A stretch of 64,000 nt of DNA from an uncultured Planctomycetota bacterium (GTDB taxonomy: Bacteria; Planctomycetota; Planctomycetia; Isosphaerales; Isosphaeraceae). The translations under genes were made by a program, and so were the position numbers. This document shows, piece by piece, positions 1 to 64,000 of this stretch. How positions within the stretch are numbered: position 1 is the stretch's first letter; each line of letters starts with the position of its first letter. The notes beneath the pieces are model-generated. The model made no database searches. It worked only from the letters and a program-made list of their open reading frames with translations, and was not told the DNA's origin. The stretch spans positions 512,001 to 576,000 of the forward strand of contig CAVTTN010000002.1 in NCBI GenBank assembly GCA_963737655.1. The letters are read 5' to 3'.

Positions 1-297
1 GACGGGGTGGGGGACCAGGACGGCCAGAATCCAGGCGATTCCCGCCTCGCGGAGAGTCATCGACCGTCTCGAAATGGGCCGAGGCCGCCCCGAGGAACCC
101 CGACGAGCGGTCGTCGGCGAGGAGGCGTCTGGCTGATCGATCGGCCAGGCGGAATGGTCGGCTTCAACGCTTTCGACCGAGGAAAAAGATCGGGCAATCC
201 GCCGGGATTTTGCCGGTTTTCCTGGATTCCTCGGTCGTGGCGACGAAGGATCTCCCGGCCCTCGCGGCGAGGGACCCGCCTCGGAGCCACCGCCCCC

Positions 298-325
298 TTG
301 ACGGCCGACCCGTCGCGGGTATCAT
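298..325 (+). promoter_or_regulatory. putative sigma70 promoter for tRNA-Leu
   Basis: TTGACG (298-303), 16-bp spacer, TATCAT (320-325), about 75 bp upstream of the tRNA. Confidence 0.5.
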
Positions 326-399
326 GAATACTCTCTCACCCAGCCCCAAGCCGGGAAGCGGTCCCCCGCATCACCCCGACCGACGGACGTGAGGCCCTC

Positions 400-486
400 G
401 CCGGAGTGGCGGAATTGGCAGACGCGCTAGCTTGAGGGGCTAGTGAGCTAACCATGCTCGTGCAGGTTCAAGTCCTGTCTCCGGCA
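400..486 (+). tRNA. tRNA-Leu(GAG)
   Basis: Acceptor stem GCCGGAG/CTCCGGC+A; D-loop GGAATTGGCAGAC; anticodon arm CTAGC-TTGAGGG-GCTAG; long variable arm; T-loop GGTTCAAGTCC; CCA not encoded. Confidence 0.96.
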
Positions 487-498
487 GTTGTTCCGACG

Positions 499-529
499 AA
501 AGCCAGGGCCATCCGCCCTGGCTTTTTTT
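499..529 (+). terminator. rho-independent terminator after tRNA-Leu
   Basis: AAAGCCAGGGC-CATCC-GCCCTGGCTTT hairpin running into a T7 tract. Confidence 0.85.
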
Positions 530-614
530 CGTGGATCGACGGGCCGATCCGTGGGTGACCGGCCCCGATCTTCGTAGGCGTACCGCCCGCAAGAGGATCG
601 GCCAGGAACGCGAG

Positions 615-648
615 AGGCCCCGGGACGACGGAAGTCGTCCCGGGGCCT
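615..648. terminator. 15-bp perfect hairpin downstream of the giant gene, probable terminator
   Basis: AGGCCCCGGGACGAC-GGAA-GTCGTCCCGGGGCCT, 30 bp past the minus-strand stop at 679; no long U tract. Confidence 0.55.
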
Positions 649-678
649 GGCGTTCTCGTCGGCGACCTCGTCCGCGGA

Positions 679-3600
679 TTATTCGTCCCGGGGGCCCTTC
701 CAGAGGCTTTCCAGGGCGAGGTCGTGGGCCGTGGCCCTGGGGCGGATGGCCTTCTGCTGGAGCTTCCGGGCGTGGGCTCCGGCGGCCCTGGGGGCCGGGG
801 TTTGCTGCTTGACCAGGGGCAGAGGCCGGTCGGGATGGCCGAAGGCGAACTTCAGGGCCGAGCCGGCGGTCGGGGTGGAGGTTGAAGTCGAAGGTGCGGG
901 GGTGAGGGTCCGGGTCGTCGCCGGGGCGATCGGGGCGAAGTCGCTGCCGGAGGCCGAGGTCGCGAGCTCCTTGAGGGCCGTCGTCACGCCGCCACGGGAC
1001 GGCAGCAAGGCCGGCAGAGGCTGGAAGTTGTGGCTGAAGACATTCGCCGGGTCGGGGGTGCCGAAGGGGGTGATCGCCGCCCCTCCGCCGGAGAACGAGG
1101 CGTAGAACTTCGCGCCCACCGGGTCGTAGACGACCACGTCGGTCTTGCTGTCGCCGTCGTAGTTGGCGACCACCGGGATGTCGGCCCCGTTGGGGACGCC
1201 ATACTGGAAGATGTTCGCCCCTCCGGCGGAGTAGCTGATGTAGTACCGGACCGAGGCGGGGTCGAAGACGGCGATGTCGGTCTTGCCGTCGCCGTCGAAG
1301 TCGCCCGCGACCGGGATTCCCTGGCCGTTGGGGTTGCCGAACAGGAAGGTGCTGGCGCCTCCGGCCGAGTAGGAGATGTACCAGCGGGCCGAGGGGGGGT
1401 CGTAGACGGCCACGTCGGTCTTGCCGTCGCCGTCGAAGTCGCCGGCCACGGGCAGGTCGTTGCTGCCCGGGACGCCGAAGGCGAAGGCGTTGGCCCCGCC
1501 GGAGGAGTACTGGATGAAGAACCTCGCCGAAGTCTGGTCGTAGACGGCGATGTCGGTCTTGCCGTCGCCGTCGAAGTCGCCGGAGATCGGGATGTCGTCG
1601 TGGTTGGGCAGGCCGAAGGGGTTGGGGACGCCCCAGGGGACGACCCGGGCGCCTCCGCCGGAGAGGCTGATGTAGAAGGTGGCCGACCTCGGGTCGTACA
1701 CCGCGATGTCGGCCTTGCCGTCGCCGTCGAAGTCGCCGGAGACCGATCGGCCGGCCCCGTTGGGGATGCCGAAGGTGTACGCCTTGCCCCCGCCACCGGT
1801 GTAGCCGAAGTAGAAGGTGGCGGAGGAGGGGTCGTATACGGCGTAATCGGTCCTGCCGTCGCCGTCGTAGTCGCCGGCAGCCTGGATGACGGTGACCGGC
1901 TGGACCTTGGTGACGGGGCCGACGTTGCCGGCGACGTCGGTGGCGACGAGGTAGAACTGATCCTTGCCCAGGGGGAGGTTGGAGGCGGGGGTCAGGGTGT
2001 AGGAGCCGTCGGCCCCGGCCACGGCGGCGGAGACGAGGTGGACGCCGAGGTCATAGAGGCCCACGGTGGCATACGGCTTGGTGATCCCGGTCAGCCGAGG
2101 ACGGCGGAGCGAGGTGATGCCGTCTCCCTTCACTCCGGTGTCGTCGGCCGGGAGGATGCCCAGGGTGGGGACGCCCGGCGGGATCGAATCGACGGCCATC
2201 GTGAGGGTCGGGCTGAGGCTGACGTTGCCGGCCCCGTCTCGGGCCCGGGCCTGGAAGTTGTAGACGCCGCTGACCAGATCGACCGACGGGGCCACGACGT
2301 AGGTGCCGCCGGAGTCGGCCACGGCGGTGCCGAAGACGGTGCCCAGGGTGTTGACCAGGTCCACGGCCGTGCCCGCCGCGGCGGTCCCGGTGAACCGGGG
2401 CCGGACCAGGCTGGTGATGTTGTCGCCCTTGACGCCGGTGTCGTCGGCCGGGAGCAGCGAGATTGTCGGCGCGGTCGGGGCGTTGGTCGCGATGATGAGG
2501 GTAAACTGCGAGCTGGCGGCGGTGTTGCCGGCCGAGTCGGTGGCGATGACCTGGACCGGGTACTTGCCGTCGGCGAGGTCCAGGGTCGGCTGGAGCGAGT
2601 AGGTGCCGTCGGCCAGCGAGACCGAGCTGACCGAGGAGCTCCCGTAGTTCAGGGTGACCTTGATGCCCGGGTCGGTCACGCCGACCAGGTGGGGCCGACG
2701 GACGTTGGTGGTGAAGTCGCCGACCAGGCCGCTGTCGTCCTTGGGCAGGAGGGTGAGGGTCGGGATCGTCGGCGGCTGGGTGTCGATCACCAGGGGCCGG
2801 GGTGCGGCCAGGGTGGTGGAGTTGCCGGCCAGGTCGGTGGCCCGGACGCTGATGTTGTACGTCCCGTCGGGCAGGTTGGTGGACGGGGCGACGGTGTAGG
2901 TGCCGTCGGACCCGGAGATCACCGAGCCGAGGACGCCGGTATCCCCGATCAGGTCCACGAACACGCCGGCCTCGGTCGTCCCGGTGAACCGGGGGGTGCG
3001 GACGTTGGTGACGTAGTCCCCCTTGATGTTCGAGTCGTCGGCCGGCACGAGGGTCGGCTGGCTGAGGATCGGGGGGATGGTGTCGATCGTGACCGTCAGG
3101 GGAGGCCCGAGGGGCCCGACGTTGCCGGCCAGGTCGGTCTGCTGGCTGGCGTAGGCGTACTTGTTGTCGGGCTGGGTGGTGGTGTCGGAGATCGTCCCGC
3201 CGCCGACGATCGAACCGACGAGGACGTAGGTCGAATCGGGCGACGAGGCGAGCTTGCGGAAGAGGGAAACGGTGGCCGTTGGCTCGGTGGCGGTGACGTC
3301 GAGGATCCGGCCGTTCTTGAAGTTGGTGATGCCGTCGCCGAGAGGCCCGCTGTCGGTGGCCTGGTCGAGGGTCGGGGCCGGCGGGGCGGCCGGCTTCTGG
3401 GTGTCGAAGAAGACGGCGACGGTGCCTCCGTAGGACCCGGCGTTGCCCGCGGCGTCCACCTGGATGGTCGAGTAGACGAACGTCCCGGTGGTGTTCGGGT
3501 TGATCACGGGGCCGGGGTCCTGGACCGAGCCGGCCCCGACGACCTGGCCGATGTACTGGTAGGCCGAGTCCTGGGCGCCCTGGGGCTTGCGGTAGAGCTT

Positions 3601-6600
3601 GATGGTGACGCCGGTCTCGGTCGGCGTGAGGTCGAAGATCGGGTTGGTGACGTCGGTCACGTCGTCGTTGTTGAACTGGCCGCTATCGCTGGCGGCCTCC
3701 AGGACCGGCGGAGGGGCGGTGCCGGGGGCGGTCAGGTCGATGTCGAGCTGGTAGGCGCCGCTGGTGCTGGCGTTGCCGGCCAGGTCGGTGGCCCGGACCT
3801 CCAGGCTGTAGATCCCCTCGTTCAGGGGCGAGGTGGGCTGGAGCGAGAAGGTGCCGTCGGCCAGGGCCGTGCCGGTGGCCAGGACGTTCGACGGGTTGGA
3901 GGCGTCGAAGAGGACCAGGGCGGCCCCGGCCTCGGTCTTGCCGGTGATCCGGGGCTGCTGGTTGCTGGTGATCCCGTCTCCCTTGGTCCCCGTATCGTCG
4001 TTGGGGTTGATCCCGAGGTTGTTGGGGACCACGGGCGGGGTGGTGTCGATGGTGACGGGCAGGAAGCTGCTGGCCGTTCCGGGGTTGCCGGCGAGGTCGA
4101 TCTCCTGGGCTTCGTAGTCGTAAACCCCGTCCGGCGTGGGCGTTGGCAGGTTCGTGTCGATCACGTTGCCGGTGCCGACCCGGGTGCCGACGACCTGGAA
4201 CGCCCCGGTCCCGCCGTGGACCCGTCGCAGGAGGTTCACGGTGGCCGTGGTCTCGGTCGAGGTCACGGCGAAGGCCGGCAGGGTGGACTTGGTGGTGTTG
4301 TCGGTGTTGCTGGCGCCGGTGTCGGTCGCGTCGGTGAGGTCCGGGATGGTGGGCACGCCGGGGGCGATGTTGTCGAAGGTGACGATCGTGGTCACCAGGC
4401 CCGGGAGCACGCCGGGATTGCCGGCGGCGTCGGTCTCCTGGACCGAGTAGATGTACACGCCGTTGGCCGGGGCCGAGGGGTCCTGGAGCATCCCGCTGCC
4501 GGTGATCGGGGTGCCCACGGCGACGTAGACGGGGTTGGACGACTGCGGGGCCCGGAAGAGCTGGACCGAGACGGTCGATTCGCTGGCCACGACGTCGAAG
4601 AAGGGGGCCTTGGCGTTGGTGTACTCGTCGGTGTTGCTCGGGCCGCTGTCGCTCTTGGCGTCGAGGACCAGGCTCAGGGCGGAGGCCGGCGCGGTCGTAT
4701 CGATGGTCACGACCAGGGCGGAACTCGGGGACGAGGTGTTGCCGGCGAGGTCCATTTCCTGGGAGGCGTAGTCGTACACGCCATCGATCGGGACGTTGCT
4801 GGCCAGGGTGATGTCGGTCAGGGCGACCGACTTGAGCGAGCCCGTCAGGGCCGCGGAGTTGACGACCACGTAGGCCGGCGGCTTGCCGCTGGTGACGTGG
4901 GGCCGCCGGAGGAGCTGGAGGACGCCGGTCGTCTCGGTCGGGGTGATGTCGAAGACCGGGGCGGTGGCCGAGGTGACGTTGTCCTTGTTGCTCGGGCCCG
5001 TGTCGCTGGCGTCTTCCAGGTCGGGCGTGGTGGGGGTGAGCGGCGGGGTGGTGTCGATGGTGACGGTCAGGGGGTCGCTGAAGGGCCCGGGATTGCCGGC
5101 CTGGTCGATTTCCATGAACGCATAGTTATACACGCCGTCCGGGGGGTTCTGGAGGGCGAGCTGGGTATCCTGGAGCCGGCGGCTGGCCGAGCTGGTGGGG
5201 CTGCCCACGCTGGTGGCCACGGCCAGCGTGTAATTGGTGTCGGTGGCGAGCTTCCGGAACAGGACGACGGTGGCCGAGGCCTCGGTCGAGACCATGTCGA
5301 AGAACGGCGCCGTGTTCTTGGTGATCCTGTCCGAGTTGCTGGAGCCGGTGTCGCTGGCCGATTCCAGGACCGGCGGGTTGAGCGGCTTCGAGGGGGGCGT
5401 GATGTCCACGAGGATCGTCAAGTTGGGGCTGGGCAGGCTGATGTTGCCGGCCACGTCCTCCTGCTCGACGAAGTAGGTGTGGGACCCGCCGGAGAGGGTC
5501 CGCTTGTCCTGGATCGTGACCGTGCCGGAGCCGGTGGCGGTGGCGATCGGCGTCCCGGGCATCGTGGAGTCGAACAGCATGACCAGCGCCCCGGGCTCGA
5601 TGCCGGTGACGTCGATATAGGGGCTGGTCACATTCGTGTAGTTGTCGTTCGGGTCGTAGCCGCTGTCGCTGCCGCCCGGGGCGGGCAGGTTATGGTCGAG
5701 GGTCGGCGTGTTGGGGGCGCCCGGCGGGGTGGTGTCCAGGGTGAAGCTGAACAGGGTGATGTTGCCCTTGGTGCCCGACTGGTCGGTGGCCTGGACGCCG
5801 ATGGTCTTCACGCCGTCGGTGGCGAAGGCCGTGGTGACCTGGACCGAGAAGTGCCCCGCGGCGTCGGTGAAGCCGCTGCCGATCTTGGGCGGCGGCTGGA
5901 TGCTCGGGTCCGTCTCGTCGTAGAGGTCGATCTGGACCACGCTCCCGAAGGCCGCGCCCTGCTCCGAGAGGCCCGCGATGAACGGCGTGGGATCGTTGGT
6001 CTTGCGGTCGTTATTGAGCAAGCCGGTGTCGCTGCCGCCGGGAGGGGGGTTCTTCGGGTCCAGGCCGATCGAGGTGGGGAAGACGATCGGGGCCAGGCGG
6101 ATGGTGAAGGCGCCCCGGCCGTAGGTGGTGGCGTAGAGGACGTCCGGGCCCTGGGAGATGTCGGGCCTTCCGGTGGTCGGGTCGATCGGGCCGAGGACCA
6201 GGTTCAGGCTGGTGACCAGGGCGTTGGGCAGGCCGCCGCCGTCGCCCGGAGGGCTGGGGGTCTGGTCGGTGCCGTTGGGGTCGGCCGAGGGGAAGATCGT
6301 CCAGGTCTGGCCGCCGTCGAGCGACCGGAACACCCCGCCCTCGCCGCCCACGTAGAGGACCGGGTGGCTCGATCCGGTGGGGTTGGCCGGGTTGTCCGGG
6401 ATGATGTACCGCCAGTCGGCCTGGACCGAGGTGAAGTCCTTGAGCCGGGAGGCCAGCTGCATCATCGACGGGGCGCTGCCGAAGAACGGCTCGGTGATGT
6501 TGAAGAGGTTGCCGGTGATGTTCACCCAGGTCGCGCCGGCGGCCGTGGAGTCCACCATGTGGTAGACGCCCTTGCTCGTCACGGCGTAGGCCTCGTGGCT

Positions 6601-9600
6601 ACCTCGGGTCGGGTTGGTCACGATCTGCTGGATGGACGAGCCGTCCAGGCCGGCCGAGAGGTTCTTCCACTGGTCGCCGTTCTGGCCGCCGCCGGTGAAG
6701 GTGACGAAGAGGTCGCCGTTGGTCGTCCCGGCGTAGACGAAGTTGTCCAGGTTGCCCAGCCCGGCCGGCCCGTTGGGGTCCGGGGCCCCGTAGGCCAGGG
6801 CCTGGGCGTTGGAGCCGTCCAGGGCCGAGGGCTTGCCGATCAGGCTCCAGAACTTGCCGTCGGTCTCGGTGCTGTAGACCGACCCGTTGAACGAGCTCAT
6901 GATGACCTGTTCGCCCGTCAGCGGGTTGACGGCGAAGTTGAACCCCATGCGGAACGGCCATTGGGGGTCGGTCACGTCGAAGATCGGGCCGGTGTTGGGG
7001 TCCTTCTGGCCGCCGCCGTTGGCGTTGATCAGCTGGTTCGTGCGGCTGTTGCCGTCGAGCTGGAAGAAGTCCGAGACGACGCCGTTGTCGGTCTCGGCCG
7101 GGACCTCGAAGCGGTAGACCGAGCCGTATTGCGAGCTGCCCGGCCCGGTCTGGACGACGGCGATCCCGGCGCCGGTGCCGAGGTAGGTGGCGTTGCCGGT
7201 GGACCAGGTGATGTCGCCGTAGCCGGCCTGGCCGGGCTGGATCACGTTGGCGTTGGCGAAGGGGAAGCCGGTCCCGTTGGTGGTCCCGTAGAACATCCCC
7301 TTGAGGAACGAGGCGTTGGCCGCGAGGTTGGACGGCTCGGCGGCCCCGTAGAAGAACTGGGTGGTCTGGAGGTTGCCGTTCCTGGACCCGCTGGCGATCG
7401 GGATGTCGCCCTTGTCGGTGGCGAGGTTGGTGGTCGAGCCGAGGCTGCCGATCAGGCCGCCCTTGCCGTTATCGACGGCCGTGAACACGCCGTCGTCGTC
7501 GCCGAAGATCAGCCGGGTCTTGCCGGTGACCGGGTCCTTCATCGAGATGATCTGATGAATGCCCCGGGTCGGGACGCTCCAGGGGTCGGCGGCGTTGGTG
7601 TCGAAGGTCGAGGGCTGGAGGGCCTGGTCGAACGGAGTCCACGTGGCCTTGGCCCCGGAGTTGGAGAACGCCAGGAGGTTGGTCACCGGGATGGTGGCCG
7701 CGGTGAGGAACGGGCTCCTCGGGTTGACCAGCAGGTTCAGGTACGGGTTGTAGACCGGGCTGAACGGCGAGGTCGTGCCGTTGCCGGCGTTGGCCGCCCC
7801 GGGGGCGGAGATCAGGACCGGGCCGGAGGCCGTCGTCGAGTTCAGCGTGGGGTAGTTCTCCCACTGGCCCCGCTGGCCGCCGGTCTGGAGGTTCGCCGCC
7901 AGGGGGGCGGTGCCCTCGGGGTCGGTGTTCGACACGTAGAAGGCGTGCGGGTCGGCCAGGCCGGTCGTGTCGATCCGCAGGAGGCCCGAGGTCTGGTACT
8001 GGTCGGTCCCGCCGAGGTACAGGACGTTGGGGTTGCTGGGATCGACGGTCAGGGCCAGGTCGAAGTTGCCCAGGCCGAAGTTGTCCAGGTTCGGGTCGGC
8101 CGGGTCTTGGATGTCGGGCGCCTCGCCGTAGGGCGTCTCTTCGCCGGCGGGGTCGTAGTCATCGTAGGTGTCGTTGTTGGTCGGGACCTTCGGCTCGTTG
8201 TGGTCGCCGAGGGTGTCCACGGAGAGCTGGATCCGGGTCCAGTTCTGGCCGAAGTCCTTGGTCACGTACACGCCGTCGAGGTGGCCACCGGCGACGAGCT
8301 GATTGTCGGTGGTGACCTGGCTGGGCGTGCTGATCACGGCCGCGTAGAGCCAGCCCTCGTACAGGACGTCCTGGAGGGGGTTGCCGGTCAGCGCCGGCTT
8401 GGCCAGGACGATCTTGCCCTTGGGCGTGGCCGGCGAGATCGAGTTGGGCGTGGCGAGCTTGGAGAAGTCCGAGGCGGAGGAGAGGACCGGGACCGGCTGG
8501 GTCGGGGTCGAGTCGAAGCTGCGGATCAGCGGGTCGCCCAGGGCCCCGGTCATCAGGTTGAAGACCTGCCCCTGGTTCGGGCTGGAATAGACGCCGTCGC
8601 CCTGGAAGGCGGCGTAGAGGATCTGGAGGTTGCCGTTGGGGGCGCCGGTGCCGCTATTCTGGTCGAGGATGACGTCGGTGGCCTGGCCGGCCTTCATCCG
8701 GGTCCAGGTGTTGCCGGAGTCCTCCGACCGCCAGATCCCGCCGGAGATGCCGGTGCCGCTCACGGCGTTGCCGTTGACGTCCACGTCGGCCATCGCGGCG
8801 TAGACGATCACGTTGCCGCTGGTCGTCGGCGTCGGGTCCACGGTGATCTTGTAGCCGACGGTGCCGAAGCCGACCTGCTTGCCGGTGGAGTCGGTCAGGC
8901 CGCTGAAGTCGTGCTTCCTGAGCGACGAGTTGATCGGCAGGAGGTTGCCCTGGGCGTCCACGTTGGTGGCCGAATCCAGGAGGGTCCAGGTCGCCCCGCC
9001 GTCCTCGGAACGAAGGATGCCGATGCCCCGGGTCGAGAGCGACGAGGTGTCGCCGCGGGTCGGGGCGCCGTCGGCCCGGGTGCTGGGGACCTCGACGCCC
9101 AGGGCGTTGGGGTCGCCCGTGGTGGCGAAGAGGATCGACTGGTTCGGGTCGTTGTTCCGGCCGAAGATGGCGATCGACCCGATGTTCATCCCGAGGGTCG
9201 GGCCGAAGTCGGTCAGGGGCACGTAGGTCGGCCCGACCGGCGAGGTGGTGAGGAAGTCGGTCGTCTTCCAGATCCCGCCGGAGGCCGCGCCGATGTAGAC
9301 CGTGTTGCCCGAGGGGTCCGAGGGGTCCACCGCGATGGCGTTGACCCGGCCGGAGACCTGGGCGTTGAGCCCTTCGCCCTGGGCGCCGATCCCCGCCGGG
9401 CCGACGGCCGTCCAGGTGTCCGAGGCCAGGGGGTTGGTGGGGTTCTGGACGAAGATCCGGAACGTCCCGGTGAACTGGTCGGCCACGGACTCGCCCAGGC
9501 CGGTCAGCGGCACGGGCTTGCCCAGGTTGAGCGTCCAGTTGTTGATCGTCCCGGTCTTCCCGGTCTCGCTGTCGACGATCCGCAGGATCCAGGTGCCGGC

Positions 9601-12600
9601 GGCGGCCCGGCCCTTCAGGACGCTCAGGGGGAACTGCGGGTTGAACGTCCCGAAGAAGTCGGGCCCGCCGTTCTGGATCGGCGTGGTGGCCGTGTCGTCG
9701 AAGGTCGTCGAGTTGAAGTTCGCCTTGGTCCCGGTGGCGCCGACCCCGCTGAAGAGCTGGACCGTCGTGCCGTCGGGCGCGATCAGGTAGCCGGTCAGGG
9801 CCGGGTCGTTGGCGTAGGTCACCGAGATCGTCAGCGTGACGTTCTGGACGACGAAGTTATCCGGGACGACCAGCTTCGAGTCGGTCGTGCTGTTGGCGCC
9901 GGGGATCGCCGGCGAGTAGCCGTTGGGCGTCTTGTAGGTGACGGTCACCGTCCCGGCCGACGGGTCGCCCCGGAGCATGTCCAGCCCGGCGTTCTCGTTG
10001 GTGTCGAGGTAGTCGCCGGTGGACGAGCGGATCTTGGTCGGGTCGAGCGTGACGGTGTACGTCCCGCTGAGCTGCTGGGTCGGGAACGAGACGTAATAGG
10101 TGTTCGCCGGGGCGCTGTTGTCCAGGTCCTGGGCGATCATGTACGGGCCGGAGATCAGGCCGCTGGGCCCCATGACCCTCAGGACGGCCCCGCTGCTCAT
10201 CAGGCTGGCGGTGTCCATGGCCCGGTCGAACGTGATGGCCAGCCGCGAGACGGTCTGGTCGGTCACGAGGTTGTCGGGCGTGGGCAGGACCCCGGGGACG
10301 AACGTGTTGATCACGTGGGGGCCGGGGACGATCAACGGCTGGGTCGTCCGGTCGAACGGCGGGGCGAAGACGGTCCCGCTGAAGGTCGTCGGCGACAGGG
10401 GGGTGGGCGTGGGGTCGGCGTAGATGTCCCCCGGCGAGGTGCCGAGGAACGGCGACGACCTCGGGTCCTCGCCCGTGGTCCCGTCGCTGTTCTGGTCCAT
10501 CTGGTTGCCCGAGACGATCGTCCCGGTCGAGGTGACCGAGCGGATGCGGTCGGTGATCGACGGCCCGACCTCGTAGCTGTACGTCCCGGTCTTGCCCTGG
10601 GGCGTCGCGAAGAAGATCAGGAACCGCGTCGGGCCCTGGGCCGTGTTGCCTTCCAAAAGGGGGATGATCGCGCCGGGCCCGCTGGCGATCGGGACGTTCA
10701 CCCCGGCGGCGAACCCGGAGGTGGTCACGCTGCGATACGTCACCGAGATGTTCGCCGCCGAGAGGCTCCCCGGGTCGATCGGCCGGTCGAACTGGACGAC
10801 GAACCCGTTGACCAGGGCGGTCCCGTCGGCGACCCCGGGCACGCCCACGGCCCGGGTGTTGTTGTAGCTGACCGGGGTGCCGTCCAGGGCGTGGACGGTC
10901 TGGCCCAGGGTGGGCGTCGAGGTGCCGGGCGCGACGCTCGGCGTGATCGGCCCCATCGTGCTGGTCACGACCCGGGGGCCGGAGGCGATCACCGCCGAGG
11001 TCACCCGGGTGTTCAGCGGCTGGAAGGTGGACGTCCCCCAGTTGTCGTTGCCGGCATAGGCCTGGTACAGGTGGCCGCCGACCAGGGCCAGGCCCTGGAA
11101 GTCGCCGTAGCCGGTCGGCGGCTTGAACGGCGTCCCGAACCACGGCTGGTTGGCCGCGGGCGACTCGTTGTCGGGGATCGGCCCGAGCGTGACGGGCTGG
11201 CCGGTGATCCCGTCGGTGACGACCTGCGGGTCGTTCACGAACGTCTCGGGCGAGAACGTGGCCCCGCCGTCGATGCTCAGGCCCACGTAGGTCGCCACCA
11301 GCGCCCTCTGCGGGTCGTTCCGGGCGTCCTGGAAGGAGACGGCGAGCGTCCCGGTGGTCGGGTCGACGGCCACCGCCGGCTTGAACTGCGGGCGGCCGTA
11401 GGTGACCGTGACCCCGTCGAACTGGCCGGTGTACGAGTCGGAGAACCCGTCGGTCATCGCGTTGTCGTCGTTGACGATCTGGGGCGAGGACCAGGTCGCG
11501 CCCCCGTCGTCGGAGTACTTCAGCGTGATGTCCGTGTTGTCGTAGATCAGCGCCCCGCTGAAGTCCTTGGTGTCGCGGGTCACGTAGGCGGCGTAGATCC
11601 GGCCCTGGTACGGGCTGAACGAGCCGAGGGTGTTGTCCGAGGCGATCACCGGGGCCGGCGCGATCCCCCCCGGGTCCACGCCGGTGAAGGTCGCGAGGTT
11701 GTAGCCGCCGAGCAGGGCGCCGGACTGGCTGATCACGTACGGTCCGGTCAGGTCCACGGCCTTGACCACGGTCCCGGTCAGCCGCCCGCCGACGTCGGTC
11801 GTGTCAACGATCGTGTCCTTGCCGCCGGTCATGTTCGAGGAGAAGTCCAGGCCCCAGTCCAGGAGCCTCTGCATCGGCGTGGTGAGCTTCGAGCCGCTGA
11901 AGTCGGTGATCTCCAGCCGCCACGTCCCGTTGATCGACGCCCGGCCCAGGCCGTAGAACGCGGTGAGGTCCGGCCCGGCCGCCAGGTTGTTCTTGGTGTC
12001 GAGCAGCTGCGTGTCGGGGCGGAAGGCGCCGACGAACGGCGTCTTGTACATCGCGTTGTCGATCGAACGGGGAGCTTCCTCGTCGAAGACCGTGTCGATG
12101 GTGAAGTACGGGTTGCCGTTGGGGTCGAGCGGCCCGAGCAGGCCGAGGCCGAGGCCGACGCCCGCGTTGGCGAAGATCCCGGTCTCTCCGGGGTGGAGGG
12201 CCGGGTTGCGGATCAGGGGGATCCGCGTCCCGTCGGGGCCGACCAGGTCGATCTCGACGTTCTGCAGGCCGTCGGGCAGCGCCAGGCTGACCCGGACATC
12301 GACGTGCGAGACCGTCGTGAACCTCGGGTCGGTGATGTTCACCGACAGGGGGAACGACGAGGTCACCGGGGTGGTCCCGAGCTCCGTCTGGCCGACGATC
12401 GCGTTGTGGTAGTCCTTCACGTCGTAGGTCGAGGTGGCGCTGTAGCTGACGCCGGCCTGGACGTGGTCGGTCGTGATCGTGTCGTAGTTGAAGGCCGGGG
12501 CGATCCGGAAGTCCTGCGAGCCGAACTCGTCCCAGATCACCGAGACCTGGCCGGCGGGGATGCCGGGGTCGCCGGCGTAGTTCGTGTTGGGCAGGCGGCC

Positions 12601-15600
12601 CTGGCTGATGGTGATCTTCGGCGCGGCGTCGAGCTCGCCGTTGGGGCCGAGGAACTTGGTGTCGTCGAGCACCTCGGGCGGGGTGAACGACGAGGCGCCG
12701 TCGGACGACCCGGTCAGGACGATCGCGGCGACCTGGTCGGTCTTCTCGCTGTGGGTGTCGCCCAGCTCGTTGGTGGCCCAGGCGATGTAGACGTTGTTCG
12801 AGAAGGCGTCGTTCTGGGCCTTGCCGGTGGTCGGGTCGGTGAAGGCGGCGGCCTGGGCCTGGTTGAACGCGGTGCCGATCGGCATCCCGGTCAGCGAGTC
12901 GAAGGCCATGACCCGGTCGTTGAGCGAGTCGGTCACGTAGATCCGGCCGCGGAGGGCGTCGTAGGCGATCCCCTTCGGCGCGTTCAGGCCGGCGGTCGTG
13001 GCCACCAGCGTCTTGCTGAAGGCGCCGGTGTTGGCGTCGAAGACCAGGACGTTGTCGCTGGTCTGGCCGACGACGAACAGGTTCCCGCCGTTGAACGCCA
13101 GGCCGTCGGGGCCGATCAGCCCGTGGCCCTGGGCGGCGATGTTGAGGAACTGGCCGTTCAGGCCGTAGCGGAGGACTTCGTTGTTGTTGAAGCTGCTGAC
13201 GTAGAGCGTGCCGTCGGGCCCGAACCGGAGGGCCGAGGGGTTGCTCAGGCCGCCCGCCCGGGGCTGGACGAACGTCTCCACATACTCGCCGGTCACGCCG
13301 TCCAGGACGACCACGCGGTCATCCGAGGCGTCGGCGGCGAAGAGGTCGGGCCGGCCGTCGCCATTGACGTCCGGCCCCCAGGCCAGCCCGGTGTAGATGG
13401 CCGTGGGGGCGAGGGGGGCGAGGAACGTGCCGGTCGGGTCGTACTTGATGACCTGGTTGGTGTCCCGGCTGGAGACGTAGAGGGAGCCGTCGGCGCCGAC
13501 GGCCAGGCCGTCGGCGCTCTCCAGGCCGCCGGAGCCTCGGGCCACGATCGCCGAGACGAACGCGCCGGTGCCGGCGGCGTACTTCAGGACGCGGTTGTCC
13601 TGGAGGCTGCCGGCGGCGACCTGGGGATCGACGAAGGACGGCAGGACGGCCCCGCTGACGACCAGGAGGTTGCCGGCCGAGTCGAAGGCCAGGTCCACCG
13701 GGCCATCCAGGCCGCCGCTCTGCGGGGTGACGAAGACCTGATCGAAGGCGCCGGTGTTGGGCTTGTACCTCAGGACCGAGTCGGTCGCGAAGCTGCCGAC
13801 GTAGAGGTAGCCGGTCGTCTTGTCGAAGGCCAACCCCGTCGCCCCGGCCAGGCCGCCGGAACCGGCCGAGACGTAGTTGCCCAGGTAGGCCCCGGTGGTG
13901 ATGGCGAACTTCAGGACCTTGCTCGATGCGGCGGTGCCGGTGCCGTAATCGGCCACGTAGAGGTTGCCGTCGGGCCCGACGGTGATCCCCTCGGCGTGGA
14001 GCAGGTTGCCTCCCCCGGAGGGCACCAGGGCGTCCAGGAACAGGCCGGTCTTGGCGTCGAACCGGAGGATCTGCGAGGGGTCCTTGGCCAGGAGGCCTCG
14101 GGGGTCGGTCACCGGGTTGAACGTCGAGCTGGCGACGAACAGGTAGCGGCCGTCGGCCGAGAACGCCAGGCCCTGGGGCTTGGACAGGCCGCCGCTCAGC
14201 GGGGCGATGAACGTGCCGAGGAGGGCCCCGGTCGTCGGGTTATACCGGACGATGCTGTTCGTGCCCGGGCTGGAGACGTAGAGCAGGCCGTCCGGGCCGA
14301 TCGTCTCGAATCCGGGATCGACCGGAGGGGCGACGACCAGGTCACCCTGGGGCAGGCCGGTGGTGGCGTCGAACCTCAACACATTGTCCGAGCCGGCGCT
14401 GGAGACCAGGAGCTTGAGGGCGCCGGTGCTATCGGCGGCGAAGACCAAGCCGTCGGGCTTCGAGAGGGTCTGGCTGCCCTCGGGCACGGCGGTCTTGACC
14501 AGGTTCCCCTTGGCGTCGGGAAGGAGCTGGATGGTGTAGTTGGCGGCGACGAAGTCGGTCTGGAGCCGGCCGGAGGTGTCGTACTTGAGGACGGCGTCGG
14601 TCGCGGCCGAGGAGACGTACATGTTCCCGGCGGCGTCGAAGGCGATCCGCTGGGGCTGGCCGAGGGGGCCCGGGGTGAAGTTGCCGAGGGGCTCGCCGGT
14701 GGTGGTGGTGTAGGCCAGGATCTGGTTGGTGCCGAAGCTGGCGACGAGCATCCCGGTCGGCGTGAAGACGATCGATTCGGGCTGGAACAGGCCGTCCCGG
14801 TTGGGCTTGACGATCACGTCGATGAACGAGCCGGTCGAGCCGTTGTAGCGGATGACCTGATCGTTGGCGAGGTCCGTGACGTAGAGGGTGCCGCCGGAGT
14901 CGAAGCCCAGGCCCTGGGCGGCGCCCAGCCCGCCGGCGCCGGCCTTGACGAAGACGGCCCCGGTGTTGCCCGGGGCGGGGTCGGCCACCCCGGCCGAGGT
15001 GAACCGGAACACGCCCGAGCCCGAGGCCACATACAGGTTGCCCGACGCATCGACGATCAGGCCCTCGGCCGGGCCGCCGAGGCTCCCGGCCGGGACGAAT
15101 GTCGCCCCGCCGTTGCCGGCGGAAGGCAGGGGGGTGCCGGCCGCCGCCTTGAACCGGAGCACCTGGCTCCCGCTGGAGACGTACAGGTTGCCCGAGGCGT
15201 CGAACGCCAGCCCCTCGGGCACCGTCAGCCCGCCGGAGCCGGCCTGGACGAAGATGCCGAGGTACGCCCCGGTGATCAGGTTGTACTTGAGGACCTGGCC
15301 CATCCCGCCCGGCCCGGTGCTGGCCACGTACAGGTTGTGGTCCAGGGGGCTGATGGCCATCGCCTGGGGGCCGATCAGGCCGCCCGAACCTCGGTAGATG
15401 AACGCATCGACGAACGCCCCGGTCGCCCCGTCGAACCGGAGGACCTCGTTATTCTGCTGGTTGGCCACGTAGATCAGGCCGTTGGGATACTGCGAAGCCA
15501 GGGCCCCGAGCTGCGAGGCCTTCACGTACAGGACCGCCGTCGGCGTCTCCAGGTTCTCGGAGTTGGCCTGCTGGATGAACATGCCGTTGGCCGCCGAGTA

Positions 15601-18600
15601 TTGCAGGACCTGATTGGTGTCCTGGCTGGCGACGTAGAGGCTGCCGTTGGAGAAGGTCAGGCCGATCGGCGTGACCAGCCCTCGGGGCGTGAACGGCCCG
15701 ATGAAGATCCCGTTGGGGTCGTAGGCCAGGACCACGTTGGTGTCCCGGCTGGAGACCAGCAAGTCGCCGTTGGGCGCGAAGACGACGCCCTGGGGGGTCG
15801 TCAGGTCGCCGGCCCCGGTCGGGACGAAGTGATCGATGAACAGCCCGGTGTTGCCGTCGTAGCGGAGGACCTCGTTCGTGCCGGCGCTGGAGACGTAGAG
15901 GTTGCCGTCCGGGCCGAAGACCAGACCCTGGGGCTTGGCCAAGCCGCCGGAGCCGGGCGTCACGAAGACCGAGTTGAACTGGAACGTGTTGATGTTGTAG
16001 GACAGGACGTCGTTCGAGCCGCCGTCGCTGACCATCAGCAGGGCGGAGTTGTTCGGGTCCAGCGCCACGTCCTCGGGGCTGGCCAGGGTCGGCGGGTTGA
16101 GGTTGCCGACCGGGGCCCCGGTCGTGTCGTAGGCCAGGACGTTGTTGGACCCGAAGCTGGAGAGCAGGAAGGCGTTCCGGGCCGGGTCGAAGGTGAAGCC
16201 CGTGGGGGTGTTCAGGCCGCCGGCGCCGGAGGCGATGAAGGTGCCCAGGAACTTGCCGTCGTTGGCGTTGAATAGCAGGCTGTATTCCAGGACGCTGCTG
16301 GTCCCCTGGCTGGCGACCAGGAGGACCTGGGTCGGCGTCCCCGCGACGGACACCGTGGCGACCTGCATCCGCTCGGGGATCGACAAACCACCGTTATTGG
16401 CGGTGCCGACCAGGACCGTCAGCGTGTTGGTGCCGATCACGTAGCGAAAGACTTCGCTGTTGCCGCCGTCGTCGATGTAGAGCTGGCCGCTGGCGTCGAA
16501 CAGGAGGCCGGTGGGGGACTTGATCCCGGAGTTCGGCGCGAGCAGGTAGGCGGTCCCGGCGTTGGCCGTGACGGTCGAGGGCAGGGGGGCCCGGTCTTGC
16601 CGTCGAAGCGGTCGACCGAGCCGTTGATCGAGTCGGACACGTAGAGGTTGCCGTCGGGCCCGAAGATCAGGCCATCGGGCGAGGCCGGGGCGACGGTCAC
16701 GGCCCCGCTATCGACGAACACGCCGAGGTAGGCGCCGGTCGTGGCGTCGAACTTGAGGATCTGGCCGGTCCCCTGGCTGCCCACATACAGCGTGTTGTCG
16801 CCGGAGGGGCCGAAGGTCATCCCCTTGGGCGAGCTCAGGCCGCCCGAGCCCTTGGCGACGAAGATCCCGAGGAACGCGCCGGTCTTGCCGTCGTACTCCA
16901 GGACCTCGTTGTTGGTCTGGCTGGCGACGTAGGCGTTGCCGTTGGGGCCGATCACGACCTCCTCGGGGCCGAGCAGGGCCTCGGGGTCGGTGTAGCCGAG
17001 GAACGCGCCGGTCGTGGCGTCGTAGCGGAAGATCCGGCCCGAGGTGTTGCCGGCGACGTACAGGGTGCCGTCGCCCGAGTTGTTCGTCGGGTTGATCGTC
17101 AGGCCGTCGGGGCCGTGGACCGGGGGCGGGGTGAAGCCGTAGACCCCGGGGAGGGTGAAGACGTTCTGGCCGGTGGCCGAGTACTTGAAGACCTGGCCGT
17201 TGGCTTGCCCGACGACGAAGAGATTGCCCGAGGCGTCCAGGACCAGGCCGCTGGGCGTGGCGATCCCCGACTCGCCGGAGGGGACCAGCGAGGCCCCCTT
17301 CAGCCCGGGGCCGGGCAGCGCCTTGCCGGCCTTGGTCACCGGGTCGTAGGCGAACCTCAGGACCGAGTTGGTCCCCTGGCTGACCACGTCGAGGTTCCCG
17401 CCGGAGTCGAAGGCGATGCCAACGGGACTGGTCAGGCCGTTGGCGCCCGAGGCGACGTAGGCCCGGACGAACGCGCCGGTGGCGGCGGCGTACTCCAGGA
17501 CCTGGCCGGTCAGGTTGCTGGCGACGTAGAGGTCGCCCTTGGAGTCGAAGGCCAGGCCCTCGGGCCCGTTCAGGCCGCCGGAGCCGGCCTTGACGAAGAC
17601 CCCGGTGCCCACCGGGTTGCCGTTCGAGTCGTACCTCAGGACCTCGTCGGTGTTCTGGCTACCCACGTAGACGTTGCCCGAGGCGTCGACGGCCAGGCCC
17701 TCGGGCAGCCCGAGCTCGCCCCCGGAGTTGACGAACACGCCGAGTAACGCGCCGGTCGTCGCGTTGTACTTGAGGACCTGGTTGGTCGCGTGGCTGCTCA
17801 CGTAGAGCACCCCGTTGGCGAACAGGATGCCCTCCGGGGCCTTCAGGCCGCCGTTGAGCGTCGGGTCCGACGGGATGAACGACTTCAGGAACGCGCCGGT
17901 CTTGCCGTCGTACTGGTTGACCTCGTTGCCGTCCCGGCTGGTCACGTACAGGTTGCCGTCGGGGCCGATGGCGTCGAACTGAGGGGCGTGGAGCGGGTCG
18001 GGGATGAACACGCCCTGATAGGCGCCGGTCGTCGCGTTGTACTGCAACACCTGGTCGGTCGCGTAGCTGCTGACCAGCAGGAGGTTGCCGTCGAAGGTGA
18101 TCCCCCGGGGCTGGGTCAGGCCGCCATTGAGCGCCGGGTTGCCCGAGACGAACACCTTGACGAACTTGCCGGTCTTGCCGTCGTACTCGATGACCTCGTT
18201 GCCGTCGCGGCTGGCGACGAACAGGTCGCCGTTGGGGCCGAAGACGGCCCCCTCCGGGGCGTCCAGGGGCTCGGGCGTGAAGGTCCCGATCAGGGAGCCG
18301 GTCGTCCCGCTGTACTCGATCACCCTCTCGGTCTTTGAGCTGGTGACGTAGAGGTTGCCCTGGTAGAACGCCAGGCCCTGGGGGCCGCTGAGCTTGCCGT
18401 TGAGCGTCGGGTCTCCCGAGACGAAGACGCTCGTGCCCTTGGGCAGGCCGGCGATCGGCTGGCCGGTCTTGCCGTTGAAGACCAGCACCTTGTTGTCGAA
18501 CCCGTTGCCGACGAAGAGGTCGGAGTAGCCGTCGCCGCTGACGTCCGTGCCGAAGGCGATCCCCTCGGGCTCGTTCAGCCCGGCGCTGCCGGAGGCGACG

Positions 18601-20560
18601 AACGTCCCCAGGGACTGGCCGGTCTTCGGGTCGTACCGGACGATGCTATCGGTGGACTGGCTGACGACGTACAGGTAGCCGTCGGGGCCGAGGGTCGAAT
18701 CGCCCGGGGCCGCCAGGGGCTCGGGCGTGATCGAGGAGATGAACGTGCCCGGGCTGGCCGAGGCCGCCCCGGTGTAATGCAGGACCTGGTTGGTGTTCTG
18801 GCTGGAGACGTAGAGCGACCCGTCGGGCGCGAAGGCCAGGCCCGCCGGGCCGTTCAGGGCCCCGCTGTTGGGCGGGACGAACGTGCCGAGGAACACGCCC
18901 GTGTTCTTGTCGAACTGGTAGACCGCGCCGGTCTTGTTGCTGCCGACGAACAGGTTGCCGTTGGGGCCGAACACCAGGCCGTCGGGCCCGGTCAGGCCGC
19001 CGGTGGGCGGGGCGAGGAACGAGCTGAGGAACGTGCCGTTGGCCCCGGTGAACCGGAGGACCTCATTGGTGTTGTAGCTGGCGACGTAGAGGTTGCCGTT
19101 GTCGTCGGTGTTGAACGCCAGGCTGGTCGGGCCGCTGAGGTCGTTGCCCGGGGCCGTCCCGGTCGTCGCGAAGATGGTGGAGCCGGCGAACAGGTCGGTC
19201 TTGGCGTCCAGGGTGTAGCGGATGATCTGATTGGTGTTGAAGCTGCTGACGTAGAGCTGCTTGTCGGGGCCGAAGACCAGCCCCCTCGGGCCGCTCAGGC
19301 CGGCGTTGTTGGCCTGGGTGACGACCACGTCCAGGAACGCGCCGGTCTTGCCGTCGTAGCGGAAGATCTGGTTGGTGCCCGCGGCGGCCACGTACAGCTT
19401 GCCGTCGGGGCCGAAGGCCAGGCCCTGGGGCTGGCTCAGGCCGCCCTCGCCCGACGGCACGAACGAGCCGAGGAACGCGCCGGTCCCGGCGTTGTAGCGG
19501 AGGACGGCGTCGGTGTCCCGGCTGCTCACGTAGAGGTTGCCGTCGGGGCCGATGACCTCGTCGCTGGGCGCCTCGGCGCCACGAGGGACTGGTCGAACTC
19601 GCCGAGGGAGGCACCGGTGGTGCCGTCGACCTGGATCACCCGGCCGGTCTGGAGATTGGAGATGAACAGGTCGCCGCTGGTCGGGTCGAAGGCCACGTCA
19701 TCGGGCCGGAAGAGGTCCGAGCCCGAGGCGAAGACGCTGGTGAACTGGCCGTTCGAGCCGAGGTACTGGTCGACCTGGTTCAGGCTGTCCGACGCGACGT
19801 AGACGTTGTTATCGGGCCCGACGGTGATGCCCGAGGTCGTCCCGGTCGGCTGGGTCACCACGGCGTTGCCGGCCGAGGTGTCCACGGCGAGGGTGGGGGT
19901 GAAGGCCTGGTCCCCCTGGCCGCCGGTCGGGTCGTACCACTGGTGGACGATCTTGTTGGCGAGCGTCAGGTTGGGCGTCGGGTTGGTGAAGTTGTACTTC
20001 TGGAGGACGATCGCCCCGCTCTTGTAGTCGATCGTGTGCTCGTCGGAGACCACGTAGAAGTTGTGCTGGCGGTCGAAGGCCGCCGAGGTGTCGGTCGTGA
20101 AGGGATAGACCGTGGTGTAGGTCGGGTTCCCCTTGGCGTCGAAGGTCGGGGCGCCCTGGGAGGGATCGTAGGCCGGGGCCGGCAAGGAGAGGCCGAGCGT
20201 GGCGTTGCTCGTGAGCTTCGTCCAGTTCTGGCCGCCGTTGGTCGTGTAGGCCAACTCGCCCACTTCCTGGAGCGTCCCGGGGAGGTCGCCGGCCGTGTCG
20301 GTCCTGGACCAGACGGCCACCGCCTTCGTCGGGTCGAGCGGATCGACGGTGACCGTCGGCGACTGCGTGTCGTCGGCCGTGTTGGCCACGTTCGAGTGAT
20401 AGAGGATCGTCGGCGGCGGCAAGACCGCCATCAGCGTCCGCGCCTCGAGCGGCTCCAGGGCCAGCCTGCGCAGGCGATCGCGACCGGTCGGATCCACTCG
20501 CTTCCGCAGCTGTCCGAGGCTTCGCGCGGCGGGGTATCGCTTCTCAGACGGCGACGTCAT
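679..20560 (-). CDS. giant secreted/surface repeat protein (~6,627 aa if two single-base deletions are corrected): NHL-like propellers, Asp-box/BNR propellers, two P-proprotein convertase domains, 13 Ig-like repeats, 6 FG-GAP-like repeats
   Basis: Three consecutive minus-strand ORFs whose repeats continue across frame changes at ~19575 and ~16590. ATG at 20560 is followed by RLRRLALEPLEARTLMA (planctomycete extracellular-protein motif). Motifs: GLAFGPDGNLYV, SxDGGxTW, GTWxLxIxD, DTG..D.IT, GDFDGDGKTD. Confidence 0.85.
1050..1880 (-). repeat. six FG-GAP/VCBS-like repeats (C-terminal Ca-binding propeller)
   Basis: GDYDGDGRTD, GDFDGDGKAD, 3x GDFDGDGKTD, ANYDGDSKTD at ~45-aa spacing; boundaries approximate. 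Confidence 0.85.
1885..6085 (-). repeat. 13 tandem bacterial Ig-like repeats (SiiE/Big_13-like)
   Basis: 13 units of ~100-115 aa with D[TS]G...D..T...P.F and D.AGN...IDT motifs; boundaries approximate. Confidence 0.85.
12865..19860 (-). repeat. array of 48 NHL/Vgb-like beta-propeller blades
   Basis: Counted by hand from the P.GL.FGPDG.LYV.S....V..Y/F motif across the three frames. Confidence 0.85.
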
Positions 20561-21126
20561 GGCAACCTCGCGGTCGATTCGGGAGGAGGGATCCGGATGT
20601 ACGCAAGCCTTCGACTTCGAGAGGCTCGGATAAGGACGAACGAGAATAATCAACTCGCCAACTGTAAAGAAAGATCCGACCCGGCAAATCGTGAAAATTC
20701 TTCTCAAAGTCGGAGCCGAGTCGCAGTTGAATGCATGCAAGCTGTCAGTGCCGGGCACGGCGCGGGCGGGACCCCGAGGGGGGAGGCGGGCGGACATGGA
20801 ACGTACAGATCAGGAGTGAGTGAAGTCAAGAAGTCACCGTTGGATGTTCGACGGGCGTCCATCGGCGGAGACTCGGCGCGGAGGGGCGCCGGAATGGCTC
20901 GGGAATGCGGGCTTGATCGCGATCAAGCGAATATATCACAGTCCTCCCCGCATCTTGAGGATTATGAAAAATGGGCAGGAGGGGCAGGCCGTCGGACCGT
21001 GTCGAAAAGAAGGGACATGAGGCCGAAAACCGGCTTCGATGCCCTTGACGGGATCGTCGGTCGGTGGTATGACTCGCCCGCCCCGCCGGGGCCCATTCGA
21101 TTCTCCGAACCAGGGAAGGTCCGGAC

Positions 21127-21789
21127 GTGATCGCCACCGAACCCCGGCCCGACCGGACGGCCCTCCGCGCCGATTCCGGCCGCGCCGAAGCCCCGACGCC
21201 CCACGCCCGGCCGACGGAGGCCCGGCCGTCCGGCCCGGCCCGCGTCCTGATCCTGGGCGACGCCGACGGCCCGATGGCCCGCCGCGCCGAGGCCGAGCTC
21301 GGCCAGGCCCGCGCCCTGATCGCCGACCTGTCCCGCGCCCTGGACTCGGCCCACGCCCGGGCCGAGGCCGCCGCCGGCCGCGAGAGGGCCGCGCGATCGG
21401 CCATGCTCGCCGCCCAGGCCGAGCTGCTCGATCGCGACCGCCAGTTCCTCGCCATGGCCGACGAGCTCCTGGCCCATCGCGACGCCCGGGAGGCCGAGGT
21501 CGTCCGTCGCGAGGCCGAGATCGAGGCCCGGGTCGCCCACGTCGAGGCCCTCCGCGAAGCCCTGGAGGCCTGGCACGCCCGCAGCGAGGCGGAATTCGAG
21601 AATTCCAAGGCGGCCCTGGTCATCCAGAGAGACGCCGCCCACCAGCACGCCCTGGCCGCCGAGACCCGCTGTCGGAGCCTGGAGAACCGCGTCGAACACG
21701 TCCTGATGGAAGTCCCCCGGCGGGTCCTCCGGGCGATCCGGGCCCGAGGGAAGCGACGACCGGCGGAGTCGCCGTCGTCCGAGTCCTGA
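21127..21789 (+). CDS. hypothetical coiled-coil protein
   Basis: 220-aa A/E/R-rich helical ORF with GC3-biased codons, directly upstream of the GT2 gene; TTGACG -35-like box at 21045. Confidence 0.65.
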   Translation: MIATEPRPDRTALRADSGRAEAPTPHARPTEARPSGPARVLILGDADGPMARRAEAELGQARALIADLSRALDSAHARAEAAAGRERAARSAMLAAQAELLDRDRQFLAMADELLAHRDAREAEVVRREAEIEARVAHVEALREALEAWHARSEAEFENSKAALVIQRDAAHQHALAAETRCRSLENRVEHVLMEVPRRVLRAIRARGKRRPAESPSSES

Positions 21790-21844
21790 GGCCCCACCCG
21801 ACCCGACCCGACGAGACGACCGACCGGCACGGAGGCCGGCCCCC

Positions 21845-22798
21845 ATGCCCGATGTCTCGGTGATCCTCCCGGTCTTCAACCTCTCGGCCGTCACGAGGAG
21901 CTGCCTGGAACGGCTCCTGGGCGAGCCCGCCGGCCGGTTCGATCGGGAGCTGATCGTCGTCGATGACGCCTCGACCGACGGCACCCCCGCGATGCTCCGG
22001 TCCTTCGGGACGAGAATCCGCGTGGTGACCCACCCCGAGAATGCCGGGTTCGCCCGGTCGTGCAACGACGGGGCGGCCGTCGCCTCGGGCCGCTGGCTCG
22101 TCTTCCTGAACAACGACACGCTGCCCTTGCCCGGCTGGCTCGACGCCCTGGTGAACCACGCCCACGAGCACCCCGAGGCCGCCGTCGTCGGCTCGAAGCT
22201 GCTCTATCCCGACGGGACGATCCAGCACGCCGGGATGGTGATCGACGCCGACCTGGAGCCTCGCCACATCTACCTCGGCTTCCCCGCCGATCACCCGGCC
22301 GTGAACCGCGCCAGGGCCTATCGGATGGTCACCGGCGCCTCGATGCTGATCCCTCGGGCGACGTTCGAGACCGCCGGGGGGTTCGACCCGAGGTTCCGCA
22401 ACGGCTACGAGGACGTGGATTTGTGCCTCCGCCTGGGCCGGGTTGGCCGGGAGGTCCATTACTGCCCGTCGAGCGCCCTGATCCACCTGGAATCGGTCTC
22501 CGAGGGGCGGACGGCGCACGACTCGGCCAATCATGAGCTTTATTGCCAGAGGTGGAAGCCGTCGCTCTCCCCCGACGACGTGCTTTATTACCTCCGGGAC
22601 GGCCTGATCCGGTTCTCTTATGGCGGATCGGCACCGATCTCGGTGCGGGTTTCTCCCGAGCTCGGGGTGATCGACGACGAGGCCCGCCGGGACGAGGCCG
22701 ACCGGCTCCTCCGGGAGCGTTCGAAGCAGGTGTTCGCGATGCTCAAGGAGAATATCGGGCTGAGGGTCCGCCCCCCGGGCGGCGCGATCTCGGCCTGA
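21845..22798 (+). CDS. glycosyltransferase family 2
   Basis: [49 protein letters not shown]. Confidence 0.93.
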
Positions 22799-22863
22799 GG
22801 CGATCGAGACGGGGCGGCCGGAACCCGCCCCGTACAGACTTCCCCGAACCCGTCGAGGTGCCG

Positions 22864-23958
22864 ATGAAGATCCTGGCCGAACAGGGCGAGAACCTCGCCG
22901 ACAGCGGACCTCCGCGGATCGTGGTGACCGGAGGCGCGGGCTTCATCGGCTCGGCGCTGGTCCGCCAGCTGATCCGGGAGACCCCGGCCGTGGTCCTGAA
23001 CCTGGACAAGCTGACCTACGCCGGAGACCTCTCGTCGCTGGCCGAGGCCGCCTCCAGCCCGCGATATTCGTTCGAGAGGGTGGACATCGCCGACCCCGGC
23101 GAGGTCCGCCGGGTCCTCGACGCCTTCCGGCCCACCGCCATCATGCACCTGGCCGCCGAGTCCCACGTCGATCGCTCGATCGACGGCCCGGCCGACTTCG
23201 TCCGCACCAACATCGTCGGCACCTTCACCCTGCTGGAAGCCGCCCTCCGCTCCTGGAGGGACCGGGGCCAGCCCGAAGGCTTCCGCTTCCTCCACGTCTC
23301 GACCGACGAGGTCTTCGGCACCCTGGGCGACACCGGCTTCTTCGTCGAGGACACCCCCTACGCCCCGAACTCGCCGTACTCCGCGAGCAAGGCGTCGAGC
23401 GATCACCTGGTCCGGGCGTGGCACCACACCTACGGCTTGCCCACCCTCATGACCAATTGTTCGAACAATTACGGGCCTTACCAGTTCCCCGAGAAGCTGA
23501 TCCCCCTGGTGATCCGCAACGCCATCGCCGGCAAGCCCCTGCCGATCTACGGCAAGGGGGACAACACCCGGGACTGGCTGTTCGTGGACGACCACGCCCG
23601 CGCCCTGAGGCTCGTCCTGGACGAGGGGAAGGTCGGCGAGTCGTACAACATCGGCGGCCACAACGAGAAGACGAACCTGGAAGTCGTCCACGCGATCTGC
23701 GGGCTCCTCGACGAGCTCCTGCCCGATTCGCCGCACCGCCCCCACGCCTCTCTGATCACCTACGTGAAGGACCGCCCGGGGCACGACAAGCGCTACGCCA
23801 TCGACGCCGCCAAGATCGGCCGGGAGCTCGGCTGGTCGCCCGCCGAGAACTTCGAGACCGGGCTCAGGCGAACGGTCGAGTGGTATCTCGAGAACCGCGC
23901 CTGGAGGGCCGCCGGCGCCTACCAGGGCGAGAGGCTGGGCCTGGTCCGGGCCGGGTGA
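22864..23958 (+). CDS. rfbB: dTDP-glucose 4,6-dehydratase
   Basis: [66 protein letters not shown]; start chosen after the GAGG RBS. Confidence 0.96.
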
Positions 23959-24127
23959 CGAATCCTCGTCGAAGGGGCTTTCCTGCCCCCAACGGCGCCT
24001 TTGGCTCGAAAAATCGTCTTCACGGTCGTACAATCGGGCATCTCTTGAAGATCACACGAGATGCGTTCCTGATAAGAACATCGGTCCGGGGCGAAGCGGC
24101 CCCCGGCGCGAAAGGACGCGGTCGTTC

Positions 24128-24787
24128 ATGAACGTGATCGAGACCGAATTGCCGGGCGTGGTGATCGTCGAGCCCCGGGTCTTCCGGGACGATCGGGGCT
24201 ACTTCCTGGAGACCTGGAACGGGGCGAGATATGCCTCGGCCGGCCTGCCGGATCGGTTCGTCCAGGACAACCTCTCGTTCTCGACCCGAGGCGTCCTCCG
24301 AGGGCTTCACTACCAGCATCCCCACGGCCAGGGGAAGCTGGTCTCGGTCGTCCGGGGCGAGGTGTTCGACGTCGCGGTGGACGTCCGCCTCGGCTCGCCG
24401 AGCTTCGGCAAGTGGGTGGGCGTCACCCTCTCGGCCGAGACCGGGCGAGAGCTGTACATCCCGCCCGGATTCGCCCACGGGTTCGTGGTCCGGGGCGATT
24501 CGGCCCTGTTCAGCTACAAATGCACCGAGTATTACCAGCCGGAGAGCGAGGCCAGCCTCGCCTGGGACGACCCCGACCTGGCGATCGCCTGGCCCGAGGA
24601 CGCGCCGAGGCTCTCGCCCAAGGACGCCGCCGCCCCTCGCCTGCGAGACGTCCCGACCGACCGCCTTCCCGTCTACCACGAAGGCCGGACCCGGGCCGAG
24701 CACGGCCACGACGCGAACCTTCTCCGACCGGCCGCCCTCCGATCCCGAGTCCTGGCCGCCCGGCCCGAGGGCCTCGCCAACTCCTGA
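24128..24787 (+). CDS. rfbC: dTDP-4-dehydrorhamnose 3,5-epimerase
   Basis: DDRGYFLE, FVQDNLSFS, GVLRGLHYQ, QGKLV, DVAVDVR, IPPGFAHGF, YKC; the C-terminal tail is longer than usual. Confidence 0.95.
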   Translation: MNVIETELPGVVIVEPRVFRDDRGYFLETWNGARYASAGLPDRFVQDNLSFSTRGVLRGLHYQHPHGQGKLVSVVRGEVFDVAVDVRLGSPSFGKWVGVTLSAETGRELYIPPGFAHGFVVRGDSALFSYKCTEYYQPESEASLAWDDPDLAIAWPEDAPRLSPKDAAAPRLRDVPTDRLPVYHEGRTRAEHGHDANLLRPAALRSRVLAARPEGLANS

Positions 24788-24884
24788 GCCGCCCGCGAAC
24801 CCAACGGACGCCGGCAGGAGGGGGCTTCCTTCCCCCTCCTCCGCCTGATAAGATTCCACCATCGCCGCTCGACGCGATCTCCTC

Positions 24885-24958
<74 letters not shown>

Positions 24959-25271
24959 CTTTTAAGATCGTGTCGCCAAAGGACTTGTGGCGATCTTGAG
25001 AAAACGACTTTCGCCCTAGTGCCGGTCGTTCACAAGATTTCACAAAACCGAACCCAGGCCGTCACGATTCACGGAGAGCCGGTAGCGGGAGCTTTCCCCG
25101 GTCATGGGGACGCTCCCGCTCTTTTTTGAAGCGGGCCAACGGCTGCCCATCACCAGGCGACACCCCCGTCCGTGCCGGATGGGGACGCTCTCCGGTCAAT
25201 TGAGGCAAGAGGACAGCCCGCCCAGGGCTCTCTGCTCACTGGCGTGAGCGGCCACCCCACGACCGGGGTCC

Positions 25272-26693
25272 TCAACTCGCCCGGACATCTCGCTTCTCCA
25301 GTTCGGCGGCGATCTGCGAGGCGAGCGACCAGTTGCGGTTGGCGATGGCGGCGTCCAGCCTCTCTCGCAGGGGGTCGATCCCCGGCTCGGTTAACCCGTA
25401 CCTCTCGGCCACCGCCGGGGGCAGGCTGGCGGCGATCCGGCGGAAGGTCCGGTTGCTCTTGGCCCGCATCTCGTCGTCGGTCTCCTTGACGTAGCTCGTC
25501 ATCATCACGCCCTCGCCCAGGCGGGCGTCGGAGGAGACCTGGCGGTTCAGGTCCTCCCCGCTGCGGGCGTACTGGAGGCTGGTCTTGCGGAAGATGTGCA
25601 GGTAGGCAGGCCCCTTGGGGAGGGACCTCGACCAGGCGATCACCCGCTCGTAGAACCAGTCGCCGAGGTTCTCCGGCTGGAACTGCCCGGCCACCCGCAG
25701 CGCCATCCAGGGGCGTCGGCCCGCCTCGTGGAACCGCCGCAACTGGTCGTTGTAGGCGGCGAACACGAAGGGGCTCGTCGTCCTCGACGAGAGCAACTCC
25801 TGGTAGAGGGGCTCGGGGATGCGGAACCACTTGTCGATGCCCCACTTGCCGATGATCTTGAAGTGGTGCTCGCTCCCGATGACCTTCAGGTCTTCCCACT
25901 TCAGGCCCATGACCTCGCTCTTGCGGCCCCAGGACCAGAGGCAGACCTTGGCGACCGAGGCGGCGACGGTGACGCCGGGCCATTCGGAGCCGAGGTAGTC
26001 CAGCAGCGAGATCAACTCCTCGGCGTCGAACTGGCGGATCGGCTTGTCGTATCCCTCGATCCACGAGAACTTCCGCCACGGGTTTTCCGTGAGCAGGAGG
26101 GCGTCATCGACCACGCCCCGGACGCACTTCTTCGCCGGGGCATTCCGGTTGGCCCGCTCGAACGCCGCCTGGAGGGCGACCGACCACTTGATGACCGTGT
26201 TCGGGCTGAGCGTTCCGACCCCTTGCCTGCTCTTCGGGTACAGCGACCTCCAGTTCTTCGGCTTCGTGAGGGCCTGGGTCTGGAATTTCTCGCAGTCGGC
26301 GGCGGTGGCCGTCGTGATCGGGAAGATCCCGAGGATCGCCCGGAACGCCGAGATCGCCTCCAGGCACGCCGCCAGCGATTTCTCGGCCCGCTTCTGTGCG
26401 TCCTGCGACTTCCGCTTGGCGAAGTGGCGGCGCTGGATCTCCTCGAATTCCTCGTCACCGAGGACCGTCCGAGCGACCAACGCCTTCTTCCCGCCGTTCT
26501 TGAGCATGTCCCCGACGATCGTGATCGCCTCGCCGACGGTCGCCGCCCCCGTGGATCGGCTCGCCTTGAGGCCGGGCCAGTAGGCGTACCAGGAGGTCCG
26601 GGAGCCGCCGGGTGGATGCAGCACGACGGTGACGGGCGAGCCGCCCACGACCACGGTGATCTTCTTCTTCGTCTCCTTGGTTTTCCTCGGCAT
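25272..26693 (-). CDS. tyrosine recombinase / integrase (473 aa)
   Basis: WGRKSEVMGLKWED (catalytic R), IIGK (K), HIFRKT (HxxR), MMTSYV (Y); adjacent to a tRNA. Confidence 0.88.
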   Translation of the reverse strand: MPRKTKETKKKITVVVGGSPVTVVLHPPGGSRTSWYAYWPGLKASRSTGAATVGEAITIVGDMLKNGGKKALVARTVLGDEEFEEIQRRHFAKRKSQDAQKRAEKSLAACLEAISAFRAILGIFPITTATAADCEKFQTQALTKPKNWRSLYPKSRQGVGTLSPNTVIKWSVALQAAFERANRNAPAKKCVRGVVDDALLLTENPWRKFSWIEGYDKPIRQFDAEELISLLDYLGSEWPGVTVAASVAKVCLWSWGRKSEVMGLKWEDLKVIGSEHHFKIIGKWGIDKWFRIPEPLYQELLSSRTTSPFVFAAYNDQLRRFHEAGRRPWMALRVAGQFQPENLGDWFYERVIAWSRSLPKGPAYLHIFRKTSLQYARSGEDLNRQVSSDARLGEGVMMTSYVKETDDEMRAKSNRTFRRIAASLPPAVAERYGLTEPGIDPLRERLDAAIANRNWSLASQIAAELEKRDVRAS

Positions 26694-26761
26694 CCCGTCC
26701 CCTCTTCGAGTTGATTCGGCCCTCGCCGAAATCCTATTGGGCAGGCAAGCGTCGCCCGTCT

Positions 26762-27652
26762 TCAACGGGCGGCGATCCAGGCGTCGATGGCACCACGGTG
26801 GAACTTCCAGGGCTTGCCGTCGCCCGTACCCAGGACGAGGCAACCCAAAGGGATCTTTCCCTGCCGGGCCAGGTCGGCGATCCATGTCGTGGTGCAGCCC
26901 AGGCGACCGGCGACGTACGACGAGTCCACGATGTCGGGAGGAGGCGGGTCCATGACATCGGCGATCCGCCTGATGTCGGCGATGAGCGACGAGAGGTCGG
27001 GGTGTGAGGGCAGCGGCGGGACGGCCAGGTGGCGACTCTGTTTCCCTGCGAGGCCATCCAGGAACTCATCGACTTGCGTCTCGGTGATCCTGATCGAGCC
27101 GTCTTTAATGCGATGTACAGGAAGGCCCTCGGACACCATCACCTCGAAGTCCGCCGCACCCATCGTGAAGAGGTTGCAGAACTCATCCTTCGTCCAAACT
27201 TGCCCTACTCCCTTGCGGCCAGACGGCCTGATGAACTCCAGAGTCTCGCCATGCCCGAGCAGGTGGTTCTCGGAGACGGCGTGGCCTCCGATCATTGCGA
27301 TAGCGTCGGGGGCGATGTTGAAAAGGCCGGACACTTCGTGACGAACTCGACCCACGTCCTGACCCCCGAGCGGAAGGACGTCCTCGTTCGCCCCGTGGAT
27401 GACGCAGACCAGGCCCGGCTCGGAGGCCGGGACTTCGAGGCGTTTCCGGGAGGCGACCATGCGTCCGGCATGTGCCTCCACCTCCTCGGGGCTGGCGAAT
27501 CCCGACTCGAACAGGCGGAAGGGTGGGCGGACCGTTGCCGCTGAATCGTGGTTATCACTTCTTGCATCTCCGGCTGAACCCGATCGATCATGTTCCATCC
27601 GTCGAAACCCTCGTTTATGGCGGAACTCACACGCCGTAGGCTCGATTGCCAT
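26762..27652 (-). CDS. excisionase-like protein: ubiquitin-like (beta-grasp) domain plus two MerR/HTH_17-type HTH domains
   Basis: C-terminal VAGRLGCTTTWIADLARQGKIP...WKFHRGAIDAW; middle WTKDEFC...GLPVHR...IRITETQVDEFL; upstream FNIAPDAIAMIGGHAV...LGHGETLEFIRPSGRKG; start uncertain (27652 or 27598). Confidence 0.7.
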   Translation of the reverse strand: MAIEPTACEFRHKRGFRRMEHDRSGSAGDARSDNHDSAATVRPPFRLFESGFASPEEVEAHAGRMVASRKRLEVPASEPGLVCVIHGANEDVLPLGGQDVGRVRHEVSGLFNIAPDAIAMIGGHAVSENHLLGHGETLEFIRPSGRKGVGQVWTKDEFCNLFTMGAADFEVMVSEGLPVHRIKDGSIRITETQVDEFLDGLAGKQSRHLAVPPLPSHPDLSSLIADIRRIADVMDPPPPDIVDSSYVAGRLGCTTTWIADLARQGKIPLGCLVLGTGDGKPWKFHRGAIDAWIAAR

Positions 27653-27674
27653 ATCGTTCGCCTGCGACCCGGCC

Positions 27675-28602
27675 TCAAGCGAGCCCCGCAGGGAGCAATC
27701 CCTCGTCACGCAACTCGGAGATCCGCCGATAGAAGCCTGCCCGGCTCCCTCCCGTCCGCTCCTTCCATTCCCTGACCCGCTCCTGCTTGCCGTCGTTGGA
27801 GGCCCAGATATCCAGGGCGATTCGCCTCTCCACTTCGAGCCGCTCGGACCGGCTGATGTCGTTGGTGGGGTGCTTCGGCTCGAAGAGTTCCTGGCGGATC
27901 GATGCTTCGACAAGATCCTTCCAGTGGCTCTCGCTCTGCCTCGCCTCCCAAAGCTGGTAGTCTCGCAGCGCCTTGTCCACGAACAGCCTCAGGCTGGGAC
28001 GCAACTCGTACTCGTGCAGGCGATTCAGCAGGTGGCCGAGCACCTGGACGCAGGATCTCGGCGGTATTCCGTGGTGCCCTCTGGCTGCGATGGAATGCAT
28101 CAGGGCGACCATCTGCTCGTCGCTCGGCTCGTAGTGGATCACATGCACCCGATCCCGGAGGGCTCGGGTCACTTCTCCGTGGTGGCCCGCCAGCGGCAGG
28201 TTGCTGATGCCGATGATCGCCCCCCTGAAGGCGATGACCATATCGTCGCCCGACTTCTTGTAGCGGACGTAACGCACGTTCGTCCCGTCGTGGCTGTTAC
28301 CCAGGGCGGCAAGGAGGATCTGGAGGGCGATCGGGGCGTTGAAGGTCTGCTGGATGTCGTCCAGGACGATGATCCGGTCGTGGTTCTCGGCGAGAAGTTC
28401 GAACAGTCCCTTCGGCGTCAGGATGACCGTTGCTGTAGGCGTGTTGGACGGCCAAGTGGTCGAGCGTGGACCGGACGGTGTAGGTCTTGCTCGTGCCGGG
28501 GCGACCGTGCAGATAGACGCCGGTCGCCTTCCTGTGGATGCAGGCACGCACCCGGTCCCTAACGATCGTGAGGCTCTGTTCGAGCGACTGGAGGTGGTTC
28601 AC
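27675..28602 (-). CDS. P-loop NTPase (AAA-like) with C-terminal HTH; frameshifted at ~28421
   Basis: GTG after GGAG; Walker A GRPGTSKT in one frame, then (NGH)LTPKGLFELL, Walker B IIVLDD and GGSRAGFYRR in the next frame; one extra base joins them. Confidence 0.75.
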
Positions 28603-28769
28603 GGTGCAGTCTCCGTTCTCAGATTTCTCACTATTCCGAAGTGAGACGGAGAGGGCCGTCTCAGCAGTACGGACACCCGTCGGTTCAAGGCATTCCTCCG
28701 AAGGAGCCAGTGGGCCGGACCGTGGCCGCTTGCCCTCATGTCTCAACGCCGCCAAGCCTGTCGGATCGG

Positions 28770-29534
28770 CTACCCGCTCCGTAAGAGTTGCCGGGCCGTG
28801 TCGCAATAAGCCCGGTCGATCTCGACCAGTGTGCAGTCCTGGATTCCCAGCCGCAGGCAGGCCCGCCCCGTGTTGCCGATCCCGGCGAAGGGGTCCAGGA
28901 CCTTCAGGTCGGGGCGGACGCCGTGCAGGCGTAGGCATCGCTCCGGCAACTCGGGCGGGAAGATGGCGGGATGCGGTGCTTGACCTTTCCTCGGGACGTG
29001 CGGGATGGGCCAGATCGAGCCGCCGCAGCACCGTTCCCGTTCAGGCGACCAGCGATCCCGATTGGAATCGGACCGTGGGCGTCCGACGCCTTCGGCGTAC
29101 TTGTCGATCGGGCGTCTCCCGGTGTGAGAGAACAGGTAGACGAATTCGTGATGCTTGTCCGGTTGGTACGGCGATTGGCCGGGCCGGAACTGACCACGCT
29201 GGGTGCCGTCCTGGTCGGGGAGTGACTTGGCCCAGATCACCTCGAATTGCTCGACGAGATACTGGGATGCGATGGCACGCAGGTCGTCCGTCAGGGTCGG
29301 GTTCCTGGCGAAGTCGCCGATCTGTAGCCAGAATGTGCCTTCCGGGTGCAGGACCCGAGCGACTTCTCGCAGCCAGAGATCGCACCACGACAGGAACTCC
29401 CTGCGAGGACGTCGATCGTTGTACCTGGAGTAGCGGACTGCGAGGTTGTACGGAGGGCTGGTGACGATCACGTCTACGGAAGCATCGTCCACCCTCATCA
29501 AGTATTCCGTACTATCGGCGTTGATGACCCGCAT
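28770..29534 (-). CDS. beta-class N4-C/N6-A DNA methyltransferase
   Basis: Motif IV VTSPPYN near the N-terminus; HPAIFPPELP; motif I VLDPFAGIG near the C-terminus. Confidence 0.92.
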   Translation of the reverse strand: MRVINADSTEYLMRVDDASVDVIVTSPPYNLAVRYSRYNDRRPRREFLSWCDLWLREVARVLHPEGTFWLQIGDFARNPTLTDDLRAIASQYLVEQFEVIWAKSLPDQDGTQRGQFRPGQSPYQPDKHHEFVYLFSHTGRRPIDKYAEGVGRPRSDSNRDRWSPERERCCGGSIWPIPHVPRKGQAPHPAIFPPELPERCLRLHGVRPDLKVLDPFAGIGNTGRACLRLGIQDCTLVEIDRAYCDTARQLLRSG

Positions 29535-29718
29535 GTTCGTCCGACCTTTGGGTACGAAGGTGTCAAACTCGTGATCGGCTTCAAACAGGAGAGATGCGGG
29601 TAGCTGAACTCGTCATGGGAGAAGCGAGAGCTAGTCTGGTCGGCTCGGGACAGCCTCAAGCACCGACAGGATGGTCGCCCCGAAGCTCCGGCGGGCCACC
29701 ACCCTCTCCCGGCCCCGA

Positions 29719-30525
29719 TCAGGCCATCGACTTGACGATCGATTCGAACTCGGCCATCAGCACCCGACGTTCCCCTAGAGTGGGCATCGGTCGCTCGCCC
29801 ACGCCCGGCATTTCGTCATAGGTCTGTCCGTCCAGTTCTCGCCCGGTCTTCTTCTTGTTGAAACCGCCCCATTGCTTGAAGAAGAACGGGACGCCGGTGT
29901 CCCGGCACCGGTCCCTAATCGAGCGGACCCAGGCCGAATCCATCGGCCTCGCCCCGTGGCCGCTCTCGCCGCCGACGATCACCCAGGAGATCCCGCCCAG
30001 TTCGAGGGGGCCGAGGTCCTCCAGAAGCGGCTCGACGGATAGGAACCGCACCTTCGCCGGGGCGGCTCGCAGGTGCTCCACCCTGGGCAGGCCGTGGCGG
30101 CGGTTCTCGACGCTGACGCCCCACCAGATGTGCGGCTCGTCGGCGGCGTCATGCAGCTTCGTGAGGAGGAGGTTCCGGAGCCGCTCGGAGCGCTTGGTCA
30201 GGACTTGATACGTGTGCCAATTGGCGAGACGCATGACCCGGACGACGGCCAGGATGTAGTCGTCGGGGACGTCCTCGTGGAACAGGTCGCTCATCGAGTT
30301 GACGAAGACGAGCTTGGGGGACGACCACCGCAACGGCTCGGCGAGTTTCTCGGGAACCAGGCGCAGGTCGAAGCCCTGCTCGTAAGGATGGCCTGGGACA
30401 TCCCGGAACCGCTCGGCGAAGGTCTCGGCGTAGCAGTGGGCGCAGCCGGGGCTGATCTTCGTGCATCCCCGGACGGGGTTCCAGGTGGCGTCCGTCCATT
30501 CAATCGTCGAGTTGTCGCCCATCAT
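29719..30525 (-). CDS. phage Gp37/Gp68 family (DUF5131) protein
   Basis: STIEWTDATWNPVRGCTKISPGCAHCYA, FVNSMSDLFH, YQVLTKR, FLSVEPLL, WVIVGGESG, FFFKQWGG. Confidence 0.93.
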   Translation of the reverse strand: MMGDNSTIEWTDATWNPVRGCTKISPGCAHCYAETFAERFRDVPGHPYEQGFDLRLVPEKLAEPLRWSSPKLVFVNSMSDLFHEDVPDDYILAVVRVMRLANWHTYQVLTKRSERLRNLLLTKLHDAADEPHIWWGVSVENRRHGLPRVEHLRAAPAKVRFLSVEPLLEDLGPLELGGISWVIVGGESGHGARPMDSAWVRSIRDRCRDTGVPFFFKQWGGFNKKKTGRELDGQTYDEMPGVGERPMPTLGERRVLMAEFESIVKSMA

Positions 30526-30569
30526 CGCTCCAAACCGGCCCAGGCCGGGAAATTGAACTCTCGTTTAGG

Positions 30570-32182
30570 CAGTAGTTTCCCTGGAAATCGACACTCTCGT
30601 CGCGACGTCGCGTAGCATCTCCGTCCCCTCGACGCCGCCGAGCGGCTCCCGAGGCCCTGAAAACCAGGCGTCCGACACCTTGAGTGCGTCGGATCCATCT
30701 GCGATACTTCATCGCGGCCTACACTCAGGCCACTTTCTCCTCGTGTTTCAGCCAGTTCGAGAGGAGACGCTGGATTTCCGGCCGATGACGCCTCAGCAAC
30801 CGCTCCACGTCCAGCACGCTCGCTCGGTCCTTCTTCTTGTTCCACGGCGGCGGCGACCACCAATCCGTGCATCCTCGCTCATCCAACGCGAATTGCAACA
30901 GCCGCAGCAGGCTCATAGTGATCCATTGCACCTGCGTCGTCCGCTCGATCGGCGACTTCGTCCAGGCTCGACACTCCTCCCATCCCAGCCTCTGCTTCAG
31001 GTCCCGGAACCCGTCCTCCTGGCGGAACCTCACGGCGAACAACTCGACCATCTCCAACCCGCTCAGACCCAACGCCGAACTCACCACCGTGAATCGCTTC
31101 TGGTAACCCTCGACCTCGGCCACCACCGCCTTGACCGTCACGTCATGTCCGAGCACCCGCCAGAGGCAGGCGATCTCCTTCCAACGGACCTTTCGCACCC
31201 GGCCGTAGATAAAGGCCTCGCCCTTCTTCCAATCCCCGGGCCAGCGTCCCCCCTGGCGAGGCGGGGACAGCTTCTTGCCCCACACGGGAGTCCGGCCTCG
31301 TTTCCCCTTGGGTCGCTTGGCCGGCGGCAGGGCGTGGAGTCGGGCGTCGTGCCGCAACCGGGTCAGGAAGTCGATGCGAGGCAAGCCCTCTTCGGCCATG
31401 ACCAGTGGCCGAACGACATTCTTCAGGGCGTAGCCGCCGTCGAAGACGCCCAGGTGAGGCCCGGCGTTGATCCGGGCCTGTTCCCGCAGCAGTTCGACGG
31501 CCAGTTCGCACTTGGTCCGGAAGACCTGCTTGGGGCCGGCGACGCCACAGCGGAAGGGGAGTTGCGACTTGCGGAAGTAGAGCCGCCCGGAGATCGGCAG
31601 ATACCAGGCGGGCTGGCCATCGTTCTTGAGCAAGGCCCCGAGGCAGACCCAGTTGTGAGCCCGGACGGTGGTGGCCCGGTTGGGACAGCGAGCGGTGTAT
31701 TCGTGGAAGGTGCATGTGCCCCAGACGTGCTCGCCCGAGCGATGGACCTTGGTGTCATCGACGGCCGAGATCCGATAGCCGTGCCAGATCCGGCCGGGAG
31801 CCTCGTCGATGAGTCCGGAGAGGTTGCTGGTGAGGATCTCGGGCTTCCAGACGGCGTACTCGGCGAAGGATTCCAGGGCCTTCCAGTCGGCCAGTCGCTC
31901 GATGGCGACGACCGACTGGGTGATGGTGTGCTCCTCGACGTTGAGGGATAGAGCGGTGACCCACTCGACGAAGCGGCGGTAGCCGGGTCGAGTGAATGCG
32001 GAGGCGAAGGGTTTGAGGAGTAGTTGCCAGAGGGACCAGACGACTGTAGCCTGCCGCATCGGGGCATCTCCGTTTGCGGAGTTGATGGGAGGGTAAGCAC
32101 CCATCAAGGTCCGCTGGGGAGATGCCCCGCTCAAGATATACGGAACTTCAGATCGGTTGCTCGATTTTCAGGGAAACTACTG
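30570..32182 (-). mobile_element. intact 1,613-bp insertion sequence (IS701/IS4-like DDE)
   Basis: 22-bp terminal inverted repeats CAGTAGTTTCCCTG(G/A)AAATCGA with 1 mismatch; flanking direct repeat TTTAGG at 30564-30569 and 32183-32188. Confidence 0.93.
30725..32059 (-). CDS. DDE transposase (IS701-like)
   Basis: SAVDDTK, VFDGGY, RFRQEDGFRDLKQRLG; lies inside the inverted repeats. Confidence 0.92.
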   Translation of the reverse strand: MRQATVVWSLWQLLLKPFASAFTRPGYRRFVEWVTALSLNVEEHTITQSVVAIERLADWKALESFAEYAVWKPEILTSNLSGLIDEAPGRIWHGYRISAVDDTKVHRSGEHVWGTCTFHEYTARCPNRATTVRAHNWVCLGALLKNDGQPAWYLPISGRLYFRKSQLPFRCGVAGPKQVFRTKCELAVELLREQARINAGPHLGVFDGGYALKNVVRPLVMAEEGLPRIDFLTRLRHDARLHALPPAKRPKGKRGRTPVWGKKLSPPRQGGRWPGDWKKGEAFIYGRVRKVRWKEIACLWRVLGHDVTVKAVVAEVEGYQKRFTVVSSALGLSGLEMVELFAVRFRQEDGFRDLKQRLGWEECRAWTKSPIERTTQVQWITMSLLRLLQFALDERGCTDWWSPPPWNKKKDRASVLDVERLLRRHRPEIQRLLSNWLKHEEKVA

Positions 32183-32267
32183 TTTAGGATGACACGGAGG
32201 CCCTCGACCGCAACGGCAGGCTAGCTCTTGCGGCAGGGAAGCGACTTGTCTCGTTTGGGGCGAAGGA

Positions 32268-32456
32268 TCAGGAACAGACGTAGTTGGTCAGTTCTGCGCC
32301 GACATTGACCTGGAGAATCTGCCGGTCGTCCCACGGTTCGTCCACGTCCTTGCGACGGAAGCGAAACGTGGTGCACCTGATCTCGAAAACGCAGTCATCG
32401 CCGTTGATCCTGCACTCTCCTTGAGTGGCGGCGTTCGGCAAGCTGACGATCAACAT
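32268..32456 (-). CDS. small hypothetical protein (62 aa)
   Basis: ATG preceded by AAGGAG; divergent from the XRE gene. Confidence 0.5.
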   Translation of the reverse strand: MLIVSLPNAATQGECRINGDDCVFEIRCTTFRFRRKDVDEPWDDRQILQVNVGAELTNYVCS

Positions 32457-32564
32457 TCTGCTTCTCCTTTCTTGGGTGAGACATTTCGGCTGTGCTCCTG
32501 CTACATGCGAAGTCGGTCTGGCATCCGCAGGCTTGTAGGGGGATCTTACGGTTCCTGAGACGTG

Positions 32565-32617
32565 TCGCCAAGTGGCGCCGAAGTCACTTGATGTTGACCA
32601 AGTGACGCCAAATGGCA
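32565..32617. promoter_or_regulatory. putative operator cluster between divergent genes
   Basis: Palindrome GTCACTTG-N8-CAAGTGAC (32583-32606) plus direct repeats CCAAGTGGCG, CCAAGTGACG, CCAAATGGCA in 10-bp phase. Confidence 0.55.
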
Positions 32618-32672
32618 ACAATGAGGAGGCGACAATGCGGCTCTCCAGCGGCAGCATTTGGGAGGAAATGAG

Positions 32673-33146
32673 ATGGCTGAAGCCACTAATGATGAAGCCT
32701 ACAGGGCTGCGGCGAGGGAGAGGGGGGAAGCGTTCTTCTCCGAGGTCGCCCTCAAGCGTGCCTCGGCATTCGGCGGACAGACGCTCAAGTCGTGGCTCAA
32801 GGAGCGGATCGAAGCGAGCGGCCTCGCCCCCGCCGAGCTTGCCGATAAAGCGGAGGTCAACAGGTCGCTCATCTACCGGTTCGTGAACGATCAGAGGGAC
32901 CTGTCGCTCGATACGATTGATAAGCTACTGCCGCATCTCGATCTCGCCATCGGCGAGAAACTGAGGGCGGGCAGCATCGCCGTCCAGCGGGTGGACGACT
33001 GGCAGGATCGCCTCGCCTCGATCGAACAACTCGCCGGGTCTCTTGAGGAGATCGACAAGGCGCTGGAACGCCTCAAGACGTTCGTCGGCGTCCTGCGGAG
33101 CATGGACCTGACTGACCCCCCAGGTCATGCCAGGGACTTCAAATAG
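32673..33146 (+). CDS. XRE-family HTH transcriptional regulator
   Basis: LKERIEASGLAPAELADKAEVNRSLIYRFVNDQRDLSLDTIDKL, followed by a coiled coil; GGAGG RBS. Confidence 0.85.
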   Translation: MAEATNDEAYRAAARERGEAFFSEVALKRASAFGGQTLKSWLKERIEASGLAPAELADKAEVNRSLIYRFVNDQRDLSLDTIDKLLPHLDLAIGEKLRAGSIAVQRVDDWQDRLASIEQLAGSLEEIDKALERLKTFVGVLRSMDLTDPPGHARDFK

Positions 33147-33152
33147 GCATCA

Positions 33153-33530
33153 ATGGCGACTTGTACGCCTCCCCCGATCCGCCTCTACATCGGGCCGGAC
33201 AAGCTCGTGGCTGTCTTGTGGTCTCGGATCGACGACCTGCGGCTGGCGAACGACACGTCCCTACCGCTCCCGACCGCTGGCTCGACGATCCGGTGGGTCG
33301 CCAACGGCCTGCAAGAGGTCAATCCCGCCGTCGGGGCCTCGATCAAATCGGTGACACTCGGCCAGGGTGAGTTGTCGATCGAAGGCAGGCCGATCGAAAT
33401 ATGGACCAGGCTCCTCATCCGGCTGGACGTAGGCTGGCTGGAAATCTTCAACGCCTTGGGCGAGAACGGCCATGCATTCGACTCCGAGAGGACGGAGGGA
33501 TCGTGCATCCCGTGCCTCGGACCGGCTTAG
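33153..33530 (+). CDS. hypothetical protein
   Basis: 125-aa ORF starting 6 bp after the XRE gene. Confidence 0.55.
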   Translation: MATCTPPPIRLYIGPDKLVAVLWSRIDDLRLANDTSLPLPTAGSTIRWVANGLQEVNPAVGASIKSVTLGQGELSIEGRPIEIWTRLLIRLDVGWLEIFNALGENGHAFDSERTEGSCIPCLGPA

Positions 33531-34177
33531 ACTGCTTCACCCGGACTCGACACCCCCATTCGTGCGGCGAAATCGGGATTAGCCACCGGGTAGAAGTCCT
33601 CCGTGGGCGTGACGAGATGCTCATACGGGCTTTTCGCATTCGCCCGCTGCTCGGTAACGAACTCGGAGATATCCTCGATGCCGAGCAGCCATTCCTTGGC
33701 GTATCGTGCCAGGACGTCGCCCCGGAGCCCGAGTTGGATCGCACGGCGCTCGATCGGGTTGCCCGAGGGCCCGTGGTCGGGGTCCCATTGCAGCCGGACG
33801 TCGGACCCGGCCACAGCCCGCTTCCATTGATCCTGGCTCGGATATCGATCGGGCACGAAGCTGGAATGGACCGCCTTCCCGAGGATCTCGTCGAAGGCGT
33901 CCCGCCGCAGGCGGACGGCGAGCGTCACCTCCTGGCCCTCTTTGTTGCCCCAGCCCGAGCGGTACATCATCCAGAGGAAGTTCGGCTTGATCCAGGACAT
34001 CCTGCCCAGGCTGAACGCCCCGCCGAAATAGCCGTGACGGGCGGCGTAGTGGCCGATCTCGGGGCGGTACGCCTGGTAGACGACCACCGATTCGGCGTCG
34101 AACTGGGCGAGGATGTGGCGACCTTGCTTGGGCCAGCGTTCCTCCTGGACGAGATAGGGTTCCGTGATCAAGTTCAT
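33527..34177 (-). CDS. DUF4291 family protein
   Basis: VVYQAY, RMSWIKPNFLWMMYRSGWGNKEGQE, VRLQWDPDH, RRAIQLGL. Confidence 0.9.
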   Translation of the reverse strand: MNLITEPYLVQEERWPKQGRHILAQFDAESVVVYQAYRPEIGHYAARHGYFGGAFSLGRMSWIKPNFLWMMYRSGWGNKEGQEVTLAVRLRRDAFDEILGKAVHSSFVPDRYPSQDQWKRAVAGSDVRLQWDPDHGPSGNPIERRAIQLGLRGDVLARYAKEWLLGIEDISEFVTEQRANAKSPYEHLVTPTEDFYPVANPDFAARMGVSSPGEAV

Positions 34178-34263
34178 TAAGTTGCCTTCAGTGGCAGTGG
34201 ATGCGAGGTCCGATCTTAGGCGACTTGCATAACGAAGCCCGACACCTGAGCCTCCTACCGGGT

Positions 34264-35058
34264 TCAGACGATCGACCGCACCACGCCGCCGTCAACCCGG
34301 AGTGCCGCCCCGTTGGTCGCCGAGGCCAGCGGGCTGCACACGTAGACGATCATGTTGGCGACCTCCTCCACGGTGGCGAACCGCCGAATCAGCGAACTCG
34401 GGCGGGCCGTCTGGAAGAACTCGGACTCGACGACCGATCGCTCCACGCCCCGCTGCCTCGCCAGGTCGGCCACGAACGTCGCCACCCCCTCCGATTCGGT
34501 CGGCCCCGGCAGCACCGAATTGACCGTGATGCCCGTGCCCGCCACAGACTCGGCCACGCCACGGGAGACGGCAAGCTGGGCGGTCTTGGTCATCCCGTAG
34601 TGGATCATCTCGACCGGGATCTGGACGGCGGACTCGCTGGACACGAAGACGACCCGCCCCCAGTTGCGGGACTTCATCCCGGCCAGGAAATGGCGGGTGA
34701 GCCTGACCCCGCTCAGGACGTTGGTCTCGAAGAACCGCAGCCAGTCGGCATCGAGGATCTCATCGAACGGTTTCGGCTCGAAGATGCCGAGGTTATTGAC
34801 CAGGATGTCCACCTCGGGAAGTTGGCGAACCAGTTCGTTCACGCCCTCGGCGGTGGACAGGTCGGCGGCGATGCCTGAGACCTCGCCGTCGCCGCCCTGG
34901 GCACGGATCTTCGCCACGGCCTCATCGACCCGCTGCGGGGTCCGCCCGTTGAGGACGACCGAGGCCCCTTCTCGGAAGAGGCCCACCGCAGCGGCGAAGC
35001 CGATCCCGGCGGTCGAGCCCGTCACCAGCGCCCGCTTGCCCTTCAGTTGCATGTCCAT
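34264..35058 (-). CDS. SDR family oxidoreductase
   Basis: ALVTGSTAGIG, ILVNNLG, YGMTK, NSVLPG, LRVDGG. Confidence 0.93.
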   Translation of the reverse strand: MDMQLKGKRALVTGSTAGIGFAAAVGLFREGASVVLNGRTPQRVDEAVAKIRAQGGDGEVSGIAADLSTAEGVNELVRQLPEVDILVNNLGIFEPKPFDEILDADWLRFFETNVLSGVRLTRHFLAGMKSRNWGRVVFVSSESAVQIPVEMIHYGMTKTAQLAVSRGVAESVAGTGITVNSVLPGPTESEGVATFVADLARQRGVERSVVESEFFQTARPSSLIRRFATVEEVANMIVYVCSPLASATNGAALRVDGGVVRSIV

Positions 35059-35136
35059 TGCTGTTTCCCCCCGTGTCCTGGCCGGTCTTGATGGATCGGG
35101 CTACGATACCGGGGCATAGACCACCAGGAGAAGCCC

Positions 35137-35544
35137 ATCGGACGATCTCGACGCAACCCTTGGATCTGGCTCGCCCTGATCGTCGTGGTCGTGGCCCTCG
35201 GGCTCGGCTCACGCCGATTCGGCGGGTCGTTGCCGGGCTTCGTGGCGAACTATGCCGGGGACACGCTCTGGGCGACCGCCGCCTTCCTGGGCATCGGCCT
35301 GGTCCTGCCCAGGGCCTCGGCGTGGGCGGTCGCCTCGCTGGCGATGGGGTTCTCAAGCCTGGTCGAGGTCGGGCAGTTGTATCATGCCCCCTGGATCGAC
35401 TCGATCCGCAGGACGACGCTAGGCGGGCTCGTCCTCGGCTTCGACTTCGTGTGGAGCGACCTGGCCTGCTACGCTGCGGGGGTCGGCCTGGGTCTCGTGA
35501 TCGAGCGGGTCGTCCCGCACGACCGATCCGCAAGGAGGTCATGA
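35137..35544 (+). CDS. DUF2809-like membrane protein; start codon appears as ATC
   Basis: GLGSRR, YAGDTLWA, VEVGQLYHAPWIDSIRRTTLGGLVLG..F.WSDL..Y; AGGAG 6 nt before an in-frame ATC. Confidence 0.8.
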   Translation: MGRSRRNPWIWLALIVVVVALGLGSRRFGGSLPGFVANYAGDTLWATAAFLGIGLVLPRASAWAVASLAMGFSSLVEVGQLYHAPWIDSIRRTTLGGLVLGFDFVWSDLACYAAGVGLGLVIERVVPHDRSARRS

Positions 35545-36986
35545 TGCTGTTGAACTCGATCCTCGCCGCCCTGGCCTTGCTGGCGATGCCCGAAGACGGG
35601 CTGAAATCCGACGGCCCGTTCGCCCAGCGGGGCTACTACATCACGCTCATGCGGATGCCGACCTACGACCTGGCCGACTGGAAACGCATCGTGGACCGCA
35701 TCCACGAGGACGGCGGCAACACGCTGCTGCTCTGGGTGGGCGGAGCCTTCCGCTCGAAGACGCATCCGATCACCTGGAAGTACAACGCCGACCACGAGAA
35801 CGTCCGCAAGGACTTCGTGCGTGACCTGATCGACCACGCCCACAAGAGGGGCATCAAGGTCCTCCTCGGCTTCACGCCCTTCGGCTACGACGGCGTGAAC
35901 CAGTACCCCCTGGATCAGCCGGAACTGAAGGCGATCGGCAAGGACGGCAAGCCGGTCGCCCCGTTCGGCATCGGCTGCTGGGGCTACAACCTCTGCCCGT
36001 CGAGGCCCGAGTCCCAGACGTTCATGCTGGAGTACGCCCGTGAGATGGCCTTCGACTTCTACCCCAACGCCGACGGCCTCCTGATCGAGTCGTCCGACTA
36101 CGCCATCTGCCACTGCAAGGACTGCGGCGGGCGCTTCTTCGAGAAGGAGTTCGAGTTCGTCAGGCGAATCTCGGAAGAGGTTTGGCAAAAGAAGCCCGAG
36201 GCCACCATCGTGGTCTTCCCGCACTATTTCAGCGGGTCCGAGGTTCCCGGCTTCGGGGTGAAGGCGGCGAGGCTGCCCTTCGACCCCCGCTGGTCGCTGG
36301 TGTTCTCCCCGCACAGCGCCCACCCCGAGCCGGACCTGATCAAGCAGGCGAAGACCAGCCTGTGGTGGGACGACTCGCCCGCCCTGCGAAGGCCCCAGGA
36401 GATCCGGGCCGGTGCCCGGCGGGCCAGGGAGATCGGGGCGACGGGCTACGTCCCCTCGCTGGAGGCGTTCACCTTCGTGGCGACGGAGCCCGAGGAGGGC
36501 CAGGCATGGCTCCGGGGGAAGCGGCAGGTGCCGCTGGGATTCGGCTGGCTGGAGTCCGGCGACCCGCCCTACGACGAGTTGCCGATGCGGGTCAACCGGG
36601 TCGCCTACCGGGAGTTCAGCCGCAACCCCGACCTCTCGTTCGAAGTGTACAAGGAGATCCTGGGCAAGGAAGTCTTCGGGGCTGCCTCAACCCCTCAAAT
36701 CGTCGATGACGTGCTGGAACTCCAAGCGGCCCTCAATTTCGAGCGGACCTGGTGCCAGCCCTCGCCGCTGACCAGCCCCGAGCGGGTCCGGGCGATGAAA
36801 GCTCGGGGAGACCTGACGCCGAAGAAGCGGGCGGACTACCGGGCCGCATCGGAGCGGCTTCGGGAGATCGAACGGAGGCATCGGGATTCGAAATCGGACG
36901 GCGAGAACGAACTCCATCGGATCGCCGGTTGGATGCTCGATCGGTGGGCGGGCGAGGATGGGAGGCTGCTCGACGCCGCCCGCTGA
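35541..36986 (+). CDS. secreted glycoside-hydrolase-like TIM-barrel protein, family uncertain
   Basis: AAGGAGG RBS; hydrophobic N-terminus; PFAQRG; LIDHAHKRGIKVLLG; LCPS; CHCKDC. Confidence 0.65.
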   Translation: MMLLNSILAALALLAMPEDGLKSDGPFAQRGYYITLMRMPTYDLADWKRIVDRIHEDGGNTLLLWVGGAFRSKTHPITWKYNADHENVRKDFVRDLIDHAHKRGIKVLLGFTPFGYDGVNQYPLDQPELKAIGKDGKPVAPFGIGCWGYNLCPSRPESQTFMLEYAREMAFDFYPNADGLLIESSDYAICHCKDCGGRFFEKEFEFVRRISEEVWQKKPEATIVVFPHYFSGSEVPGFGVKAARLPFDPRWSLVFSPHSAHPEPDLIKQAKTSLWWDDSPALRRPQEIRAGARRAREIGATGYVPSLEAFTFVATEPEEGQAWLRGKRQVPLGFGWLESGDPPYDELPMRVNRVAYREFSRNPDLSFEVYKEILGKEVFGAASTPQIVDDVLELQAALNFERTWCQPSPLTSPERVRAMKARGDLTPKKRADYRAASERLREIERRHRDSKSDGENELHRIAGWMLDRWAGEDGRLLDAAR

Positions 36987-37200
36987 AAGCCCGGCGAAGA
37001 AGGCCCGCCCGTCGGTGACGACACGTCGAGCCTGAGTATCCCGATGACGATGGGCCGGAGTCGGTCGAGTTCGACGAGGGCCGAAGCTCGGCGATCCGGC
37101 GGACGATCCATCTACCACTATTGTAATTCGATCTCCAGGACGTTGGGGTCGGCGGATTCGGCTTTTCGAGGCGACGAAGGTCGGGGTGGCCTCGGCGAGA

Positions 37201-38166
37201 TCACGTCCTCTTCCTCGAACGGGACGACATGATCCCCAAGGACATCCTCTTGGTCTCGACGGCTGAGGCGGTCCGGCTCAGCCTCTCGGCGACGGCACGG
37301 TCCGTGTCGGTCCCCAGCAGGGCGATCTCTTCGTCGCTCCAGCGGGCGACGAAGGGCTCGATGCCGAGCAGTTCCCGCTTCTTCCGCACCGCCGCAGTCC
37401 TCTTCCCCAGCCGCACGGCGATCTCACGGTCCTTGGCCGTTCCCAGCAGGGCGACCTCCTCGGGGCTCCAGCGATCCACGAGGCCGGGGATGCCGAGCCG
37501 ACGCCGCTTGTTCTCGACGACGTGCCTGGAGACCCCCAGCCGCTCGGCGATCACCGAGTCGTTGTCGGCCCCAAGCGAGGCGATCTCCTCCTCGGTCCAG
37601 CGGTGGCATGCGGGCAGCCCGTGCTCCTCGGCGTTCTCCCAGAACTCCTTCATCCTGGACGACATCGCCCGCTTCCAGGACTCCGGCCTGGGCTTGCTGA
37701 CGGCCACACGCTGGGCGGCGACCATGTTCGGATGCAGCGGCCTGCCGACCTTCGCCGCCCGGATCTTCTCCCGGACCTCGGGCGTCCCCATCGCCTGCCT
37801 GCCCATCGCCCGCACGTCGTCGGTCAGCTTCTCGGGCGTGTAGGCGACGGCCAGCCTGCGGGTCCCCTCGGTCGTCCTCGGGACCTCCAGGGCACGACGC
37901 CAGTTCTTGACGGTGGCCGGGCTGACGCCCCAGTGATGGGCGACAGCGATCTCCGATTCGGCCTGGACCGCCCGGATCAGGTCGCCGCAGACGATGCAGG
38001 AGGGACGCCCGACCCCCTTTCGATAGGGCCACTGAATCGGGGCCTCGGTGATGCCGCCCACGACGACTTCCCTGCCCCGGTACTCGCAGGGCAGCTTGTC
38101 GCCGACCCGGCAGCTCGGAGGGGCGTACGGTCCGTGATGTAACCTGTAGCGATCGGCGTCCCTCAT
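37201..38166 (-). CDS. multi-HTH DNA-binding protein with three Myb/SANT-like repeats
   Basis: Three copies of W[TS]xEExAxLG...D..[IV]A.RL......V..KR..LGI; N-terminal VAHHWGVSPATVKNWRR HTH. Confidence 0.75.
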   Translation of the reverse strand: MRDADRYRLHHGPYAPPSCRVGDKLPCEYRGREVVVGGITEAPIQWPYRKGVGRPSCIVCGDLIRAVQAESEIAVAHHWGVSPATVKNWRRALEVPRTTEGTRRLAVAYTPEKLTDDVRAMGRQAMGTPEVREKIRAAKVGRPLHPNMVAAQRVAVSKPRPESWKRAMSSRMKEFWENAEEHGLPACHRWTEEEIASLGADNDSVIAERLGVSRHVVENKRRRLGIPGLVDRWSPEEVALLGTAKDREIAVRLGKRTAAVRKKRELLGIEPFVARWSDEEIALLGTDTDRAVAERLSRTASAVETKRMSLGIMSSRSRKRT

Positions 38167-38193
38167 GGCGATCGTCCCCGCCTCGGCCCATGC

Positions 38194-38865
38194 TCACGGA
38201 CCCGGACGCCGGTCGTAGGTCATGTTGGTCCGCAGGATGGTCGGCTCGACGATCGTGGGGCTTGCCGCCTCGAAGTCGTCCGGCAGGAACCAACTCCCAG
38301 ACAGGTGCATCTGGAGGAATCGGGATTGCGGCGACTCCAGCCAGGCTTCGAGATCGGATCTCCCGGAAGCGTCCAGGGCGGGCTCGATGAGCGGGAGCGG
38401 GAGCACCGCCCCTCGGTTCGCCCGCCCGTCCAGGACGACGGCGATCCGTCGAGGGTTGATCACGACCGTCGTCCCCCGCCGGTCCGGGCGTGACCGCCAG
38501 ATCTGCACGGCATCTTCGACGACGGCCTCGATGTATTCCTTCGGCAGTTGCCGGAGGATCTGCTCATGCACCTCGATCGCCAGCGAGGTCGGTGGCTGCC
38601 GGGAGGCCGGGGTGCCTCGCTCGACCCGGTGTTCGTCGAGGTGATACCAGACGTGGATTCCACGCAGGGCACCGTCCTCGGTGAAGGCTTCGGTCCGGTC
38701 GATCACGAATTGCGGATGGTCTCCGAACCAATGATCGATGGTCCGGCGGAGCAGCGATTCCGCCCGATCCGGTGCCGGTAGGCGGTCGATGAGCCTGACA
38801 TCGACCCAGCCGGGTCCCATCTCGATCACGACGGTCGTCACGTCGCCTTCGGGGGGCGTGGGCAT
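38194..38865 (-). CDS. hypothetical protein
   Basis: ATG after AGGAGG; 223 aa; forms the 3' part of the 373-aa track ORF. Confidence 0.6.
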   Translation of the reverse strand: MPTPPEGDVTTVVIEMGPGWVDVRLIDRLPAPDRAESLLRRTIDHWFGDHPQFVIDRTEAFTEDGALRGIHVWYHLDEHRVERGTPASRQPPTSLAIEVHEQILRQLPKEYIEAVVEDAVQIWRSRPDRRGTTVVINPRRIAVVLDGRANRGAVLPLPLIEPALDASGRSDLEAWLESPQSRFLQMHLSGSWFLPDDFEAASPTIVEPTILRTNMTYDRRPGP

Positions 38866-39079
38866 ACGATCAAGCCTCCTCATTTCAACCCTGACCGGCC
38901 CTCGTTTGTCCGCACACGGCGAACGCCCGAGGACGGCATGCAACCAGAGGGTGCAGGCGTCCGTCCGAAACGCATCGGAGCCCGTCCGTGAATGATCTTC
39001 GATAATATCCCGGATGCCTCGAAGGGATACAAGCACGCCGTCTCGGAGGGGATGGGCACTCAATACCCTCCCAAGGCCC

Positions 39080-39366
39080 TCCCGACCGACCCCTCGGCGT
39101 CGTGCATCCTCATCGACGAACCAGCCCTCGATGTCGCCGACCGGGGTCGAGTCGCAGCCGTCGGCCCTGGAGCGGAGGCACGCCTCCAGGATGCTGCATA
39201 AACCGCCGTCGGGCCGCTCGGCGAGGAAGGCCGTCTCCTCGTCGTTCTCCAGGATCTCGCCCAACTCCCGGACCTGCTCGGCGTCGGGGCAATCCTCCCA
39301 GAGGTCACGTCGCATGCGGAGTCACTCGTCCCGGTCGTCCGGCCCGGTGTATCCCCTGATGATCAT
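39080..39366 (-). pseudogene. truncated GNAT acetyltransferase, AAC(6')-I-like
   Basis: MIIR...DE*LRMRRDLW...EACLRSRADGCDSTPVGDIEGWFVDEDARRRGVGR; TGA at 39322-39324; C-terminal third missing. Confidence 0.75.
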
Positions 39367-39719
39367 GTCCCCGCCCCCGGAAGCTCGCCGCCGTCCGGCC
39401 CGTAGAAGACGACCCAGACGGCCAGGTCGTCGGAGAAGTCCTCGAATCGGTGCTCGACGCCCGCCCTCACGAACAGCAGGTCGCCGGGGCCAAAGCGGTG
39501 CCGGTCCGGCCCGTTGACGAACCAGCCCTCGCCCCGGACCACCACGTACACTTCGTCCCGGCGGTGCGGCGTCTGGGCATCGATGCCTCGGGGGGCATAC
39601 AACTCGACGCTCAGGCTCCCATGCTCGAAGGCCAGGACGAAGGGCTTGCCGTCCGGCGTGGGGAGCTTGCTCGTCCATGCGGCGAGGTCGCCGTGGAAGC
39701 CACCGTTCGAGTTTTCCAT
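39363..39719 (-). CDS. cupin domain protein
   Basis: QTPHRRDEVYVVVRGEG, GDLLFVRAGVEHRF, VWVVFYGP. Confidence 0.9.
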   Translation of the reverse strand: MENSNGGFHGDLAAWTSKLPTPDGKPFVLAFEHGSLSVELYAPRGIDAQTPHRRDEVYVVVRGEGWFVNGPDRHRFGPGDLLFVRAGVEHRFEDFSDDLAVWVVFYGPDGGELPGAGT

Positions 39720-39725
39720 AGAGCT

Positions 39726-40250
39726 TCAGCCCGCCTCGAAGTTCCAGAACTCGGGTAAGTCACCGCCGCAGAACTGGCATACGAACCAGTCGTCCTTGAC
39801 CACGTTCCGCTCTCCGCACTTCGGGCAGCGACGGAACTCGATCTCTGTCGTGAACCGACCGGGGTGCCCGACGCCGATCATGTCGAGTGCCCGCCCGACC
39901 GCTTCCCAGGTACACGGCTGGGGGCAGCAGCCCGTCGAGAGGTTCGAGACCTCCTCGACGATCGTCTCCCCTCTCGACGAGAAGAACATCTCGCCCGCCG
40001 GGAGGACACACCTCCCGGCGGCAAAGGCGACGTGCTCCGAGCGGCGGTCGGCGAGCCTCGACATGCCGTCGGGGTCGATCACGAACGTGGCGGCGACCTG
40101 GCCGTCCAACCCCGAAGCGTCCTGTCCGTCGAGCCAGTCCCTCAAGGCTTCGTGGCTATCGATGGGCGTGCCACCCGGTGCGGATCTCTACCTCGATCGG
40201 ATCGCTTCGGGGCCAACGTATCGGTAGAGCTTCTCAGGCCGTGGCACCAT
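39726..40250 (-). pseudogene. hypothetical protein with C-terminal zinc ribbon; in-frame TAG at codon 21
   Basis: LYRYVGPEAIRSR*...RRSEHVA...AGE...VSNLSTG...RRCPKCGERN...CQFCG; stop at 40188-40190. Confidence 0.65.
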
Positions 40251-40749
40251 CATCCCCATCGTGATCCCAAACGGCCAGGCACTTCCGCCTCTGCCAGAAT
40301 TGCTCCAGCGTCAGCTTCGGCTCGCCCGTGGCCCGGATGGTCAGCGGGCTGAGCCGGATGCTGATCGGGTGCGAGGCCCGCCCCTCCCAAGATCCGATAT
40401 CGACGACCTGCTCGCCTCGGAGGACCAACCCGTGCCGCTCCAAGTAGGTCATGATGGCCGGGACCTGGAGATCGACCCCGGTCGTCGCCTCGGCGTGCGG
40501 GTTCCGCAGCCGCCTGGCCGTGGCGAGCAGTTCGTCCAGGTCCTCGGGGTGGGCGGCGAAGTGCTCCTCGTAGCTCTTGTAGTAGACCGACTCCAACGCC
40601 TGGGTCTGGGGGACGAACTCACCGTCGAGGAGGTAGCCGACCTCCCAATTGTCCTCGCCGTATCTGACGTCCCATTCTCGCTGGCGGGCGGTCCTTTGAT
40701 GGAGACCGCCCGCACGCCCGACCTTCCGCTCGACCACCCTCCAGGGCAT
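40234..40749 (-). CDS. hypothetical protein
   Basis: Strong GAGGAGG RBS; 171 aa; NPHAEATTGVDLQVPAI. Confidence 0.75.
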   Translation of the reverse strand: MPWRVVERKVGRAGGLHQRTARQREWDVRYGEDNWEVGYLLDGEFVPQTQALESVYYKSYEEHFAAHPEDLDELLATARRLRNPHAEATTGVDLQVPAIMTYLERHGLVLRGEQVVDIGSWEGRASHPISIRLSPLTIRATGEPKLTLEQFWQRRKCLAVWDHDGDDGATA

Positions 40750-40760
40750 CGTCCTCCTCC

Positions 40761-41545
40761 TCACGTCGATGACTTGATGGTCGCCGCCCTCAGGACGTCC
40801 AGCACGTCCCTGGGATCGCACCCGTAGATGCCCGCCCCGGACGCCTCGTTGGCCTCGACGACCGCCGGGCCGACGCCCCGGATCACCCCGGCGTCGATGA
40901 CAAGGGCGGCGGGCAGGATCACTTTGGGTCCGCCAGCAGCCGGTCCACCAACCTCCTGGTCGCCGTCGCCATCTCGGGCTCGACGACCCACTCGTCCTCC
41001 TTGCGTGCCAAGGCCCCGTGGAGCCAGTAGGGGGACCAGGCGTGGACCCGCAGGTCCCGGACGAAGAACCGGAACTCGGCGACCCACTCGACCGGATCGG
41101 ACGTCAGGATCGGGTCGTCGTCCGGCATCTCCGGGAGTTCGCCACCGCCTGTGTACACCCTGGCCGGGAAGGTCTTCCGATTCGGCGGCTTGAGGAACAC
41201 CAGGCCGGGGAGCCTGCGGGCCTCGATGGCGGTCGTCAGGCTCACCCGCCTCCCGACGTACTCCCCCGGCAGCTTGATGAGGAAGTCCTCGGGCGGCTCG
41301 ATGACCTCCAGGCCAAGCTGCTCGGCGACGGCCTGGTTGAACAGCGGCTCGGCGAAGAGGACGGGCTCCTCGGGGTCGAAGTCCTCGGGACACCGCCAAC
41401 CGGAGAGCCGCATCACGTCCCATCCGAGGGCGATCGCCGCCCGCCGCATCTTGATCGAGTCGTCGGAGTATCGGGGCGAGAGGATCAAGGTCGGCATCGG
41501 TTCTGGCACAGTTCGTCGTCGGTGGCCTTCGAACGGTTCGCTCAT
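40761..41545 (-). CDS. ATP-grasp protein (R2K clade/DUF4343-like); frameshift at ~40922
   Basis: VFLKPPNRKTFPARVY, EFRFFV, then in the next frame VIDAG...VVEANEASGAGIYGCD; ATGA overlap with the upstream gene. Confidence 0.8.
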
Positions 41546-42468
41546 GTTCCCCGTCGGCTTTGACCCGTTTCGTCGGGCCAATGTTCGACGAGAGTCTCGT
41601 AATACTTGGGGGCGTCCGACTCCCTGGGCAGCCCGGACACCTGGCCGTCCCCGAGTTCGACGATCATCAAGTCGCCGTCACGCCGCCTGGCCAGGTCCAT
41701 CGTGAAGAACCGGCTTCGGACGGCGGCGGCGACACCGGCGAACCGATCCCACGGAGGCTCGGAGACGCCGTACTCCCCGTCGGCCCAGTAGGGCGACCAG
41801 AAGACTGGGGACCCATCGAGCCAGAAGGCCCGGTACTCCTCCGTCAGCGGCATCCCGCTCCTGGGGTGGACCCCGACGGGCTCGAACTCGACGAATTCCC
41901 GGAAGACGAGCCCCTCGTTGAGGTCATCACCCTGGAGTTCGAGGAACCGCCCGACGACCCGCCGGACCGCCTCACGGTCCGAGGCCGAGGGGATGAAGCA
42001 CGCCTCGGCCCACTCGTGTTTCCGAGACTTCACGAAGTCCTTGACGATCACCGGAACGTCGCCGAATGGGGCCAGGGCCTCGGTGATCCGTTCCATGTCC
42101 AGGTCGCCGTTCACCCAGACGGATCGGGGCGTGAGGCCACGGATCGCCGGGTAGTTCTCGGGCAGGTGATGGCCGTGCCGGTACTGCTCCGGGTCGTTGA
42201 TGAGCCGGATGTTTCTGGCCGAGAGCGCCTCGTACAGCCGCCCGTACTGGGGCGGCGTGACCATCCAGCCCCGATAGATTGCGAGTACCCGATCGGGCTG
42301 ATGCGGGACCCGCCGGACGGCCTGGGTGTCGTCCGTGTCCCGCACCAGGGCGTCATGATCGACGAGGACATAAGGCAGGGACATCCGCTCGACGACGGCA
42401 GCCTCGGCCCCGAACGCCCGGTCGGGCCGGGAGGGCTCCAGCGGATCACGGCAGAAGACGACCATCAT
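41542..42468 (-). CDS. ATP-grasp protein (R2K clade/DUF4343-like)
   Basis: [47 protein letters not shown]. Confidence 0.88.
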
Positions 42469-42510
42469 GTCGATGCCCCCCGGATGCCGCCGGTACTGAG
42501 TGTGAATTCC

Positions 42511-42710
42511 CTATCGTTCGTAGTGGTCCCTCTCCACGCCGTCGAAACCAACCCGAGTTACGGCAGCACTTCTTGAAGAGGAGCCCGCTGTGGCATGGGC
42601 AGGGGTCGTTGCGACCGAGCCGCTCGTGCAGTTCTTTTTCGCCGTGGACGACCCTGAGTCCCCGCTTGACGTGGGTCTCGCTCAGGATACCCCCTGCGGC
42701 GCTTGGACAT
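42511..42710 (-). CDS. small SEC-C motif protein; two apparent +1 indels
   Basis: [28 protein letters not shown] start and [10 protein letters not shown] end lie in adjacent frames. Confidence 0.7.
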
Positions 42711-42889
42711 GAACTCGAAAGCAGGGCGTGTCGTCGTCGTACTCCGGTCGCATGGGACACCTCCTCGGATCGATGGTCAAAACTCGATGGTCCGTGTGTC
42801 AGGACGACAATCGTCCACCGATCCTGGAGAGACAGCCTGGATGGCGTTGAGGTTCGGTGGAGCGGGAGGCTCGCTTCTCGACGGGCCGA

Positions 42890-43576
42890 CTACTCGTCCT
42901 CGACGCCCTGCTCGTCGAACCACCGGGCCAGCCCCGCCTCCAATATGGTCATCGCCTCGGCCAGGGTCTCGGGAATGTCGTCTTCGAAGTCCATCCCGCC
43001 GTAGCCGATCGCCCGCACGACGAACCCGAAGCTCTGCTGATCGCCGATCTCGATGTATCCGTAGCCCCGGACGTACCGGGCGATGGCAGGGAACGTCGCC
43101 TCGACCTTCGACTGGGCCGAGGTCGGCTTGACCATCCCGGCCTTCTTCTCGTCCCGCTGCCGCCGGAGGTATGCCCGATACTCTGCCTCGATGGCGGGCA
43201 GACCACGTTTCACCGAGACTTCGACGCCGACTCCGATCTCTTCCAGATGGGGGAAGAGTTCCCGCCACTGGTGGTGCCCCCGAAGGCGGACGAGCCAGGG
43301 ACGGCGGGCGTTGCCGTCCAGCGGACGCTTCATGGCGTTGGCCAGGAGCATGGCGAGGTCGTTGACCGAGGGCCTGCCGTGGACGGGCAAGTCGGCCAGG
43401 AGCGAGCCGTCTTCCGTGACGACCATCCCGAGGTAGTGCGTCGTGTTCTGCATGATCGGCCTGGGCAACGCCTGGAAGTCGGCCTCCCAGATGTCGCCGC
43501 CCTCGGGGAGCCGTTTCAAGCGACTCTTGACGAACGCCACGCCCTTGCCCAGCTTGAGCCTCTCCTCTCCGGCCAC
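42890..43576 (-). CDS. hypothetical protein
   Basis: GTG after GAGGAGGA; 228 aa; tightly packed in the gene string. Confidence 0.7.
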   Translation of the reverse strand: MAGEERLKLGKGVAFVKSRLKRLPEGGDIWEADFQALPRPIMQNTTHYLGMVVTEDGSLLADLPVHGRPSVNDLAMLLANAMKRPLDGNARRPWLVRLRGHHQWRELFPHLEEIGVGVEVSVKRGLPAIEAEYRAYLRRQRDEKKAGMVKPTSAQSKVEATFPAIARYVRGYGYIEIGDQQSFGFVVRAIGYGGMDFEDDIPETLAEAMTILEAGLARWFDEQGVEDE

Positions 43577-43578
43577 GA

Positions 43579-43938
43579 TCAATCCTCCTCGACGGCATCC
43601 CGTTCCGCCATGAAGTCGGACTCGTCGCCCTGGTGGAAGAAGATCATCCCCTTGAGCCGTTCGCCGTCCAGGACGGCCCATCCTCGGCCCTGGGCCGGGT
43701 CCATCTCGTCGTTCCCGTCCCAGGAGAATTCGACGGCGGGTTGCCCATCTCGCAGGACATCCCGATAGTCGATGCCGCCCCGGACGTAGCCGAAATGGAA
43801 CTCACCCCTCTGTCCCGGCTCGAACTCGATGAACGCCCGAACCTCCTCGTTGACGTAATCCTCGTCCCAGTTGCTCATCGAGGCGATGTGCCAGCGGCCA
43901 AGGAAGGGTGAGTTGGGCTTGGGTTTCTTCTTGGCCAT
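43579..43938 (-). CDS. hypothetical beta-barrel-like protein
   Basis: FLGRWHI, GEFHFG, EFSWDGNDEMDPAQGRGWA, FFHQGDES; GAGGA RBS. Confidence 0.75.
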   Translation of the reverse strand: MAKKKPKPNSPFLGRWHIASMSNWDEDYVNEEVRAFIEFEPGQRGEFHFGYVRGGIDYRDVLRDGQPAVEFSWDGNDEMDPAQGRGWAVLDGERLKGMIFFHQGDESDFMAERDAVEED

Positions 43939-43941
43939 CGT

Positions 43942-44622
43942 CTATCCTCGGTCTTCTCCCGCCAACGCCCTCTTCAAGGGGCATTCCTCCCCGACCGTCT
44001 CACCACGACGATAGCGGGCCAGCAAATCCTGAGAGCGTCGGGCGAGCATCCGACGGACCTCACGACGCTTGCCCTTGACCCTCGGGATCGTCATCCCATC
44101 GTAGCCGGTCGTCTGGTGACGCATCCAGGCGATCACGGCAGCCTCGGCCCGCCGCTCGACTGGGATTCGCTCGGTCCTGGCGACCGTGCCGCTCCCGACC
44201 GGCGTTGCGTGTGTCGTAACGGCCTTTGCCACCCGGTCGGACAGGTCGGCGTGGGCGGGATGGAAGGCGAGAAACGTCACAACCGCCCCGTGGAAGTCCT
44301 CGACGTACTCGGCCTGGGCCTTCTCACGACGCCGGGCAGCGACCTCCTGCTTCTTGGCGTAGCCCTCGGTGGACCGCTCGGCTTCGAGTTCGACCCGAAG
44401 TCTGTCGATGGTTGCCGACGCCGCCCAGATGCCTCTGGAGAACATCCTCCTCCCTACCTTCTCCTGGACGACCCAATGATCCCCGGCGGCTTTCACCCGC
44501 CTCGTCAGCCCGGCGTCTCCGGGCGGCAGGAGCGTCCAGCCGTCCGGGACGGTGAGAATCTTTCCGTCGGTTTTACGGACGGTATTCGGGGTCGGGCCGG
44601 GGCCGAATGTGTTGTCTTCCAT
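43942..44622 (-). CDS. DUF2293 family protein
   Basis: LLPPGDAGLTRRVK, HATPVGSGTVART, AAVIAWMRHQTTGYD. Confidence 0.85.
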   Translation of the reverse strand: MEDNTFGPGPTPNTVRKTDGKILTVPDGWTLLPPGDAGLTRRVKAAGDHWVVQEKVGRRMFSRGIWAASATIDRLRVELEAERSTEGYAKKQEVAARRREKAQAEYVEDFHGAVVTFLAFHPAHADLSDRVAKAVTTHATPVGSGTVARTERIPVERRAEAAVIAWMRHQTTGYDGMTIPRVKGKRREVRRMLARRSQDLLARYRRGETVGEECPLKRALAGEDRG

Positions 44623-44717
44623 ATGCTCTCGAATTCTCCATCCCACCGACTGATGCACCCCGCACGCCCCGTCGCTCCTTCATCGTTCTGCCCAGCGACT
44701 CGAACAAGCTCAGGGGC

Positions 44718-45332
44718 TCACTTCATGGCCCGGCCACGATACATCGTCCCGTGCGTCCTCGGCAGCCCACCCATCTCGAACCGATCCACCTCGACCTGCC
44801 CGAACGGCTGGCCCCGGACGACGGCCTCGACGTCCAGGTCCAGGCGGCATCCATCGGCCAGGAACCGTTCGATCGGGTTGAGCCGACGTTGCCACATCTG
44901 GACCTTGGGTTCTTCGCTCTGGCCGTGCTCCAGGAAGACGAACCGCCCGCCCGGCCTCAGGACCCGGTAGACCTCGCCCAGGGCACGCCCGACGTCGGGG
45001 ATGCTGCACAGGGTCCAGGTGCTCACGACGCAATCGAACGTTCCGTCCTCGAAGGGCAAGGATTCACCGCCCGAGGCCCGCTGATCCACCTCGATGCCGC
45101 TGCTTGCGATCCGCTTCGCCGCCAGCTTGTTCATGCCGGGATTGGGATCGACCGTCGTGATCCTGCGGACGTGCTCGGGATAGTGTGCCAGGTTCAGGCC
45201 GGTGCCGAAGCCGACCTCCAGGAGGTCGCCGCCCACGTCGGCCAGGGCGTCCTTGCGGAGTTCGGTCAGGACGGGCAGGCCCATGAGCCGGTCGCAGAGC
45301 CGTGGGAAGATATGCCGGGAGTAGAAGCCCAT
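44718..45332 (-). CDS. class I SAM-dependent methyltransferase
   Basis: LEVGFGTG, LPFEDGTFDCVV, RVLRPGG, FLEHG. Confidence 0.92.
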   Translation of the reverse strand: MGFYSRHIFPRLCDRLMGLPVLTELRKDALADVGGDLLEVGFGTGLNLAHYPEHVRRITTVDPNPGMNKLAAKRIASSGIEVDQRASGGESLPFEDGTFDCVVSTWTLCSIPDVGRALGEVYRVLRPGGRFVFLEHGQSEEPKVQMWQRRLNPIERFLADGCRLDLDVEAVVRGQPFGQVEVDRFEMGGLPRTHGTMYRGRAMK

Positions 45333-45377
45333 CGTCTGTACCGTCCCTTCGAGTCAGCGAGCAAGCGGACCGGGGGC

Positions 45378-45845
45378 TTATTTCACCTTGAACGACACCA
45401 GGGTCACGTCGATCGGGGCGTCCGACTTCGAGAACTCATCGAGCATCATTGACTTCGCCCGCTCCCGGTCGAACCCGCCCGAACCGGCCCCGAGCAGGGG
45501 GAAGGCGATGGACCGGAAGCCGTGCTGCCGTGCCAGGTCCAGGGCGTTGCGGACGGAATCCCGGATCGACCGCTCGGACGCCCTCCAGAGCGAGTTGATC
45601 CCGGCGACGTGGATGATCGCCCTGAAGGGCAACCGCCCCGCCGAGGTCAGCACGGCCCCGCCGAGCGGAATCGGGCCGAGCTTGCCAAGTTCCCGGAACG
45701 GGCCTGTCCCGCCCCGCCTCTTGATCGCCCCGGAGACTCCCTGGGGCAGGAGCAGCCACCACGGGATCACGTTCCGGTTCCAGGCGTTGACGATCACCTC
45801 GACGTGCTGGTCCAGGAGGTTGCCCTCGACGACGACGGCGTTCAT
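45378..45845 (-). CDS. macro domain protein (ADP-ribose binding/hydrolase fold)
   Basis: VEGNLL, VIVNAWN, GVSGAI, TSAGRL, IIHVAG, SIAFPLLGAGSGG. Confidence 0.9.
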   Translation of the reverse strand: MNAVVVEGNLLDQHVEVIVNAWNRNVIPWWLLLPQGVSGAIKRRGGTGPFRELGKLGPIPLGGAVLTSAGRLPFRAIIHVAGINSLWRASERSIRDSVRNALDLARQHGFRSIAFPLLGAGSGGFDRERAKSMMLDEFSKSDAPIDVTLVSFKVK

Positions 45846-46149
45846 GAGGTTTCCGGCCTTCCCTGCCTCGAATCCGCACGGGTAAGACGACTGTGCGTTC
45901 GTCCCGGACATGGCCCGTGTTTAACGTGAACGAGAGACCGCCGCCGAGGAGGAGACCACATCGGCGTCCGGGTCCCTCCATGATACGGACTTCCCGAACT
46001 CAGGATCGCACCCTACCATGACCCGGAAGGCGTTGAAGCGATTTCCGAGGATCGCACTTTCGCCCCCGCTGAGCGGGTAGCTATCATCGCCCTCGAACGA
46101 TCCCGACGGTCCTTCGAGAGATCATGAACCTGCGGGATGGAGAAGGCTG

Positions 46150-46881
46150 ATGTACGAGAAAAAGGTAGCCCCGATCACCGGGGCGAACAAAGGGATCGGG
46201 TTCGAGATCGGTCGTCAACTCGGCAAGCTCGGCTTCACCGTCGTCCTCGCCGCCCGTGACGAGGCCAAGGTCAACGCCGCCGCCCACCGGCTCCGGGGCG
46301 AGGGCCTGGACGTCCAGGGGGTCGTGCTCGACGTCACGGACCCCGCCACCTCCGAAGCCGCCGCCCGATGGCTCGATAGGCGATACGGTCGCCTCGACGT
46401 CCTGGTCAATAACGCCGGGATCAGCCAGGAATTCGCCGGGCACACGAGGCCGTCGGATCTGGACCTGGGGACTTTGAAGGCGACCTACGAGACCAATTTC
46501 TTCGGGGCTTTCGCCGTCATCAAGGCGTTCCTGCCCCTGCTGAGGAAGTCCTCATCGGCCCGGATCATCAACCAGTCCTCGACGCTGGGCTCGCTCGGCA
46601 TCCTCAGCGACCCAGGCGGGGCGTGGTACGGCGTCAACCTGCTGGCCTACAACTCGTCGAAGTCGGCGTTGAACGGCCTGACGGTGGCCTTCGCCAAGGA
46701 CCTCGCCGGGGACCGGATCTCGGTGAACTCGACCTGCCCCGGCTGGGTCAAGACCGACATGGGCTCCGACGCCGCCCCACGCTCGGTCGAGCAGGGAGCG
46801 GCCATCGCCGTGAAGCTGGCGACGATGGACGACCCGCCGACCGGGAAGTACCTGGACGACAACGGCGAGATCCCCTGGTAG
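46150..46881 (+). CDS. SDR family oxidoreductase (carbonyl-reductase-like)
   Basis: TGANKGIG, LVNNAGI, YNSSK, CPGWVKTDMG. Confidence 0.93.
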   Translation: MYEKKVAPITGANKGIGFEIGRQLGKLGFTVVLAARDEAKVNAAAHRLRGEGLDVQGVVLDVTDPATSEAAARWLDRRYGRLDVLVNNAGISQEFAGHTRPSDLDLGTLKATYETNFFGAFAVIKAFLPLLRKSSSARIINQSSTLGSLGILSDPGGAWYGVNLLAYNSSKSALNGLTVAFAKDLAGDRISVNSTCPGWVKTDMGSDAAPRSVEQGAAIAVKLATMDDPPTGKYLDDNGEIPW

Positions 46882-46904
46882 CGGGTGGTTGGCCGAGGAC
46901 TTCT

Positions 46905-47771
46905 TCATGATGCGAAGAAGCCCAGGAGTTGATCGACGAGGTACTCGGGCCGCTCCTCGGCCACCCAATGGCCGCACTCCGGGATGACCCCGCCACGCAC
47001 GTCATCGGCCACGGCCCCGTAGAGCTTCTTCGTGATCTCGCCCAGCGACAACTCACCGCCGAGGGCCAGGACCGGCAGCTTGAGCTTCGTACTCGCCCAT
47101 TCGGCCACCTGCCGGGCATCCTCGGGGAAGGCCCGGTAATGGGCGAACCCGGCACGTAACCCGCCGGGAGCTGAGTAGCAGCGGACGTACTCGGCGATCT
47201 CCTCCTCGCCGATCGCCGCCTTGTTGTAGGCGAAGGTCTTGTAGAACCACGTCAGGTACGTCCGCTCCCGCCCCGCCACGAGGGCCTCCGGCACGTCGGG
47301 GGCCTGGTGGAACATGAAGTGCCAGAGCATGTGGTTGAGGTCGTCCACCCCCTCGACCTTCACACCCAAGAGCGGGGCATCCACGACCGCCAGTGCCCTG
47401 ACATCACCCGGCCACCGGGCGGCATAGGCGTAGGCGACGGGGCCTCCGAGGTCGTGCCCGACCAGACGGATCGGACCAAGCCCGAGATGCTCGACGAGCC
47501 CACGGATGTCGCCCGATAGCGTGCGTAGGTCATAGCCGGTCTCCGGCCTGGAAGAGTCGCCCAGGCCCCGCAGGTCGGGGGCGATGACCGTGTAGCGCCC
47601 GGCCAGGGCGGGCATTAACCGTCGCCACTCGAACCACGTCTGGGGCCAGCCGTGCAGCAGGACCACGGGATCGCCTTCGCCGCCGATGACGTAGTGGACC
47701 TGAACGTCGTCGAGTCGGCAGACGTGGTGGGCGAATCTCTCGGAGAACGGCATGTCGGCGTCCTCGGTCAT
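46905..47771 (-). CDS. alpha/beta hydrolase (epoxide hydrolase/dehalogenase-like)
   Basis: LLHGWP, APDLRGLG, GHDLGG nucleophile elbow, CGHWVAEE. Confidence 0.93.
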   Translation of the reverse strand: MTEDADMPFSERFAHHVCRLDDVQVHYVIGGEGDPVVLLHGWPQTWFEWRRLMPALAGRYTVIAPDLRGLGDSSRPETGYDLRTLSGDIRGLVEHLGLGPIRLVGHDLGGPVAYAYAARWPGDVRALAVVDAPLLGVKVEGVDDLNHMLWHFMFHQAPDVPEALVAGRERTYLTWFYKTFAYNKAAIGEEEIAEYVRCYSAPGGLRAGFAHYRAFPEDARQVAEWASTKLKLPVLALGGELSLGEITKKLYGAVADDVRGGVIPECGHWVAEERPEYLVDQLLGFFAS

Positions 47772-47847
47772 GTCGGACTCCCCCTCATCGAGCCCCGGCA
47801 TCCGGGGGCATCCGCCTCAACCGCAGCCCGGCCCACCCGTCGCACCG

Positions 47848-48329
47848 CTAGCCGTTGGGCCGGATCTCGATGCCGTACTTCGGGGCGACCGAGGCCATCT
47901 TCTCCAATTCCTGGGGCGACGGGGGCGAGGGTTTCGCCGCCGGATCGGTGACGACGGTGCCCGCCTCCTCGAACATCTTCTCCATGCCCGCCGGGGCCAC
48001 CAGGATCAGCATCCGGGCGTCCGCCTGCGTCTCGTTCTTGAAGGTGTGGAGGACGCCCCTGGGGACGTTCAGGAACGATCCCGTGCGGGCGATCACCTTC
48101 TGGCCGTCGGCGACGAAGGTGATCTCCCCCTCCAGGACGTAGAAGCCCTCGTCCTCCCGGCTCTGCTGTGCGGGGGTGGCCCGCCGCCTGGGGGCACGAC
48201 GGCCTCCCAGATAGCGTAGCTCCGGCTAGTGTCCTCCCCCTCGGACAGGAAGGTGTAGAGGTCGCCAGCGACGGCGATCTTTTTCCCCTCACCGGGCTGG
48301 ACGACCTTGGCCTCGGCATGATCGCTCAT
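47848..48329 (-). CDS. cupin protein; frameshift at ~48162
   Basis: VPPGGGPPPH in one frame; REDEGFYVLEG and VPRGVLHTFKN in the next. Confidence 0.8.
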
Positions 48330-48579
48330 CGGTCTCTTGCCCCTCGGAACAGGTTGTCGCCCTCGATTTTCCCCGACATGAGTCCCGTGGCGACAAATTT
48401 TTTGGGAAAGCTCGCCGCAGCTTACGTGCCGAGCTTCGGACTTCGGGCCGGGCAGACCGCAAAGATGCCGGGTCGTCCTGCGAACCGAACCGACCCCGAT
48501 CCTGTCCGACGGAGGAGGCTTCGTGGACAGTCGGATCGATCGTCAAGCTCGGGTGAGCCTCCCGATCGGAGGCAATTTC

Positions 48580-49032
48580 GTGGAAGCCGTGGTCTTCATA
48601 GGGCTGCAAGGGGCGGGGAAGTCCACGTTCTGCCGGGAACGCTTCTTCCACAGCCACGTCCGCATCAGCCTGGACATGCTGAAGACCCGCCATAGAGAGG
48701 GTCGTCTGCTGCGAGCCTGCGTCGAGGGCCTCCAGCCCTTCGTCGTGGACAACACGAACCCCACGAGGGCCGAGCGGGCGATATACATCGGGGCAGCACG
48801 GGATGCCGGGTTCCGGGTCGTCGGGTACTACTTCCGGTCCCGAGTCGAGGATTGCCAGCGACGGAACGAGCGGCGATCGGCGGATCAGAGGGTGCCGCTG
48901 AAGGGTATTCTCGGGACGGCGGGCAGGTTGGAACTTCCCACGTTGGACGAGGGGTTCGACGAACTCCGCTACGTCAGGATCGACGAGTCGGTTGGCTTCG
49001 TGGTCGAAGGGTGGCGTGATGAAGATCGATGA
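48580..49032 (+). CDS. P-loop polynucleotide-kinase-like protein (AAA_33)
   Basis: GGAGG RBS; IGLQGAGKST, ISLD, VVDNTN, RNERR. Confidence 0.88.
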   Translation: MEAVVFIGLQGAGKSTFCRERFFHSHVRISLDMLKTRHREGRLLRACVEGLQPFVVDNTNPTRAERAIYIGAARDAGFRVVGYYFRSRVEDCQRRNERRSADQRVPLKGILGTAGRLELPTLDEGFDELRYVRIDESVGFVVEGWRDEDR

Positions 49033-49808
49033 CCTCGATGGCCGGATGCGGGCGTTCGAGGCGGTCCTGGACCCGACGGTGCTGCCCGGCGTGTTCATGG
49101 TGGCCCGCCTGGACGGGCGGAATTTCACCCGCCTGACCAAGGAACTCCACCCTTTCGAGGCTCCCTTCGACCGGCGGTTCCACGACCACATGCTCAGGAC
49201 GACCGAGCACCTGATGAGCGGCTGCGGGGTCAAGGTCGCCTACGGCTACACGCAGAGCGACGAGATCAGCCTGCTCTTCGGGCTCGAAGCGGATGGCTTC
49301 GGGCGGCAGACTCCGCAAGCTGCTGTCGATCCTCGCTGGCGAGGCCAGTGCCCGGTTCACCCTGCTCCTGAAGGCGGCGGCGGTGTTCGACTGTCGGATC
49401 TCGCAACTCCCCTCGGTCGAGTTGGTCGTCGATTACTTCCGGTGGCGTGCCGAGGACGCCCACCGCAACGCCCTGAACGCCCATTGCTATTGGCTCTTGC
49501 GGAGGCAGGGCCGGGATGTCGGCCAGGCCACCGAGGCGTTGCGGGGGCTGTCCACGTCGGCCAAGAACGAGTTGCTCTTCCAGGGCGGCATCAACTTCAA
49601 CGACCTGCCCTCGTGGCAGAAGCGGGGTTCGGGACTGTACTGGGAGGAGTTCGAGCGGCCCGGCGAGAACCCCGTCACCGGGGAGCGGGTGGTGGCCAGG
49701 CGTCGGCGGATCTGCCACGAACTCGAACTGCCCGTGAAGGACGCCTACTCGGCGTTCCTCCGTGACCTGATCGAGAAGACGGGGGCCAGCCGTGGGCAGG
49801 TCGCATGA
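49019..49808 (+). CDS. Thg1-like protein (3'-5' RNA polymerase / tRNA-His guanylyltransferase family); +1 frameshift at ~49301
   Basis: ARLDGRNF and YTQSDEIS (catalytic Asp residues); then [36 protein letters not shown]. Confidence 0.92.
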
Positions 49809-50532
49809 GGAGTTCGTCAAGTATCCCAGGACGCCGCACCTGTTCGGCTCGAAGGGGACGGATGACGACAAGCACATGGGCGAGGCCGAGTCGTTGCGAT
49901 TCGTCGCCGACCGTTCGCTGATCGTCGAGGAGAAGATCGACGGCACGAACGTCGGCATCCACTTCGCCGCCGACGGCAAGATGGCCCTCCAGTGCCGGGG
50001 GCACCTGATCACCGAGGGGATGCATCCGCAGTACGACCTGTTCAAGCAATGGGCCGTCGTCAAGCGTCCCGTGCTCGAAGATCGGCTGGAGGATCGCTAC
50101 ATCCTGTTCGGCGAGTGGGCCTATGCCCGGCACTCGGTCCACTACCGGAGGCTCCCTCATTATTTCTTCGAATTCGACATCTTCGACAAGCAGGCCAGGG
50201 CCTTCCTCGACCTGGCACGACGCCTGGAGTTGCTCGAAGGCTCGGGAATCCAGACGGTCCCGGTGCTCCATCGAGGGGCACTCGACCGGGAACGACTCCT
50301 CGCTCTCATCGGGCCGTCCCGCTTCGACAGCCAGTTCGAGAACCCGATGACCAAACACACCGACAACCTCATGGAAGGGCTCTACCTGAGGACCGAAGCG
50401 GGCGGGTTCGTGACCGGGCGGGCCAAGGTCGTCCGGCCCGAGTTCGTGGAGAAGGTCAAGCGGAGCGAGCACTGGCAGTACCAGGCCATGAGGCCCAACC
50501 AACTCAAAGAAGGGGCGGATCTCTGGTCATGA
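49792..50532 (+). CDS. ATP-dependent RNA ligase family protein
   Basis: KYPRTPHL; nucleotidyltransferase motifs [17 protein letters not shown], IIIa FFEFDI, IV MEGLYL, V AKVV. Confidence 0.9.
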
Positions 50533-51638
50533 ACTGGGACGACCTTCGGAAAGCCACGCTCGATGACATCGTGGCCTGGGCCGGGGACCAGCCCTGGGCC
50601 GAGGTGATGGCGGCATGCGGCCAGGACGCCGGGTGGCACGCCGAGGGGGACGTCTGGACCCACACGCAGATGGTCTGCCACCAACTGCCGGAGCTTGAGG
50701 GCTGGGCGTCTCTCGCCCCTCAGGAGCGGACCGTCCTGATCTTCACGGCCCTGTTCCACGACTCGGGCAAGCCGCTCACGTCGCTGGTCGATCCGATCTC
50801 CGGGCGGATCATAACCCCCAAGCACGCCGTCAAGGGGGAACACCTCGCCCGGTCGGTCTTGCGGGACCTCGGGTGCGACCTGCCGACCCGAGAGGAGATC
50901 GCCCGGCTGGTCCGGTTCCACGGACGCCCGCCGTTCCTCCTCGAAAAGCCCGATCCGGCCCACGAGGTCGTCTCGCTCTCCTGGCTCCTCAGCAACAAGC
51001 TGCTCTACCTTTTCGCCCTCGCCGACACCCGTGGTCGCAGAACCGCCGAGATGGCCCGACCCGAGGAGAATCTCCACCTCTGGAAACTCGTCGCCGAGGA
51101 GAACGGCTGCTTCGATCGCCCGTATCCGTTCGCCAACGACCAGGCACGCTTCCTGTTCTACCGCCAGGTGGAGCCGAACCTCCACTACGTCCCCTTCGAG
51201 GACTTCCGCTGCACGGTGACGATGATGTCGGGGCTCCCCGGCTCGGGCAAGGACACCTGGCTGGCGACGAATCGCCCCGAGCTTCCCGTCGTCTCGCTCG
51301 ACGGGGTACGATCGGAACTAGACATCGAGCCGACCGACGACCAGGGCGAGGTCGTCCAGGTCGGCAGGGAACGGTGCCGGGAATTCCTCCGCTCGGGCCG
51401 GTCGTTCGCCTTCAACGCCACCAGCCTGCTGCGTCTAACCAGGCAACGCTGGATCGACCTGTTCGCCGACTACCAGGCCCGGATCGAGATCGTCTACGTC
51501 GAACCCCCCTTGTCGAGCATCCTCGCCCGGAACAACAGGCGGAGGAATCCTGTCCCCGAGAAGGTCATCCGAGGGCTTGCGGCCAGGTGCGAACCCCCGA
51601 CGATGACCGAGGCTCATGGATTGTCGATGAGTGATTGA
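50529..51638 (+). CDS. HD phosphoesterase - polynucleotide kinase fusion (HD-Pnk-like)
   Basis: [23 protein letters not shown] residues; C-terminal [17 protein letters not shown]. Confidence 0.88.
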
Positions 51639-51707
51639 TAAACCCGATCGCCAGCGAATGGATGTCATTCATACGGCATCGTAAATGTGCTTCGCAACGA
51701 GGACACG

Positions 51708-52271
51708 ATGGGCAAGGTCTACGGGCGGTTGGACGACAAGCTGGTCGAGTTCATAGGGCGGCAGCACGTGTTCTTCGTCGGCACGGCACCGGATGCCCCC
51801 GACGGCCATCTGAATATCTCGCCCAAGGGGTTGGATACCTTCCGCATCCTCGGGCCGAACTCGGTGGCCTACCTCGACCTGACCGGCAGCGGGATCGAGA
51901 CGGTCGCCCACCTCAGGCAGAACGGGAGGATCACGATCCTGTTCTGCGCCCTCGAAGGCAGACCGCTCGTCGTGAGGCTCTACGGGAGGGGCGGGGTCGT
52001 GGAGCCCTGCGACCCGGAGTGGGGTGGCCTGATCGCCGAGTTCCCCGAATATCCCGGTGTCCGCTCAGTCATCGTCGTAGACGTCGAGCGGATCGCCGAC
52101 TCGTGCGGCTACGCCGTGCCCCTCTACGAGTATAAAGGCGAGCGGTCGCAGTTGATCGCCTACGCCGAACGGAATGGGCCGAAGGGCATGGAGGCGTACA
52201 AGGCCCAGAAGAACAGGTCGAGCATCGACGGAATCGCCGGGTTGCGGTCGGCGGGGGGAGACGAGCGATGA
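51708..52271 (+). CDS. pyridoxamine 5'-phosphate oxidase-like FMN-binding protein
   Basis: FFVGTAP, NISPKG, YLDLTGSGIET, RITILFCA, SCGYAVP. Confidence 0.9.
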   Translation: MGKVYGRLDDKLVEFIGRQHVFFVGTAPDAPDGHLNISPKGLDTFRILGPNSVAYLDLTGSGIETVAHLRQNGRITILFCALEGRPLVVRLYGRGGVVEPCDPEWGGLIAEFPEYPGVRSVIVVDVERIADSCGYAVPLYEYKGERSQLIAYAERNGPKGMEAYKAQKNRSSIDGIAGLRSAGGDER

Positions 52272-52780
52272 GTCCGAGCGACTCGACGATCAGGGTGGTG
52301 GACGCCGGTGGCGAGGCGAGCCTGGGACTTGTCGAGCACCTGTTCCGGTCGTATGCCGCTGAATTCGCCGCATCGATCGCCGAGACGCTCTGCTTCCAGG
52401 GCTTCGATGCCGAGGTCGCCGGTCTTCCGGGCCGATACGCCCCGCCGTCCGGGTGCCTGATCCTGGCGATCGATGGGGACATCGCCGCCGGGTGCGTGGC
52501 AATGCGGGACCTCGGCAACGGCACATGCGAGATGAAGCGACTCTACGTCACACCCGAATATCGTGGCCGGGGCCTGGGCAGGTCCCTGGTCGAGAAGGTC
52601 GTCCGCAGGGCCGAGCGGATGGGCTACCGTCGGATGGTGCTGGACACGATGCCCGAGATGGCCGGGGCCGTCGCCCTCTACCGGGCCTGCGGGTTCGTTG
52701 TGACCGCTCCCTATTGGGATCATCCGGCGGGGCGGGCCGTCTTCATGGAGAGGGCGCTCAGCGGAATTCGGCCATCCTGA
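52268..52780 (+). CDS. GNAT N-acetyltransferase
   Basis: LCFQGFDAE, CEMKRLYV, RGRGLG, LDT, ALYRACGF. Confidence 0.92.
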   Translation: MSPSDSTIRVVDAGGEASLGLVEHLFRSYAAEFAASIAETLCFQGFDAEVAGLPGRYAPPSGCLILAIDGDIAAGCVAMRDLGNGTCEMKRLYVTPEYRGRGLGRSLVEKVVRRAERMGYRRMVLDTMPEMAGAVALYRACGFVVTAPYWDHPAGRAVFMERALSGIRPS

Positions 52781-53354
52781 GAGTTGCCCTACGAGGAGGT
52801 GGGGTGATCGATACGACCTGAGAGGCAGACGGGCTCAGGAAGGCGCACAGTCAGAATTGATTCATGACCTCAGGCAATATAATTCCCTTTCATGAGTGGT
52901 GGCCAGTCGCCAAGAGGAACTGTACTACATATTTATCTATTGATTGATTTTTTGATTACGTAAGATTTGGCAAACGAGTCGTGACCGGAGCGGCCAGCCA
53001 ATCGAAGTCTGAGGGCATGTGCGGGCTGTGAGTGCGGCGGTCGTGTATGTCCAACAAACGACCTAGCACAGGTCCGCTGAGGGGGTGGTCCTGGGCAAAA
53101 ATGTCACCCGCCGATTCAGGTTGTGAAATCAAACTTGAACCCCATCGTGGCGAAGGGCTCTCTCCTACTACGTGACCCTGATGATCTCGTAGATGGTGTT
53201 GCTCACCCGAGCAGATTCGCCCTCTCTACACGAAAGGAAATTCCTGGGAGATCGGCCTTCCACGTTGGATTTTGCAAGGTAAGATCACATCCCAGTCGGA
53301 CCGAGTGAGTCCGGCCAAGTGGTCGATGAAGACCACGAAAGATGAACTCCGTGA

Positions 53355-53915
53355 ATGGATCTGCATCACATGATCGAGCAACAAGTTCGCCCGACTTGGG
53401 CGACCGATGACCGACCGACTCTGGACGGTGTTCCCCCGACCGAAGACTCGGGATTCGGCATTTCATGGATCGACGACGGCGGCGGCGACTGCCATCAAGA
53501 TGGGGTCGAGGAGCCTTTCTGCGTCACATGGCGCTATCGCAGTGACCGGGATTCATTCTGGGAGGTGGGGCAATACCACCTCTTGGAATCCGAAGACGAG
53601 GAGGGGTACTCCAAAAAGGAATACTTCGGGTCGAGCGGACACGAGACCAGGGAGCAGGCGATCGAGGAGGCGACCAGGCTGGCGATCGAGGCCGAATCGC
53701 TGGAGGCGAGGCGGGTCGCCTGGGCCGAGGTGAGGGCGGCAAGTCGCCAGGTCCGGGCGGCGGTAGAGTCCCTGAAGGAGATCGAGGCGGGCCGACTTGC
53801 GGACGGCGACGTTCTCCAGATCAATGAGGCGACGAGGCTGGCGACCGAGGCGATCGATGCCCTGGAGGCGATCGAGACATGCCGAATCGGCGACGAGGAG
53901 TTGCGTCATGTATAA
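53355..53915 (+). CDS. hypothetical acidic protein
   Basis: 186-aa ORF with an internal EATRLA.EA duplication; overlaps the next start. Confidence 0.6.
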   Translation: MDLHHMIEQQVRPTWATDDRPTLDGVPPTEDSGFGISWIDDGGGDCHQDGVEEPFCVTWRYRSDRDSFWEVGQYHLLESEDEEGYSKKEYFGSSGHETREQAIEEATRLAIEAESLEARRVAWAEVRAASRQVRAAVESLKEIEAGRLADGDVLQINEATRLATEAIDALEAIETCRIGDEELRHV

Positions 53916-54579
53916 TCCGAGAAGGACGTCCGCACGCAGGGCGCTCGCCATCGAGAAGGGGCTCGATAAGGGTCGGGTTGCCGAGGCCGTCCATCGGGCT
54001 GTGTGCCGGATGACGGGAGGCGACGGGTCGAGGGGTTGCCAGCGGTATGCCCATGCGGGCCACGGGCTCCTGGACTACCTGGGGATCGACACGGCTATCC
54101 GGGCCGGTACGCTCAGGATCGTCCTCGACACCGAGACGGGAGAGGAAGCATCGCTGCCGTATTTCGGGACCTTCGGCCTCGACATCACCAGCGGCCATGT
54201 CTGGCTGGAACGGCGAGGTTCTCCCATCGACTTCGCATCCAGGCACTATCCCTCCTACACCGATCGTGCTTACCCACGGGTCCCTCCGAGGTATGTCTGG
54301 GGCCGCTCGGGCGAGTGGGCACGGTTCGAGGGCGACGACCATGCCAGTGCCGAATTGGGCGAGATGGCATGCGAATCCATCGACTTGATGGCCGAGGCCG
54401 TTAATCAATATGAGGGCCGGGAGGTCGTGAGGCCGGTCAACCTCGGCAGCCTGCCGGATGGTCGGATCGTCGCCGTCCTGGCGAAAGTCGATCGAATCGT
54501 CGCTGCTACCGGATTTGGCGACGTACTCCCGATCTCGGCTGGGATGGCCTCGATCCAGACTCAGATCATTGCCGCTTGA
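53908..54579 (+). CDS. hypothetical protein with possible transglutaminase/papain-like Cys-His-Asp triad
   Basis: GAGGAG RBS; GCQRYA...GHVWL...IDF. Confidence 0.6.
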   Translation: MYNPRRTSARRALAIEKGLDKGRVAEAVHRAVCRMTGGDGSRGCQRYAHAGHGLLDYLGIDTAIRAGTLRIVLDTETGEEASLPYFGTFGLDITSGHVWLERRGSPIDFASRHYPSYTDRAYPRVPPRYVWGRSGEWARFEGDDHASAELGEMACESIDLMAEAVNQYEGREVVRPVNLGSLPDGRIVAVLAKVDRIVAATGFGDVLPISAGMASIQTQIIAA

Positions 54580-54594
54580 AGTCGATGTCCATCA

Positions 54595-54632
54595 GCACGG
54601 GCACCGTTCCCAAGTGGGAACGGTGCCCGTGC
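54595..54632. terminator. 17-bp perfect hairpin between convergent genes
   Basis: GCACGGGCACCGTTCCC-AAGT-GGGAACGGTGCCCGTGC. Confidence 0.6.
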
Positions 54633-54864
54633 CTCTCGATCCGATAATCGCATTTACGGCCCGGCCACGACTTGCCGCCAACTCGACGAAGATCCCGCCG
54701 AGTTCGGCAAATCCCCCCGCTGAACGGCTGATAAGAAGGGCAACCCTGGACGGGGGCGACATCGCCTTCTGCTTCTCTGCGAACCACTCGGATTCCATCC
54801 GTACTCGACCAGTTCCTCATCGATCCGCACTCGGTAGGAAGCAAGAGAGCCAAGCAGCACGAAT

Positions 54865-56469
54865 TCACGCCGCACTCATTTCTGCCCGCAGCGCCTCGTA
54901 CATCTCCTCCTCGGTCGGCTTCCTGACCACCGACCTCGGCGGGGCGATCGACCGCAATCGCCGCTCGAAATCCTCGGGCTCGATCCGACCGGGCTCAATC
55001 AGCAGGCCGTCGATCGGAACTCGCACCAGGCCAACGAGCGCCCTCCGGCACACATCCTGGCCGTAGTCACGCCCCCAACCGTCCCACCCGATCTCGCCGC
55101 CATCGATCCGCTCTGCAAATAGACGGGCGTCGAACGGTGCGGTCATGGGGTCGTCGTAATCCTCCCAGGGACGTTCGAGTGCGGGGCGTTTGATGTTGCT
55201 CAGACGCTGTTTCCAGGCCCGGTGGTCGTGGGCCTCGATGAACCTGTCGAGCCCCTCCACGGCCTCCCTGCGGTGATTATCCAGCCATTTGACGAGCAGG
55301 AGTTCGGAGGTTCGGACGCTGGAATACTTGCCCTCGGCCTTGTTCCTGCGGAAGGTTGCCTCGGCGTCGTGGATCATGCCCTTGAAGTCATCGAAGGTGG
55401 GCAGGCCGGGCCGATCGAATGACCGGCCCAGAGTGGCGACGACCTTCTCGGCATAGCCGAAGCCCAGAAGGATCGCTTCGATCTCCCGCTCCTGGTCACG
55501 TCGAAGTTCTGCGGCCTGGGCACGCAGGATCTCGATCACGTCCCCGGAGCCGGATCGTGACTCGGGGATGGTCGGCAGGATCTCGGGCTCGTCCCTCTGC
55601 TGCGGGCACTCGGGAAGCTGCTCGGGCACCGAGGCGAACGCACTGGCGATGGACTTTGACCGCTTCGCAGCCTTGCGATGGCCGACAAGCCCATCGAGCG
55701 GCGGCTTGGGGTCGGAACCCTCGTCGGCGAGAGTAAGATCATCACTCGCCACGAGGGGCTGTCGCCCATCCAGATATTCGATGAGACCTGGGTACGACTC
55801 GGCCCCCTTGTCCTCGAACCAGGTGAGCACCTCGTCCGTGGGGTCTAGCAGCACCAGTGCAAATCTCGATCGCAGTGTGGAAGGGAAGAATTTCGCCAGT
55901 TTCAGGTCGTCCAGGAGATCGATCGTACCTCGGACTGTTTTGACCCCGACGCCCGTGAGTAGCGAGAGATACTCGTAGGTCAGCCCGTCGCACACCCGCC
56001 CTCGGCTGCCTTGAGGCAGGTCTTGCCGTTTGACTGAGTTCCGGGCGAGCGACAACAACATCGAGTACACGACGCCTTGCTTGAGGGTCAGCGGGCAATC
56101 CCCGGCAAGCCGGTAGAGCTTCGAATAGTCGAAACGCCTTCGCCAGTCCTTCTCCTTGATGGACGTGGTGAACCACTTGTGCCGGTCTCCAGCTGGTTCG
56201 ATTGCGACCCATCGGCCTCCGAGCCGCTCGGCCAGCCCATCCTTTACGAGGGCCTTCAGGGCGGCGGCGACGGTGCCCTTGGCGTCGAGGCCGGTGAGCG
56301 ACGAGACGCCCTCCTGGGACAGGCCCTTCTCGTCGGTCAGGAGGGCCGAATATGCGAGCCGCTGGTTCAGGTTGAGGGGCGAATCCCCGGTCGTCTTGAC
56401 TAGCCGTAGTCGCTGCTTGTTATTAAATTTATGCGTGATCATTTTCTTTACCTGTCGATAAAACTGCAC
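54865..56469 (-). CDS. tandem winged-helix protein, replication-initiator-like
   Basis: Two wHTH-like units (LNLNQRLAYSAL...LSQEGVSSLTGL...AALKALVKDGL and LTLKQGVVYSML...LTYEYLSLLTGVGVKTVRGTIDLL); AT-rich upstream DNA; start uncertain. Confidence 0.55.
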   Translation of the reverse strand: MQFYRQVKKMITHKFNNKQRLRLVKTTGDSPLNLNQRLAYSALLTDEKGLSQEGVSSLTGLDAKGTVAAALKALVKDGLAERLGGRWVAIEPAGDRHKWFTTSIKEKDWRRRFDYSKLYRLAGDCPLTLKQGVVYSMLLSLARNSVKRQDLPQGSRGRVCDGLTYEYLSLLTGVGVKTVRGTIDLLDDLKLAKFFPSTLRSRFALVLLDPTDEVLTWFEDKGAESYPGLIEYLDGRQPLVASDDLTLADEGSDPKPPLDGLVGHRKAAKRSKSIASAFASVPEQLPECPQQRDEPEILPTIPESRSGSGDVIEILRAQAAELRRDQEREIEAILLGFGYAEKVVATLGRSFDRPGLPTFDDFKGMIHDAEATFRRNKAEGKYSSVRTSELLLVKWLDNHRREAVEGLDRFIEAHDHRAWKQRLSNIKRPALERPWEDYDDPMTAPFDARLFAERIDGGEIGWDGWGRDYGQDVCRRALVGLVRVPIDGLLIEPGRIEPEDFERRLRSIAPPRSVVRKPTEEEMYEALRAEMSAA

Positions 56470-57569
56470 AATACAATAGTAGGTTTATTTTGAGAATTGC
56501 CGTCGGAATCCCTGGTTTTTCCACGAGACGGTCGAGATTTTCCGGGAAGGGGTCGAAAAATGCCGACATTAACTCTTCTAACCCTGTAAAGGGTGAAACT
56601 CGGCATTAACTGTTCGCACCCCAAGCTAGACCGACGGTAAAAGCGAACGACCGTGTAGACGGCGGGTCACTGCGGATACGCAAAGCCAGGCGGGAGGAGG
56701 ACTTTCCTCGCTCCGCTCGGAAAGTATGGGGGTGGCGGGGCCACCCCCATGTCATTGACCTCGAACCCTTCGGGTGTTCGGCAGGAATGGTGTACGATGA
56801 CATGGATCGTGTAACCGAGCACATTCGCCCTCGCTACGAAACCATGCCGCACTCCTACATGTCTATCTCGGGCTTGCTCGTGTGCAACGTGGTCCTTCGG
56901 CCTCCGGCCTTCGGACGCACGCTGGGGACGCCGGGGGCGTCCCCAGCAGAGACCCTCGGAACACATGGGTATTCGCCTGGCGGCGTGGAATACTTGCGGT
57001 GTTGACCCCTACCCAGGTCACGCCGCATTCACTCAAGGGCTGCCGTGTCACGAAGCAAGCGTGGGAAATCGACGGCGGTCACTCGCCGCCTACCTCGGTC
57101 ACGAGCGAGTTCCGGGCGTTCACTAACCTGCACAGGACCGTCATGGGTGGTCTCGCTGGCCGTCTCCTGGTTCGCCGGTCTAAACCTCACTTCACCCGGA
57201 CCACCCCCCGAGTCCCGCCCAGCCCCCCTCCACACTCTCACGACCTCACCGTGCCGCCGATCAATCTATCGGCCTCGATGGGTTGCCCGCAGCCGATCCG
57301 AAGTTTCGAGGTCGGTCGGCGGGTTCGCACGACATTCACGAACTCGTCGCCGTCTTTCCAGGGAATGCGGTCTGGGCCTGACCATCCGCATCACGGCTAC
57401 CGCCGACCACCATGATTGGCGAGCCTGACGATCAAGTCCAGGTCGGTCTGGACTGGTTCCCACGGGTTGCGACAATTACCCTTAATTTAATCGTTCAATT
57501 TCGACGCAACCCATTTCGGGACCTATGAGTTCTCAGGTCGGCGATGGTGCCAGACTGCGAGAAAGACCA

Positions 57570-58001
57570 ATGAAATCCATTATCCAATCCAAATGTCGGC
57601 ACACTACCAAGAAGTTGTTCGAGTCCCTCGATAGGGTCGAGCAGGTGGCCCAGGCGATCAGGTGGCAGATTTCAAACTTGCAAGACGATCTATCGAACTC
57701 CAACGTTGAAGTCGGCAGGCTCACGGGCGAGTCTTGGGAGATCGCCAAACTCCTCGGAGAGTTAATCGCACTCCGAGACATGGAGGGCCACGTCGATGAC
57801 GTCTGTGTATGTGATTCATGCGGAACTTACGTCCTTACACCTTGCGAAGAATGTTCTTGCTATTGTTGCGACGATTGCCTGAAGGAGCACGCAGACAGGT
57901 TGCTCTGTGACGAGTGTCATGCGATCCTCACCGAGGAGGGCGAAGACACCGACGCTCACGCATCACCGGACAATAATCAGTCGGCCATGCAAGCTGCTTG
58001 A
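57570..58001 (+). CDS. coiled-coil plus Cys-rich zinc-finger protein
   Basis: CDSC, CEEC, CDDC, CDEC motifs. Confidence 0.65.
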   Translation: MKSIIQSKCRHTTKKLFESLDRVEQVAQAIRWQISNLQDDLSNSNVEVGRLTGESWEIAKLLGELIALRDMEGHVDDVCVCDSCGTYVLTPCEECSCYCCDDCLKEHADRLLCDECHAILTEEGEDTDAHASPDNNQSAMQAA

Positions 58002-58355
58002 GCGTGGACGAGAGTCTTCCTCGATCCTCTCTCGCACGACAACGCTCAATCTGTGGGCGCTCGAAATGGTCCCGGTCGATTTCTTGGATAGCAAGAATTC
58101 GACCGGGACTAATCGCCTTTTTGGTCTGGCCGAATCATTTGCCTTGCTCAGTCCTTCACGTCGGGCTGCAACAGGCCGAGCCCGCCGCCCTCGGCAAAGC
58201 CGGGCAACGGCCACAACCCTTCTCGCCCGCCACGGTCGGACGCCCTTTCCCCGCACACCTGCGTTCTCCTGCTGTAATCCGGGTTTCATCTCGCCGACAA
58301 CGGCAAGGCTGGCACGGCCCTGGAGGTTGATGACCAACCGCATCAGGAGCCGTCC

Positions 58356-58562
58356 ATGACCAGGATTGTCCCCCGTCTTGTCTGCGAGAGGTTCGGGCGT
58401 TATGTCGTCTTGGAGTGTGACGAACTCCGGAGGAGGTACTGGACGGGCCATTGTTGGAGCCCTCAACTCCGGGAAGCTCGTTTGTTCGCCCGCATCGAGG
58501 ACGTCAACGAGGTCATTAACACTCGATTCGAACCGCCTTCGCTCTTCGACCGAGGTGTATGA
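58356..58562 (+). CDS. small hypothetical protein
   Basis: AGGAG RBS; 68 aa; RYWTGHCWS. Confidence 0.55.
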   Translation: MTRIVPRLVCERFGRYVVLECDELRRRYWTGHCWSPQLREARLFARIEDVNEVINTRFEPPSLFDRGV

Positions 58563-58726
58563 TGGCCGACAGAATTGCCTCACTACTTGCCTGGTTCTTG
58601 ATCGGCATCGTGCTCATAGGCATCGTGGGCCTCCTGCTGCCCTTGGGGTTGATTCTGATTGGCGTAGGTATATCAGCCTTCGCCTGCTACCTCTTGGCCT
58701 GGCTGCTGGGTCGATTTCTGTCGTGA
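58562..58726 (+). CDS. 54-aa hydrophobic membrane protein (not in the ORF track)
   Basis: TGATG coupling and GAGGT RBS; MADRIASLLAWFLIGIVLIGIVGLLLPLGLILIGVGISAFACYLLAWLLGRFLS. Confidence 0.7.
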   Translation: MADRIASLLAWFLIGIVLIGIVGLLLPLGLILIGVGISAFACYLLAWLLGRFLS

Positions 58727-58835
58727 GCCGTACCGGTGACGACTCGACGTCGATCAGAACCGCCACAAGAACTCCGACACCTAGCCGACGAGTCAGGCGG
58801 AACAGAATTGTACGACGGATGTCTGAGCCGGGCGA

Positions 58836-59156
58836 TCAACAACCCCGGTTGAGAATTCTGGCGTCCTTCAGGAGGTTGGGGAATATCTTGATAAGACGCT
58901 CGGCATCATCTTCTCCCATCTGGTACGCCCGTTCCCTGAAGTTTGTCAACAGGGTCTTCTTGCCCGATAGGAAAATCCAGTTGCCCCCAGGTCTGGGGAT
59001 GCTGATGACCGACAGCCGACCAATGGCCCAGGTGCCATTCAGCCGCTTCAACTCGTCCCTGAGGGCACGCTCTTCGATAACGCAAGGCGTCGGCAGCACG
59101 AGGCTCTCGGGTTCTTCCTCTTCGCCGGGGATCTGGTTTTCGTCATTCCTCTTCAT
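58836..59156 (-). CDS. hypothetical protein
   Basis: 106 aa; ATGA overlap with the RuvB-like gene. Confidence 0.6.
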   Translation of the reverse strand: MKRNDENQIPGEEEEPESLVLPTPCVIEERALRDELKRLNGTWAIGRLSVISIPRPGGNWIFLSGKKTLLTNFRERAYQMGEDDAERLIKIFPNLLKDARILNRGC

Positions 59157-60277
59157 CGCCCGGCCCTCGGCTGGGCTGGCCGTTCACCGGTTCCAAGGCC
59201 CCGTTTCTCCAGTTGGGCGAGACCCTCGGGCGTGATCCCGATGCCCCTACTCGTCGTGCTGATCAGCCCAATCCGACGGATGATCGGCAGGATGTATTCG
59301 TCAAGCTCTTCGACCTCGCAGTTGGCGACGTCCCGCAGTGCGTACTTTGAGATCGGTCCACGGGTCGCCAGAGCGGTCAGGATGCTCAGGTGGACCTCGG
59401 GCATGCCAAACTCGTCGATCCCATGCTCACGGCGGATCATCTCGACGGCTTCGAGCCACTCGCACTCCGAACGCTCACGCTCCGAAGTCACCTCGGTGGC
59501 GAAGTCGATGGCCTCACGGGCAACACGACCACAGTACAAGGCGATCTCCTCGCAAACCTCCAGGGGGACCGCAGGGCGGTTCCTGTGGATGATCAGGGCC
59601 ATCTCGAACTGGTTGTACGGCTTCAGGGTCGCCTTGACGAAGCGGCTGTCCAAAGCGGCTCCTAAACGTCCACGCTCGGTCGTTGCCAAAATCCAGCAGA
59701 CGTTCTGTGTGTCGAGGATGACGCCTTCGCCCGTGATCAGCTTATGGTCCGCTTTCTCCGTCGCCGTCAGCAGCCCGCCCTGGACGTCTTTGGGCATCTG
59801 GTGGGCTTCGTCGATCAGGACGACGATCGGCGGGGCGATGTAGTGATAGACGTCGTTGTAGGGCCTGAGAGACAGGTCCACGGGGGTTCCGTCGCCGTGC
59901 GTGTAGCCCGGCTGGGCCAGGATCCGGCAGAATTTCTGGAAGAGGTCGTGGTTGGTCCCGATTTCTTTCGGGTTCACCTCGATGAACGGCAGACCAGCGC
60001 CTTTCGCCAATCGCCGGGCGAGCGTCGTCTTGCCCGTCGAGGCCGGGCCGAGGAGGACCAGGTTCGTGTCGCTCATGTCGTGGTTCTCACGGCAGAGGGC
60101 CGTGTAGAGCATGCGGCAGAGCCTCTTGACGACGCTCTGGTTGCCCACGAAATCGAAGAACGGGTTCTCACGGTTACTGGGATCACAGTAAGCACGCAAC
60201 TCCTCGTCCGTCTTCGTCTCGAAGTCGGGGAAGATGAGTTGCTGCTGGGGTTGGGTGATCCAGATGTGGAATGCCAT
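59153..60277 (-). CDS. divergent RuvB-like AAA+ ATPase
   Basis: FDFVGNQ, GPASTGKTTLA, VLIDEAHQM, ATTERGRL..ALDSRF, GRVAREA, GIDEFG, C-terminal wHTH ending in TSRG. Confidence 0.8.
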   Translation of the reverse strand: MAFHIWITQPQQQLIFPDFETKTDEELRAYCDPSNRENPFFDFVGNQSVVKRLCRMLYTALCRENHDMSDTNLVLLGPASTGKTTLARRLAKGAGLPFIEVNPKEIGTNHDLFQKFCRILAQPGYTHGDGTPVDLSLRPYNDVYHYIAPPIVVLIDEAHQMPKDVQGGLLTATEKADHKLITGEGVILDTQNVCWILATTERGRLGAALDSRFVKATLKPYNQFEMALIIHRNRPAVPLEVCEEIALYCGRVAREAIDFATEVTSERERSECEWLEAVEMIRREHGIDEFGMPEVHLSILTALATRGPISKYALRDVANCEVEELDEYILPIIRRIGLISTTSRGIGITPEGLAQLEKRGLGTGERPAQPRAGR

Positions 60278-60689
60278 GTTTCGAGATCCTCGGATTTCGT
60301 GTGCGAACCCCAGGGTCTTCGGAGCCAAGCGGGCCGGGCCTCTCGTCGCCCTCGGTCGTGGGGCCACCCGTCAGGTCGTGGCTAATAACGGTCAAGGGCC
60401 GGTGGAGGTCTCGAACAGTTTGTAGGAACCCGATGGCTCTGCTCGCTAATAACGGCGTTTATGCGGTTCGGAATTGGACACGGGCGTTTGGATCGGCTGG
60501 AGCACCTCTTCGCTCGCTATTCTGAGGACCGGGACGGGCCTATCCACGCCCGTATCCCCTCCGCTGTAGGAGCTTGGGGTGGGGGTCCAGGCCCGCCCGC
60601 TTGATGTCGGATACCCGCCTTCCGTTGACCGGCATGACTTCGAGGACCCTGCGGCTCGTGGAGCGAGGCCACGAACCGAGGGGGCAGCG

Positions 60690-61415
60690 ATGATTCACGA
60701 GACCGATTTGCCGGACGAGATGATGGCCCAGGCTGCCCAGGACTTTTTCGCCAGCGAATGGGCCAGTGCAAGGGAGGAGGCGGGCTTCCGATTCCGCCCT
60801 GGCACCCGGATTAACGCCGAGTGCTCGTCCCAGGACGGCGAGAAGCTGATCGAACTGGTGCGGCCCTACCTCGCTCGACTCTCCGTCGCCTGGGGCATGG
60901 GCGTGGGCGAGGTGTTCCGGTTGATGGAGATACCGGAGCGACGGTGGTCGGACGCCCTCTACTATGTCCTCATGGGCTGCCGGGGCCACGGGATCGGCCT
61001 GGCCGATCGCTTCGGAGAGAACATCCAGATCGCCGAGGACAAGCTCTGCAAGGGGATCGACCCTTCGCCGTTCGACGCCGAATTCAACGAGTTCTCCGAC
61101 CTGGCTTTCGAAGTCGTCGAGGCCGAGGCCCTCAAGCCCGATGATGGCCCCGACTCCGACGCCCCGCTCCGGTCCGGCGACCGGGTTCGTGTCGAGGCAC
61201 GGATGCCGACCGGCGACAGCCTCACGGGCAGCGGCGGGGTCGTCCGCTGGCTCCCCGCTGGCGGCGACCTCAGCTTCGGCGGGGGCGTGATCGTCACGAT
61301 GAATGACGAGGAGACGGTCGAGCCGTGGTCCTATCGGGGGAGGACGGTCCTCGTCGATGAGGCCGAGGCTGGCTTGTGGCCTGATGCAGGAACGAGCGAG
61401 TCGTTACCACGATGA
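60690..61415 (+). CDS. hypothetical protein
   Basis: ATG after GAGGGGG; LMGCRGHGIG; C-terminal LRSGDRVRV SH3-like segment. Confidence 0.6.
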   Translation: MIHETDLPDEMMAQAAQDFFASEWASAREEAGFRFRPGTRINAECSSQDGEKLIELVRPYLARLSVAWGMGVGEVFRLMEIPERRWSDALYYVLMGCRGHGIGLADRFGENIQIAEDKLCKGIDPSPFDAEFNEFSDLAFEVVEAEALKPDDGPDSDAPLRSGDRVRVEARMPTGDSLTGSGGVVRWLPAGGDLSFGGGVIVTMNDEETVEPWSYRGRTVLVDEAEAGLWPDAGTSESLPR

Positions 61416-61498
61416 TCGTGGTGACTTGCCAGTCGTCAGGTTCCCCGAGCCCTTCAAATTCCTGCTGATCCTGAAGTCAATCACGAACGGAGCACACG

Positions 61499-61930
61499 AT
61501 GAGTGGCAACTCGGGGCAACACAGCGAGGGGACATCCGATCTGAAGGTCAGTGGCGGCAATCTCCGATGCCCGGCCATCGGACTTGACCTGGATGGCACG
61601 ATCGACGAGGCCCCGGCCTTCTTCGCCGCCCTGACCCAATCCTGGCCGGGCAGGATCGTGATAATCACGTACCGTGACGACCGGAGCAAGGCCCTCGACG
61701 ACCTTGCCCGCTACGGGGTCAGGTTCGACGAACTCGTGCTCGTGTCTTCGTTCGCCGAGAAGGCCGTCGTACTCCGGGAGAAGAAGATCGGCGTCTACAT
61801 CGACGACCAGGACGAGATCCTCATGCACGTCCCGGAGGGCGTGGTCGTGCTCAAGATCAGGAACGGTGGCAATTACCACTACAACACCTCGAAATGGCTC
61901 TACAGCGCCCGGACCGGGGAGCAGTTGTGA
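61499..61930 (+). CDS. minimal HAD-superfamily phosphatase
   Basis: IGLDLDGTI (DxD), IITYR, K, YIDD. Confidence 0.8.
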   Translation: MSGNSGQHSEGTSDLKVSGGNLRCPAIGLDLDGTIDEAPAFFAALTQSWPGRIVIITYRDDRSKALDDLARYGVRFDELVLVSSFAEKAVVLREKKIGVYIDDQDEILMHVPEGVVVLKIRNGGNYHYNTSKWLYSARTGEQL

Positions 61931-62029
61931 AAGGGCTGCTTTTGCACGCAAGGACGGCACTCCCTCGCTTCGGCCCCGCAAGACCGCCCGCTCGCAAGGA
62001 AAGACGGCGGCTCCGGCATAGATACATCC

Positions 62030-63811
62030 ATGAGGTTCAAGGAATGGCTCGAAGAGACTGACTGGCTCGACAACCCCCTCCTCGGAGGGATGCTCGCCCT
62101 CCACCGCTGGTTGGAGGAATTCTTCGAGGCGAGCGGCGGCGGGCCGATCACGCTGGAACCGGGCCAGCAGGATTTCAGGCTCGACCATCCCGGTCGCCAC
62201 CTCGACAAGATCCTTCCCGCCGCTTCCGATGGTGGACCCCGCATCATCCGGGGGCCGGACAGCAACTTCCTGATCCCCCTGGACAGCCTTGACCGGATTC
62301 AAGGGATGAACCCCCAGGACGTCCCGAAGTTGCTCAGCCATTTCGTGAGAGATCAGCCCTACATCGCCGCCTTCGCCCAAGCCAGCCCCGAGAACATGGC
62401 GTCGGCGATCATCTTCGTGCTCCTGACGATCCGGGCCGACTTCATGCAGGTCATGCAGACCTTCCCGCTCCTGATGTCCGTCCTCATGACGCACTTTCAG
62501 GACAAGCCGATGGCCCCCGGCGAATTGGAGGCGAAGCTGGGCGAGATGATGGAGAGACATGCGTCGATGTCTCACCCCAACCTTCGGGTCACGAGCAAGA
62601 CTGGCAAGGTCTACCGGAGGGGCTACGGTGTCGGCGGGCAAATCTTCGGCTTCAAGTACGAGGGAGTCACCGACGTCTGGAACCGGAGGGAGGCGATCTA
62701 CGGATCGATCATGAACCTCGTCGCCAAGAAGGACACGATCGCCGTCTTTGAGTACCTCCTGTCCACCATGAAAGGGCTCGCCCAGGCGAAGGCGGGTTTC
62801 TGCGTGCAACTCATCTTCGGCGAAATGGGCTGCATCGACATGCATAACGTCAATTCGTACAGCCAGTTCTACCTCGACCGTGGGCAGCCCCGCTCGAAGG
62901 CCACCGTCTTCCAGCCCGATCACCTCAACGGCCTCTACATGCGGTCCCCGGCCTCGAAGCGAGACCTCAACATGTACAACGCCCTCGACCCGAGGAAGTT
63001 CAGCAGCAAGCCTATGCTCCCCGGACCCAGGCCGTCGGGCGTTGTCGATGCCCGGCAGATGCGGACGTGGGGCAACCGGACCGAACGATTCAAAGGAAGC
63101 GTGAAGGCTTATGTTGACGTGCTGAGAGCGCTGGAGAAGGACGGGTTCACCACGATCAAGTTGTGGGACATCTGGGTCTCGTACGTCGCCAATGCCTACA
63201 CGAAGGTCTCGCCGAGGAAGGATGCCAACGGCGACGAGGACGGAGGCTCCCGGTACGCCCGAGACGGCCTGCTGGCGGGAAACCCGCTCGACACGGCGAG
63301 CGACCCGACCGACGCCCGGATCATGAAAACGAAGGGGCCGATCCCGGACCGGAACACGTTGTTGACGCAGGCGAAGAACATCCGGTGGGTCAAGGACCCA
63401 CAGACGGGCATCCTCAGGCCGATCAAGAAGGACAACGACCAGTCGAACCCGCTTGACACGTTTTCTCTCGATGGGATGGACATGGAACCCAGTGCCGGGG
63501 CGGCAAGCCTTGCTCACGGTGCGACGTGGTGGTGGAGGACGCCTGGGTACTGGTGGGATCTCATACGCCAGGCCCAGGGTCATCGGGCGAAGGACGGCAT
63601 CCGCTACTCCTCCGACGACTGGGCCGGGCCGATCAGCGATGTCGCCAAGCCCCTGGCCTACCTGGCGACCGAGCCGGAGATGCTCGACGCCCTGTTCCCC
63701 GACAGGGACGAGCGGCGGCGGTTCAAGAGGGAACTGGACGATGTGCTGAAGCGGCACGACTTCTGGGCGAAGAAAGACTACAAGCCGAGCAAGGCGTCGA
63801 GGTCGAACTGA
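62030..63811 (+). CDS. 593-aa protein with an HhH-GPD DNA-glycosylase-like core
   Basis: MKGLAQAKAGFCVQLIFGEMGCIDMHN resembles a helix-hairpin-helix followed by the Asp motif; family call uncertain. Confidence 0.55.
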   Translation: MRFKEWLEETDWLDNPLLGGMLALHRWLEEFFEASGGGPITLEPGQQDFRLDHPGRHLDKILPAASDGGPRIIRGPDSNFLIPLDSLDRIQGMNPQDVPKLLSHFVRDQPYIAAFAQASPENMASAIIFVLLTIRADFMQVMQTFPLLMSVLMTHFQDKPMAPGELEAKLGEMMERHASMSHPNLRVTSKTGKVYRRGYGVGGQIFGFKYEGVTDVWNRREAIYGSIMNLVAKKDTIAVFEYLLSTMKGLAQAKAGFCVQLIFGEMGCIDMHNVNSYSQFYLDRGQPRSKATVFQPDHLNGLYMRSPASKRDLNMYNALDPRKFSSKPMLPGPRPSGVVDARQMRTWGNRTERFKGSVKAYVDVLRALEKDGFTTIKLWDIWVSYVANAYTKVSPRKDANGDEDGGSRYARDGLLAGNPLDTASDPTDARIMKTKGPIPDRNTLLTQAKNIRWVKDPQTGILRPIKKDNDQSNPLDTFSLDGMDMEPSAGAASLAHGATWWWRTPGYWWDLIRQAQGHRAKDGIRYSSDDWAGPISDVAKPLAYLATEPEMLDALFPDRDERRRFKRELDDVLKRHDFWAKKDYKPSKASRSN

Positions 63812-63852
63812 ATTTTTAGACTCTGAAGCAGGTGTTGTCTGGAGGGCTCACG

Positions 63853-64000
63853 ATGACGGACGAATTCGATGAAGACGGTGAAGAGTTGCTCTACGAGGGT
63901 GCCCAGTGCTGCCGGTGTGATCTGGATCTCGACCCTCGGAGCGGCTACTGCCCGAACGACCGATGCCCCTTCAACGGTCGGCATCAGGGCGAGATCGTGC
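63853..64000 (+). CDS. partial Cys-rich protein running off the window end
   Basis: GGAGG RBS; MTDEFDEDGEELLYEGAQCCRC...YCPNDRCPF. Confidence 0.5.
   Translation, partial: MTDEFDEDGEELLYEGAQCCRCDLDLDPRSGYCPNDRCPFNGRHQGEIV

Follow-up and report, generated by a model that had tools for sequence, protein, structure and literature searches.

The window, as we call the whole 64,000 nt stretch analysed here (positions 512,001-576,000, forward strand, of contig CAVTTN010000002.1 in assembly GCA_963737655.1), comes from an uncultured Planctomycetota bacterium of the Isosphaeraceae and carries on its minus strand a giant gene that embeds a long array of NHL-type propeller blades. The probable start codon is the ATG at window position 20560 (MTSPSEK..., the same start as in orthologue P0003), and in orthologue G003 the gene is a single uninterrupted frame of 6,761 aa. 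Its parts, in window coordinates, are:

679..20560 (-): giant gene, ~6,700 aa once read through, comprising three ORFs
19526..20797, 16437..19529 and 679..16440 (-): the three ORFs, joined across two frame breaks, one base short each
19838..20560 (-): flanking BNR/Asp-box-like domain, N-terminal part; weak 'Planctomycete extracellular' motif; ends ...PTLAVDTSAGN directly before blade 1
12865..19837 (-): NHL-type blade array, 48 blades (self-built HMM; Pfam NHL match)
19572..19573 (-): frame break 1, a codon reduced to two bases (...DQSLVAP / APSDEVIG...) where blade 2 meets blade 3
16588..16589 (-): frame break 2, one base short within the run GGGCCCCCC, in blade 23 (...DRFDGKTG / PLPSTV...)
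10900..12864 (-): flanking domain, continuation after the array (AAFTDPTTGKAQND..NNVYIAWAT...), with Asp-boxes and a P-domain

Beyond the array the protein carries a BNR-like domain, P-domains, 13 Big_13 Ig-like domains and FG-GAP repeats, and the product is best explained as an extracellular giant planctomycete protein bearing a 48-blade NHL-type module. Against curated profiles the window's flanking domain scores below the cut-offs of both BNR (20.6, cut-off 27) and BNR_2 (22.9, cut-off 31.4); homologue L021 scores 30.7 for BNR, above the same cut-off of 27. Scanning the entire read-through by regex gave five Asp-box-like motifs, two of them within the flanking domain (aa 3096, 3175); the boxes next to the array, YTTNGGQNWT and SSDGASSF, were identified by eye. 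The sequences on either side of the array are contiguous in all seven homologues examined (L018-L024) and, judged by that comparison, the whole array is an insertion into the flanking BNR-like domain, so that its two ends must meet.

Blades and short linkers

Blades were located with an HMM trained on 27 regex-picked blades and run against the X-joined read-through. Its 51 hits gave 48 blades after two split blades were merged and one off-target hit was discarded, spanning 12865-19837 (~2,330 aa), in agreement with an earlier note on this DNA that had counted 48 blades at about 12865-19860. The family assignment is corroborated by PF01436 (NHL), which scores 68.3 bits (cut-off 20) on window 8401-16440, minus strand. 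That note had also singled out 12 junctions with short linkers, and all 12 are present, following blades 2, 8, 11, 13, 19, 20, 26, 29, 30, 36, 38 and 44. An objective rule, a Gly count of at most 2 summed over the 9 residues preceding the next blade in the window, G003 and P0003, selects 11 of the 12 and none of the 35 remaining junctions; the one it misses, 36|37, reads FTPGPL in all three sequences. The resulting runs of 2,6,3,2,6,1,6,3,1,6,2,6,4 blades, five of them of exactly six, are as the note had given them. The array divides as follows:

19592..19837 (-): blades 1-2, proposed N-terminal portion of an outer 'clasp' propeller (2+4), closure inferred
18738..19568 (-): blades 3-8, six-blade run flanked by short linkers
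18003..18707 (-): blades 9-13, five blades with a short linker internal after 11; confidence continuous in the orthologue model
17148..17984 (-): blades 14-19, six-blade run; joins blade 20 in a seven-bladed ring of the orthologue model
16986..17111 (-): blade 20, single blade with a short linker on each side; in the orthologue model the seventh of ring 14-20 (pLDDT 60-67)
16096..16967 (-): blades 21-26, six-blade run that closes as a six-bladed ring in the orthologue model
15562..16077 (-): blades 27-30, four blades preceding predicted ring 31-36; pLDDT 80-90
14674..15564 (-): blades 31-36, predicted to close as a six-bladed NHL propeller; borders SENLETP and TPGPLGQP
14335..14655 (-): blades 37-38, following ring 31-36; pLDDT 54-65, with a 30-aa loop between the two
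13408..14316 (-): blades 39-44, six-blade run flanked by short linkers
12865..13377 (-): blades 45-48, proposed C-terminal portion of the 'clasp' propeller

Nine of the 12 short linkers share the form F-T-P-x-P-L-x-x-P, which is just 3 residues shorter than the canonical FVxxGSGGLxxP and retains its LxxP; those at 2|3, 30|31 and 44|45 are of a different kind. The first strand after a short linker is polar and 'entry-like' at blades 3, 9, 12, 14, 21 and 39, and canonical at blades 20, 30, 37 and 45. Blades 12-13 and 14-15 are 55.9% identical, ranking first among 990 two-blade unit pairs, and on this comparison the linkers that follow blades 11 and 13 are parts of a duplicated two-blade unit.

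The pattern is conserved. The two full orthologues, G003 and P0003 (45-57% identity), have 48 blades, identical 12 short-linker junctions and the same run lengths, and a fragmented G002 copy is, by eye, compatible with them. When 12 cuts were placed randomly among 47 junctions in 1,000,000 trials, at least five six-blade runs arose in 387, and 49 allowed a parse into nested six-blade propellers. Half of the 12 short linkers lie on a single period-6 phase (after blades 2, 8, 20, 26, 38, 44), a share equalled or exceeded in 9,779 of 1,000,000 random placements; when these six in-phase cuts were held in place and the other six were randomised, a nested six-blade parse arose in 206 of 200,000 trials.

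Predicted rings in two constructs

Window blades 27-38 were modelled with AlphaFold2 as a 12-blade construct of 593 aa (mean pLDDT 59.7-73.2 across five models), and an orthologue's blades 9-30 were predicted as a 22-blade construct; the two models have pTM 0.53 and 0.40, from input alignments of 2 and 3 rows. In the window model blades 31-36 close as one NHL ring of six blades, with short linkers 30|31 and 36|37 at its borders. This ring (model residues 178..466/474) superposes on TRIM2 (7b96_A) with Z 30.6 and rmsd 2.1 over 250 aa, and on Brat with Z 28.0. In two lists of 50 structural matches each, 49 and 46 targets, six-bladed or in a few cases seven-bladed, fall between model residues 161 and 510 and cover the ring at 178..474; the remaining one and four are multi-propeller chains that cover more of the model at rmsd 5.8-26. 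The complete predicted ring 31-36 thus sits between blades outside it, 27-30 and 37-38, that are unable to close alone. A 12-blade construct lets such leftover blades pair by default.

In the orthologue model blades 21-26 form a six-bladed ring (model residues 538..799) matching 6fpt_A with Z 29.0 and rmsd 2.2 over 250 aa. Compared with six-bladed NHL domains, rings 31-36 and 21-26 each score Z 25-31, with rmsd values of 2.0-2.6 across 235-251 residues, as predictions from 2-3-row alignments. Blades 14-20 are predicted as one contiguous ring of seven blades (model residues 227..528), which resembles seven-bladed YncE, WDR5 and Vgb lyase (Z 31-33). The 14-blade 'highly repetitive propeller' 2ymu also aligns, with blades 14-26 as two rings, at Z 30.9-31.1 and rmsd 9.2 over 505-517 aa.

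Predicted confidence falls below pLDDT 50 at 30|31 and 36|37 in the window model and at 13|14, 20|21 and 26|27 in the orthologue model. It shows no dip at 32|33 in the window model, nor at linkers 11|12 and 29|30 (70-84) in either model. A dip at 17|18 falls within a ring, so confidence dips are not clean border marks. These models support the view that short linkers delimit closed rings, and in them 11|12 and 29|30 behave as intra-domain; the earlier note's reading of every short linker as a ring border is not supported for those two, and a relative (G023, below) has short linkers of this kind inside its units.

Alternative parses of the array

Our preferred reading, to which we assign a probability of roughly one half, is a local nesting, shallower than three levels, with some eight rings, not every one of them contiguous. 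Most of the conserved Gly-free linkers would be propeller-ring borders, and 11|12 and 29|30 shorter intra-ring connections. Five units (3-8, 9-20, 21-26, 27-38 and 39-44) would stand in series, held by blades 1-2 and 45-48, which together would make the 'clasp' ring (2+4), and the 2,330-aa array would occupy a loop of the BNR-like domain. Unit 27-38 would comprise a split 4+2 host and, within the D-to-A connection that leads from its blade 30 to blade 37, the complete propeller 31-36. Unit 9-20 may be a host 9-13+20 with guest 14-19, or a five-blade arc plus the contiguous seven-bladed ring 14-20; that predicted ring makes a split host unnecessary there and leaves the five-blade remainder. The leftovers around the closed units in this local parse each total six (4+2, 2+4, 5+1); closure of the split hosts is inferred. 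More tentatively, the whole may be a three-tiered, genus-conserved matryoshka of another make than the earlier parse, in which a BNR-like loop carries the NHL module, the module is held by the clasp 1-2/45-48, and at least one six-bladed host (27-30+37-38, perhaps 9-13+20) carries a complete six-bladed propeller in the connection from one blade to the next; propellers would then interrupt propellers at two successive levels. Judging solely from domain types, the module is likely a ligand-binding cluster, compact and multivalent, on a giant surface adhesin-like protein. Against this reading, the pTM values are low, the five window models vary and the alignments are shallow; the low confidence of blades 37-38 runs against the 4+2 closure, and the duplication 12-13/14-15 would straddle the proposed host/guest border in unit 9-20, against a split host there.

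The parse originally proposed divides the array into eight six-bladed propellers, of which three (12-13/20/27-29, 9-11/30/37-38 and 1-2/45-48) are discontinuous, with insertions three deep. It explains all 12 short linkers as ring borders, its form is rare by chance in both simulations above, and it fits the two strand types after short linkers with blade 27 as the sole exception. We nonetheless consider it very improbable. The third-level ring 12-13/20/27-29 did not form in the one orthologue prediction, a 22-blade construct able to hold it, where blade 20 joined 14-19 instead; 11|12 and 29|30 lack a confidence dip; two guests beside one blade on 6-residue linkers would, on geometric grounds, crowd a host face; and the simpler local parse likewise totals six everywhere. 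It is also countered by G023 (= P0036, from Planctomycetes bacterium Pan216, source name 'tRNA3(Ser)-specific nuclease WapA precursor'), a same-class relative with three stand-alone six-blade NHL units. G023 has the same blade motif and a 6-residue Gly-poor linker (HPALDG, FPELSG, LPSTDG) followed by an xxITLGPDG-type strand; unlike the array, its units are set apart by 113-aa domains, and the short linker lies inside each, after the third blade, so it is not a border there. Of the idea of propellers inserted in propellers, what survives is a complete predicted ring between blades unable to close alone and an array itself inserted, not the three-level scheme. A plain succession of eight six-bladed propellers starting in phase at blade 3 (3-8, 9-14, 15-20, 21-26, 27-32, 33-38, 39-44, and a last one made of 45-48+1-2) would account for the six short linkers on one period-6 phase; we rate this the most improbable reading of all, as its borders 14|15 and 32|33 are canonical Gly-rich linkers, the window model gave 31-36 and not 27-32 and 33-38, although the construct permitted two complete rings, and the orthologue model gave 14-20 and not 9-14 and 15-20. 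Of the two outcomes named beforehand as contrary to the original scheme, a seven-bladed fold enclosing a short linker was predicted (orthologue 14-20), and consecutive tiling was not.

An arrangement with no discontinuous propellers at all would consist of contiguous rings of 6, 5, 7, 6, 6 and 6 blades, with 27-30, 37-38, 1-2 and 45-48 left to form open arcs or to pack irregularly; the short linker would be just a D-to-A connection 3 residues shorter, its position set by duplication history. Consistent with it are the predicted contiguous seven-bladed ring 14-20, which encloses short linker 19|20, the LxxP preserved from the canonical linker, the internal short linkers of the stand-alone G023 units, the duplicated unit 12-13/14-15 that brings its linker along, and the low confidence of blades 37-38. 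It would, however, need two- and four-blade arcs, which are not known as stable folds; the leftovers around closed units make exactly six three times over, the blade total of 48 (8 x 6) is kept in orthologues, and an inserted array must bring its ends together. We regard it as less likely than the local nesting, though as the likeliest of the three rivals.

Known propellers and relatives

A beta-propeller is usually one contiguous domain, and a long array of repeats is taken for beads on a string. The array resembles the NHL propellers of TRIM2/TRIM3/TRIM71, Brat, Mei-P26 and the M. tuberculosis PknD sensor domain in its Pfam NHL match and in the superposition of predicted rings 31-36 and 21-26. 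Each of those propellers is one contiguous domain of six blades, whereas here 48 blades succeed one another without an intervening domain, the runs between border-type linkers defy contiguous six-blade tiling, and one predicted ring is seven-bladed. The YWTD-EGF arrays of LRP4/LRP6/megalin and 2ymu likewise have many similar blades and several rings per chain, each ring being one contiguous stretch (beads on a string), whereas here predicted ring 31-36 lies between four and two orphan blades. In integrin alpha, an I domain is inserted between blades of a propeller. For mosquito SGS1, passages of one report describe lid fragments inserted between propeller blades 5/6 and 6/7 (PMC9935623). Both insertions are non-propeller; the guest proposed here would be a complete propeller, from the same repeat family as its host. 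Phrase searches of one literature collection found no paper on a propeller inserted into a propeller, which is weak evidence of its being undescribed.

If true, the arrangement would be a new way of gathering numerous binding faces in one compact, topologically locked assembly; it would pose the folding question of how a split host waits while its 290-residue guest folds, and would caution against tiling repeat arrays by simple counting. At the same insertion point, homologue L027 carries a smaller NHL-like array of ~920 aa, whose 17 HMM hits and one 105-aa gap amount to about 18 blades.

The gene and its 48-blade array

Across the range of the array both strands of this ~70% G+C window are open; the gene is encoded on the minus strand. 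The giant gene comprises open reading frames that overlap by 4 bases and encode one protein once two breaks are crossed:

19526..20797, 16437..19529 and 679..16440, minus strand: open reading frames of the giant gene
19572-19573, minus strand: frame break 1, two bases in place of a codon
16588-16589, minus strand: frame break 2, two bases in place of a codon, inside a GGGCCCCCC run

Translation probably begins at the ATG at window 20560 (MTSPSEK...), which agrees with the start of the orthologue P0003, and the read-through protein, with X at each break, has ~6,700 residues; the orthologue from the same genus, G003, is a single open frame of 6,761 aa. With 3 contigs and a completeness of only 87.7%, the genome could carry indel errors from long-read assembly, and the two one-base breaks may be such errors. 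Pfam matches on the read-through include NHL and related propeller families, BNR-like repeats, P-domains, 13 Big_13 stretches, Big_6 and FG-GAP, while a 'Planctomycete extracellular' motif near the N-terminus is weak (16.1 bits against a cut-off of 25.5). The C-terminal half (window 679-8400, minus strand) holds the 13 Big_13 stretches, Big_6 and FG-GAP, and its extra Asp-box motifs (read-through residues ~3931, 4025 and 4826) point to at least one further BNR-like propeller. Antisense to the gene lies an open frame of 5,081 aa (window 1030-16275, plus strand), most likely no gene but a shadow frame of the coding strand, which is repeat-rich and high in G+C.

A blade HMM, built from 27 blades picked by regular expression and run on the read-through, matched 51 stretches that resolve into 48 blades (two split blades merged, one off-target match removed) from window 19837 down to 12865. 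The sequences flanking this array are contiguous in all seven of the family homologues examined (L018-L024), one of which is from the same genus. The joined flanks comprise the N-terminal domain (residues ~80-313 of the window's protein) and the stretch following blade 48 (~2648 onward), with the motifs ...AVD...FTDPTTG...NVY[IV].W..., and are located as follows:

10900-12864 and 19838-20560, minus strand: flanking BNR/Asp-box-like domain, from comparison with L018-L024

By this comparison of sequences the 2,330-residue array sits in a loop of an Asp-box-motif domain, the outermost insertion shown, with the reservation that the flanking domain scores near or below Pfam BNR cut-offs, at 20.6 and 22.9 bits for the window protein and 30.7 bits for L021. 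Because the array is an insertion its two ends must meet, which fits a clasp, the proposed ring of blades 1-2 with 45-48. At the same insertion point a 6,096-aa homologue, L027 (G048:C367:15200-33800), carries an NHL-like array that is both shorter (~920 aa, residues ~264-1187) and more divergent; the HMM detects 17 blades in it, and a 105-residue gap has room for one more. This count is not firm; a total of 18 blades would put the array five six-blade units below 48.

Short linkers and their conservation

Blades are usually connected by the nine residues xxGSGGLxx. The earlier note had listed 12 short, mostly Pro-rich linkers, and the blade HMM map places all 12 at the junctions it gave, dividing the array into runs of 2, 6, 3, 2, 6, 1, 6, 3, 1, 6, 2, 6 and 4 blades. 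The orthologues G003 (57% identity in the search, 45% in the fold alignments) and P0003 (49%) likewise carry 48 blades, and a broken-up copy in a third, G002, was judged by eye to be compatible with the same blades and linkers; among these orthologues we found no gain or loss of a six-blade block. A rule requiring a total of at most 2 Gly in the nine residues preceding the next blade, summed over the window protein, G003 and P0003, selects 11 of the 12 junctions and rejects all 35 others; the one short linker it misses reads FTPGPL in all three proteins. Nine junctions share F-T-P-x-P-L-x-x-P, which retains the LxxP of the canonical linker and is shorter by only three residues; those at 2/3, 30/31 and 44/45 are short linkers of a different kind. 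The stretch that had been read as the linker SENLETP... includes PTAVLYV, the first strand of blade 31, with a short helix after it. When 12 cuts were placed at random, at least five six-blade runs arose in 387 of 1,000,000 trials and an arrangement parsable as nested six-blade propellers in 49 of 1,000,000; keeping the six in-phase cuts in position and randomising the other six gave 206 parsable arrangements in 200,000 trials. The short-linker pattern is genuine and conserved, and chance does not account for it.

Blades following short linkers resemble one another, as do blades preceding them. Two-blade units 12-13 and 14-15 are 55.9% identical, ranking 1 of 990 unit pairs, and belong to a recurring element:

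17732-18569, minus strand: two-blade unit recurring three times (10-11, 12-13, 14-15), with an unusual 12-aa inner linker DPTLNGGL

Given this likeness and the shared inner linker, some short linkers must have spread by duplication. Separately, two single blades of G003 (locus L011) contain extra inserts: blade 3 has ~75 aa bearing GGSGY..AP.V repeats (residues ~420-490, locus frame), and blade 36 has ~80 aa that separate its first strand from its second (residues ~2040-2115). Apparent linker patterns in long homologues ('4/6/2' in P0088, '1/1/6/4' in P0030) proved on inspection to be artefacts of a crude classifier whose output was noise.

Predicted folds and competing architectures

The earlier note had parsed the runs into eight six-bladed propellers with insertions three levels deep, three of the propellers being discontinuous (12-13 with 20 and 27-29; 9-11 with 30 and 37-38; 1-2 with 45-48). 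A shallower, local grouping accounts for the blade counts equally well: rings 3-8, 21-26 and 39-44 would be uninterrupted, 14-19 would lie within a host of 9-13 and 20, 31-36 within a host of 27-30 and 37-38, and all of these within the clasp. Rings might also be consecutive sixes in phase with blade 3, or of mixed size with none split. Blade-position signatures do not separate these four architectures, and all structural statements below rest on AlphaFold2 models from alignments of 2-3 rows; a search of genome contigs for related loci that might deepen them returned only 1 distant locus among 145 pattern matches.

Blades 9-30, the smallest construct giving each of the three six-blade schemes three full rings plus four leftover blades, were modelled from P0003 (995 aa, three-row alignment) because the window chain is broken in blade 23. 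The model has a mean pLDDT of 77.1 and a pTM of 0.40, with confidence below 50 at 13/14, 20/21 and 26/27, plus 17/18, about 60 at 19/20, and 74-84 over 11/12 and 29/30. In VIA-align comparisons with the Foldseek top chains, 47 of the 50 rows listed are confined to blades 14-20 (model 226..530), the three exceeding this range being 3bws_A (3..529), 1l0q_A (240..582) and 2ymu_A (229..811). The matches on these blades include YncE (3vgz_A, Z 32.5, rmsd 2.2, 282 aa), WDR5 and virginiamycin B lyase, all seven-bladed, and a non-redundant structure search repeats the result. In this model, then, blades 14-20 are predicted to form a contiguous seven-bladed ring enclosing the short linker 19/20, a result tempered by blade 20, whose placement (pLDDT only 60-67) is the weakest part of the model. 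Blades 21-26 (model 538..799) match the Lin41 NHL domain in the non-redundant search (6fpt_A, Z 29.0, rmsd 2.2, 250 aa), and are predicted here as a six-bladed ring with short linkers at both ends.

Blades 27-38 of the window itself (593 aa), which consecutive sixes would divide into two complete rings, were modelled from a two-row alignment with G003 (mean pLDDT 73.2, pTM 0.53; 59.7-73.2 across five models). Confidence is below 50 at 30/31 (175-182), at 36/37 (472-481), in a 30-residue loop between 37 and 38 and at the C-terminus, 70-75 at 29/30 and 73-86 at 32/33. In two structure alignments, 49 of 50 and 46 of 50 rows listed lie within model 161..510, over a ring at 178..474 formed by blades 31-36. 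Targets are six-bladed NHL and related propellers, including TRIM71, TRIM2 (7b96_A, Z 30.6, rmsd 2.1, 250 aa), Brat (1q7f, Z 28.0) and PknD (1rwl, Z 25.8). The other 1 and 4 rows are multi-propeller chains that cover a larger part of the model, with rmsd 5.8-26 (8jxh_B; 8s9p_B, 8ctg_C, 9qfq_P, 3dm0_A); the aligner lists each target's best ring only, and multi-propeller targets (8s9p_B, 9qfq_P, 8jxh_B) are uninformative on closure of a split host. A complete ring 31-36 is thus predicted, with blades 27-30 before it (well predicted, pLDDT 80-90) and the weaker blades 37-38 after it (pLDDT 54-65).

The models therefore bear unequally on the four arrangements. Prediction supports the earlier note's proposal that short linkers border rings and that a whole propeller can interrupt other blades, for 31-36 in the window and for 21-26 in the orthologue, and does not support its three-level grouping: the only construct permitting the ring of 12-13, 20 and 27-29 lacked it and gave the seven-bladed 14-20 instead, leaving that exact parse improbable. 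Consecutive sixes agree with the phase of six of the 12 short linkers, yet the window model formed 31-36, so that this arrangement is not predicted for the window's own sequence, and the P0003 model formed neither 9-14 nor 15-20; we regard it as the least probable of the four. Rings of mixed size with none split gain from the contiguous 14-20, inside which the short linker 19/20 lies, and are a possible though less favoured account.

To local nesting that involves one or more split hosts we assign a probability of about 0.5, closure of those hosts being proposed. It would require short linkers inside a ring at 11/12 and 29/30. Such linkers can be internal, as seen in the same-class relative G023 (P0036), where three six-blade NHL units stand apart with 113-aa domains between them and in each of them the third blade is followed by a Gly-poor linker of six residues; 11/12 and 29/30 likewise each follow a third blade. 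The duplication relating 12-13 to 14-15 straddles the proposed border between host and guest, which speaks against unit 9-20 having arisen by a simple insertion.

Multi-propeller proteins whose rings exchange strands include DDB1 and Aip1. Phrase searches of the literature turned up no paper in which one propeller is described as inserted into another; the portion of PMC9935623 consulted describes non-propeller fragments inserted between propeller blades. In three long homologues (P0081, P0088, P0089), NHL blades begin right after the apparent first strands of a proprotein-convertase P-domain (..VTVQVNITHP..IQVRLLPP..), where NHL propellers may be inserted into the P-domain.

Follow-up and report, generated by a model that had tools for sequence, protein, structure and literature searches.

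To our knowledge, the ubiquitin-like (Ubl) systems of bacteria reported so far comprise sulfur transfer and the Bil, Bub and CBASS-type conjugation operons, where the Ubl either stands alone or is joined to the enzymes of its own system. Among the ubiquitin genes of eukaryotes, polyubiquitin is made of head-to-tail repeats with a short C-terminal cap, and ubiquitin is also found fused before unrelated proteins. In bacteria, the Type I Bub operons encode BubAB, a Ubl-E2 fusion that the JAB domain of BubCD is reported to cut just after a conserved Gly (bioRxiv 10.1101/2024.11.21.623953). The Bil operon is described with the order BilA-BilB-BilC-BilD, which corresponds to Ubl-E2-JAB-E1 (PMC11601603).

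Here we report a protein that, like BubAB, starts with a Ubl domain ending in a conserved Gly and continues with a second functional domain. However, its partner is formed by two HTH_17 domains instead of the E2 of BubAB; its locus and the scanned ORFs of the surrounding island show no JAB, E1 or DUF6527 gene by Pfam; and it belongs to an integrase module rather than to a conjugation operon. The gene was found in a window of 64,000 nucleotides from the genome of an uncultured Planctomycetota bacterium, and we hold with high confidence both its Ubl-HTH-HTH architecture and its membership in a clade of Ubls with a GxKG tail. Among the papers that were searched, none described such an architecture.

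The Ubl-HTH-HTH gene occupies positions 26762..27598 of the minus strand (278 aa plus stop, database gene call), with a GC content by codon position of 0.68/0.48/0.76. Its start, MEHDRSG (27598), is the one used in the database gene call and in the closest homologue of equal length; the ATG at 27652, taken as the start in a preliminary description of this DNA, would add 18 codons and give 296 aa. That description had read the minus strand correctly, except for the beginning of the Ubl segment, which was placed one codon off at 27412: the stretch VCVIHGAN...SGRKG, residues 64-130 of the 278-aa product, is coded by 27409-27209. With 47 homologues at E<=1e-3 and 687 in a representative library, the ORF is real and more than a chance reading frame. 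Its product opens with an N-terminal extension (residues 1-58; 27425..27598, minus strand, as are all parts of the gene), which the alignment confines to the closest subfamily and for which AF2 predicts one helix (37-55), with a pLDDT of 44-47 over residues 1-30 that climbs to 66-87 over 31-60. It is followed by the beta-grasp Ubl domain (residues 62-130; 27209..27415), whose last four residues, G-R-K-G (127-130; 27209..27220), are a candidate processing or recognition site. Then come a middle winged HTH (residues 134-180; 27059..27199), a helix with a RIAD..DPPPPD motif (residues 202-222), and a C-terminal HTH_17 (residues 223-278; 26765..26932).

Structural modelling confirms the N-terminal part of this integrase partner as a predicted ubiquitin-like beta-grasp domain. 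Starting from a 63-row alignment, AF2 modelled the Ubl domain with a pLDDT of 91.5 as two strands (7-11 and 14-18), a helix (25-36) and two more strands (43-46 and 62-66). When this model was compared by VIA-align with 48,161 chains, the best 50 rows were all beta-grasp or Ubl folds (Z 7.1-8.7), among them TINCR, Mth1743, MoaD, TtuB, SUMO, ISG15, a bacterial E1-E2-Ubl complex and a ThiS-like chain. In Foldseek, the domain-sized rows (65-98 columns) corresponded to Ubl or TGS chains, and the list also contained long rows of low TM, matched to large chains that are unrelated. The beta-grasp fold that had been proposed from the letters of the segment was borne out by both the model and its best matches. 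As in the ThiS/MoaD family (PF02597), the beta-grasp closes with a hydrophobic-Glu-Phe last strand and a Gly-ending tail, but this tail is G-x-K-G and internal instead of G-G, and the window's own domain has no Pfam match (76-aa segment, no family at E<=10). The link to known families comes from a relative with four Ubl copies, P0057, which scores above threshold for both ThiS (40.8 bits, cut-off 22.5) and TGS (41.8 bits), and weak ThiS matches were found in P0021, L050 and L054. A PDB sequence search with P0057 returned chance-level rows only (E 0.15-0.19), a Protein Atlas search with residues 58-185 gave no usable match, and a small-protein search with the 76-aa segment alone retrieved one truncated fused relative and nothing else.

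The Gly-ending junction, already singled out in the preliminary description, turned out in a survey of homologues to be more conserved than any other part of the domain. In the alignment of 63 sequences, F65, G70, K72 and G73 are the sole invariant columns, with the Phe about six residues ahead of the G-x-K-G. Among 82 domains, the motif is kept in 76 and the last Gly is replaced by Ser, Ala or Glu in 6, the Lys being constant throughout. Position x is mostly Arg in the fused forms and always Glu in the listed free-standing forms. Within the domain model, pLDDT is lowest in the tail (59), which fits a flexible segment; in the window's protein, 148 residues lie C-terminal to Gly130, so that the tail is internal rather than a free C-terminus. 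We discarded the idea that the GxKG takes part in the DNA contact of the HTH, since free-standing and tandem forms and fusions to parts other than an HTH have the motif as well.

The Ubl of the window belongs to a specific clade with a G-x-K-G tail, whose free members lie beside JAB and ThiF-type E1 genes, and often beside a weak E2-like gene. A profile of the fused domain matches free-standing genes of 67-74 aa at nine genome loci (~1e-12 to 1e-18) and on six predicted viral contigs (1e-13 to 1e-21). In the window's own genome, the same profile detects nothing but the Ubl-HTH gene at E<=10, and so passes over any housekeeping ThiS or MoaD. The free-standing clade comprises 497 small proteins at E<=0.001, and of the 120 database relatives listed (~70 aa), 110 carry at their C-terminus GEKG plus 0-12 variable residues; eight of the nine genome loci end in G-x-K-G plus 0-3 residues, and the ninth has S-V-K-G. 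Homologues of JAB and ThiF adjoin the free-standing Ubl in all seven genome loci with enough flank, and on the viral contigs a JAB adjoins it in 6/6 and a ThiF in 3/6. These operons follow the order Ubl, weak Prok-E2_D match (23.3 bits, cut-off 25), JAB and ThiF, and an AAA ATPase is also coded in three of them, which are closely related. They share the gene order of Bil, with a weak E2 match, but PADLOC 2.0 does not call them Bil (E1 alone weakly matches the CBASS E1-E2 models), and the window's protein stands outside any such operon. This free-standing clade, present also on viral contigs, may represent an undescribed Ubl system.

Other relatives extend the repertoire of fusions. P0057 consists of four head-to-tail Ubl copies, each ending in GKKG, with no linker between them and a short C-terminal cap. 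The resemblance to eukaryotic polyubiquitin and ubiquitin-fusion genes lies in these capped repeats and in the placement of a Ubl before unrelated proteins, although the eukaryotic genes have no sequence relation to these Ubls beyond the fold. In the L031 element, three consecutive genes each begin with a Ubl-GxKG and continue with unrelated C-terminal parts. In the closest relative, L030, a frameshift splits the Ubl, through either decay or an assembly error. When viral contigs were scanned for P0057 and, separately, for the fused family, no relative was found. In a FastTree phylogeny of 195 Ubl domains (82 fused and 113 free), the best split gathers 62 fused domains and one free domain, with a support of 0.0.

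The gene travels with an integrase. A divergent tyrosine integrase of 473 aa, starting MPRKTKE (25272..26693, minus strand; PHROG phrog_1, E 1.6e-10), lies 68 bp downstream of the Ubl-HTH gene on the same strand, in agreement with its initial placement next to an integrase. In Pfam, this integrase gives nothing at E<=1 except a chance-level LAMB1 match (E 0.13); nine homologues with 52-66% identity share the MPRK start, and residues R257, K283, H366, R369 and Y401 are invariant across the homologues. Both genes sit at the tRNA-Arg end of an island of 80,015 bp, a defence island with Pgl/BREX-like cargo, whose integration target is a tRNA-Arg (ACG) predicted by ARAGORN (24885..24959, plus strand). 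A genome repeat scan located both copies of a perfect 42-bp direct repeat: the left one, the attL core, at 24917..24958 (plus strand), and the right one outside the window, 80,015 bp away (genome C2:616932-616973); within the window no second copy was found. A search of sequencing runs with positions 24600-27700 of the window gave none above 0.17 of words, and no RNA run was listed.

This linkage proved conserved when surveyed across homologues, as Ubl-HTH genes adjoin an integrase in all nine loci with enough flank, eight with tyrosine integrases and one with a large serine recombinase. In 10 of 14 genome loci, the C-terminal HTH_17 module immediately precedes an integrase of this same family. 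Four HTH_17 C-terminal types occur among the Ubl fusions, and the type varies in step with the integrase family. In two relatives, L021 and L022, the last HTH has been swapped for a different C-terminal part, and no integrase adjoins them. Because in most loci the same integrase family has a short HTH_17 partner without any Ubl, the Ubl tag is an accessory. The Ubl-HTH-HTH protein probably has a role together with its integrase.

The preliminary description had also proposed two Xis-like HTH domains, and both were recovered, each by a different route. The C-terminal one passes the threshold of Pfam HTH_17 (PF12728, 32.3 bits, cut-off 27, E 1.2e-7) and matches phrog_66, 'excisionase and transcriptional regulator' (E 3e-5). 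The middle one, a divergent HTH_17, is modelled by AF2 with the strand-helix-helix-strand-helix topology of a winged HTH; it appears as a second HTH_17 stretch in the relatives P0119, P0049 and L045, with an E of 0.23 for the window's own copy. The name excisionase, given to the protein from the outset, derives from HTH_17 and from the position beside the integrase; the excisionase model TIGR01764 scores below its cut-off (17.7 bits against 28.8). Like HTH_17/excisionase-type proteins (PF12728, TIGR01764, PHROG 66), the window's protein passes the HTH_17 threshold and is coded upstream of a co-directional integrase; unlike them, it has two HTH domains and a Ubl, and falls short of TIGR01764. 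Judging by its two HTH_17 winged helices, it is likely to act as a recombination directionality factor or as an int/xis regulator.

A cognate processing system was sought at increasing distances from the gene. Pfam scans of 5 ORFs at the gene and of 58 others in and around the island (two or three of them just beyond the right-hand repeat) gave no JAB, ThiF/E1 or E2 family. Six-frame searches of the whole genome, which covered ThiF and Prok-JAB, had matches at C2 3.31, 3.71 and 6.88 Mb only, away from the window (C2:512001-576000); the host JAB is encoded at about C2 6.8827-6.8841 Mb. The early remark that the window holds no E1, E2 or JAB therefore stands, for ThiF and Prok-JAB by the six-frame searches and for E2 within the ORFs scanned with Pfam. 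With the JAB and E1 of the free-standing operons as queries, tblastn found no relative in the window, in the 12 further fused loci tested (E<=1e-4) or in the whole genome (E<=1e-5). The one E2-E1-JAB locus of the genome lies at a distance of 6.3 Mb and encodes a Ubl that belongs to another family, YukD; for this reason it is not supported as the cognate system, though it may be a source of a peptidase.

How could the Ubl of such a protein work? In our preferred explanation, the fused protein would be a Ubl-X pre-protein, and a JAB-type Ubl peptidase would be supplied in trans, either by the host or by an incoming phage or element with a Ubl-JAB-E1 module. The invariant G-x-K-G would serve the JAB as its recognition site, with the cut falling behind the last Gly, and this cut would release or switch the HTH-HTH moiety, so that the control of excision or integration would be coupled to the activity of a Ubl system. 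Since neither a cognate JAB nor a cognate E1 turned up in the island, the genome or the tested fused loci, cleavage is inferred. In favour of this explanation stand the fold, the conserved and flexible tail, the JAB and ThiF neighbours of the free forms, the constancy of the tail before varied fusion partners, the integrase linkage and the cut in BubAB; against it, besides the missing enzymes and the replaced last Gly, stand the different residue at position x in free and fused forms, the Ubl-less partners of the same integrase family, the split Ubl of L030 and the low TIGR01764 score. Processing at G-x-K-G is a tentative proposal to which we give somewhat less than an even chance, and since this step is the weakest layer of the explanation, the whole is rated no higher. 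An extension of the same reading, in which the tag acts as a sensor, appears improbable: the pre-protein would be inactive or differently active until an invader-borne or host-activated JAB frees the HTH-HTH, the 80-kb defence island would excise or be re-programmed in response, and the same cut would release several element proteins, such as the three of L031. The Ubl could instead be permanent and uncleaved, a handle for oligomerisation on DNA or for binding other Ubl-tagged element proteins or a host factor, with G-x-K as a binding motif; this is possible, at clearly less than an even chance. The lack of a cognate peptidase or E1 near the tested fused genes or in the genome argues for it, and three Ubl-tagged genes in one element would suit a shared assembly or docking handle. 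An invariant Lys next to a replaceable last Gly is no less compatible with a binding motif than with a bond to be cut. Self-assembly of bacterial Ubls has also been reported (PMC11601603). On the other hand, a tail that is conserved above the fold core and modelled with low confidence is unlike a packed interface, and processing is suggested both by the relative with four tandem copies and by the short, variable stretches that follow GEKG in the free forms. Eukaryotic integral UBL domains usually lose the Gly tail, whereas here it is retained.

Short-lived excisionases are known, lambda Xis among them, and the Ubl could be a built-in turnover tag through which a Ubl-recognising AAA+ unfoldase sets the half-life of the excision factor. 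The ATPase coded in the three closely related free-standing operons would fit this role, and the island encodes a full-length relative of it (29% identity over 514 aa, E 2e-56). However, the remaining four free-standing loci with flank yielded no AAA gene, and a closer copy elsewhere in the genome (39% identity) suggests that this ATPase family may be generic; we identified no Ubl receptor here and know of none, which leaves a turnover tag distinctly improbable. A different matter is whether the protein is an architectural excisionase at all or an AlpA-like transcription regulator of island genes, modulated by its Ubl. HTH_17 includes AlpA-type regulators as well as excisionases, Phage_AlpA is matched too by a relative whose C-terminal type differs, and the name of phrog_66, the low TIGR01764 score and the integrase-free L021 and L022 are all in line with such a regulator. 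Nevertheless, the close linkage, on the same strand, to three kinds of integrase (one of them serine) in all nine loci, and the change of the C-terminal HTH type with the integrase family make it unlikely. Finally, the presence of the free-standing Ubl-JAB-E1 module on predicted viral contigs and the location in a defence island would agree with a decoy, without a role in excision, that binds up the JAB or E1 of a Ubl system carried by a phage or by the host, in counter-defence or cross-talk. Such a decoy would leave the constant HTH fusion and the constant integrase linkage without a reason, and we consider it very improbable. The Ubl-X pre-protein remains the explanation that we favour, at the tentative level given above.

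What is new in this locus is a Ubl of a conjugation-type clade which, with its tail intact, is placed before DNA-binding proteins that travel with the integrases of mobile islands, and which also heads at least two other element proteins. There are hints that a ubiquitin-type processing may control the timing of island movement. Should the tail be cut or read in trans, these fusions would for the first time connect Ubl processing with the control of site-specific recombination, and would be a bacterial parallel to the ubiquitin-fusion genes. If it is uncut, they would be a clear example from nature of a bacterial 'integral UBL domain' with its tail retained, which would call for a separate explanation.

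The translation quoted in the preliminary description is matched by a minus-strand open reading frame ending at 26762, which encodes a ubiquitin-like (Ubl) domain, a G-R-K-G tail (residues 127-130) and two HTH_17-type winged helices. The gene starts with MEHDRSG at 27598 both in the database gene call (P0002, 278 aa) and in the closest homologue of equal length, and the ATG at 27652 proposed earlier would add 18 residues; either start is possible because the upstream ORF ends at 27675. The sole Pfam domain of the 278-aa protein is a C-terminal HTH_17 (32.3 bits, cut-off 27, E 1.2e-7). Its PHROGs match is phrog_66, “excisionase and transcriptional regulator” (E 3e-5); against the NCBIfam excisionase model TIGR01764 it reaches 17.7 bits, under the cut-off of 28.8. 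The upstream gene (27675-29031, minus strand) is P-loop ATPase-like and apparently split across two frames, with a Walker-A-like GRPGTSKT and a weak AAA_16 match (E 0.008) in the ORF at 28297-29031 and an IIVLDD stretch in the ORF at 27675-28547; the split reflects a frameshift or an error, and searches of the related loci detected no homologue of this gene.

The proposed beta-grasp fold is borne out by several lines of structural evidence. For the whole 278-aa form, AlphaFold2 (32-row alignment; mean pLDDT 82.6, pTM 0.45) predicts a disordered start, a helix (residues 37-55), a strand-strand-helix-strand-strand unit (64-123), a strand-helix-helix-strand-helix winged HTH (134-191), a further helix (202-216) and a second winged HTH (223-277); the low pTM would fit domains without a fixed mutual arrangement. 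Modelled alone from a 63-row alignment, the 76-aa Ubl segment reaches pLDDT 91.5 and pTM 0.79, with pLDDT falling to 59 only in the last block, the tail. When this domain was compared with 48,161 representative chains by VIA-align, 11 chains had Z>=8, and the best 50 rows were all beta-grasp Ubl domains (Z 7.1-8.7), among them TINCR (8.7), Mth1743 (8.5), MoaD (7.8-8.0) and TtuB (7.5); SUMO, ISG15, ubiquitin and a bacterial E1-E2-Ubl complex (Z 7.3) are also among the matches listed. A Z of 7-8 by itself can reflect a common arrangement, and we count the result as support because the matches are uniformly Ubl and cover the whole domain. Foldseek on the whole model gave domain-sized rows that are mostly Ubl and TGS chains at weak E values (~1e-2), interspersed with long alignments of low TM to large unrelated chains, and two double-HTH or MerR-type chains (TraN 4p0y, NmlR 5d90). 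The window's own Ubl segment matches no Pfam family at E<=10 and single-copy relatives match ThiS or TGS weakly, while P0057, a relative with four copies, passes both ThiS (40.8 bits) and TGS (41.8 bits).

The junction between the Ubl and the HTH domains is strongly conserved. Just four columns of a 63-sequence Ubl alignment are invariant: F65, G70, K72 and G73, which comprise the last-strand Phe and the G-x-K-G motif. A profile built from this alignment detected 84 domains in 80 of the 188 proteins searched, a detection that is circular since the profile contains most of these sequences, which does not apply to the motif count: the tail is reached in 82 of the 84 domains and reads G-x-K-G in 76 of them, the other six having S, A or E in place of the last Gly. 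The Lys does not vary in any domain reaching the tail.

The same Ubl is found in other contexts. P0057 (277 aa) consists of four near-identical head-to-tail copies without linkers, each ending LEFVKEAGKKG, and a five-residue cap after the last one, a layout resembling that of polyubiquitin. At L031:5423-8630, three consecutive genes each start with a Ubl-GxKG domain; beyond it, the first two encode unrelated C-terminal parts of ~150 aa without any Pfam or PHROG family, and the third is a Ubl-HTH-HTH gene with an integrase downstream. The HTH fusions share a constant Ubl and middle HTH, and their C-terminal HTH_17 is of four sequence types; the middle HTH is absent from some relatives. A variant in two genomes (L021, L022) has a different C-terminal part without family assignment. 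In the closest relative (L030:7866-8791, also G428:C1:1553908-1554275), the Ubl part is split over two frames, either by decay of the tag or by an assembly indel; its HTH part is intact, as is the integrase.

Downstream of the Ubl-HTH gene lies a divergent tyrosine recombinase (25272-26693, minus strand; phrog_1, E 1.6e-10), with no Pfam family at E<=1 except a chance-level LAMB1 match. Residues R257, K283, H366, R369 and Y401 are invariant in nine homologues of 52-66% identity, and would correspond to the catalytic R-K-HxxR-Y pattern. Of 14 genome loci identified by their C-terminal HTH_17 motifs, 10 have a gene of the same integrase family directly after the HTH_17 gene, most HTH_17 partner genes in those ten being without a Ubl. 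The fused gene adjoins an integrase in all nine loci with enough flank, three further fused loci being too short to judge. These integrases are of the phrog_1 type in the window and in L030, L031, L044, L045, L046, L050 and L064, on the opposite, convergent strand instead of co-directional in L045 and L050. At L065:6255-8365, it is a large serine recombinase (phrog_95, E 8e-67) that directly follows the Ubl-HTH gene, so tyrosine integrases are not the only partners of the tag-HTH module. Neither of the two variants, L021 and L022, has an integrase among the flanking genes scanned.

The Ubl-HTH gene lies at one end of an apparently intact island. The 42-base 3' part of a tRNA-Arg(ACG) (window 24917-24958) is perfectly repeated at C2:616932-616973 in contig coordinates, at a distance of 80,015 bp, and the GC content between the repeats is 64.1% versus 68.7% for the contig. 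Pfam searches on 58 candidate ORFs revealed a NERD-kinase protein, an Eco57I-type methylase with DUF7008, PglZ, BrxC/D, DUF6079 and a DEAD helicase, which together look like a Pgl / type-2 BREX system. RNA repair or defence may be the function of a cluster at 48523-50529 that combines an RNA ligase with genes for an AAA_33 kinase-like protein and a Thg1 C-terminal domain (Thg1C). Further cargo includes a Macro domain, methyltransferases, transposases and two AAA ATPases; no phage structural, conjugation, JAB, E1 or E2 family was detected among the 58 ORFs. With one query, the Ubl-HTH gene was patchy among kin: the search recovered it from 1 of 36 further genomes of the family and from none of 3 in the genus, many of these genomes being incomplete. 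Outside the island, a minus-strand open frame of ~5,250 codons (window 679-16440) has a plus-strand mirror frame of ~5,080 codons.

Of 401 Planctomycetota genomes, 12, the window's own included, matched a query made of the Ubl plus the middle HTH, and most of the matching genes were small. By the domain profile, free-standing genes of 67-74 aa occur in nine genome loci, eight of which end in G-E-K-G followed by nothing, A, AA, R or SIS, and the ninth in S-V-K-G-A-A. JAB and ThiF homologues adjoin the gene in all seven loci with enough flank; of the remaining two, on contigs 1,740 and 2,360 bp long, one still shows the JAB. The gene after the Ubl has a weak Prok-E2_D match (23.3 bits, cut-off 25), giving the order Ubl, E2-like, JAB, E1, and three closely related loci additionally carry a DUF6744 gene and an AAA ATPase. 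PADLOC 2.0 gives this operon no system name, only the E1 matching CBASS E1-E2 models, weakly; Ubl-E2-JAB-E1 operons (Bil) and Bub systems are covered in PMC11601603 (section 5) and in parts of bioRxiv 10.1101/2024.11.21.623953. The AAA ATPase of these three operons resembles one of the island's (L051:10542-12089, C2:586542-588089) along its entire length (29% identity, E 2e-56), and a closer copy (39%) exists elsewhere in the window's genome.

At E<=0.001, a profile of seven free-standing sequences retrieved 497 proteins, 36-126 aa long. In 110 of the 120 listed, GEKG stands in the final 12 residues with 0-12 variable residues after it (1-6 in most); the remaining ten include some longer tails, one GEKA end and some ambiguous cases. 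The same small gene is present on six IMG/VR predicted viral contigs (L054-L059; 44-231 kb; GC 0.30-0.58), ending exactly at the Gly in four, with a JAB homologue adjoining it in all six and a ThiF homologue in three; PADLOC 2.0 does not name this Ubl-JAB(-ThiF) module either. Conservation that stops at the Gly, followed by a variable extension beside a JAB peptidase, would be the usual picture of a Ubl precursor.

In the open full-text literature, we found no paper describing a Ubl fused to an excisionase or recombination directionality factor (RDF). The main texts of Iyer et al. 2006 (PMC1779556) and Burroughs et al. 2007 (PMC1949818) do not mention HTH, excisionase or integrase, the latter using “DNA-binding” twice, in a figure legend and in the reference list, neither on a bacterial HTH fusion. 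Section 5 of a 2024 review of how bacterial Ubls are built (PMC11601603) names additions at the N-terminus and no C-terminal DNA-binding partner; supplementary tables of these three papers could list such proteins.

The Ubl domain profile had no other match at E<=10 in the 7.63-Mb genome (estimated completeness 87.7%), nor did the JAB, E1, E2-like and DUF6744 proteins of the G-x-K-G-tailed clade match it by tblastn at 1e-5. The genome's one ubiquitination-like locus (C2 ~6,876,400-6,884,150; L029:3434-11146) encodes a YukD-family Ubl, a UQ_con E2, a ThiF E1, a JAB protein and a Uma2 nuclease-like product; the Ubl (103 aa) ends in VVAG-SARRSR, six residues past VVAG. Two large unassigned ORFs lie between genes of this locus. 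The lack of any cognate enzyme found, together with the six domains whose last position is not Gly and the invariance of the Lys, favours the Ubl as a permanent handle, a reading nearly as likely as processing. Processing by a trans-acting JAB-type peptidase is tentatively the single most likely use of the tail, with a precedent in BubAB, a Ubl-E2 protein cleaved just after a conserved Gly by the JAB domain of BubCD (as presented in parts of bioRxiv 10.1101/2024.11.21.623953).

A Ubl of a conjugation clade, with its tail intact and invariant, is fused ahead of a double HTH_17 protein tied to integrases, and we infer that the G-x-K-G tail is functional. The linkage fits an architectural RDF and a regulator alike and does not discriminate between them; its recurrence across unrelated recombinase families points to a probable role of these tagged HTH proteins in the control of integration or excision.
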